Sequence record: DRR723986_10321
Length of the DNA: 38,168 nucleotides
Direction: 5' to 3' (one strand)
In this document: piece by piece, positions 1 through 38,168 of the stretch
Position numbering within the stretch: the stretch's first letter is position 1
How the letters are laid out: each line of letters starts with the position of its first letter
Position numbers and translations under genes: made by a program
Notes under the pieces: model-generated
The model's input: only the letters and a program-made list of their open reading frames with translations
What the model was told of the DNA's origin: nothing
Databases searched by the model: none

Positions 1-1
1 T

Positions 2-1165
2 GCGATGATCGTGGACAGCACCGCCCTGCCCGAACAAGCGATCAAAGATATCGTGGCCTCAGCGTTTCAATCTGCTGGACAGCGGTGTTCGGCTTTGCGG
101 CTGCTCTATGTGCAAGAAGACGTCGCCGCGCCGTTCCTTGAGATGTTGTATGGCGCAATGGATGAGCTGGTTGTTGGAAACCCCTGGGATCTTGCGACCG
201 ACGTCGGCCCTGTTATCAATGCCGGGGCACAAGACGAGATCATGGACTACATTAAAGACGCGCGCGTTCAAAACCGGGTTCTGAAGGAATTGAACGTTCC
301 GACAAACGGGACCTTTGTCGCGCCAACTGTGCTGAAAGTGTCGGGGATCGCAGATCTTGAGAAAGAAGTCTTTGGCCCGGTCATGCATGTGGCGACTTAC
401 AAAGCCGCTGATTTGGACAAAGTGGTAAACGCCATCAATGCAACTGGGTTTGGCCTGACCTTTGGCATGCATTCCCGCATTGATGATCGGATTGAACAGG
501 TCACATCGCAGCTGAACGTCGGGAACATGTACATCAACCGCAATCAGATTGGCGCGATTGTTGGCAGCCAACCCTTTGGCGGCGAGGGCCTGTCTGGCAC
601 CGGACCCAAGGCAGGCGGACCCTCTTATGTGAAACGCTTTGCCGCTGAAAAAGCGCTGGCGATTGCGACACCAGCGGGACCCGCCCCAGATCAGGCCGCG
701 ATACAGGCGGCGATCAACGCGGCACCGCGTCCGTCACGCGCCGCGATCAGCCGTCTGCAACTGCCCGGCCCCACCGGGGAATCCAATGTACTGTCGACCT
801 ATGGGCGGGGTGTATTCCTCTGTCTTGGGCCCACCTTGGAGGCGGCGCAAAACCAAGCGCAGATCGCGCGGGCGCATGGATGTGGAGCCATTGTCATCGC
901 GCCCGGCGCGCAAGGGACTGACGCAGTTGATGGCGCGCTTGCGCCGGATCAACTCGGGTCGCTCGCGGGGTTTGACGCGGTTGTGTCCTGGGCAGATGAC
1001 AGCAGCTTGCGCGATATGCGCACGGTCTTGGCAGCACGGGATGGGGCATTGATCCCGCTCATCAATGGCGAAGATTTCGGAGACCGCTGTCATCTGGAGC
1101 GCCATATCTGCGTTGATACCACAGCCGCAGGCGGTAACGCATCTTTGCTTGCGCAAGCCAGCTAA
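2..1165 (+). CDS. putA: Bifunctional proline dehydrogenase/P5C dehydrogenase PutA, C-terminal part (5' truncated by window edge)
   Basis: Aldehyde-dehydrogenase motifs SAFQSAGQRCSALR (catalytic Cys), EVFGP and NRNQIGAIVGSQPFGGEGLSGTGPKAGGP, plus the LPGPTGE and DTTAAGGNASL tail typical of alphaproteobacterial PutA. The frame is open from the window start. Confidence 0.95.
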   Translation, partial: AMIVDSTALPEQAIKDIVASAFQSAGQRCSALRLLYVQEDVAAPFLEMLYGAMDELVVGNPWDLATDVGPVINAGAQDEIMDYIKDARVQNRVLKELNVPTNGTFVAPTVLKVSGIADLEKEVFGPVMHVATYKAADLDKVVNAINATGFGLTFGMHSRIDDRIEQVTSQLNVGNMYINRNQIGAIVGSQPFGGEGLSGTGPKAGGPSYVKRFAAEKALAIATPAGPAPDQAAIQAAINAAPRPSRAAISRLQLPGPTGESNVLSTYGRGVFLCLGPTLEAAQNQAQIARAHGCGAIVIAPGAQGTDAVDGALAPDQLGSLAGFDAVVSWADDSSLRDMRTVLAARDGALIPLINGEDFGDRCHLERHICVDTTAAGGNASLLAQAS

Positions 1166-1175
1166 CGCCGCAATT

Positions 1176-1205
1176 CTATCGGCAGCTCAAAGGGGCCGCC
1201 GATAG
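1176..1205. terminator. Hairpin between convergent putA and NRPS genes
   Basis: CTATCGGC (1176-1183) pairs with GCCGATAG (1198-1205), between two convergent stop codons. Confidence 0.55.
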
Positions 1206-1226
1206 GAATAAACAAAGAGCCAAGCC

Positions 1227-4200
1227 TCAATCACGCCCTACGTGCTTGTCCAAAGACTCTGCCATCCGCTTTGCGAGCGTGTCGATATGGGGTTCCTGCA
1301 GCAGGGACAGATGCCCGCCCGGAACATCGACCACCTCAAACCCAGCGGTTGCAACGGGTTCCCATCCAAGGCCATTCTGACGGGCAGCATCGGTGTCGAA
1401 AAAGTGGTTCTCGGCGCGGAAGATCGTCAAGGGAACATCCAATAGGCCCGGCGCATACTCATTCACCGCAATCTCGTTCGAGGCAATGAATTCATAAACG
1501 GTCATCGGTGCCTTGGCGTCGCCTTCGGTGGTCGCTTTTTGGATCTTTTTAGAGGCAAAGAAGTTTCTGAGATTGTGAATGCGGTTGTTCACGATCTGCA
1601 AAGGGAATTTCCAACCAATGTAATGCGCGCGCCGGAAATGGGCCCACAGACGCCGCAAACCTTGGTATTCGTTCCGTCCCCCCGGCCCTGCGGCATCAAA
1701 GAAGGCGACCAACCCTACGTCGCGACCGCTTAGTCTCAGCTGTCGTGCCAATTCGAGCGCCATATAGCTGCCCAAAGACACTGCCATCAGGCTGATTGGC
1801 CCAGTCGGATAATATTTGTTAAGCTCTTCGCAATAGATTTTGGCCGTGTTCTCAATGCCGGTTGGCGTGTCTTTATCCAGCGATCCAACCGAAATCCCCA
1901 TGATTGGCTGATCCAGACCAAGATGCGCCGCTAGGGGTCGAAAATACTCTTCGTTCGGGCCGAGAATGTGAACGCCAAACAAGGGCGGGCGCGTTCCCTG
2001 CGGCTGAATTGTGATGATGCGCTTGGGCCGGTCTGTTTCCGATTGCAACAAAGACGCAAGCGCGCGGGGCGTTGCATTTTCCCGGAAATCCATGATCCCC
2101 AGCCGCTTACCCGAGAGAGTTTCAAGACGGCCAATCAGCTCAACCGCCAACAGGGAATGCCCCCCCAGATCATGAAAATCCTGTTCGGGGGCGACAGTTT
2201 TTCGCCCCAAGGATGTGGCCATAGCCCTGCAAATATCCGCCTCTAGCTGGCTTATGGGCGTGCTGTTTTCTGGCGTTTCGATGACCAAAGGTTCTGGGTT
2301 GGGCAGTGCGGATTTGTCAATTTTCCCACCCGCCGTTTTTGGAAACTGAGACACAAACGCAAGCGCCGGGCGCATATGTGCGGGCAATCGATCTGCAACT
2401 TCGGCGACAAGGTCCGTTGTGTCTCGATTGCCGCCTTCGATCCAAGCAACCAGTTGCGCGGCGGCTGTGCCTTCGTTCAAAACACCGGCCAGCACCTCGA
2501 ATGAGGTATCAATGGATTCGATTGCATGTTCGATCTGGCGCAGATCAATGCGGTATCCGCGCACCTTGGCCTGGCGATCGCGGCGCCCGTAAAAGTTCAG
2601 CGCACCATCCGGACGCCATTGTGCCCGATCCCCAGAACGATACAGCCGGCTTTCGCCGACAACCGACCCTGTGACAAAGGCTTTGTCTGTTTCCTCGGGG
2701 CGACCCACATATCCCAACGTGACGCACTGTCCCCCGATCACCAGTTCCCCAACCGCGCCCATGGGTGCCAAACTGCCGTCAGCCGCCATCACATAGGTGG
2801 TTGCATGGCCGATGGGACGACCAATTGGAATGTCTGCTTCGGTTTGTGCCTCTGTGACCTCGTGCAGGGTACAGGTGATTGTTGTTTCGGTTGGGCCATA
2901 GCCGTTCAACCAACGCACGTTCGGAACCGCCTTTTGCCATGCGATCAGGCTGTTTGGTTTCACCTGCTCGCCCCCGACAACCATCAGGCGCAGGGTTTCA
3001 GGCATTGGTTTTTCAGAGCTCTGTAAGAAATCCGCCAACAGGGACCAGAACGCCGTCGGCAGGTTCAGCACGCTTATCCGCAACGCATGACATTGCTCGA
3101 CAAAAGTACCCAGAGATTGCGCCATATCCTCGCTGCGCAGAACCAGCGTGGCCCCAGCCATCAAGGTTGGAAACACCTCTTCCAGAGCAACGTCAAACGA
3201 CAGGCTTGCGAATTGCAGTGCGCGATCTTGCGACGTCAATTCAAACTCGGACGTGATCGCCGCGATGTGCGAGAGAAAATTCCCCCGGCTGACCGCCACG
3301 CCTTTGGGAATGCCAGTCGAGCCAGAGGTATAGATGATATAGGCCCGGTCCGCAAAGGTGCCTGTCGGCAACGGCATTGGGTCGGTTGACTGCCCCTGAT
3401 CAGGTGAAAGCACCGGCAGGTCCACACCGTGTTGCGCGTCCGCATTGGCAATCAGAACCGAAGCCCCGCTATCTGCCAACATGTGATCGCGGGTTTTGGC
3501 TGGATAGGTCGGGTCAACAGGGACAAAGGCCCCGCCGGTTCGCAGCACCGCAAGCATGGCCACGATAAATTCAGGGGACCGCGGCAAGCCAATGGCCACA
3601 ACATCCCCGGTTGTCACCCCCTTGCCCTGCAACGCCAAGGCAAGCCCCTTGGCGCGGGAATCCAAGTCTGCGTAGGTTATGTTGATTTCTGACCCGGCGT
3701 CTTGGATGGCAGTGGAATTTGGATAAGCTTGAACGGCCCCCTCGAACTGCTGAACCAAACACGTCTTGTCCGGGGTCAGGGCCCGATCAGGTTGGGCCAG
3801 CGTCAAAAGCGCGTCGCGCTCGTTCTGGCCCAGCATTTCCAATGCACCAACATGGGTTTCGCGATCAGCAAGCGCCATATTTTGCAGCAACACCAGCAGG
3901 TGATCGAACATGCGCGCCGCGACAACAGATGGGACCTGTGACGGGTCATGTTCCAGCACAAACCGCATTTTTTCTTGGCCATACACCGCCAGCGTCAACG
4001 GCATCCCACCCTCTTCGTGCAGCTCAATGCGCGGCGAAGGGTGCGGGCGACTACTGCCAAGCACCAACCCCTCGAGGTCGGCATTTTCGAACATGACCAA
4101 ACTGTCGAACAGCGATTGCTGGCCATTCAGATCAGCACTGTCGCGTACCACATTGGCCGAGGTGTGTTCGAGCGGATGCAGCGCCAGCGTATCCCGGCGC

Positions 4201-5171
4201 AGCTTGGAAAGCAGGGTGCCCAAAGTCAGTTCCGGATCAAGCGACATGCGCATCGGAAATGAGCTGATAAAACAGCCCACACTGGTCGCGCTGACCGCCA
4301 CACCATGGCGGCCGCTGCGGATCACCCCAAACGCGACTTCCGGGCTGCCCTGCCAGCGGGCCAAAACTATCCCCCACGCGGCCTGAACCAGATTGGCGAG
4401 CGTCCCGCCAGAGCTTTGCGCGCAGAGTTGCAATTGCTGTCTAAGCGCGGGTTCAAGTTCAAACACATCCAATTTCTGGCGCGTGCCAATATCTTCGACC
4501 TCGGCAATCGGGGGCAGGTTCAGCGTCCCGATTTCATCGAAATCAGCCAGATAGTCCTTGAAATAGAGCTGTGCCGCCTCTTGGTTGAGCAGCTCTTGTT
4601 CCAATGCCAGACAATAGGCCCTGAAATCAGAACTTGGCGCAGGGATTGCCTGCAGCGTGCCGCTTTTTAGGTAGGCCAAGAATTCACATAGGATTTGGGC
4701 GATGCTGCGCCCATCCACCACAACGTGGTGAATCGTTAGGATCATGATCGAGGCGGTTTCATTCAATCGAATGAGTGTCACCCGCCATGGGGTCGACTTT
4801 TCCAGATCAATGCCCCGTGCGCGATCTTCCTCTAGAAACTGTTCCAGATTTTGCTTTTGCCCTGCAGCTGACTGTGTGGACCAATCCAGCACAGAAACCG
4901 GCACCGAGATGTTATCAGCGACGCGTTGCTGGGGGTGGGCGCGGTCATGCCAGTCACACACCAGCCGTAATGCATCATGACGGGCCGCAATTTCCTGCCA
5001 TGCGCGCCGGACCGTACCCTCATCAAGTCTGTCTTGATCGAAATGAACGACGGCCTGTTCGATGTTGGTGCCGGCACGGCCAGTCTGCATGCTTTCGTAC
5101 AGCATGCTCATCTGCATAGACGTAAGAGCAAACCAATCGTTTGGCTCAGCTGAGGTTTGAATGCCGCTCAC
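1227..5171 (-). CDS. Stand-alone single-module NRPS (C-A-PCP-TE), 1314 aa
   Basis: C domain HHVVVDG. A-domain cores YIIYTSGSTGIPKG, FDVA, NGYGPTE, GELVIGG, YRSGD, GRRDRQAKVRGYRI, PKTAGGKIDK. PCP DFHDLGGHSL. TE with AVSLG, FFD and PGGHLSLL. GTG start with AGGAG RBS. Confidence 0.93.
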   Translation of the reverse strand: MSGIQTSAEPNDWFALTSMQMSMLYESMQTGRAGTNIEQAVVHFDQDRLDEGTVRRAWQEIAARHDALRLVCDWHDRAHPQQRVADNISVPVSVLDWSTQSAAGQKQNLEQFLEEDRARGIDLEKSTPWRVTLIRLNETASIMILTIHHVVVDGRSIAQILCEFLAYLKSGTLQAIPAPSSDFRAYCLALEQELLNQEAAQLYFKDYLADFDEIGTLNLPPIAEVEDIGTRQKLDVFELEPALRQQLQLCAQSSGGTLANLVQAAWGIVLARWQGSPEVAFGVIRSGRHGVAVSATSVGCFISSFPMRMSLDPELTLGTLLSKLRRDTLALHPLEHTSANVVRDSADLNGQQSLFDSLVMFENADLEGLVLGSSRPHPSPRIELHEEGGMPLTLAVYGQEKMRFVLEHDPSQVPSVVAARMFDHLLVLLQNMALADRETHVGALEMLGQNERDALLTLAQPDRALTPDKTCLVQQFEGAVQAYPNSTAIQDAGSEINITYADLDSRAKGLALALQGKGVTTGDVVAIGLPRSPEFIVAMLAVLRTGGAFVPVDPTYPAKTRDHMLADSGASVLIANADAQHGVDLPVLSPDQGQSTDPMPLPTGTFADRAYIIYTSGSTGIPKGVAVSRGNFLSHIAAITSEFELTSQDRALQFASLSFDVALEEVFPTLMAGATLVLRSEDMAQSLGTFVEQCHALRISVLNLPTAFWSLLADFLQSSEKPMPETLRLMVVGGEQVKPNSLIAWQKAVPNVRWLNGYGPTETTITCTLHEVTEAQTEADIPIGRPIGHATTYVMAADGSLAPMGAVGELVIGGQCVTLGYVGRPEETDKAFVTGSVVGESRLYRSGDRAQWRPDGALNFYGRRDRQAKVRGYRIDLRQIEHAIESIDTSFEVLAGVLNEGTAAAQLVAWIEGGNRDTTDLVAEVADRLPAHMRPALAFVSQFPKTAGGKIDKSALPNPEPLVIETPENSTPISQLEADICRAMATSLGRKTVAPEQDFHDLGGHSLLAVELIGRLETLSGKRLGIMDFRENATPRALASLLQSETDRPKRIITIQPQGTRPPLFGVHILGPNEEYFRPLAAHLGLDQPIMGISVGSLDKDTPTGIENTAKIYCEELNKYYPTGPISLMAVSLGSYMALELARQLRLSGRDVGLVAFFDAAGPGGRNEYQGLRRLWAHFRRAHYIGWKFPLQIVNNRIHNLRNFFASKKIQKATTEGDAKAPMTVYEFIASNEIAVNEYAPGLLDVPLTIFRAENHFFDTDAARQNGLGWEPVATAGFEVVDVPGGHLSLLQEPHIDTLAKRMAESLDKHVGRD

Positions 5172-5312
5172 GCAACTACTCCTGGTCCCGAAATGAAGGG
5201 GTCTTTGTGTTCAATGTTCCTTCAAATTAGCTTAAAGAAGCGGCAAAATTGGGGCGAAATCCCAAAAATATGAGGCGCAGGAGGCAAACCTCACGCGGCA
5301 ATGTGTCTGCGG

Positions 5313-5340
5313 TGGGTGCGCGGGCCTCCCCACGCACCCA
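5313..5340. terminator. GC-rich hairpin just downstream of the sulfatase gene (terminator or REP-like)
   Basis: TGGGTGCG (5313-5320) pairs with CGCACCCA (5333-5340), with further inner pairing, 8 nt beyond the sulfatase stop. Confidence 0.5.
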
Positions 5341-5348
5341 AACCCGGT

Positions 5349-7007
5349 TTACTCGAAATGAGGGCGGGCCTTGCGATTGCGCACTTTGCTCGCGTCCGCC
5401 TCGGGCATGTCATTTTCATCCCAGACCCCCAGGATGATCCCCTTGCCTTTGTTCGAGGTCCGCAAAGCCAGCAGTTCCTGCTTGGTCAGGCTGGTACGTT
5501 GGGCCGGGCGCCGGGTCCATTCAAACATCAGCGCATACATCTCATCGATGACATCCGCATGTTCTGCGCTACCACCCAGATCGTTCAGCTCATTTGGGTC
5601 GCTCTCGAGGTCAAACAACATCGGGCGGTGCCCGTTTTCACAATGCACCAGTTTCCACTTTTTCGTGGACGCCATGAACATCAACGCATCATCTGGGGTC
5701 GCGCCCAGCAGAACGGCCTCGGATTGGGTGGTGAAATCCACCTCACAAAAGGCCGCCTTGCGCTTGGTTTCAGTCGCGGTGCCATGGAGGATCGGCAACA
5801 AGGATTCCCCCTCAAGCACATGATCCGCCGCTTCACCGCCCGCAACCTCAAGGAACGTGGGGGCCAAATCGATACTTTCAACCAGCGCATCACAGACCGT
5901 GCCGCGCGTTGCGTCCGCCTCGGGCGAGGGATCGTAAATGATCAACGGCACTTTGGTTGAGGTATCGTGAAAGAATGTCTTTTCACCCATCCAGTGATCG
6001 CCCAAAAAATCACCGTGATCTGAGGTGAGCACGATCATCGTGTCCTCCATACGGCCCGTGTCTTCAAGCCACTTGAACAGGCGGCCCATCTGGTCATCAA
6101 CCTGTTTGATCAGCCCCATATAGGCGGGGATCACGGCCTGACGGACCCGCTCTTCGCTGAATGCTTTGCTGACCTTGCTGTTCATAAAGGCCGACAGGAT
6201 CGGGTGCGCCCCTTCTTTTTCGGCGTCAGATCGAACGGGCGGCAATACATGTTCAGGCCCGTACATGTCGTGGTACGGCGCGGGCACAATATAGGGCCAG
6301 TGCGGTTTAATATACGACAGGTGACAGCACCATGGCCCTTTAGCGCCTTCGATGAACTCCATCCCGCGCGTGGTCAGATAGGGTGTTTCACTGTCTTCTT
6401 CGGCGATGTTGGCCTGCTCGGTCGAGTTTTTGAGGAACCAGCCTGACAACACATTGCCATCTTCGTCCAAGCCGGAATTGGCAAAGTCATGCCAGGGGTT
6501 GTCGCTCTCATACCCTTTGTCCGTCAGGTACTCATTGTACGTTTTTGCCCCGGTATCGTCGTAAAACCCATTTGGACCTTCGGCACGCAATCCATCATCA
6601 CGTTCGAACACATCAAACCCACACTCCGCCACGCGCGCACCAATGATGGTATCGCGGCTCAAACCAAGACGCTCCATACCTTCGTTGTCTGCCCGCATGT
6701 GGGTCTTTCCGACCAAATTACACGACATCCCAGCCTTGCGCAGATGATCCCCCATGGTCCGCTCACCAACTTTAAGCGGCACACCATTCCACGAGGCCCC
6801 ATGGCTTTTGACATAGCGCCCCGTATAGGTGGACATCCGCGAAGACCCACAAATGGGCGATTGAATGTAGGAGCGCGTAAACCGCACCCCTTTTTCTGCC
6901 AGCCGATCAATGTGTGGCGTGTGCAGGTGCGGGTGCCCGTAACAGCTTAGGTAATCCCAGCGCAATTGATCGAACATGATGAAAAGAACATTCTTTGCCT
7001 TGGCCAT
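5349..7007 (-). CDS. Sulfatase-family hydrolase (arylsulfatase/phosphonate monoester hydrolase-like, alkaline phosphatase superfamily)
   Basis: NVLFIMFDQLR, TPHIDRLA, CGSSR at the formylglycine-motif position followed by STYTGRY, VGKTH, KPHWPY, SDHG, EK. No signal peptide evident. Confidence 0.88.
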   Translation of the reverse strand: MAKAKNVLFIMFDQLRWDYLSCYGHPHLHTPHIDRLAEKGVRFTRSYIQSPICGSSRMSTYTGRYVKSHGASWNGVPLKVGERTMGDHLRKAGMSCNLVGKTHMRADNEGMERLGLSRDTIIGARVAECGFDVFERDDGLRAEGPNGFYDDTGAKTYNEYLTDKGYESDNPWHDFANSGLDEDGNVLSGWFLKNSTEQANIAEEDSETPYLTTRGMEFIEGAKGPWCCHLSYIKPHWPYIVPAPYHDMYGPEHVLPPVRSDAEKEGAHPILSAFMNSKVSKAFSEERVRQAVIPAYMGLIKQVDDQMGRLFKWLEDTGRMEDTMIVLTSDHGDFLGDHWMGEKTFFHDTSTKVPLIIYDPSPEADATRGTVCDALVESIDLAPTFLEVAGGEAADHVLEGESLLPILHGTATETKRKAAFCEVDFTTQSEAVLLGATPDDALMFMASTKKWKLVHCENGHRPMLFDLESDPNELNDLGGSAEHADVIDEMYALMFEWTRRPAQRTSLTKQELLALRTSNKGKGIILGVWDENDMPEADASKVRNRKARPHFE

Positions 7008-7093
7008 GGATTTCTTCTTTCAGTTACGGTGCCAAACAGGGCCCCCAAGTCGTGTCATGTATCCAGTTCTAGCAGAAGCCAAAAACAATTTAC

Positions 7094-7137
7094 ATGACAT
7101 ATCATATTTATGTGGTAATTTGTATGAGAAGTCATAC
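7094..7137. promoter_or_regulatory. Two ATGA-N4-TCAT palindromic boxes, putative MarR operators
   Basis: ATGACATATCAT (7094-7105) and GTATGAGAAGTCATAC (7122-7137) in the AT-rich divergent spacer between sulfatase and marR. Confidence 0.6.
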
Positions 7138-7165
7138 TGTGTAGCAATGGAAAAAGGAATCTGGC

Positions 7166-7654
7166 GTGCGCGACACCGTAAAACGACTGACAGGAATGCG
7201 ACCCGACCAAATCCCGGACGGGGCGAGCCTGCTTGCCGTCACCGTGTTTCGCCTGTCCCGCATGTTGAAGTCAGATGTCACCCGCACGGTTTCCAAAGAA
7301 CCCGGCGTTGGGCTGGTATCGTGGCGTGTGTTCATGGGCCTTTCGATGGCGCCCGAGGCGACCCAAAAAGAACTCGTCACGTTCTCGCGCATCGAACAGG
7401 GTCAGCTGAGCCGCGTTCTAAAAGACATGGAAACGCGCGGGCTCATTACGTCGCGCCCGTCTGACCAAGACAAACGCGCCCGTGTTTTTGCCCTGACCCA
7501 AGCGGGCCGCAAAAAGCATCACGATATGCTGCCCCGCATGATCACGCTTGCCGATACCATCGACGCCGCGCTGAGCCCTGAGGAACAGGACACGTTTCTG
7601 GATATGTGCGCCCGCATCGCTGCAGCTGCTGAGGATGCCGCGACCCACGACTGA
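7166..7654 (+). CDS. MarR family transcriptional regulator
   Basis: Winged-helix pattern ATQKEL...QGQLSRVLKDMETRGLI...DQDKRAR...LTQAG. GTG start with AAGGA RBS. Confidence 0.9.
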   Translation: MRDTVKRLTGMRPDQIPDGASLLAVTVFRLSRMLKSDVTRTVSKEPGVGLVSWRVFMGLSMAPEATQKELVTFSRIEQGQLSRVLKDMETRGLITSRPSDQDKRARVFALTQAGRKKHHDMLPRMITLADTIDAALSPEEQDTFLDMCARIAAAAEDAATHD

Positions 7655-7704
7655 TTTTTCGTGCCGATCTGGCGCGCCCGAAATGTTCAAATGGAGGTAC
7701 GAAC

Positions 7705-8652
7705 ATGACATTTTCAAAGAAACTGACCGGACTACTGGCAGGTGCCGTTATGGCCATTGCCACCACCGCAACTGCGGCCGATTGGAAACCCAGCGGTACG
7801 CTCAGATTGCAGATCGGCTTTGGTGCCGGTGGATCGACCGACACAATGGGTCGTGTGATCGCAAAGGTCATGAAAGAGCAAACCGGCTGGAACATCATCG
7901 CTGAGAACAAGACAGGTGGCGGCGGCGTCGCCATGTTCACCGGCATTTCCAAGATGCCACCCAAGGGCAATGTGATCGGCATGGGTGTGAACATGCCCAT
8001 CATGATCAACTTGGTGAAACGCGGGGATCAACTGCCGTTTGATCTGGATAGTTTTGACTATCTTGGCACCGTTGCCCGCGCTCAGCTCGCGCTTGTTGCC
8101 AGCGCCGATGCCCCATTCGATGACATTGCCGGAATGGTCGAATACGCCAAGGCCAATGATGGTCTGCCCATCGCCTTTAGCGCCGCACCACAAAAATTCC
8201 TGATGTCCGCCGTCGATAAAGAGGCAGGCGCTGGTTTCCGCTATGTGTCCACCAAAGGTGGCGCTGAAAACATGAAGCTGATCCTGGGTGGTCAAGTGTT
8301 GGTTGGTTTTGGCTCGGGCGAACACCTGCAATATCTGGAATCCGGCGACGTCAAGATGATCGCAAGCGCCAATGACTCACGTCACAACTATGCACCTGAC
8401 ACGCAAACCGTGCGCGAAGCAGGCTATGATGTCTACGTTGATCCTTACTTCTTTTTCGCCACAACCGCAGGCACAGATCCCGAAGCACTTGCCGCTTTGA
8501 CCAAAGCGCTGAGCAATGCAATTGCATCCGATGAAGTGGCCGAAGTTGTGAAGAATGCGACCCAGACCGAAGCGCTGAACCTTGGCCCGGACACCACAAA
8601 ACAGATGCTGGTGGATGGTGTTGAAAACGTCCGCGTTCTGTTTGCTGACTAA
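7705..8652 (+). CDS. Tripartite tricarboxylate transporter substrate-binding protein (TctC/Bug family)
   Basis: Signal peptide ending ATA-AD, GFGAGGSTDTMGR, ENKTGGGG, KGGAE...LGGQV. GGAGG RBS. Confidence 0.88.
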   Translation: MTFSKKLTGLLAGAVMAIATTATAADWKPSGTLRLQIGFGAGGSTDTMGRVIAKVMKEQTGWNIIAENKTGGGGVAMFTGISKMPPKGNVIGMGVNMPIMINLVKRGDQLPFDLDSFDYLGTVARAQLALVASADAPFDDIAGMVEYAKANDGLPIAFSAAPQKFLMSAVDKEAGAGFRYVSTKGGAENMKLILGGQVLVGFGSGEHLQYLESGDVKMIASANDSRHNYAPDTQTVREAGYDVYVDPYFFFATTAGTDPEALAALTKALSNAIASDEVAEVVKNATQTEALNLGPDTTKQMLVDGVENVRVLFAD

Positions 8653-8659
8653 ATGAATG

Positions 8660-8687
8660 CCCCCGCTGGTTTATCGAACTGGCGGGG
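8660..8687 (+). other. Intercistronic stem-loop after the binding-protein gene
   Basis: CCCCGCTGGT pairs with ACTGGCGGGG using G-U pairs. This position is typical of mRNA-stabilising hairpins. Confidence 0.5.
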
Positions 8688-8709
8688 TCTGTTTCTAAGG
8701 GGGAACTCG

Positions 8710-9135
8710 ATGTCAGTTACCGCAGATCGTGGCGCTGGGGCCGTCATTTCACTGTTTGGGTTGGTGCTTTATTTCGGAGTAATCCCAAATTTTGTCGAAG
8801 CGGTCGACGACGGCTGGGTTCTACCCGCCACCATTCCAAATGCCGTGGCAATTGTCCTTTTTGTTTGTGGTGTTTTGTTGATCCTCAAACCCACCAACCA
8901 CCGACCCCAGCGGGTGATAGAATTTCAGAAAGCCGCCCTTTATTTTGGCCTGCTAGCCCTTGGATTGCTGGCGATGTCTTACCTCGGCTTTACTTACACG
9001 GCCCCAGTGATTGCATTGGTTTTAATGCTGCTCATTGGCGAACGACGGCCTTTGTGGCTGATCCTTGGCGTCGCGGTGCTGCCCGCAACAATCTGGTTCC
9101 TCGTGGTCTATGTCCTAGACCGCGCCCTACCCTGA
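8710..9135 (+). CDS. Tripartite tricarboxylate transporter small subunit (TctB family)
   Basis: About four hydrophobic segments and a C-terminal LP, located between tctC and tctA. ATG at 8710 follows a G-rich RBS; the ORF-track start at 8653 runs through the hairpin. Confidence 0.82.
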   Translation: MSVTADRGAGAVISLFGLVLYFGVIPNFVEAVDDGWVLPATIPNAVAIVLFVCGVLLILKPTNHRPQRVIEFQKAALYFGLLALGLLAMSYLGFTYTAPVIALVLMLLIGERRPLWLILGVAVLPATIWFLVVYVLDRALP

Positions 9136-9142
9136 GGTTCGA

Positions 9143-10666
9143 ATGGTAGATTTCGCTACAATCCTTGCCGGTTTCGCCGATGCATTCACCCTTTGGAACC
9201 TCGCCTTTGTCCTGTTTGGGGTTGTTCTTGGCCAGTTTGTTGGCGCCGTCCCCGGCATCGGTCCGGTCATGGCCATGGCAATCGCGATCCCGTTCACCTT
9301 TGGGCTTGATCCCCTGCCCGCGATTGCGTTTCTGGTGGGCGTGAACAAGGGCGGGCTTGTTGGCGGGGCCGTTCCGGCGGTGCTGATGAACACGCCCGGA
9401 ACACCGGATGCCGCTGCAACTGCGATGGATGGCTATCCATTGGCCCGTGCGGGAAAGCCCTTAAAAGCCACCAAGATGGCACTGTTTTCCTCTGTCACGG
9501 GGGATACGTTTTCAGACATCGTTCTCATTACAGTTTCGGCGCCACTCGCTATTTTGGCATTGCGCATGGGGCCCGTAGAAATTTTTGCGCTGATGATCTT
9601 TGCCTTTTCCGTTCTTTCCGGCCTTATCGGCAATTCGCTGATCAAAGGGATCATTGCCGCTGCTCTGGGCCTGTTGTGCGCCAGCATCGGCAGCGATCCC
9701 GAAAACTATACGCCACGATTGATCTTTGGGTATTTTGAGTTGTTCGATGGTCTTCCCTTACCCTCAGTTGCGATCGGTATGCTGGCGATATCCGAGATCC
9801 TGCGGCGCCTGTCACAGATCCGAGGCGACATGCGTGGCGCGATTGAACTGCACGACACCGGGAACCCGGATGACCGCCGGGTGACGTGGGCAGAATATTG
9901 GGGATGCCGGTTCACGATGCTGCGCGGTGCCGTGATCGGCACGATCCTAGGCGCGTTGCCCGGGATCGGATCCACCGCCGCCGCGTTCATGTCTTATGCA
10001 AGCGCCAAGACCACGTCGAAAGAGCCCGAGACCTTTGGCAAAGGCAACCTGCACGGGATCGCTGCAGCCGAGTCCGCAAATTCAGCTGTCGTTGGGTCAA
10101 ACCTGATCCCGCTATTGACCCTTGGCATCCCCGGCAGTGTCGGCGCCGCCCTGATCATTTCAGCGTTCATGATCCACGGCATTCAGCCCGGCCCTTTGTT
10201 GTTTCAGGACCAAGGACGGCTGATCTATGGTCTGTTCGGTGCGATGATCATGGCCAACCTGCTGAACCTATGGGTCGGCCAGCTGGGTTTACGATTCTGG
10301 GTCAAGGTCGTGTCGGCCCCTGAATCCATCATCTTTGCCTCTGCCCTATTGCTCTGCATCGTCGGTGTTTCGATGGCGACGGGGGGTATTTTCGGGGTTG
10401 CGATCATGCTGATCTTTGCCGGTCTTGGCTATCTGATGACCAGCTTTGGATTTTCCGTCGTCATCTTTATCATCGCCTTTTTCTTGGGTCCCCGGTTTGA
10501 AATCTCGCTATCTCAAAGCCTTGCCTTGATGAACGGGGATTGGAGCAATTTGATGGGATACCCGATTGCCTTGGCTCTGCTGACGCTTTCAGCCGTGTCG
10601 CTGGCCTGGTTCCTCAGCCGGGCCCAGTCCGATGATCTTCCGCCAGAAACCTCTATCGAAGAGTGA
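9143..10666 (+). CDS. Tripartite tricarboxylate transporter large permease (TctA family)
   Basis: Repeated GAVPGIG and GALPGIG motifs, NTPGTP, DGYPLA, AAAESANSA, PLLTLGIPG. Highly hydrophobic. Confidence 0.92.
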   Translation: MVDFATILAGFADAFTLWNLAFVLFGVVLGQFVGAVPGIGPVMAMAIAIPFTFGLDPLPAIAFLVGVNKGGLVGGAVPAVLMNTPGTPDAAATAMDGYPLARAGKPLKATKMALFSSVTGDTFSDIVLITVSAPLAILALRMGPVEIFALMIFAFSVLSGLIGNSLIKGIIAAALGLLCASIGSDPENYTPRLIFGYFELFDGLPLPSVAIGMLAISEILRRLSQIRGDMRGAIELHDTGNPDDRRVTWAEYWGCRFTMLRGAVIGTILGALPGIGSTAAAFMSYASAKTTSKEPETFGKGNLHGIAAAESANSAVVGSNLIPLLTLGIPGSVGAALIISAFMIHGIQPGPLLFQDQGRLIYGLFGAMIMANLLNLWVGQLGLRFWVKVVSAPESIIFASALLLCIVGVSMATGGIFGVAIMLIFAGLGYLMTSFGFSVVIFIIAFFLGPRFEISLSQSLALMNGDWSNLMGYPIALALLTLSAVSLAWFLSRAQSDDLPPETSIEE

Positions 10667-10713
10667 GTTGCAGCGCCTCTATCCTGATATGACGTGACGG
10701 TATCACCAGAAAT

Positions 10714-10753
10714 ACTGGACATTTGTCCAGTGTTTTTGACTAATATTCGTCAA
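10714..10753. promoter_or_regulatory. Palindromic operator(s) upstream of the GMC gene
   Basis: Perfect inverted repeat ACTGGACA-TT-TGTCCAGT (10714-10731), followed by TTGAC-N8-GTCAA (10736-10753) that includes a -35-like TTGACT. Confidence 0.6.
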
Positions 10754-10832
10754 CCACACCGAAAGATTCAGTTTCTTTCACGTGTGCACTGGTCTCACTG
10801 AGGTTTCAGTGACCAGCCTTGGGAGGGGTGCT

Positions 10833-12452
10833 ATGAAGTATGATTTTGTAATCGTTGGTGGTGGTTCCGCAGGTGCAACAATTGCATCTCGGCTCAGCGA
10901 GGACCCAAACGTCACTGTTTGCCTGCTCGAAGCAGGCGGAGACGGCAAGGATCTGTTGATCCGCACGCCAGTCGGCGTGGTTGCCATGTTGCCCGGCTAT
11001 GGAAAGATCAACAACTGGGCCTTTAATACAGTGCCCCAGCCCGGCCTGAATGGGCGCCAAGGGTACCAACCCCGCGGTCGCACATTGGGTGGGTCCTCTG
11101 CAATTAACGCCATGCTCTATGTTCGCGGACAAAAGGAAGACTACGACGGCTGGGCCGCTCTTGGCTGTGACGGTTGGGCATGGGACGACGTCCTGCCCTT
11201 TTTCAAAAAGGCCGAGAACAACATCAACGGTGCCGATGATTATCATGGGTCATCAGGGCCGTTGCAGGTGTCCAACGCCAAGGCCCCCCGCCCCATCTCC
11301 AAAGCGTTTGTCGAGGCAAACACCCAAATGCAAATCCGTGAAACGCAGGATTTCAATGAAGGCGACAACGAAGGGGCTGCCCTGTATCAGACGACCCTGT
11401 TTCATGACAGCGAGCGGAACGGCGAACGCTGTTCTGCGGCGGCGGCCTATCTGCACCCGGTGATGGCAGATCGCCCGAACCTGACAGTGATTACGCGGGC
11501 GCATGCCACACGTGTTCTATTCGATGGAAAACGCGCGGTTGGTGTCGCCTATCGCAATGGCAAAACGACCCACGAAGTACACGCAAACAAAGAAGTTGTT
11601 TTGTCGGGCGGTGCCTTCCAATCGCCCCAGCTGTTGCAGCTTTCCGGGGTTGGGCGGCCCCAAGATATTGTTCAACACGGCATCGAAATGGTGCACGAAT
11701 TGCCCGGTGTCGGCCAGAACCTACAAGATCATCTTGATTTCATTTTGGCCTATTCGACCAAGGACACCGACAATCTGGGCATCGGCCTGAGAGGGTCGTT
11801 TAAGCTGCTCAAAGAACTCGTGAAATGGCGGAAAACGGGCAACTCGATGGCCGCTTCGACCATTGCCGAAGCCGGGAGTTTCTTTAAGACGGACCCATCC
11901 TTGGATCGCCCCGACGTGCAGACCCATTTTGTGATTGCAGTTGTTGATGATCATTCGCGCAAGCTGCATCTGGGGCACGGATATTCCTGTCATGTCTGTG
12001 TTCTGCGACCCTATTCGCGTGGCGAAGTGGTGCTGAATTCAGGCGATCCGATGGATGCCCCCAGCATCGACCCCAAGTTCCTGAGCGATGAACGTGATTT
12101 GCAAACGCTCATCAAAGGGGCGCGTAAAACCCGCGACATCCTCAATGCACCTGCGTTGAAAGGCTATCAACACAAAGAGCTGTTTGGCGTGCACGACGAC
12201 ATGACCGATGCGGAATGGGAACACCACATCCGCGACCGCGCCGATACTGTCTACCACCCTGTCGGGACCTGCAAAATGGGGGGTGATGATCTGGCCGTGG
12301 TGGATGCCGAGCTCAAAGTTCACGGGCTCGACGGACTGCGGGTTGCGGATGCATCCATCATGCCGACCGTTGTCTCTGGCAATACCAATGCGCCGTCGAT
12401 CATGATCGGTGAAAAATGCGCCGACATGATCAAAACCCAATACGCCACCTAG
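10833..12452 (+). CDS. GMC family FAD oxidoreductase (AlkJ/choline dehydrogenase-like alcohol dehydrogenase)
   Basis: [58 protein letters not shown] at 10833 follows GGAGG. Confidence 0.9.
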
Positions 12453-12505
12453 CCGCGTATTGGTCGAACATCGAATTAAACACACAAGAACAAGGGGGCT
12501 AAGAC

Positions 12506-14134
12506 ATGCTTGGTTCAATGATGAAACAGGATCTGCTGATCAGCGATCTGATTGTACACGCGGCCAAATTCCATGCGGATACGGAAATCATTTCGCGCGA
12601 GATTGACGGATCTATCAACACCAGCAACTGGAGCGAAGTTGAAAGCGACGCCCGCCAGTTGGCTTCGGCCCTTGGCAAGCTGGGGTTGGAACAAGGCGAC
12701 CGGATCGCGACCTTGGCTTGGAACAATCACCGGCACCTGAAAGTCTGGTTTGCGGTGTCGGGTGGGGGCATGGTGTGTCACACACTGAACCCACGTCTGT
12801 TTCCCGAACAATTCATTTTCATCTGCAACGATGCGGCCGACAAAGCGATCTTTTTCGACAAGACGTTCATGCCATTAATCACCGGCACACGCGACCATCT
12901 GAAAACGATTGAACACTTCATCTATATGGGGGCCCACGACCCCGAAGTCGCTGCAGCCGTGCCCGGCGTGGTGTTCTTTGATGATCTCGTCACCTCGGGC
13001 GATGAAGCGTATCAATGGCCCGCGCTGAGCGAGGACACACCCTGTTCGCTGTGCTATACCTCGGGCACGACCGGCAACCCCAAAGGGGTGCTGTATTACC
13101 ATCGCTCAACGATGCTGCATACATTTGCGATTTCGTTGCCAGATGGTCTGTCACTGTCGGCACAGGAAACAATCCTGCCTGTGGTCCCGATGTTCCATGC
13201 CAACGCGTGGGGCATTCCTTATGCAGCCGCCATGTGTGGTGCCAAATTGATCATGCCCGGCCCCGGCTTGGACGGCGATAGCTTGTTGGGCTTGATTGAC
13301 GACTATCAGGTCAGTCTGGCGTTGGGTGTACCGACAATCTGGCAAATGTTGCTGGCCTCGGCTGCCAAATCCGGGTCAAAAATGGACAGCCTCAAACGCA
13401 ATGTGATCGGCGGTTCCGCCGCTGCGCCGTCGATGATCGCCACCTTCCGTGATGATTATGGCTGCGATACGATCCATGCGTGGGGCATGACCGAAACCAG
13501 CCCATTGGGAACGGCGAACCGTCCCAAAAGCAAGCATTCGGACTTGGATGCTGACATGATGGCCGCCCTGCGTTTGGGACAGGGTCGTCCCCCTTTCGGC
13601 ATTGATCTGCGCATTGTTGACGACGCTGGTGCGGCACTGCCCCATGATGGCGTTTCCGAAGGGGCCTTGCAGGTGCGCGGACACTGGGTTGTCGACACGT
13701 ATTTCGGCAAAGAGGACACCGCGCTGACGGCGGATGGCTGGTTTGACACGGGCGATGTTTCCACCATTGATGCAGATGGATTCATGGTGATCCGGGATCG
13801 CACCAAGGATATTATTAAGTCAGGCGGCGAATGGATTTCGTCAGTGGATCTGGAAGGCATTGCAGTTTCCCACCCCGGCGTGGCCATGGCAGCAGCCATC
13901 GGCGCAAAGCATCCCAAATGGGACGAACGGCCCATCATTGTCGCCGTCAAAGCCGAAGGTGCCGACCCGTCTGAGGATGAAATCCTTGCCCTGTTCCATG
14001 ACAAAGTGGCCAAGTGGCAAATTCCGGATGCGGTGGTTTTTGCTGATGCCATCCCACTGAACGGGACCGGGAAGATGCTGAAAAACAAGCTGCGCGATCA
14101 ATTTGGCAACACGCTCATCGACCGGGGACTCTGA
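12506..14134 (+). CDS. Medium/long-chain acyl-CoA ligase of the AlkK/DmdB type
   Basis: LCYTSGTTGNPKG, VVPMFHANAWG, AWGMTETSPLG, GWFDTGD, DRTKDIIKSGGEWISS, HPKWDERP, TGKMLK. The N-terminus MLGSMM resembles Roseobacter DmdB-type ligases as I recall them. Confidence 0.88.
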   Translation: MLGSMMKQDLLISDLIVHAAKFHADTEIISREIDGSINTSNWSEVESDARQLASALGKLGLEQGDRIATLAWNNHRHLKVWFAVSGGGMVCHTLNPRLFPEQFIFICNDAADKAIFFDKTFMPLITGTRDHLKTIEHFIYMGAHDPEVAAAVPGVVFFDDLVTSGDEAYQWPALSEDTPCSLCYTSGTTGNPKGVLYYHRSTMLHTFAISLPDGLSLSAQETILPVVPMFHANAWGIPYAAAMCGAKLIMPGPGLDGDSLLGLIDDYQVSLALGVPTIWQMLLASAAKSGSKMDSLKRNVIGGSAAAPSMIATFRDDYGCDTIHAWGMTETSPLGTANRPKSKHSDLDADMMAALRLGQGRPPFGIDLRIVDDAGAALPHDGVSEGALQVRGHWVVDTYFGKEDTALTADGWFDTGDVSTIDADGFMVIRDRTKDIIKSGGEWISSVDLEGIAVSHPGVAMAAAIGAKHPKWDERPIIVAVKAEGADPSEDEILALFHDKVAKWQIPDAVVFADAIPLNGTGKMLKNKLRDQFGNTLIDRGL

Positions 14135-14140
14135 TATGGC

Positions 14141-14175
14141 GGGGACCCAAACAGGGTGTAAGGGTTTGGGTCCCC
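14141..14175 (+). terminator. 12-bp perfect stem hairpin after the CoA ligase gene
   Basis: GGGGACCCAAAC (14141-14152) pairs with GTTTGGGTCCCC (14164-14175), followed by a T-rich stretch. Confidence 0.7.
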
Positions 14176-14254
14176 ACTCGTATTTCGCTTCTTTGCTTGA
14201 TACGCCCCACCCTATGAGATTGACCCGCGACTTTTCCGATCAAAGAGATCGAAC

Positions 14255-14866
14255 ATGACTGACCTGCCCGAAAAGCTGCAACAGCGCCATGCCCGCAAGA
14301 ATGCGAAGCGAGACGAGAAAAAGCGCCTGATCGCTGAAAGCGCCATAAAGGTGCTCAAAGAGCTGGGGTATGCAAACACATCACTGCGCGACATTGCCGA
14401 AAAATGCGGTTTGTCCTTGGGCATGTTGCACTACTATTTCGAAGATCGATCAGACCTGATCATCTATTGTGCGTCGGTGTACAAACAGGAATTTGCGCGC
14501 AACATCATCGACGCGTTGAGCAAGGCGCAGGGGCGTGATCAAGTGATTGATGCCTTTGCACAGGCGCTTGCATCCTCCATCATCGACGAACGCAGATCCC
14601 ATAGCCTGTGGTATGATATTCGCACGCAGGCGATGTTTGATGAGACATTCCGCGCAGCCGCGGTTGAAATCGAAAACATGTTGATCGCGATTGTTCGGAC
14701 TGCCTTTGAAAAAACAGGACATACCTCATTTGAAGAGGTCGAGATCCACTATGCGTTGCTGGACGGTGTATTTCGTTTTTTGATGCAAAATCAGATTGGC
14801 GCGCCCCCCAAATCCCATGAGGAACTCGCCGCGACGTTCAAGACATTGCTCGAACGGTTCCTATAA
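14255..14866 (+). CDS. TetR/AcrR family transcriptional regulator
   Basis: N-terminal HTH GYANTSLRDIAEKCGLSLGMLHYYF. Confidence 0.92.
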   Translation: MTDLPEKLQQRHARKNAKRDEKKRLIAESAIKVLKELGYANTSLRDIAEKCGLSLGMLHYYFEDRSDLIIYCASVYKQEFARNIIDALSKAQGRDQVIDAFAQALASSIIDERRSHSLWYDIRTQAMFDETFRAAAVEIENMLIAIVRTAFEKTGHTSFEEVEIHYALLDGVFRFLMQNQIGAPPKSHEELAATFKTLLERFL

Positions 14867-14871
14867 GCAAA

Positions 14872-14897
14872 AGAGACAGGACCTAAGCCCTGTCTCT
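14872..14897. terminator. Hairpin between convergent tetR and aminotransferase genes
   Basis: AGAGACAGG pairs with CCTGTCTCT. A short A-run on the left gives a U-tract for the minus strand. Confidence 0.6.
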
Positions 14898-14922
14898 GAC
14901 GGTCTCTAGGCTAGAATATGCA

Positions 14923-16296
14923 CTATGCTTTGAGATCGTCCATTGTCGCACTGATGCTCTCGCGCAGGATACCTTCGATCGAGGCGATGTTGTCTGCGTC
15001 CAAGATCAGGGTTGGTGACAGAATTAGGCTGTTGCCAAGTGCGCGCGCAATCAACCCGCGATCTTGGGCATGTTTGGCGACCTGTCCACCCACATTGTCA
15101 TCCGCGTCAAACTCGGTTTTTGTCGCCTTGTCTTTGATGAACTCCAGACCCATCATAAAGTGGCTCCCGCGTACATCACCGACGATATCAAGGTCCCCCA
15201 ATCCACGCAGTGCATTTTCAAAGATCTTGCCGGTGACCTGAACCTGTCCTGGAATGTCTTCGCGCTCCAAGATCTCGATATTGGCCAACCCGGCCGCCGC
15301 AGCCGCAGGGTGCCCGGAATAGGTCATCCCATGCAGGAACATCGCACCCGGCTCTGAAATCACATCATAGATTTCATCGCTGATGATGGTCGCTGACAAC
15401 GGTTGATACCCCGAGGTTAAACCCTTGGCCGTGTTGATGATATCAGGCTGCATTCCAAACACATCTTCTGAGGCAAACATTGCCCCCAATCGCCCAAATG
15501 CCGTCACCACCTCGTCTGCGATGTATTTGATGTCATTGGCCGCCGTAATCTCACGCATCCGCTTGTGATAGCCATCAGGTGCAACCAAAACACCCCCGGC
15601 CCCCATGATCGGCTCGGCAATGAAACAAGCGATATTCTCGGCCCCGATGTCGTGGATCGCCTTTTCCATATCTGCGACCAAAACGTCTAGGAATTCAGCA
15701 TCGCTCATCCCCGGCTCCGCTTGGTGATAGGCGCAGGGTTCCATCAGGTGATGCACCAACCCATCGGCGGCGGTGTCCCACCCCTCGGAATATCCCGGGG
15801 TTGTCATCGCCATCGCCAGATGGGTTGAGCCGTGATAGGCGCCCATGCGCGACAGGATCTTTTTCTTGTTCGGGCGTCCCAAGCGGTTGTTATAATGGTG
15901 TAACATGCGGATGGCACTGTCGTTCGCCACCGATCCCGAATTGCCAAAATAGACCCGGTTCAGGTTCCCCGGCGCGAGCGAGGCCAGCTTATCCGCCAAT
16001 GCAGCGGCGGCGGGATGGGTAAAGTTGTAAAACGTGGAATAATAGTCCAGCGTGTTGAGCTGGTTGGTGATGGCGTCAATGATTTCCCGACGGCCATGGC
16101 CAACATTTACACACCACAACCCCCCAATCCCGTCGATCAGTTTGTTGCCTTCGCTGTCCGTTACATGGATGCCTTCGGCCCCGACAATTGCGGTGCGGGC
16201 CCCGTTCTGTTTCAAGGCATCCAGATTGGCAAAAGACTGAATCAGATGCGCATCTTTGGTCAGAATATCGTCTGTGGTTTTCAACGGATAGGTCAC
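14923..16296 (-). CDS. Class III PLP aminotransferase (omega-amine/polyamine:pyruvate transaminase-like)
   Basis: DGIGGLWCVNVGHG, SGSVAND, AYHGST, FIAEPIMGAGG, IADEVVTAFGR, TAKGLTSGY (PLP lysine), HGMTYSGHP. Last gene of the polyamine ABC operon. Confidence 0.88.
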   Translation of the reverse strand: MTYPLKTTDDILTKDAHLIQSFANLDALKQNGARTAIVGAEGIHVTDSEGNKLIDGIGGLWCVNVGHGRREIIDAITNQLNTLDYYSTFYNFTHPAAAALADKLASLAPGNLNRVYFGNSGSVANDSAIRMLHHYNNRLGRPNKKKILSRMGAYHGSTHLAMAMTTPGYSEGWDTAADGLVHHLMEPCAYHQAEPGMSDAEFLDVLVADMEKAIHDIGAENIACFIAEPIMGAGGVLVAPDGYHKRMREITAANDIKYIADEVVTAFGRLGAMFASEDVFGMQPDIINTAKGLTSGYQPLSATIISDEIYDVISEPGAMFLHGMTYSGHPAAAAAGLANIEILEREDIPGQVQVTGKIFENALRGLGDLDIVGDVRGSHFMMGLEFIKDKATKTEFDADDNVGGQVAKHAQDRGLIARALGNSLILSPTLILDADNIASIEGILRESISATMDDLKA

Positions 16297-16397
16297 GGTT
16301 TTTCTTTCAACCTCGATTCAGGAAAGACAAAAATATCCCGGCCCACCGCATCAAAGCGATGGTGCTCAGCACCAAGAAGCAGGCCGGGACTGGGGAG

Positions 16398-17432
16398 TTA
16401 CTTTTTCAGATTGGTCCAGATCGTGTCGTAAACTTCTTGCACCGCCTGATCGCAGGCCATCACAAATTGGCCGGGTTGATCGCTGGGCGGGTTCAGCTCT
16501 GGCGCTGTCTTGACCTCGTCCGTCAGGAACGGCGCGACACCCTCGATACCAGCAGTGTACTGCGCATAATTGGTGATCGCCGCGATGTTTTCCGGCTCAA
16601 GCAGGAAGTTCATGAATTTGATCGCGTTGTCCCGGTTGGGCGCATCTTTCAGCAACACAACGTTATCCATCCAGACCACGAACCCTTCTTTCGGAAAGGC
16701 ATATTCGATGTTCGCCCCCTCGGACCGGGCCTTGGCGGAAAACCCGTTATAAATCATGCCCGCAGACGCATCGCCCGAGACCAACACATCTTTGGCGATG
16801 TCAGATCCAAAGCTTGCCCAATCTGCTTTGACGCCTTGCAACAGGGCATTCAGCGCCTTCAACTGTTCCCGATCCGTGGTGCATTGCGGAATGCCCAGAT
16901 GCATCGACGCCAACGCCAGAACCTCGCCCTGACTGTCCAACACGTTGATCTTACCTTTCAGCTCCGCTGGCGGATCAAAGATGATCGAGGTCGTATTGAT
17001 ATCCCCGCCATAAGCATCCCGGTTCACCGAAAACCCCGTTGATCCCCACTGATAGGGGATTGAGGATTTGCGACCCGGATCAAAGCTGACATCGGCCCAC
17101 TGAGGTTGGATATTCCCGAAATTGCTTAGCTCTGAGTGTTCGAACGTGTCCAACATCCCTTCGCCAGCCATGATTTCAACCATGTAATCACCCGGAACAG
17201 CAACATCATAACTGCCCAGTTTTCCTGCCTTGAGCGAGGCCAGCATCGCCTCGTTACTGTCATAGGTGTCCATGGTGACTTCGACGCCGTGTTCGGCAGC
17301 AAATTTGTCCAATACTTCTTGCGGGATATATTCGAACCAATGGTACACTGACAGCTTGCCTTCGGCCTGTGCAGCGCCGCTTGCCAAGATCAGCGCCAAA
17401 GCCGAGACACCAAGTTTGAATGCGTTTTTCAT
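16398..17432 (-). CDS. Polyamine ABC transporter substrate-binding protein (PotD/PotF family)
   Basis: Signal peptide MKNAFK...AAQA, YHWFEYI, YDSNEAM, PYQWG, PKEG...WMDN. ATG at 17432 follows GAGGA; the ORF-track start overlaps the permease gene. Confidence 0.88.
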   Translation of the reverse strand: MKNAFKLGVSALALILASGAAQAEGKLSVYHWFEYIPQEVLDKFAAEHGVEVTMDTYDSNEAMLASLKAGKLGSYDVAVPGDYMVEIMAGEGMLDTFEHSELSNFGNIQPQWADVSFDPGRKSSIPYQWGSTGFSVNRDAYGGDINTTSIIFDPPAELKGKINVLDSQGEVLALASMHLGIPQCTTDREQLKALNALLQGVKADWASFGSDIAKDVLVSGDASAGMIYNGFSAKARSEGANIEYAFPKEGFVVWMDNVVLLKDAPNRDNAIKFMNFLLEPENIAAITNYAQYTAGIEGVAPFLTDEVKTAPELNPPSDQPGQFVMACDQAVQEVYDTIWTNLKK

Positions 17433-17451
17433 TGCGGTTTCCTCTGTTGGT

Positions 17452-18258
17452 TTATTGTTTTTGACCCTTCCGCCCCACCAGCCAAGACAGGGTGACAAAC
17501 AGCACCGAGACCAGCAAAAGCAGAGTGGAAATCGCCATGATATTGGGCTTGATGCCCTGTTTGACCGATCCAAAGATCGCAGTGGGCAGGGTTTCAATCC
17601 CCGCTCCTTTGACAAAGTTTGTTATGATGAAATCATCCAGCGAGATGATGAAGGCGAGCAGAAATCCCGAGATGATCCCCGGTGCCATCAGTGGCAGCAG
17701 GATCAGGCGAAACGCCTGCCATTTACTTGCATACAGATCTTGCGCCGCGTGCTCATAGACATCTTCGATGCTCTGCATCCGGGCCGCAATCGGCAGGTAA
17801 GCAAACGGAATGCAGAACACGATATGCGCGACCAAGATAGTCAGATAGCCAGACGTAAACCCGATGGCCGAGAAAAAGATAAGTGAGGCCACCGCCGTCA
17901 CGATTTCGGGCACCATCAGCGGCATGTTGACCAAGATAAAGCTGAGCGATTTCCCCCGAAACCGTCCCGCCCGCAGCAAAGCCGTGGCCGCAGAGGTCGC
18001 GATGGCGGTGGAAACCACAGCTGCACTCACCGCGATCACAATCGAGTTCAGCGCCGCCACCTTGAACTTTTCAGCTTCGGGCCCCCAGAACACGTCCCCG
18101 TACCACCGCAAGGACAAGCCGCCCCAGATGGTGATCGAGTTGCTGTCATTGAAAGAATACACCATCACCACGATCAACGGCGCATAGAGCATGAACAGGC
18201 AGGCCCATGTGATGGCCCGAAAGCCAGTGAAGCGGCGCAAGTCAACTTTGCGGGTCAT
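17452..18258 (-). CDS. Polyamine ABC transporter permease (PotC/PotI family)
   Basis: LYAPL...[15 protein letters not shown]-loop [17 protein letters not shown]. Confidence 0.9.
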
Positions 18259-19181
18259 CGGCTTGCCTCCTCTTTGGATTGGGCGCGGGCATAAAGCGTC
18301 AGCACCACCATCACCATCGACAGCAAGATCATCGAAATTGCCGCCCCAAACGGCCAGTTGCCTGCGTTCCCTTTGAACTGTTCTTCGATCAGCGAACCGA
18401 TCATGAAGTTCTTGGCCCCACCCAACAGATCCGGTGCCAAAAAGGCGCCAAGACTAGGCACGAAAACCAGAATGCACCCCGCAATGATGCCCGGCTTGAC
18501 GATAGGCAGGATCACCAACCGCAATGTCACCCAATTGCTGGCATACAGATCTGCTGCGGCTTCGGAAAAGGCGAAGTTATAGCGTTCAACGCTCGCATAG
18601 ATCGGCAAGACCATGAACGGCAGATAGGAATAGAACAGACCCAACTGCACGGCAAAGTTGGTGTTGATGATATGCAGCGGAGAGTCGACCAAACCTGTCC
18701 ACAACAAGAACTCATTCAACGGGCCATTGTCACGGATCAGGAATTTCATCGAAATGGTGCGGATCAACAGGTTCACCCAATAAGGGATCGTGATCAAAAA
18801 CAACCAGATCTGCCGGTTGGACCCACTGCGCGTCGCGATAAACCATGCCGTCGGAAAGCCGATGAAGAGGCAGAACACCGTTGCAAGGGCGGCCTGCCAG
18901 ATCGAGCGCCAGAATATGTTGATATAGGTCCATTCAATTTTGGGGGGCTCATCCCTGAACAGGCCGCGATCAAAAAAGAACTGATCATAGGCCGCCAACG
19001 AAAACTCCCAAATGACGCCACCACGAAATTCTTTGGTCAGGAAGGAATAGATCAGCATCAGACCGACGGGCAACACCAAGAAAAACCCGATGATGGCCCA
19101 TGCCGGCAAGATAAGCCGCGGGCCGAGCCCCTCGTACATGTCGGACCCTTTGCCCCCGCTGGAGATACCGCCACCAGCCAT
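18255..19181 (-). CDS. Polyamine ABC transporter permease (PotB/PotH family)
   Basis: [41 protein letters not shown]. Overlaps the next gene by 4 bp. Confidence 0.9.
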
Positions 19182-20257
19182 CAGTCAACCAACAGACGCG
19201 CTGCGGCTGCCTCCATCCCAAGTCCAACACGATCACCGCGTTCTGGGATATGCGTATCGGCGGAATTCTGAACCCGGACCGTCATCACTTCGCTATCATC
19301 AAGCGTCACCTCGACGTGCATATCCGTGCCTAGATAGATCCGCCGGGTCACAACGCCTGACAGCACCGCGCCATCCTCCGGGACAATCGCCATGCGTTCT
19401 GGGCGCACCGAAAGATGTCCGGCCCCTTCATGTGATCCATCCGCTGCCGGACAGGTAAACGTGCCCCCGCCGGGCAAAATACAGGTCGCCTGTCCCGCCC
19501 CAAGACCCGTAACAGTCACATCCAGCAGGTTGGTTTCCCCAATGAAATCTGCCACGAATTTGTTGTTCGGCTCTTCGTAGATGTCGCGTGTTGAACCCAC
19601 TTGTTGCACCTGCCCGCCCGCAATGACCGCGATGCGATCCGACATGGTCAGAGCTTCTTCTTGATCGTGGGTGACAAAAATAAATGTGATCCCGGTTTCT
19701 TGTTGGATCTGTTGCAATTCTAATCGCACGGCTTGGCGCAACTTCAGATCCAGCGCCGACAACGGCTCATCCAGCAACAGCACTTTGGGGTTTGGGGCCA
19801 AGGCCCGCGCAAGCGCGACCCGCTGTTGTTGCCCGCCAGACATTTGCGATGGCAACCGATCGGCAAAAGCGCTGAGCTGAACCAGTTCCAGAACCTCGCC
19901 TGCCCGTTTGCGCGCCTGAGCTTCGCCCTGCCCCAGCATCTGCAAACCAAACATCACATTGCGCGTGACATCCATGTGCGGGAAAAGCGCGTATTGCTGA
20001 AAGACCGTGTTCACCGGACGCTTGTTCGGCGGCAAATCTGCGATGTCTTCACCAAAGAGCTTGATCGCCCCTTGGGTCAGGGTTTCAAACCCGGCAATGG
20101 TGCGCAGCAAAGTGGTTTTACCGCAGCCCGACGGGCCCAACAGCGTAAAAAACTCGTTATCGCGAATCCGCAATGAGACGTCTCGCAACGCGGTGAACGA
20201 ACCGTATTTCTTGGTCGCGTCCTGTATATCAACGGCAATTGGTGTCTCTGATGTCAC
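19181..20257 (-). CDS. Polyamine ABC transporter ATP-binding protein (PotA family)
   Basis: Walker A GPSGCGKT, VFQQYALFPH, MSGGQQQR, LLLDEPLSALD, and a C-terminal TOBE-like extension. Confidence 0.92.
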   Translation of the reverse strand: MTSETPIAVDIQDATKKYGSFTALRDVSLRIRDNEFFTLLGPSGCGKTTLLRTIAGFETLTQGAIKLFGEDIADLPPNKRPVNTVFQQYALFPHMDVTRNVMFGLQMLGQGEAQARKRAGEVLELVQLSAFADRLPSQMSGGQQQRVALARALAPNPKVLLLDEPLSALDLKLRQAVRLELQQIQQETGITFIFVTHDQEEALTMSDRIAVIAGGQVQQVGSTRDIYEEPNNKFVADFIGETNLLDVTVTGLGAGQATCILPGGGTFTCPAADGSHEGAGHLSVRPERMAIVPEDGAVLSGVVTRRIYLGTDMHVEVTLDDSEVMTVRVQNSADTHIPERGDRVGLGMEAAAARLLVD

Positions 20258-20279
20258 GCGATTTCCACTCCCCTGATGG

Positions 20280-20348
20280 ATACCCCTTGGTTCCTGCCCT
20301 TGATGCTAGTTTTGTCAGATCAAGGGGTATATACCCCCAAAGGGGTAT
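20280..20348. promoter_or_regulatory. Overlapping ATACCCC/GGGGTAT palindromes, putative LuxR-type operator array
   Basis: ATACCCCTTG (20280-20289) with CAAGGGGTAT (20321-20330); GGGGTATATACCCC (20324-20337); ATACCCC-CAAA-GGGGTAT (20331-20348). Confidence 0.65.
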
Positions 20349-20362
20349 GAAGGGGTGACACC

Positions 20363-21148
20363 ATGGAAGAGTCAGAAATCCACCTGAGCAAAGCCATCCG
20401 GGCGTTAGGATCAGACACTTTTCCCGGTGCTCTTAAAACGTGGCTCAGCAAATGCATCGATTTCGACAACATCGCCACACTGGCCTATTTCCAAGACCGC
20501 CCACCCATTGCGCTGATGTATGATGCGTTTTCACCCATCGCACAGAAGAGCCTTGAAAAGACGTACTTAACAGGGGCGTATTTGCTGGATCCGTTTCATG
20601 ATCTGCATACCCAACACGCACCTGCCGGGCTTTATCAGCTCAAAGATATCGCACCGGACCATTTCATGCGAAATCGCTATTTCCGGGATTATTATCAGAA
20701 CACCGGCATGATTGATGAACTGGTGTTTACCGCCTACCCAGCCAAAGGTGTGTCGGTGCATGTCTGTTTGGGGCGTGACCAAAAATCAGGTCACAAATTT
20801 GCCCAACGCGCCACGCGAAATGCGGCAAGAATTGCACCTGTGGTCACTGCACTTGCTGAATCGCACTGGACCGACCTGAACACCACAGGGCAATACAATG
20901 AGCAGGATTTGATCACCAACCTGATCCAATCTGCGCAGCAGATGTACAATATCAAGCTGAGTCCCCGACAGGCTCAGGTCGCGATTCTGATCCTGCGCGG
21001 GCATTCTTCGGTGTCGATTGGGTTGCGGCTGGACGTCAGCGCACAAACCGTCAAAGTGTTTCGAAAACAGCTCTACAAAAAGTGTGAAATCTCGTCTCAG
21101 GTTGAACTGTTTTCATTGTTCTTGCCACTGTTGGGATCAACCAATTGA
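20363..21148 (+). CDS. LuxR-type HTH transcriptional regulator
   Basis: C-terminal LSPRQAQVA...GHSSVSIG...TVKVFRKQLYKKCEISSQVELF. N-terminal sensor region with YLLDPF and no receiver domain. Divergent from the polyamine ABC operon. Confidence 0.87.
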   Translation: MEESEIHLSKAIRALGSDTFPGALKTWLSKCIDFDNIATLAYFQDRPPIALMYDAFSPIAQKSLEKTYLTGAYLLDPFHDLHTQHAPAGLYQLKDIAPDHFMRNRYFRDYYQNTGMIDELVFTAYPAKGVSVHVCLGRDQKSGHKFAQRATRNAARIAPVVTALAESHWTDLNTTGQYNEQDLITNLIQSAQQMYNIKLSPRQAQVAILILRGHSSVSIGLRLDVSAQTVKVFRKQLYKKCEISSQVELFSLFLPLLGSTN

Positions 21149-21261
21149 TCGAAAACAATCTATCATGAGACGTGAGGGCAATTCCTTTTCGACAGGACAG
21201 GATCGTGAGATTGATCTATCCATTTTGAGAACGTCCGAAATTGAACTGGAGCACCTCGCAC

Positions 21262-22239
21262 ATGAAGTCTGCATATTATCAAAAGAACGGCCCAGCCGCA
21301 GATGTCCTGATTGTTGAGGACCGCGCGCGCCCAGAACCCGCAGCGGGTGAGGTGCTGGTTCAGGTGCATCGCTCTGGCGTGAACCCCTCTGACGTCAAAA
21401 CACGCGCGGCACGGCCTTTGAGCGGTGACTATGTCATCCCACAAAGCGACGGCGCGGGTGTCATCACTGCGGTTGGGTCTGGCGTTTCAGACGAACGCAT
21501 CGGTCAACGGGTCTGGCTGTGGAACGGACAATGGCAAAGGGCGGATGGAACGGCGGCGGAATATATCGCGCTGTCCTCAGATCAGGCGGTGCAATTGCCA
21601 GACAACGCCAGCTTTGACGAAGGGGCCTGTGCTGGCATTCCCTTGCTCACCGCTATTCAAGCCGTCGAATTTGCCAAAGCCTGTGATGCAAAAACAATTC
21701 TCGTGACCGGGGCAGGCAATGCGGTGGGCCACTATGCCACGCAATTGGCCGTACGTAACGGCATGACCGTTATCGGAACCGCATCCCCACGTCGCGCGGA
21801 TCTGGTCCGCGAGGCAGGGGCTGCAACCGTTGTTGATTACCGCGCCGACGGGTTCACGGATTCCATCCTTGCCGCCAACGGTGGCAAAGGTGTCGATGCG
21901 ATTATCGACATGGATTTCTCGTCCTCCGTCAGCCTGTTGCGCGCTGGTGTCCTTGCCCCCCACGGAACGTTGATTTGCTACGGTTCCAACGACATGAACG
22001 ATATCGCGGCCCCGTTCCGTGAATTGCTGTACATGTCGCTAAAGATGAACTTCTTCCTCGTGTACGAACTGACCCCAGCACAACGAACCGCTGCGGTCGC
22101 CATCGCAACTGACGTTCTAGCCTCCGGAACCTTGCAAACCAAAATCGACAGCCACTTTACGCTCGATCAAATCGCAACCGCCCATGAAAAGGTGGAAACA
22201 GGAACAGCGATTGGCAACGTGTTGCTCGACATCGTTTAA
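21262..22239 (+). CDS. NADPH:quinone oxidoreductase (zeta-crystallin-like MDR family)
   Basis: SGVNPSDVK, IPQSDGAGVI, GTAAEY, nucleotide-binding TGAGNAVG, GNVLL. ATG at 21262 follows GGAG. Confidence 0.88.
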   Translation: MKSAYYQKNGPAADVLIVEDRARPEPAAGEVLVQVHRSGVNPSDVKTRAARPLSGDYVIPQSDGAGVITAVGSGVSDERIGQRVWLWNGQWQRADGTAAEYIALSSDQAVQLPDNASFDEGACAGIPLLTAIQAVEFAKACDAKTILVTGAGNAVGHYATQLAVRNGMTVIGTASPRRADLVREAGAATVVDYRADGFTDSILAANGGKGVDAIIDMDFSSSVSLLRAGVLAPHGTLICYGSNDMNDIAAPFRELLYMSLKMNFFLVYELTPAQRTAAVAIATDVLASGTLQTKIDSHFTLDQIATAHEKVETGTAIGNVLLDIV

Positions 22240-22255
22240 CAGTTCATTCTGAGCC

Positions 22256-22278
22256 GGGGGCGCAGGGTCTGTGCCCCC
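22256..22278. terminator. Hairpin between convergent genes
   Basis: GGGGGCGCAG pairs with CTGTGCCCCC. Confidence 0.6.
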
Positions 22279-22282
22279 AGAT

Positions 22283-22864
22283 TTAGAACTGAAAGGCCAT
22301 TTGAAAGGCCGATTTGCGCCCCGCAAGGTGATGAAATGCGGTCTTGGTCTCGGCCTCTGCTTTCAACACCACCTGCGCGGCTGCGCGGGCATCTTCGCCT
22401 GCATCATGGTGGGTAAATTCCAAATCCAACACCTGTTTCAGGTTGCCGAGCCCATGACCGCCATTGCCTTTCAGCTCTGGCCACGCGGCACGGGCAATAG
22501 TCACGCTGTTTGCCCAAACCAGAGACGGGCGCGCCACCCCCTGGGATTTGCACGCCGCATCGATTGCTTTTTCATCGAACCGACTGTGTTGCACCAAGGG
22601 GTGTCGCGACAGCAGGGGCAATAGATCCACCCACACTTGGGCAAAGGTTGGCGCGTCTTTTACAGTCTCAGGACCAATGCCATGCAACTGCGTATTGAAC
22701 GGGGCAAACGGCATCAAAGGGTTCACATAGGTCGCCCAAGTCTGAATATCCGCATCCGCCGCGACACAAGCGATCCCAATCTGACAGATGCTCGCGCTGT
22801 CTCCGCAAGACGTTTCAACATCTAGCGCGATAAAGCGAAACTCGCCCTTGGGCACGGCAGACAT
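22283..22864 (-). CDS. Stand-alone DEDDh 3'-5' exonuclease (DnaQ-like)
   Basis: ExoI ALDVET, ExoII HSRFDE, ExoIII HHDAGEDA, and LHGI. Confidence 0.87.
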   Translation of the reverse strand: MSAVPKGEFRFIALDVETSCGDSASICQIGIACVAADADIQTWATYVNPLMPFAPFNTQLHGIGPETVKDAPTFAQVWVDLLPLLSRHPLVQHSRFDEKAIDAACKSQGVARPSLVWANSVTIARAAWPELKGNGGHGLGNLKQVLDLEFTHHDAGEDARAAAQVVLKAEAETKTAFHHLAGRKSAFQMAFQF

Positions 22865-23046
22865 CAAAACAGGACACTCATCTCAACACTCCAAAACGGG
22901 TCAGATGAGAAAACTCTTAGGCTGTGGATTCCCAAGTTCTGGTTCCTATTCATGAAATCACGCACTAGCGGCCAAGATACACACCTCGACGCGATTCGAC
23001 TGAATAAATGCGCGCCGCCCTTTGCCAAGGCCAAGGGCAGCCGCCG

Positions 23047-24318
23047 CTAGTTCGCAATGGGAAACTGTTTCGGCTGAACCCGAAGCTGCCCCGCCCCAAA
23101 CGCACTGAGCGCCAACATCACAGCCGCAGTCGCCAGACACAGCGGCAGGCCGCCAACCTGATAACTCAGCCCCGACAGGACCGTCCCCAACAGGCGCCCC
23201 GCAGCATTGGCCATGTAATAAAACCCGACATCCATCGTCACGCGGTCATCTTGGGTAAACGCAAGGATCAAATAGGAATGAAGGGCCGAATTGACCGCAA
23301 AAACCGCCCCGAAAACCAACAATCCAATGACCAGCGTCCACGTCAGCCACGCCACAGGCGCGCCCGCCAGAAACACAAGCGCCGCAAGACCACCGGGGAT
23401 AAGACACAAAACAGCCACCCACGTGCGCGCGTCCCGCACCAGATCTGCCTCGGACCGATGCGCCGCACGCAACACGCGCGGTGCAAAGGCTTGGACCGCA
23501 CCATACAGGATGATCCACAGCGCCATAAAGCTGCCGATCAAAAAGAAGGTCTGCCGATTACCTGCTTCGGACCCATCCGATAACACCGCATAAAAATAAA
23601 CCGGGATGCCAACCACAAACCAAACATCCCGCGCGCCAAACAGAAAGACACGCGCAAAGCTCAGCCAGTTGATATTGCGGTTCTTGGACCAAACATCGGT
23701 GAATTTCGCGTCCTTACGCCCTTTGGGCAAGCCATCAGGCATACGCAACAGAACCGCCACCAAGATAATAGCAAGAACCGCTGCCATAACCAGGACCGAC
23801 GGCACAAATCCAAATGCCCCCAGCAAAGCCGCACCTAATAGAAAGCCAAGCCCCTTAACCGCGTTTTTGGACCCAGTGAGCAGCGCCACCCAGCGGAACA
23901 GCCCGTCACCCTCGGTCGGGGCCAACAGCTTTACGGCTGATTTTGAACTCATCTTGGCAAGATCTTTTGCGACCCCGGACACGCCTTGAACCAGCATGAC
24001 ATAGACCACGGACACAGTGATCGACCAAGCCGGGTCAAGCCCTGCCAACGCAACCAGCGCCAGCACTTGCAAGGTTAAGCCGGCATAAAGTGTTCGGGTC
24101 AGGCCAAACCGCGCGGCGATCCACCCTGCGGACAGGTTGGTGAGGATGCCTGCAATCTCGTAGAATACGAACAGATAAGCCAACTGAACCGGCGAGAACC
24201 CTAACGTGTGAAAGTGCAACAGCACCAACATCCGCAAGGCCCCGTCGGTCAGCATAAAGGCCCAATAGGCAGCTGTGACTGCGCCATAAGCTGCCAATCC
24301 CGAACCGTCGCGTGTCAC
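23047..24318 (-). CDS. arsJ: Organoarsenical efflux MFS transporter ArsJ
   Basis: [73 protein letters not shown]. Overlaps the gapdh stop by 4 bp. Confidence 0.93.
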
Positions 24319-25313
24319 AGCGAGGCGCCTACCATCAGGGCCACGTCAACAAGGCGATGCGCATATCCCCACTCGTTGTCATACCACGCAAAGATTTTGA
24401 CCTGCGTCCCGTTCACCACCATGGTCGATGGCGCATCAATGATCGAACTGCGCGGATCGTTTGTGTAATCGGTAGAAACCAAGGGGCGCGTTTCATATCC
24501 GAGAATGCCAGCCAGCGCGCCCTCAGAGGCGGTCTTGAACAGGGCGTTGACCTCTTCAACCGTGGTCTCACGTTCAACTTCGAAAACGCAATCCGTCAGT
24601 GATGCATTCAACAATGGCACGCGCACCGCATGGCCATTCAGTTTGCCGGTCAGCTCTGGATAGATCAGCGTAATCGCAGTGGCACTGCCCGTTGTTGTCG
24701 GGATCAGAGAATTCAGCGCAGACCGTGCGCGCCGCAGATCCTTGGCCGGGCGATCCACTATAGTCTGCGTGTTGGTCACATCATGAATGGTGGTCATCGA
24801 CCCGTGCTTGATGCCCAGCCCCTCGTGAATGACTTTCACCACCGGGGCCAGACAGTTTGTGGTACAGCTTGCCGCTGTCACAATCTGGTGCCGGGCCGCG
24901 TCATAGATTTCATCATTCACACCAACAACGATGTTTGCGGTGTCTCCATCTTTGACGGGGGCCGAGACCACAACTTTTTTTACGCCCGCCGCAAAATAAG
25001 GGGCCAGCTTGGCTTCGGTTTTGAACACGCCGGTACAATCAATGACCACATCCACGCCATCCAAGGGCAGGTCGGACAAGGATGATGTTTGGGTCACGGG
25101 GATACGGACGTCATCAATCGAAATACTATCGGCATCATGCGCAAACGCGGCAGGCCAACGCCCGTGAACCGTGTCAAATTCCAGAAGATGCGCGTGCATC
25201 TCTGGGTCTCCAACCGCATCATTAATGAACGCAATCTTTGCGCCCCGTTCCAAAAGCGGACGCAGGGCCAATTTGCCCATACGGCCTAATCCGTTGATCG
25301 CATAAGTTGTCAT
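24315..25313 (-). CDS. ArsJ-associated glyceraldehyde-3-phosphate dehydrogenase
   Basis: [31 protein letters not shown]. Likely start ATG 25313, next to the arsRC stop; the ORF-track N-terminal extension overlaps arsRC. Confidence 0.93.
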
Positions 25314-25314
25314 T

Positions 25315-26151
25315 CTAAATATCCTTGATCGTGCTGATGGTATCGACATTGGCCTGCAACGCTGTGCGGTCCAAAGTTTTGAAAGGAAGGGCCACAAAGG
25401 CCAGGATACGGTTGCGCAATTGCCCATATGCCTGCTGGAACGCCAGCCGTTTTTCGGCGTCGGTTCCTGTTGCGGAAACCGGGTCTGCCACACCCCAATG
25501 CGCGCTGATCGGCTGACCATACCACGCGGCGCATTCTTCGTTAGCGGCCTGATCACAAACCGTAAAAACAAAATCCATGACCGGCGCGTCTGGCGTTTGA
25601 AATTCCGCCGTGTTCTTGGATCGCAGCCCCGAAATATCGTGCCCTTTGCCCGACAGCATCTCGACTGCAAAGGGGTTCATCTCAGACTTGGGATGCATCC
25701 CGGCTGAATACACATTGAACCGATCACCCGCTTCGGTGCGCAATATCGCTTCGGCAAAAATTGACCGGGCAGAATTGCCGCTGCACAGAAACAGAACATT
25801 GCGCTTTGGCGCATCTAATTGCGTGGCCTCTGTCAGCATTGCGACCGGTGACGGGGGGCACAACTCGGGCCGTCCCTTGCAACAATCGTGCATCAGGTAA
25901 TCAGTCACCTCTGCAACCGCACCGACAGCGGCCTGATATCGAACAGATGTCCCCTGCCGAGACTGCACGACCAGCTCAACCTTTTTCAGCGCGGCCAAAT
26001 ACACCGACAGCGTGCTGGATTTGATATCTAGCGCCGCAGCGATTTCCCCGGCGGGCACCGCATCAGGATACCGGCGCACCAGCAATCGAAACACAGCGAT
26101 CCGCTGTGGGTGACCAAGGGTAGTGAGGCGATCTAGAATCATATTTTCCAT
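25315..26151 (-). CDS. ArsR repressor fused to a thioredoxin-type (LMW-PTP fold) arsenate reductase ArsC
   Basis: N-terminal ArsR wHTH ([30 protein letters not shown]). C-terminal [32 protein letters not shown]. Confidence 0.9.
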
Positions 26152-26170
26152 ATTTCATGAATTATGGAAA
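26145..26170. promoter_or_regulatory. 26-bp palindrome over the arsRC start, putative ArsR operator
   Basis: TTTCCATA-T-TTCATGAA-T-TATGGAAA, with a single mismatched pair. Confidence 0.75.
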
Positions 26171-26266
26171 TAATAGCAATCAGTCAATCAATTTGTAGCA
26201 GCAAACCAGTCTGGCCACTTCGGGCCTAACACTCTAAACGATGTCCAAGATATCCGGAGAGGTCAC

Positions 26267-27493
26267 ATGCAAAAAATCGCCCTGCCCGAACGACCAGATT
26301 GGCGTACACACGCCCAAGAGGTTGGGTTTACCTTCGCCGATATGCATGGTGCGCCCTATTGGGATGAAACATCGGCCTATGCCTTTTCGCTAGAGCAGAT
26401 TGAAAACGATCTCGAAGATCCAGCAACCGAACTCCACGCAATGTGCTGCGAGGCGGTGGCCCATATCCTACAAAGCGAAGAACTGTTGGACCGCTTCGCA
26501 ATCCCGCAAGCGCATCGTGATCTGGTGGCCGAAAGCTGGCGTCGTGGAGATCCTGAAATCTATGGGCGGTTTGACTTTGCCTATGATGGCAAAGGACCTG
26601 CAAAGCTGTTGGAATACAATGCCGACACGCCAACCTCGCTCTATGAAAGTGCCGCGTTCCAATGGCAGTGGCTCGAAGATCAGCTGGCGGCTGGCGTCCT
26701 GCCCCAAGGCAGTGATCAGTTCAACGGAATCCACGAGGCCCTAGTTGCCCGGTTTCGCGAAACATTCGAACCGGACAGCGATCTGCATTTCACCGCCGTC
26801 AGCGGCTCTCCCGAAGACTACGGCACCGTCGAAGCCATGGGCTGGGCCGCACGCGAAGCCGGTCTGGGGGCGCATTATTGCGACATCGACAAAATCGCGA
26901 TCAGCGACGAGGGGCAATACCTCGATGATCAGGATCGCGTGATGGGGGTGCTGTTCAAGCTCTACCCGTGGGAAGATCTGCTGCAAGATGACTATGCAAA
27001 TCACATCGCCAAATCCGGATGCCTGTTCTTAGAACCCGCATGGAAAGCGCTGTTGTCGAACAAAGCGCTCCTCCCCGTTCTGTGGGAGATGTTCGAAGGC
27101 CACCCGAACCTGTTGCCTGCCTTCTTTGAACAGGACATTTCTGGCGCACTAACCACGCAATCCCCCGCCGCCCCATCTGTTGCCAAGGCGTTTGAACGCG
27201 CGGAATCAGATCTGGTATTGGGTCATGTCAGCAAACCGATCCTGTCGCGCGAAGGGGCGTCTGTGTCGATCCTCAAAAACAACGAGATCATCGAACAGGC
27301 GCAAAATACAGAATACGCGCAACATCCGCGCATCATTCAGGCCTATCATTCCCTGCCCCGCTTTGATGGGTTTCGCCCCATTATCGGCGCTTGGGTCGTG
27401 GGCGAAACCTGCGTGGGCATTGGCATTCGCGAAGACACATCGCGCATCACGCAGGATTTATCGCGCTTTAAACCGCACTATATTACCACTTAA
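26267..27493 (+). CDS. Glutathionylspermidine synthase-like ATP-grasp ligase (YgiC/YjfC family)
   Basis: RPDWR, YWDE, YGRFDF, KLLEYNADTPTSLYE, FKLYPWE, EPAWK...SNK, KPILSREG, GIRED, SRFKPH. No amidase (CHAP) domain. Confidence 0.92.
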   Translation: MQKIALPERPDWRTHAQEVGFTFADMHGAPYWDETSAYAFSLEQIENDLEDPATELHAMCCEAVAHILQSEELLDRFAIPQAHRDLVAESWRRGDPEIYGRFDFAYDGKGPAKLLEYNADTPTSLYESAAFQWQWLEDQLAAGVLPQGSDQFNGIHEALVARFRETFEPDSDLHFTAVSGSPEDYGTVEAMGWAAREAGLGAHYCDIDKIAISDEGQYLDDQDRVMGVLFKLYPWEDLLQDDYANHIAKSGCLFLEPAWKALLSNKALLPVLWEMFEGHPNLLPAFFEQDISGALTTQSPAAPSVAKAFERAESDLVLGHVSKPILSREGASVSILKNNEIIEQAQNTEYAQHPRIIQAYHSLPRFDGFRPIIGAWVVGETCVGIGIREDTSRITQDLSRFKPHYITT

Positions 27494-27537
27494 CTGACCG
27501 CTATCGTACACGCGCCCGACCAAGAGACAGGATTGTC

Positions 27538-28116
27538 ATGACCAAACGTTCCAACCGCGTCGCCATCGCCATTATTGGCGCCACTGCCTTTACGCTCGCT
27601 GGATGTCGCGACGAACAAGTCGATGCCCAAGCCTTTCCTGATTTAGCATCCTGCACCGATCAGGCCACACAGGGCGGGATGTTCACGGCCCAAGATTGTG
27701 AAACCGCGATATCCGACGCCAATGCCCTGCATGTCGAAGCCGCGCCAAGATACGACAGCCAGGCCGTTTGCGAAGAACAGCACGGTAAAGGCGCCTGTGG
27801 GTCAGAAGCCACTGCAGCACAGGGCGGGTCCAGTAGCATCTTTATGCCCCTCATGGCCGGATACCTAATCGGCAACATGCTGGGCGGGGGGCGGCAAGGC
27901 ATGTCCGCCAGTCAGCCGCTCTATAAAACCTCGGACGGGAAATTCACCAACGCGGCCCGGTCCAGCACATTTTCCGCCAACCGCGGCGCGACCAAGATGT
28001 CTACGTCGCAGTTCACCCGCCCGGCCACAACCGTGGGCAAAACACCAATGTCGCGCGCCACGGCGAGTTCTCGGGGTGGGTTTGGCAAGGCCGGCGGCCG
28101 AAGCCTGGGCGGTTAA
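27538..28116 (+). CDS. DUF1190 (YgiB/YjfM-like) lipoprotein
   Basis: Lipobox LAG-C, four further Cys, APRY...CEEQHG..AC, FMPLMAGYLIG, QPLY, C-terminal SRGGFG. Adjacent to the Gsp-like gene. Confidence 0.87.
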   Translation: MTKRSNRVAIAIIGATAFTLAGCRDEQVDAQAFPDLASCTDQATQGGMFTAQDCETAISDANALHVEAAPRYDSQAVCEEQHGKGACGSEATAAQGGSSSIFMPLMAGYLIGNMLGGGRQGMSASQPLYKTSDGKFTNAARSSTFSANRGATKMSTSQFTRPATTVGKTPMSRATASSRGGFGKAGGRSLGG

Positions 28117-28211
28117 GATCTCTGATCTAGCGTGTGATCTTGGCCACCCTTGGCGCTCTGTCGCCCTAGACAGGTGTGGAACGGTCATGCTCAATACCAA
28201 ACCACGGACCA

Positions 28212-28229
28212 ATCCCCCGAAAGGGGGAT
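28212..28229. promoter_or_regulatory. 18-bp palindrome upstream of the GlxA-type regulator
   Basis: ATCCCCC-GAAA-GGGGGAT, 15/18 identical to 20331-20348. Confidence 0.55.
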
Positions 28230-28257
28230 AAACCCCTCCGACTGACAGGAGACAGAC

Positions 28258-29244
28258 GTGCAGAACGCGATCTGGCATACAGGATTTCTAGAACGGATTG
28301 CCACGGGTGAAACCGCGGCCGTTGAGATATTCGTACAACCAGGTTTTTCCGACTTCGAACTGTCCGCAATCATCCAGGTCCTCCAAACCGCCAATGATGT
28401 GTGCAACGTGGATCGGTTTGCCTGGCAGGTCACATCCGATCAACCCGGTCTGATTGCCAGCAGTTCCGAGCTGTTGGTGCGTGCCGAACCCACGATTGGT
28501 GATGAATACCTCAAGGACTGTTTGTTTGTGATCGGCGGCCAAGGCGTATCTGCACCCGGTTGGATCAACCGCGTTCGCGCGATGCAACGTCTGAAACGCC
28601 CCGCAGTTCTATTGTCTGACGCCGCGACCAAATACATCAAGACATCCGCCACCCTGTCAGGGCCAGTGACCACACATTGGCGCGACATCGGGATACTGCA
28701 CGAAACCGGTGACTACCCAACGCTCACCACTCATCTGGTCGAAAACAACAATGGCATTCTCACCTGTGCCGGCCAAAGCCATACACAGGAAATCGTCATT
28801 GGTCTGTTGTCCGAGATCCTTAACCCGCAAGACTGCGCCGAATTAAGCAACACACTGATTTTGGACAATGTGCGCGGATTTCAACGCGACCAACCCGCCG
28901 GTCTAAGCAAGAGCCCTAATTTCTTTGAAAAGCGCCTGCAAAATGCGATTGCCTTGATGGAAGGCAATGTTGAAACGCCGCTGCGGATTGCGTTTCTGGC
29001 CGGGGAAATTGGCGTGTCCACCCGTCAACTGGAACGCTTGTTCATGTTCTATCTGGGAAAATCCCCTGCGAAATTCTACAAACACATCCGCCTGAAACAT
29101 GCGCAGGCCCTGATCGTCGACACTCAGATGCCGCTAATTGACGTGGCGCTGGCAAGTGGGTTTTCGACGTCCTCGTCGCTGGCGAATTCATATCGGCAGG
29201 AATTCGGAACCACCCCCAACAAAGCGAGAAACCGCAAGAATTAA
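28258..29244 (+). CDS. GlxA-family AraC transcriptional regulator (amidase-like N-terminal domain)
   Basis: N-terminal PGFS...TAN, TTHW, ILTCAG. C-terminal AraC double HTH MEGNVETPL...STRQLERLF...VALASGF...YRQEFGTTP. GTG start with AGGAG. Confidence 0.87.
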   Translation: MQNAIWHTGFLERIATGETAAVEIFVQPGFSDFELSAIIQVLQTANDVCNVDRFAWQVTSDQPGLIASSSELLVRAEPTIGDEYLKDCLFVIGGQGVSAPGWINRVRAMQRLKRPAVLLSDAATKYIKTSATLSGPVTTHWRDIGILHETGDYPTLTTHLVENNNGILTCAGQSHTQEIVIGLLSEILNPQDCAELSNTLILDNVRGFQRDQPAGLSKSPNFFEKRLQNAIALMEGNVETPLRIAFLAGEIGVSTRQLERLFMFYLGKSPAKFYKHIRLKHAQALIVDTQMPLIDVALASGFSTSSSLANSYRQEFGTTPNKARNRKN

Positions 29245-29264
29245 GGCGCGCCAGATTTGCTGCC

Positions 29265-30386
29265 CTATCGATAGATACGATGGTTGCGCAGTCCCCAGTC
29301 GGTAAAGAGATCGGCTAAAATGGTCTGAAATTGCGCCTCGGCCCTTTGCGGTGAAATCAACGCGCCATCGACCTCCCCAAAGACGCTAACCTTATCCCCC
29401 ACCTGAACACGCGCGATATCCGTAACATCCGCCACAATCGCATTCATAGAGACCTTGCCCACCACGGGAGCCAAAGCGTTTCTGATAGACACCGCACACT
29501 TGCCATGGGCGATCCGGCTAAACCCATTCTCATAGCCAATCGAAATGCAGGCCAGTCGACGATCCTGATCTAGGTGACTTGCCCGGTCATACCCCACGCT
29601 TGCCCCTTTCGGATAATCCTGCAGGCTGACCACCCGCGCGCCCAGATCCATCGTGCTGCGGAACCCAAGCTCAGGCTTCAAAATTCCGTACAAAATTGCG
29701 CCACATCGGTACATATCCGTTTCAACGTCTACGTCCGAGACCAGCGTCAGCGAGCTGCCCGCATGGACACGCACATCTTTGCGCTGCAAGTCGCTATTCT
29801 CAAGAACCCAAGACACCTGCTGCTGAAACAACTCAGAGCTTTGAATGAGCTCATTTGGCTCGTTAGATGGGAAATGGGTGCAAATCCCACCAATATCTGT
29901 GCCCAATACATCCAAGATCTGACGGCATGTATCCTGCCCGGGTCCCATCGAAACCTCTAGCGCATCACGCGACATGCCCGATGCATTCAGGGACAGGTGA
30001 ACCCGATCCCGGTATCGGTTTGTATCCAGATAACCCCGGATCAGCCGCGCCGTTGCAACTGAGGCGACCTGCTCTTCGACGCGATCACCCAGCGCGCCGC
30101 CTATTTCCTCGGCCGTTGCGGTTCGCAACCGGATGAGCGTTCCGGAAAACCCCGCATCTCGCACAGCGCGCGCTTCGGCATTTGAGGTTATCCCGATACA
30201 GGTCACCCCCTGTTCCCGGACCAAGGGCACAACCTGTGCAATGCCATGCCCATAAGCATCGGCCTTTAACACCGCACAGAACTTGCGCCCCGCTGGCACC
30301 AGCCCCAGAGCAAGCTCTAGGTTTTTGGAAATGCGGTCTCGGTGGATCGTACACCAAGACGCTGGACACAGACCCGCGTTCGTCAC
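29265..30386 (-). CDS. PLP-dependent alanine-racemase-fold amino-acid racemase, broad-spectrum (Bsr) type
   Basis: CAVLKADAYGHG (PLP Lys), SNAEAR, LNASGMSR, THFP, SVGYDR (catalytic Tyr), VVGKVSMN. Confidence 0.85.
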   Translation of the reverse strand: MTNAGLCPASWCTIHRDRISKNLELALGLVPAGRKFCAVLKADAYGHGIAQVVPLVREQGVTCIGITSNAEARAVRDAGFSGTLIRLRTATAEEIGGALGDRVEEQVASVATARLIRGYLDTNRYRDRVHLSLNASGMSRDALEVSMGPGQDTCRQILDVLGTDIGGICTHFPSNEPNELIQSSELFQQQVSWVLENSDLQRKDVRVHAGSSLTLVSDVDVETDMYRCGAILYGILKPELGFRSTMDLGARVVSLQDYPKGASVGYDRASHLDQDRRLACISIGYENGFSRIAHGKCAVSIRNALAPVVGKVSMNAIVADVTDIARVQVGDKVSVFGEVDGALISPQRAEAQFQTILADLFTDWGLRNHRIYR

Positions 30387-30388
30387 TG

Positions 30389-31540
30389 TTACCCGCGCCC
30401 CAGCAAACCATACGCAATATCGCAGAACAGGTCGGTCACGATCGGCACCAGTGCGTCAGGAAAATCATAATCCGGGTTGTGCAATTGGGGCTGATCCTCG
30501 CCCGAACCGATATAGATCATAGCCCCCTTGGTCCCATCATCGCCGATGCGTCCAAAATCCTCGGACCACCGCATGGGGATGTCCATATCGTGAATCGCAA
30601 GCGTCAAATTTTGTGCGCTTTGGCGGGCAATCTCTGTCGCGGCGGGGTCATTGACCACGGATCGGAACACATCATGCCAATGGGTTTGGACCGCAAGACC
30701 CGCCGTGTTTTGCGCAACCAACTGACGCGCATCGGCCATCAACGTTTCCATACGTTCATTGGTCATCGAACGCAGTGTGACGCGCAATTCCCCATCCGCC
30801 GGGGCGATCCCAAATGTGGGTTCGCCCAGCACCGCATGGGTCAACGTGCTCAGCGCAAAATCATCCTCCCCAATCGTGCCACCGCCAAGCGCGGGCAGGG
30901 CCGTCATCAGGTGGGCCATGGCATTGGCTGGCGAAAACCCGTCTTCGGGCGCGGCGGCGTGCGAACTTTTCCCCTCAAACAGGATCTGCATCCCGCGCGA
31001 GGCACAGTTTCCCGCGCCTGCGCGCAACCCGATTTCCCCCAAGGGGCGACCCGGAACGTTATGATAGGCAAAGGCGAAATCCGGGCGGATCTCAGACCAA
31101 CGCGGATCTTCGATCACAGCCTTGGCCCCTGCCCCGGTTTCCTCAGCCGGTTGAAACAGCAGGATTACGCGGCCCTTTGCGGGGCGCATCGCAAGCCGCA
31201 TCCCGACACCTAACATAGAGACCATGTGGCCATCATGCCCACACAGATGCCCTTTGCCCTCGACTTCGGATTTATACGGAAGATCGGAAATCTCGCGGAT
31301 CGGCAGCCCGTCCAATTCACACCGCAGCAAAACAGTTGGCCCTGACGCGGCCCCCGTGAACTCGGCGGCAACCCCATGTCCGCCAAGGTCGCGCCACAAA
31401 CGATCTGCGCCCAGCTTGGTCAGTTCCGTAGCGATACGCTCTGCTGTTTCCTGCTCTTCACCCGAGATCTCAGGACGACGGTGCAAAGCCTGACGCAACG
31501 AGGTGAGGTAAGCGATTTGATCAGATGAAAGAGTGTGCAT
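30389..31540 (-). CDS. M20D-family amidohydrolase (N-acyl-amino-acid hydrolase-like)
   Basis: LHRRPEISGEE, RCELDGLP, HLCGHDGH, FQPAEE, SEDF, LHNPDYDF. ATG 31540 follows GAGGA. Confidence 0.88.
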   Translation of the reverse strand: MHTLSSDQIAYLTSLRQALHRRPEISGEEQETAERIATELTKLGADRLWRDLGGHGVAAEFTGAASGPTVLLRCELDGLPIREISDLPYKSEVEGKGHLCGHDGHMVSMLGVGMRLAMRPAKGRVILLFQPAEETGAGAKAVIEDPRWSEIRPDFAFAYHNVPGRPLGEIGLRAGAGNCASRGMQILFEGKSSHAAAPEDGFSPANAMAHLMTALPALGGGTIGEDDFALSTLTHAVLGEPTFGIAPADGELRVTLRSMTNERMETLMADARQLVAQNTAGLAVQTHWHDVFRSVVNDPAATEIARQSAQNLTLAIHDMDIPMRWSEDFGRIGDDGTKGAMIYIGSGEDQPQLHNPDYDFPDALVPIVTDLFCDIAYGLLGRG

Positions 31541-31551
31541 TCGGCTTTTCC

Positions 31552-32844
31552 TCAAATCTCTTCAACATCGCACCAATCAGCGATGAATAGGGCGGTGGCT
31601 TTGGTGATCCGGCGGATGCTTTCAAGCTCGACGCGCTCATTAAAGCCATGGATGGCTTCGGCGCGGGGGCCATACACCAACGCCGGCGTGTCTGCATAAA
31701 GTCCAAAAAACCGCGCATCTGTGGTGGCGGTGATCGCTTCGCGTACCAACTCTTGGCCCGTCGCCGTCTGATGGGCACGTCCTAACATCTCGATGGCTGA
31801 ACTCGCCCGCTCAGAACTGTCTTGTGACAGGGCGTACCCCTCGGCGTGAAACCCGTGATAGACGATTTCAGGCAAGGAATTACGCAAGAAATCATTGTCG
31901 CGCGCCGCGTCCAGGATCACCTCTTCGATTTCGGCTTTAGCAGCCTCAATCGATTGGCCCGGAAAAATTGCCATGCGCACGTCAAACACGCTCCATGCTG
32001 GAACCGAACTGGTCCAATCGCCCCCTTCGATCTTGCCGACATTCAGGTTCAAGGCGTGGTCCATGTGGGCGTAATCATCAGGCCGGTTCTCGGCCGCATT
32101 CCATCGATGTTCCATCTCATGCAACGCTTTGATCAAAGGAAATGCTGCCTCGATCGCGTTCGCACCGCTGCCCGCATAGGCCACGTGGGTGGGGCGGCCT
32201 TTCAGGTGAACCTGAAACCAGATCACCCCCAATTGCGCCGTCACCAAATGTTCGGAAAACGGCTCAGGGATCAAAACCGCGTCAGCCTTATAACCCCGCG
32301 CCAAACAGGCCAACGCCCCATTTCCGGTGCATTCTTCTTCGACCACCGATTGAAAATGCACGTCCCCCGCCGGGGCCAAGCCACACGCCCGCAAGGCATC
32401 CAGCGCAAACAGGTTCGAGGCCAGTCCCGCTTTCATGTCACCGCCACCACGCCCATACAGCCAACCGCCTTCGACCCGCGGCTCAAACGGGGGGGTGTCC
32501 CACATATCAAGCGGCCCTTCGGGGACCACATCAATGTGCCCATTCAAAATCAAAGATCGGCCTTTCTGTGTGTTCGACCTGTGTGTCCCGACGACATTCA
32601 CCGCATCATCATATGGGCCAATGACAGGCGAAAATCCCGGTAGGGTCTCAATCTCTGCCACATCAATCTGCCAACGATCAATTTCATACCCGCGCGCGGA
32701 CAATTCATCTGCCATAAAGGTCTGCGCCGACTGCTCATTCCCGCGCGTCGAGGGATGCGAGGTGAGTTCGGACAAGAATGCAATCTGGCGGTCAAACCCT
32801 GCATCAACAGCATCACACAGGCGGGTTTTCAAATCGTCATGCAT
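31552..32844 (-). CDS. ArgE/DapE-family (M20A) deacylase
   Basis: LNGHIDVVP, YGRGGGDMKAG, VVEEE, IPEP, TTDAR, IHGFNE. ATG 32844 follows GAGG. Confidence 0.88.
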   Translation of the reverse strand: MHDDLKTRLCDAVDAGFDRQIAFLSELTSHPSTRGNEQSAQTFMADELSARGYEIDRWQIDVAEIETLPGFSPVIGPYDDAVNVVGTHRSNTQKGRSLILNGHIDVVPEGPLDMWDTPPFEPRVEGGWLYGRGGGDMKAGLASNLFALDALRACGLAPAGDVHFQSVVEEECTGNGALACLARGYKADAVLIPEPFSEHLVTAQLGVIWFQVHLKGRPTHVAYAGSGANAIEAAFPLIKALHEMEHRWNAAENRPDDYAHMDHALNLNVGKIEGGDWTSSVPAWSVFDVRMAIFPGQSIEAAKAEIEEVILDAARDNDFLRNSLPEIVYHGFHAEGYALSQDSSERASSAIEMLGRAHQTATGQELVREAITATTDARFFGLYADTPALVYGPRAEAIHGFNERVELESIRRITKATALFIADWCDVEEI

Positions 32845-32854
32845 TTGGGGCCTC

Positions 32855-34255
32855 TCAGAATGTCTCGGGTGGCGCTTGGTGTACTGTATGGGACGCGCTG
32901 GGTACACGCTCTCTCTTGATGGGCAGGCCAACCTCTTGGGCAAAGGCGTCCAGCGCCGCGCGCAGAATGCCCATCAATTCGTCGATCTGCGGTTCGGTGA
33001 TGATCAAGGGCGGCGCGATCAGAAAGTGATCACCAGCCGTGCCGCCCCGTGTCCGGCGCGAATAAATGATCAGGCCACGTTCATAAGCAAGTTCGACAAG
33101 GCGCGCGTGGGCATCAAGTTCGGGTGGCAGCGGCTCCATCGTCTCTCGGTCAGCGACGAACTCAAACGCGGTCAACAATCCCTTGCCGCGCACGTCCCCA
33201 ATAAAGGGGTAACGGTCCATCAGCGCACGCAGCTGAACCATCAAAACCTCACCCATTCTGGCGGCGTTGTCGATCAATCCTTGATCTTCCATCTCTTCGA
33301 GAACGGCCAATCCTGCCGAACATGCCAAAGGATTTCCGGCATAGGTAAACCCATGCAGAAAACCACCTGCATCTAGAACAGGTTCGACCAACCGTGCCCC
33401 AGCAACAATCGCCCCGAGCGGCGCATAACCAGCGCCAAACCCCTTGGACATCGCAACGATATCCGGCGTGATGCCCCAGTGCTCAGCGGCCAGGAATTTG
33501 CCCGTACGCCCTGCCCCGGTCATGACCTCATCATAGATCAGCAACACACCAAATTCGTCGCAGATGTCGCGAATGCGGCCATAATAACTATCGGGCGCAA
33601 CCAAGGCACCGGTAGACGCCCCACCAACGGGTTCCATGATAAACGCCAGAACAGTTTCCGGCCCTTCGGCAAGAATTTTGTCCCGCAAGAGGTCGGCGTA
33701 TTTTATTCCGCGCGCCTCTTCGCTCAGATTGTCGCGATCCAGATAGGTCGCTGGCGCTGCCACTTTGGGCATCCCCTCCATCATGGGTGCAAAGGGTTCG
33801 CGCAGTGGATCATAACCGGTCAAATCCAACGCACCAAAGGTGCAGCCATGATACGATGGAAACCGCGATATCACCTTGTGACGTGCGTCTTGCCCCTGTG
33901 TCAGCGCATATTGACGGGCCAGTTTCACAGCGCTTTCAACTGCCTCTGATCCACCAGAAACAAAGAACACGCGGTCCAACCCATCGGGCGTCATGGCAAC
34001 CGTTTTCGCCGCCAGATCCTCGGACGGGTGTGTGCGAAAATGCAACCGATAGCCAAAGGTTGCTTTGTCCATCTGCGCCTTGATCTTGGCCAGCACACGC
34101 GGATTGGAATGACCGATGTTTGACACCATCGCGCCGGATGATCCATCGATATAGCGTTTCCCATCTTCATCGAAGAGATAGATCCCCTCGCCGTAATCCA
34201 GAAACGGACGCGGGTTGCGCGATTGATAGAACAGATAAGAGGAATCGTCGCTCAC
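32855..34255 (-). CDS. Class III PLP aminotransferase
   Basis: [49 protein letters not shown] (PLP Lys), HGFTY. Confidence 0.9.
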
Positions 34256-35022
34256 TTGGCACCCTCAATATGCTTACGGAGAAATTCGCGCGTCCGGTCT
34301 TTTGTCGGGGTTTTGAAAATGACTTCGGGCGGGCCTTCTTCGACGACAACCCCTTTGTCCATGAACAGCACACGGTCACAGACCGAGGCCGCAAAATCCA
34401 TTTCGTGGGTCACAATGATCATGGTCATGTGCTGTTCGGCGAGGTTTTTCATGACCTGATTCACCTCTTCCACCAATTCCGGGTCCAGCGCCGAAGTGGC
34501 CTCGTCAAACAGCATCAGTTTGGGTTTCATTGCCAGTGCCCGCGCGATCGCAACCCTCTGCTTTTGCCCGCCAGACAGTTGCGATGGGTAATAATCGATC
34601 CGCTCTAACATGCCGACGTTATCAAGCTGCTCTTCTGCCAGCTTGTTTGCCTCGTCCTTAGAGATCTTTTTCAACAACATTGGCGCCATGGTGACATTTT
34701 CGCGGGCAGTCATATGCGGGAACAGATTAAAGTGCTGAAATACCATCCCAACATGTTGGCGCATCTCATTGATGTGTTTTTCATACTGGCGATGCGGCAG
34801 CTGTTTGTTCACTTGCACCCCATCCAACCAGATTTCGCCACCTGTTAGCGGGTCCAAATCATTGATTGCGCGCAGCAAAGTGGATTTACCTGAGCCAGAC
34901 GAGCCGATGATGCCAACAATCTGCCCCCGCTCAACCGTCAGGCTGATGTCTTTCAGAACCTCCAGCGTGCCAAAGGATTTTTGGGCATGCCGGATTTCGA
35001 CGAAGTTTGTTTTTTCGGTCAT
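34252..35022 (-). CDS. Polar amino-acid ABC transporter ATP-binding protein
   Basis: [47 protein letters not shown] 35022 follows GAGG. Confidence 0.92.
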
Positions 35023-35038
35023 GACGGGCCTCGTAAAT

Positions 35039-35695
35039 TCAGCGGGAGATTGAGATGCGGCGCTCAATCTTGCGCTGCACCCATTCCATGCCCAGGTTGA
35101 TGACGTAATAGCAGGCCGCAGCCAGGATATAGAATTCGAACGGGCGGTACGTTTTGCCGATGACCCGCTGCGCCGACAGTGTCAGCTCGCTCACCCCGAT
35201 CACCGACACCAAAGCACTGTCTTTCAAAAGCGCGATCATATTGTTGCCAATCGGTGGAACCACATCCCGTACGGCCTGTGGGATAACGACTTTGCGCAAG
35301 GCCTCGCCCCGGCTCAATCCCAATGTACGGGCCGCTTCCATCTGGCCTTTGTCGACCGCCAAGATCGCGGTTTGAATTAGTTCGGAATTATAGACCGCAA
35401 AGTGCAATCCCAACCCGATGATCCCGGCCACAAAGGCGGGCAGATCGATGCCAATTTGAACCAACCCAAAGTAGATCAGGAACAACTGCAACAACAGCGG
35501 TGTGCCCATGAACAACCACGCAATCAGTCGAAACGGTTGGCGGATGATCCAAGGCGCATAAAGCGCAATCACAGCAAAGATGATACCACCAAAAAAGCTC
35601 AGGATCGCAGCCGCAACCGTGATGCCAATGGTCCAAGCACAGCCCAGCAGGATCACGTCCATGTATTTGGGAATAATCGAAAAATCGAGGCCCAT
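35039..35695 (-). CDS. Polar amino-acid ABC transporter permease (HisM/GlnP family)
   Basis: [30 protein letters not shown]. Confidence 0.92.
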
Positions 35696-35713
35696 CCGTC
35701 TTTCCTTTTCCGA

Positions 35714-36361
35714 TCAGGTGATTTGCACTTTGCGGTCCAGCCAAGCGATGCCTCGGCCGACCACATAGATGATGATCATGTAAAGAACCCCTGCCAGCAG
35801 GAACATTTCAAAGGGTTTGTAGGTCGATCCAATGTAACGCTGCGCGGTATAGGTCAGTTCAACGACCGAGATCGCCGCGACCAGCGCAGTCGCCTTGATC
35901 AGTGCGTTGATATTCACCCCCAACGGGCGCACCATCAGCCGGGCAGATTGCGGTAGAATGATCCTGTACATGGCTTGCCATTGGCTCAGCCCAAGGGTGC
36001 GGGCCGCTTCGCGTTGACCTTTGTCGATCGCGATAATCGCACCGCGGATGGTTTCAGTCATATAAGCGCCGGCGTTTATACCAAGTCCGATCACCCCCGC
36101 CTCGAACGCGTCCAGTTGGATACCGATCTGGGGCCCCCCAAAGTAGAGGATAAACAGCTGGATCAAAGCAGGCGTGCCGCGAAACACACTGACATAGGCC
36201 GCACCGGCAAACCGCAATCCCGCAAATCTTGACAAACGTGCCGCCGCGCCAAGCGCCCCACAGGTCAAACCCAATATCGCCGTCAAAATCGACAACAGAA
36301 CTGTGATCCAAGCGGCCTCAAGAAAGAACGGATAGACCTTAAGCATCAGTTCAAAATCCAT
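35714..36361 (-). CDS. Polar amino-acid ABC transporter permease (HisM/GlnP family)
   Basis: [35 protein letters not shown] 36361 follows a G-rich RBS. Confidence 0.92.
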   Translation of the reverse strand: MDFELMLKVYPFFLEAAWITVLLSILTAILGLTCGALGAAARLSRFAGLRFAGAAYVSVFRGTPALIQLFILYFGGPQIGIQLDAFEAGVIGLGINAGAYMTETIRGAIIAIDKGQREAARTLGLSQWQAMYRIILPQSARLMVRPLGVNINALIKATALVAAISVVELTYTAQRYIGSTYKPFEMFLLAGVLYMIIIYVVGRGIAWLDRKVQIT

Positions 36362-36470
36362 GCTGCCCCCCTCGTGGCCATAACGTGCGAAACGGGCACC
36401 GCGCACCGTCTCTGAAACAAAGGTTTACCGATGTTGCGGAACATGCAAGCGTACACCAACGATCCATGCC

Positions 36471-36506
36471 CAAAAGAAAGCCCCGCCGCCAAAGCCGACG
36501 ACGGGG
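36471..36506 (-). terminator. Stem-loop with U-rich tail after the binding-protein gene
   Basis: Minus strand CCCCGTCGTC pairs with GGCGGCGGGG using G-U pairs, then CTTTCTTTT. Confidence 0.5.
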
Positions 36507-36516
36507 AAGAGAGCGC

Positions 36517-37293
36517 TTAGCGGATATCCGCGCCGATCCACTTTTCAGCCAGCGCAAGATAGGTGCCGTCTTCCATCATGGAATCCAACGCTTTTTGCAT
36601 TTCCTCAGCCAAGGCGGGGTTACCCTGACGAATTGCGATGCCCGCCCCAAACGGTTCGGTACCGGGATCATCGAACATTGCGAATTCCTGCCCCTTGGCC
36701 GTCATCGCCAGAATGGCCGCAATCGAGTCGTTGACGATGGCATCAACACGCCCGTTTTCCAATTCAAGCAGCAGTTCGGGCAGGCCTTTGTAGGTATTGA
36801 TCGAATACCCCATCTCACGGGCCCAATCCTCGTGGGTTTCGCCCAATGTTAGGCCCACTTTCTTACCCTTCAGGCCATCAAGATCGGTAATGTCTGATCC
36901 CGGCTTGGTAAAGATAGCGCGCTTATCCGAATAATAGGGCCCAACAAAATCAACGACCTCATCCCGCTCGGCTGTGATTGTCATCGACCCAACAATCGCG
37001 TCGTATTTGTTCGCCAGCAGACCGCCAATGATGCCGTCCCACGCCGTGGTCACGATTTCGGCCTCTAGCCCCATACGTTTGGCGATTTCCGTGCCAACCG
37101 CCGGGTCAAATCCGACAACCTGATTTTCATCGTTCACGAAATTAAACGGAGGGTAAGCCCCAGACATCGCAATGCGGATCACACCTTTTTCTTTGAGCGT
37201 ATCCAGCTCCTCTGCGACAGCGGCGTTCAGCCCCATTACTGCAAGGCCAGCAGCGGCGATTGCAGATTTCAGGATGGTACGGCGAACAGTCAT
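36517..37293 (-). CDS. Polar amino-acid ABC transporter substrate-binding protein (family 3)
   Basis: Signal peptide MTVRRTILK...AVA, YPPFNF, GFD, WDGIIGGL, MTITAER, KW near the C-terminus. ATG 37293 follows AGGAG. Confidence 0.9.
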   Translation of the reverse strand: MTVRRTILKSAIAAAGLAVMGLNAAVAEELDTLKEKGVIRIAMSGAYPPFNFVNDENQVVGFDPAVGTEIAKRMGLEAEIVTTAWDGIIGGLLANKYDAIVGSMTITAERDEVVDFVGPYYSDKRAIFTKPGSDITDLDGLKGKKVGLTLGETHEDWAREMGYSINTYKGLPELLLELENGRVDAIVNDSIAAILAMTAKGQEFAMFDDPGTEPFGAGIAIRQGNPALAEEMQKALDSMMEDGTYLALAEKWIGADIR

Positions 37294-37417
37294 CTTTGTC
37301 TCTCCTGTTGATAGGTGCCGGGGTAAAGGCCCGTGCAATATTGGCGGATTACCCCCGCTCAAGCTGAGACTTGCATGGTCGCTCATATCGTGCAAATAAA
37401 TATATGCCATTATCAAT

Positions 37418-37432
37418 ATAGATGAAATCTAT
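37418..37432. promoter_or_regulatory. LysR-type T-N11-A recognition box
   Basis: ATAGAT-GAA-ATCTAT palindrome overlapping the lysR ATG, at the end of an AT-rich divergent spacer. Confidence 0.7.
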
Positions 37433-38168
37433 GAGCTTACCGCATCAACAACGCTTTCCGTGGAACCTTGATTGGAATCTGCTGCGCACCTTTATGATCA
37501 TCGTCGAACAGCGTGGCATTTCAAAAGCTGCGGACTTTCTTGGGCTGAAACAACCAACAGTTTCAGCAGCCTTGAAACGCCTCGAAACGGCGACTGGCCG
37601 AACGCTTATCATTCGAAAACCCAATGAGTTCACGATTACGCGCGAGGGTCATGCGCTCTATTCTGAATGTGCCAAAATCTTTGGCTCAATCTCGCAGCTC
37701 CCTTCGTTGTTGAACGTCGACAATGCCGAATTGCGCGGGCACCTTTCGATCGCCACCACCAGTTCCGTTATCTCAGAACATTTTGACGATTTTCTGGACC
37801 GGTTTTCCACCGCGCATCCGCATGTCACTTATTCCTTTTCGGTTTTTGAAAGTGACGAAGTTGAAACGATGATCTCACAAAACCGAGCGAGTTTTGGCAT
37901 CTGCCTTTTGTCCAAGGCCCCGCAAAACCTCGACAGGTTCGTTTTGTACAGAGAGTTTTTTGGCCTCTACTGTGGGGCCCGCCACCCCTTATTCCATGTC
38001 GACCAGATCAACCCCAAGGATCTAGAAGGGGAACCCTTTGTAGCCTTTCAAACCGAAGCCGAAGGCGGCCCACTGGATGTCGTGTCCCGTCTTCGGGCGC
38101 GGGTGGGTCTGGCCAACACTTGGCGCGGTGTCTCTTCAAGCTTGAATGAAATCCGGCGGATGATCATG
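37431..38168 (+). CDS. LysR family transcriptional regulator (3' truncated; absent from the ORF track)
   Basis: Manual translation gives MSLPHQQRFPWNLDWNLLRTFMIIVEQRGISKAADFLGLKQPTVSAALKRLE..., a LysR HTH. The same frame reads ...NEIRRMIM at the window end. Confidence 0.92.
   Translation, partial: MSLPHQQRFPWNLDWNLLRTFMIIVEQRGISKAADFLGLKQPTVSAALKRLETATGRTLIIRKPNEFTITREGHALYSECAKIFGSISQLPSLLNVDNAELRGHLSIATTSSVISEHFDDFLDRFSTAHPHVTYSFSVFESDEVETMISQNRASFGICLLSKAPQNLDRFVLYREFFGLYCGARHPLFHVDQINPKDLEGEPFVAFQTEAEGGPLDVVSRLRARVGLANTWRGVSSSLNEIRRMIM

Follow-up and report, generated by a model that had tools for sequence, protein, structure and literature searches.

Which compound is imported and degraded by the genes in the segment from 29,265 to 38,168 of record DRR723986_10321? 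The whole stretch analyzed, 38,168 nt long, is called the window, and the features of the segment are listed in Table 1. A sequence-only reading had described eight co-oriented genes with gaps of -4, 10, 11 and 2 bp and a convergent GlxA-type regulator, and both points were confirmed. All eight genes are on the minus strand and have intact reading frames. With refined gene starts, the gaps from the binding-protein gene to the racemase gene are 155, 18, 16, -4, 10, 11 and 2 bp, the last four exactly as first read. The regulator that faces the racemase gene is of the AraC type, and it adjoins the cluster in genomes G001 and G002 only, i.e., within the genus. The answer that we prefer, and hold to be fairly probable, is a partly deleted operon for acetyl-beta-lysine breakdown, each step of which is deduced from sequence and the substrate from gene context.

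Table 1. Features of the putative catabolic operon and its surroundings (positions in the window)
Feature	Position	Strand	Basis or remark
LysR-family regulator	37431..38168	+	HTH_1 and LysR_substrate domains; truncated by the end of the window; oriented divergently to the operon
Control region, 137 bp	37294..37430	.	Alignment of eight genomes
Solute-binding protein, SBP_bac_3, 258 aa, periplasmic (predicted)	36517..37293	-	Domain and profile searches
Hairpin and T-run	36481..36506	-	11 pairs, 8 of them G-C; immediately 3' of the binding-protein stop
ABC permease 1	35714..36361	-	BPD_transp_1; 83-100% identity to relatives
ABC permease 2	35039..35695	-	BPD_transp_1; 79-100% identity to relatives
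ABC ATPase	34252..35022	-	ABC_tran
Class III aminotransferase	32855..34255	-	Aminotran_3, 330.9 bits
Deletion scar	32855..32915	-	Alignment with G001
ArgE/DapE-family M20 deacylase	31552..32844	-	NF005306, 624.7 bits (cut-off 376)
TIGR01891 M20 amidohydrolase, aminoacylase type	30389..31540	-	194.3 bits (cut-off 153.75)
Bsr-type PLP racemase, alanine-racemase fold	29265..30386	-	PDB 4bf5, 4dyj, 4dza, 4beu
GbdR/GlxA-like AraC regulator	28258..29244	+	Convergent on the racemase gene; outside the conserved cluster

The LysR start is best set at 37431, since this ATG is kept in 8/8 aligned genomes and the ATG at 37422 is not conserved. LysR homologues with 73-97% identity are divergently oriented in eight related clusters. 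Alignment of the control region from eight genomes revealed the invariant blocks CTTGCA, CAAATAAATAT and AATATAGA. The T-N11-A box first noted beside the divergent LysR gene was borne out: all eight genomes share two such pairs unchanged (37397/37409 and 37403/37415), a bare T-N11-A being frequent by chance. No match to the sigma-70 consensus was found in 37294..37430. LysR bound to the AT-rich conserved box would activate the operon. The binding protein has a signal-like N-terminus, MTVRRTILKSAIAAAGLAVMG, and scored below all NCBIfam equivalog cut-offs (best, cystine SBP, 176.9 bits versus 312). The strong hairpin that separates its gene from the other operon genes is probably an attenuator or partial terminator; as a weak hint in line with this role, the binding-protein gene was covered by RNA-library contigs far more than the genes downstream. 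The ATPase start at 35022 is preceded by the Shine-Dalgarno-like ACGAGG.

The aminotransferase matched the families PRK07483 (462.7 bits) and PRK06917 (435 bits) best, with argD far lower, and an identity as ornithine/acetylornithine (ArgD/OAT) aminotransferase was thereby ruled out. Its orthologues were tied to a CoA-transferase with thiolase, or to a BKACE, in all 12 Rhodobacteraceae-type loci and in 14 of 17 other alphaproteobacterial loci (aminotransferase at least 56% identical). Such beta-keto-acid-processing neighbors point to transamination of a beta-amino group, which makes the enzyme a candidate N6-acetyl-beta-lysine transaminase acting on the 3-amino group. The 17 loci carry BKACE in 12 cases and CoA-transferase in 2, an acetylpolyamine-amidohydrolase-type enzyme in 11 and an ArgE-type M20 in 4; in L148, a locus farther removed, CoA-transferase and thiolase occur together with the amidohydrolase-type enzyme. 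In relatives, an enzyme of the acetylpolyamine-amidohydrolase type takes the slot of the ArgE-type M20. A single clade (99 SH-aLRT) unites the alphaproteobacterial aminotransferases that have such a context, and within it the CoA-transferase/M20 type is nested inside the BKACE type. Judging from this distribution, we think the operon reasonably likely to belong to a widespread family, as yet without a name, of catabolic clusters for "acetyl-protected beta-amino acids"; by gene context, the ArgE-type M20 is part of the conserved core.

Conservation of the neighborhood, proposed earlier as a check, was found: a racemase orthologue is present in 12 of 401 Rhodobacteraceae genomes, and 10 of these 12 contain the full LysR-linked import and catabolism array. 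CoA-transferase A and B genes lie between the aminotransferase and M20 genes in nine of the ten full arrays (G001 and eight others), and a thiolase gene is found in four of the ten. In the window, the collinear aminotransferase/CoA-transferase A/B/M20 set is reduced to aminotransferase and M20. Alignment with G001 showed the loss of about 1.3 kb with CoA-transferase A and almost the whole of B, which is why the aminotransferase and ArgE-type M20 genes abut. Thus, two genes of the ancestral operon are absent from this copy, a fact not visible to a reader of the window alone. The last ~19 aminotransferase residues are foreign, encoded by what is left of the CoA-transferase B gene at its 3' end. 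The deletion breakpoints in G002 are identical to those in the window, and metagenome contigs of two studies span the junction (X1 record 4 and X3 record 24).

Has the loss of CoA-transferase A/B broken the pathway, leaving a decaying remnant whose genes are being lost? The presence of the deleted step in nine of ten relatives and the foreign 19-residue tail would fit such a fate, but all eight frames are intact, and the deleted form recurs in G002 and in the metagenome contigs from both studies. Furthermore, between the window and G002 the four enzyme genes showed dN/dS values of 0.03-0.10 (dS 0.12-0.32) and the transporter genes values of ≤0.011, so the remaining genes have been under purifying selection since the divergence. 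We consider decay very improbable. Given continued selection after the loss of the CoA-transferase, the pathway would either borrow a housekeeping CoA-transferase or mainly harvest nitrogen. Neither the window cluster nor G002 contains a beta-keto-acid cleaving enzyme (BKACE or CoA-transferase plus thiolase) of the route; the G002 paralogues are only 36% (CoA-transferase) and 34% (BKACE) identical, which counts against an acetyl-beta-lysine route in this copy.

The substrate proposal rests on comparison with Bacilli, in which aminotransferase homologues were detected in 64 of 301 genomes. Among 20 loci retrieved for neighborhood comparison, the order aminotransferase, CoA-transferase A, CoA-transferase B, M20 was present in 19, and a gene for an AblB-type beta-lysine N-acetyltransferase adjoined the module in 18. 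Aldehyde dehydrogenase genes were found in 13 and GabT in 7 of these loci, often behind the module. With TIGR03827 (beta-lysine N-acetyltransferase; cut-off 205.1), three AblB copies gave 270.7-297.3 bits, one GabT scored 676.7 bits (cut-off 676), and AblA together with AblB was found in two Bacilli genomes. In gene order, this cluster corresponds to the B. subtilis operon yodT-yodS-yodR-yodQ(-yodP-kamA). YodT is called uncharacterized (PMC6522883), yodQ and yodS are placed near kamA (PMC12361552), and B. subtilis yodP-kamA is reported to produce N-epsilon-acetyl-beta-lysine, which is not osmoprotective there (PMC9049628).

By analogy, the polar-amino-acid-type ABC system would import N-epsilon-acetyl-beta-lysine or a near analogue, and the class III aminotransferase would remove the beta-amino group to give 6-acetamido-3-oxohexanoate. 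In the ancestral operon, CoA-transferase A/B would activate this beta-keto acid and thiolase would cleave it to acetyl-CoA and 4-acetamidobutyryl-CoA. The ArgE-type M20, whose nearest structure is PDB 3pfo (7.5e-105), is a candidate deacetylase of 4-acetamidobutyrate or its CoA ester; the resulting GABA would enter general metabolism. No GNAT or AblB that could serve as beta-lysine N6-acetyltransferase was present in the 12 loci of this sub-type, and searches of G001, G002 and G209 for AblA and AblB (TIGR03827 for AblB) yielded no match. Since the deacetylase is kept and the acetyltransferase is absent, the substrate probably arrives already acetylated. Weighing against acetyl-beta-lysine, the usual ligands of SBP_bac_3 proteins are alpha-amino acids, and in a quick tree the Bacilli enzymes branch farther from this aminotransferase than do two proteobacterial paralogues without such a context.

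The same chemistry might serve an omega-N-acyl beta-amino acid that differs from beta-lysine derivatives in chain length or in its acyl group. The markers that fix the C6-to-C4 logic (AblB, GabT and aldehyde dehydrogenase) occur only in the Bacilli clusters; GabT and succinate-semialdehyde dehydrogenase are absent from the Roseobacter clusters, so that the chain length (beta-lysine to GABA) rests on Bacilli context, and the small proteobacterial GNATs gave no match in the AblB search. This alternative is nevertheless unlikely, because the Bacilli module has homologous and collinear counterparts of the aminotransferase, CoA-transferase and M20, and we know of no natural omega-N-acetyl beta-amino acid other than N-epsilon-acetyl-beta-lysine.

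The acetyl-beta-lysine route leaves two of the eight genes, those for the racemase and the TIGR01891 hydrolase, without a part, which counts against it. They occurred together in 12/12 genomes and, judged by gene content, form a separate two-gene unit accessory to the core. The sequence-only reading had treated the two M20 enzymes as cooperating deacylases; instead, the ArgE type belongs to the core and the TIGR01891 type travels with the racemase. The hydrolase matches YxeP (PDB 1ysj, 8.8e-44). The racemase is by homology a member of the Bsr (broad-spectrum racemase) family: it aligned over its full length with its four PDB matches (E 1e-64 to 1e-70), and residues K41 and Y266, presumably the PLP lysine and the catalytic tyrosine, are invariant across 12 orthologues. 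No signal peptide was found, as the alignment starts at about residue 43 of the precursor chains and an upstream stop lies 2 bp before the ORF; lacking the signal region of ~30 residues, the enzyme should be cytoplasmic. The pair probably acts on an N-acyl compound, freeing an alpha-amino acid and inverting it.

These properties bear on the substrate first suggested for the operon, an alpha-diamino acid with an N-acyl group (the acetyl form of ornithine, lysine or diaminobutyrate) or a small D/L peptide, which would be deacylated by the M20s, inverted by the racemase and omega-transaminated to a semialdehyde (P5C) for PutA. The nearest solved relatives of the TIGR01891 enzyme are N-alpha-acyl-amino-acid hydrolases, the preferred substrates of the racemase family are basic amino acids (the PDB matches include lysine racemase 4dza), and in genome G364 the pair adjoins an ornithine cyclodeaminase equivalog (581.5 bits versus 350) and a TRAP transporter. 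However, the aminotransferase falls outside the ArgD/OAT group, omega-transamination has no need for the linked CoA-transferase/thiolase or BKACE, and in L131 and L132, which have neither hydrolase nor racemase, the ABC system, aminotransferase, CoA-transferase and M20 are retained. We therefore judge this substrate and the way to P5C and PutA to be quite unlikely. What stands of the earlier interpretation is an import and catabolism operon and, as the likely substrate class, an N-acetylated diamino acid.

For acetyl-beta-lysine, the pair could have another role. GNAT and the pair were mutually exclusive (small GNAT in 14 of the 17 loci, none with the pair, and in 0 of the 12 loci with it), although independence is overstated because the loci are related. 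Among the clusters of the BKACE type, Parasedimentitalea marina pW43C is the exception in that it has the pair and no GNAT. This exclusion fits the speculative notion, to which we give little credence, that the hydrolase-racemase sub-type may import an amide conjugate, of an undescribed kind, between N-epsilon-acetyl-beta-lysine and a D- or L-alpha-amino acid. TIGR01891 would cut it, the racemase would invert the amino acid, and the core would degrade the rest.

Among known systems, ectoine catabolism (DoeA/DoeB/DoeD, EhuABCD) resembles the operon in having an ABC importer for polar solutes, a deacetylase for N-acetyl-diamino acids and a class III aminotransferase. It was rejected as an identity (DoeB2, 184.6 bits versus a cut-off of 550; Ehu subunits below their cut-offs), the window contains no DoeA-like or DoeC gene, and, as annotated, the set differs from Arg, Lys, ectoine and opine catabolism, in line with the initial view. 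The closest solved relatives of the racemase, BsrV (Vibrio cholerae), Alr (Pseudomonas putida) and lysine racemase (Proteus mirabilis), are only 33-38% identical and periplasmic, whereas the present enzyme has no signal region. The Bacilli module is similar in its aminotransferase (39-46% identity), CoA-transferase A (44-50%), CoA-transferase B (45-50%) and M20 (33-38%), and B. subtilis YodT has the same nearest PDB entry, 3I4J, as this aminotransferase. Bacilli differ in making the substrate themselves (AblB adjacent in 18/20 loci, AblA in the genome), usually without an importer, whereas the Roseobacter form has the ABC importer and LysR and lacks AblA and AblB. The alphaproteobacterial BKACE clusters, including those of pW43C and Mesorhizobium-like genomes, have an orthologous aminotransferase (56-68% identity, one clade) and often the same ABC importer (binding protein 53-59% identity) and LysR, but contain BKACE in place of CoA-transferase plus thiolase and an HDAC-fold deacetylase in place of M20.

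An aerobic L-beta-lysine pathway of Pseudomonas B4 was reportedly described by the Barker laboratory in about 1979-81, with EC 2.6.1.65, a 3-keto-6-acetamidohexanoate cleavage enzyme and EC 3.5.1.51/3.5.1.63 said to be its enzymes. EC 2.6.1.65 exists as KEGG R04029, according to 10.1101/2021.06.01.446673. In the literature searched, we found neither a gene assignment for the Pseudomonas B4 pathway nor a gene-level description of the present operon. Compared with that pathway, the operon lacks the acetyltransferase, would use CoA-transferase (lost in this copy) and thiolase instead of an acetyl-CoA-dependent lyase, and additionally has the ABC importer, the aminoacylase-type M20 and the racemase. 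The proposed logic is shared: the omega-amine is protected by an acetyl group, C3 is the site of transamination, a beta-keto acid is split into a C2 unit and 4-acetamidobutyryl-CoA, and deacetylation leads to GABA. In the relatives with BKACE, GNAT and the amidohydrolase-type enzyme, the correspondence to the Pseudomonas B4 pathway would be stepwise.

The ORF listing together with Pfam and NCBIfam scans confirmed what had been seen from the sequence alone: eight co-oriented genes, encoding an ABC importer and four enzymes, with a divergent LysR gene upstream and a convergent GbdR/GlxA-like AraC gene downstream. With gene starts refined from the sequence and annotated homologues, the intergenic gaps were 155, 18, 16, -4, 10, 11, and 2 bp; the last four, among the ATPase and enzyme genes, kept the values first proposed. 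Inside the 155-bp gap 3' of the binding-protein gene, an 11-pair hairpin precedes a T-run. In one metatranscriptome run, a 984-nt contig covered the binding-protein gene, and downstream there were only small pieces with little cover. Attenuation at the hairpin would fit this pattern, but contigs of RNA libraries cannot demonstrate it; they reveal neither ends nor levels, and DNA carry-over may contribute. The 137-bp control region contains blocks that are invariant in 8/8 genomes, including two T-N11-A pairs; a promoter scan of this region found no sigma-70 consensus site, and shuffled sequence gave at least as many matches.

Other genes of the window are also listed in the table. The aldehyde-dehydrogenase-domain gene is presumably the PutA to which the sequence-only reading had thought ornithine-type products might be fed, and no link between it and the operon was found. 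The YgiC/YgiB-type pair is conserved beside the cluster only in the compared genomes G001 and G002. The glyceraldehyde-3-phosphate dehydrogenase ORF has either an over-called start or an N-terminal extension.

Features of the window and of compared gene neighborhoods (positions are those of the sequence named)
Feature	Sequence	Position	Strand	Description
Aldehyde-dehydrogenase-domain gene	window	5-1165	+	3' part, cut by window start
Stand-alone single-module NRPS	window	1227-5171	-	1314 aa; condensation, adenylation, carrier, and thioesterase domains; adjoins sulfatase and tripartite tricarboxylate transporter
Second class III aminotransferase and polyamine-type ABC importer	window	14923-20257	-	32% identical to the operon's; SBP_bac_8, permease, ATPase with TOBE
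Glyceraldehyde-3-phosphate dehydrogenase ORF	window	24315-25670	-	451 residues; Pfam domains from residue 124 only
ArsR-type HTH fused to low-molecular-weight phosphatase/ArsC-like domain	window	25315-26151	-	278 aa
YgiC/YgiB-type pair	window	26267-28116	+	glutathionylspermidine-synthase-like pre-ATP-grasp gene, then DUF1190 gene
Operon	window	29265-37293	-	in order: SBP_bac_3 binding protein, permease, permease, ABC ATPase, class III aminotransferase, ArgE/DapE-family M20, TIGR01891 M20, alanine-racemase-fold protein (Pfam/NCBIfam)
ArgE/DapE-family M20 deacylase	window		-	NF005306, 624.7 bits (cutoff 376)
TIGR01891 M20 amidohydrolase	window		-	194.3 bits (cutoff 153.75)
Junction-bridging contig, X1 record 4	window	31970-32953		metagenome
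Junction-bridging contig, X3 record 24	window	32542-33014		metagenome
RNA contig	window	36371-37354		metatranscriptome
T-N11-A pairs	window	37397-37415		control region
Import-type Bacilli module	L124 (G629)	2766-14143		polar-amino-acid ABC importer and thiolase beside module
Pair without core	L130 (G364)	271-12465		with ornithine cyclodeaminase and TRAP transporter; LysR divergent from all these; beyond it, SSADH-like dehydrogenase, PRK07482-type aminotransferase (823.6 versus 687 bits), second TIGR01891 M20
CoA-transferase/amidohydrolase cluster	L148 (G961)	867-10374		followed by RidA-like gene (Ribonuc_L-PSP) and ornithine-cyclodeaminase/mu-crystallin-family gene
PF20254 protein	L140	7303-8952		N,N-dimethylformamidase-beta-like, 546-549 aa in the three loci, between ABC ATPase and aminotransferase
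PF20254 protein	L142	10390-12030		as in L140
PF20254 protein	L150	7331-8971		as in L140

Of 401 Rhodobacteraceae genomes, 12 (11 of 400 genera) contain a racemase orthologue (E ≤ 1e-80), and the neighborhoods of all 12 were fetched and compared by tblastn. The window's order of ABC system, aminotransferase, ArgE-type M20, TIGR01891 M20, and racemase was kept in 10 of them. Identity to the window across these 10 was 87 to 97% for the aminotransferase, 85 to 99% for the ArgE-type M20, and only 61 to 96% for the racemase. In nine of the 10, the aminotransferase and the M20 are separated by genes for both subunits of a 3-oxoacid CoA-transferase, A (TIGR02429, 226 bits against a cutoff of 128.5) and B (TIGR02428, 257 versus 243.55 bits); the exception is G002, the closest relative of the window. 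A thiolase gene (TIGR01930, 398.5 versus 240.55 bits) is additionally present in four of the 10.

Three-way DNA alignment with G001, which has the CoA-transferase genes, revealed one clean deletion of approximately 1.3 kb in the window and G002. The deletion cost the aminotransferase gene its stop codon, and the frame now reads the last ~60 nt of the CoA-transferase B gene and ends at the TGA of that gene; the start and ribosome-binding site of the M20 gene are unaffected. Because metagenome contigs of two studies bridge the junction, the deletion is not an assembly artifact, with the reservation that the window itself may stem from one of these runs. At a dS of 0.12 to 0.32 between window and G002, dN/dS was lowest for the transporter genes (≤0.011), followed by the ArgE-type M20 (0.030), the aminotransferase (0.054), the TIGR01891 M20 (0.086), and the racemase (0.10). 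The genes left after the deletion therefore stayed under purifying selection. Elsewhere, G002 has nothing closer than a CoA-transferase A paralogue at 36% identity and paralogues of the beta-keto-acid cleavage enzyme BKACE at 34%. A paralogous aminotransferase of G001 and G002, whose neighborhood contains neither CoA-transferase nor BKACE, was uninformative. Sister strains that possess or lack the CoA-transferase genes amount to a natural experiment and could be compared side by side.

Two of the 12 neighborhoods, those of G374 and G364, are informative variants. In G374, as on the annotated Parasedimentitalea marina plasmid pW43C, the aminotransferase is followed by a BKACE (DUF849; NF053538, 501.8 bits; nearest PDB entry 3e02, 4.5e-123), an HDAC-fold enzyme of the acetylpolyamine-amidohydrolase kind (PDB 9gkz, 2.6e-86; also 3men and 3q9b), the TIGR01891 M20, and the racemase. 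Thus, a beta-keto-acid cleavage enzyme occupies the CoA-transferase position, and an N-acetyl-amine deacetylase occupies that of the M20. In a phylum-wide sample of 401 genomes, the aminotransferase was matched at E ≤ 1e-105 in 45 and with at least 56% identity in 19. Besides G001, 17 of the 18 loci with at least 56% identity (G1043 was left out) and three at 47 to 49% were fetched. Two Rhodobacteraceae loci (L131 and L132) comprise LysR, ABC system, aminotransferase, a small GNAT, CoA-transferase A/B, and ArgE-type M20, in L132 also a thiolase, and both loci lack the TIGR01891 M20 and the racemase. The aminotransferase is followed by BKACE in 12 loci, and 11/17 loci contain an acetylpolyamine-amidohydrolase-type enzyme, which is replaced by an ArgE-type M20 in the BKACE loci L133 and L137. 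A GNAT of 160 to 170 aa is encoded in 14/17 loci, and the window-type ABC system is common to four loci of the set. In L148, from another class (aminotransferase 48% identical), CoA-transferase A/B and thiolase accompany the aminotransferase together with an ABC importer and the amidohydrolase-type enzyme. A Mesorhizobium-like architecture (GNAT, BKACE, deacetylase type) is seen in L140 to L146 and L150. The PF20254 protein of such clusters, present in 9/17 loci (tblastn), may be an amidase that acts upstream; this would be a sign that the substrate of these clusters, too, is a conjugate.

In a quick maximum-likelihood tree, all 29 context-bearing alphaproteobacterial aminotransferases fell into one clade (99 SH-aLRT), with the CoA-transferase/M20 type (98) nested within the BKACE type. 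The Bacilli enzymes formed a separate clade (97). Since two proteobacterial paralogues without such context branch between both clades, strict orthology with Bacilli is to be viewed with caution. We conclude that a single orthologous aminotransferase has neighbors in all combinations: either of two unrelated means of beta-keto-acid cleavage, either of two unrelated N-deacetylases, and usually an acetyltransferase. For enzyme evolution, this means two steps with two unrelated solutions each (CoA-transferase plus thiolase versus BKACE; M20 versus HDAC-fold deacetylase), swapped around a constant partner.

This pattern fits a route, inferred from gene context, in which the distal amine would be acetylated, the beta-amine transaminated, the beta-keto acid cleaved, and the product finally deacetylated. 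The BKACE versions require a free keto acid, and the aminotransferase is accordingly expected to use the free acid rather than a CoA ester. The sequence-only reading, which had proposed import of an N-acylated diamino acid or peptide, two deacylations, racemization, and omega-transamination, was partly right: the operon is real and co-conserved, but its context points to transamination of a beta-amino group and beta-keto-acid cleavage.

Among 301 sampled genomes of Bacilli, 64 encode homologues of the aminotransferase (38 to 46% identity), and 20 of the best-scoring loci were compared by tblastn. The Roseobacter order of aminotransferase, CoA-transferase A, CoA-transferase B, and ArgE-type M20 was found in 19/20, with a thiolase inserted in two. 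The loci also contain a homologue of AblB, an enzyme of acetyl-beta-lysine synthesis (18/20), an aldehyde dehydrogenase (13/20), and a second class III aminotransferase (7/20). TIGR03827, "putative beta-lysine N-acetyltransferase," was matched by 3/3 representatives tested (270.7 to 297.3 versus 205.1 bits), and the GabT equivalog NF005376 by a Bacilli representative at 676.7 versus 676 bits. Two aminotransferases scored 713.6 and 753.3 bits with PRK06917, and two M20s 686.5 and 722.7 bits with PRK06915. The context of AblB, GabT, and aldehyde dehydrogenase fixes beta-lysine as the substrate and GABA as the product there, via putative enzymatic steps. L124, the only one of the 20 with both a polar-amino-acid ABC importer and a thiolase next to the module, is also one of two without AblB, an import-type version resembling that of Roseobacter.

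We take the Bacilli arrangement to be the yodT-yodS-yodR-yodQ-yodP-kamA operon of B. subtilis. In the cited passages, YodT is termed uncharacterized, with 3I4J as its nearest structure (PMC6522883), which is also the best PDB match of the window aminotransferase; yodQ and yodS are placed near kamA, whose role is called unknown (PMC12361552). Overexpressed yodP-kamA are described to make N-epsilon-acetyl-beta-lysine, which was not used there against osmotic stress (PMC9049628).

In the window's subtype, no GNAT or AblB was found at any of the 12 loci and the deacetylase is kept; therefore, the substrate should arrive already acylated. Furthermore, neither AblA nor AblB was found in G001, G002, or G209. 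N-epsilon-acetyl-beta-lysine, which serves methanogens and some bacteria as a compatible solute (PMC9049628, PMC3543383), is the obvious candidate, and would be processed by the putative steps that follow acetylation.

The TIGR01891 M20 and the racemase were never separated (12/12 genomes); the pair occurred with both core types and once, in G364, without any core. GNAT genes were found in 0/12 loci with the pair versus 14/17 without it, counts that overstate independence because the loci are related; since each state is seen with both core types, at least two transitions are implied. Among solved structures, the racemase is nearest to the periplasmic broad-spectrum (Bsr) racemases 4bf5, 4dyj, 4dza, and 4beu (E of 1e-64 to 1e-70), and its closest named homologues are from Falsiruegeria litorea and other Roseobacter-group genera. 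The alignment starts at approximately residue 43 of the periplasmic precursors and the preceding stop lies 2 bp before the racemase start; the protein thus lacks a signal peptide. A cytoplasmic member among the otherwise periplasmic Bsr racemases is worth studying in itself.

In G364, the second of the variants, only the pair is present, beside an ornithine cyclodeaminase equivalog (581.5 versus 350 bits) and a TRAP transporter, which suggests ornithine as the product of the pair. The region as a whole looks like a separate uncharacterized catabolic island. The pair may act on another N-acyl substrate, of the alpha type; alternatively, it may open a conjugate containing acetyl-beta-lysine. Mere recycling of alanine from a pyruvate-dependent aminotransferase was rejected, as it leaves the obligatory M20 partner and the G364 context unexplained. 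A genome scan with the racemase profile was swamped by general alanine racemases, and only 1 of 80 loci kept was a Roseobacter cluster. No M20 partner was found beside distant Bsr homologues in Aeromonas, Pseudomonas, and Leucobacter, and the ESM Atlas returned only generic amidohydrolase clusters for the TIGR01891 enzyme.

The operon is a new version of a pathway that is otherwise known only from its enzymes: neither its gene-level description nor any gene-level account of acetyl-beta-lysine catabolism was found in the literature searched. This version is characterized by an importer, a CoA-transferase/M20 core, no acetyltransferase, the added hydrolase-racemase pair, and strain-level CoA-transferase loss. 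If this reading is true, genes would be assigned to N6-acetyl-beta-lysine transaminase (EC 2.6.1.65) and 4-acetamidobutyrate(-CoA) deacetylases, so far known only from decades-old enzymology, and the long-unexplained yodT-type module of Bacillus would gain a function. Moreover, marine Roseobacter-group bacteria would scavenge a compatible solute that methanogens and some bacteria make, which would add a new link to the cycling of osmolytes. The putative route from beta-lysine to GABA matches the aerobic beta-lysine pathway reportedly described by the Barker laboratory for Pseudomonas B4.
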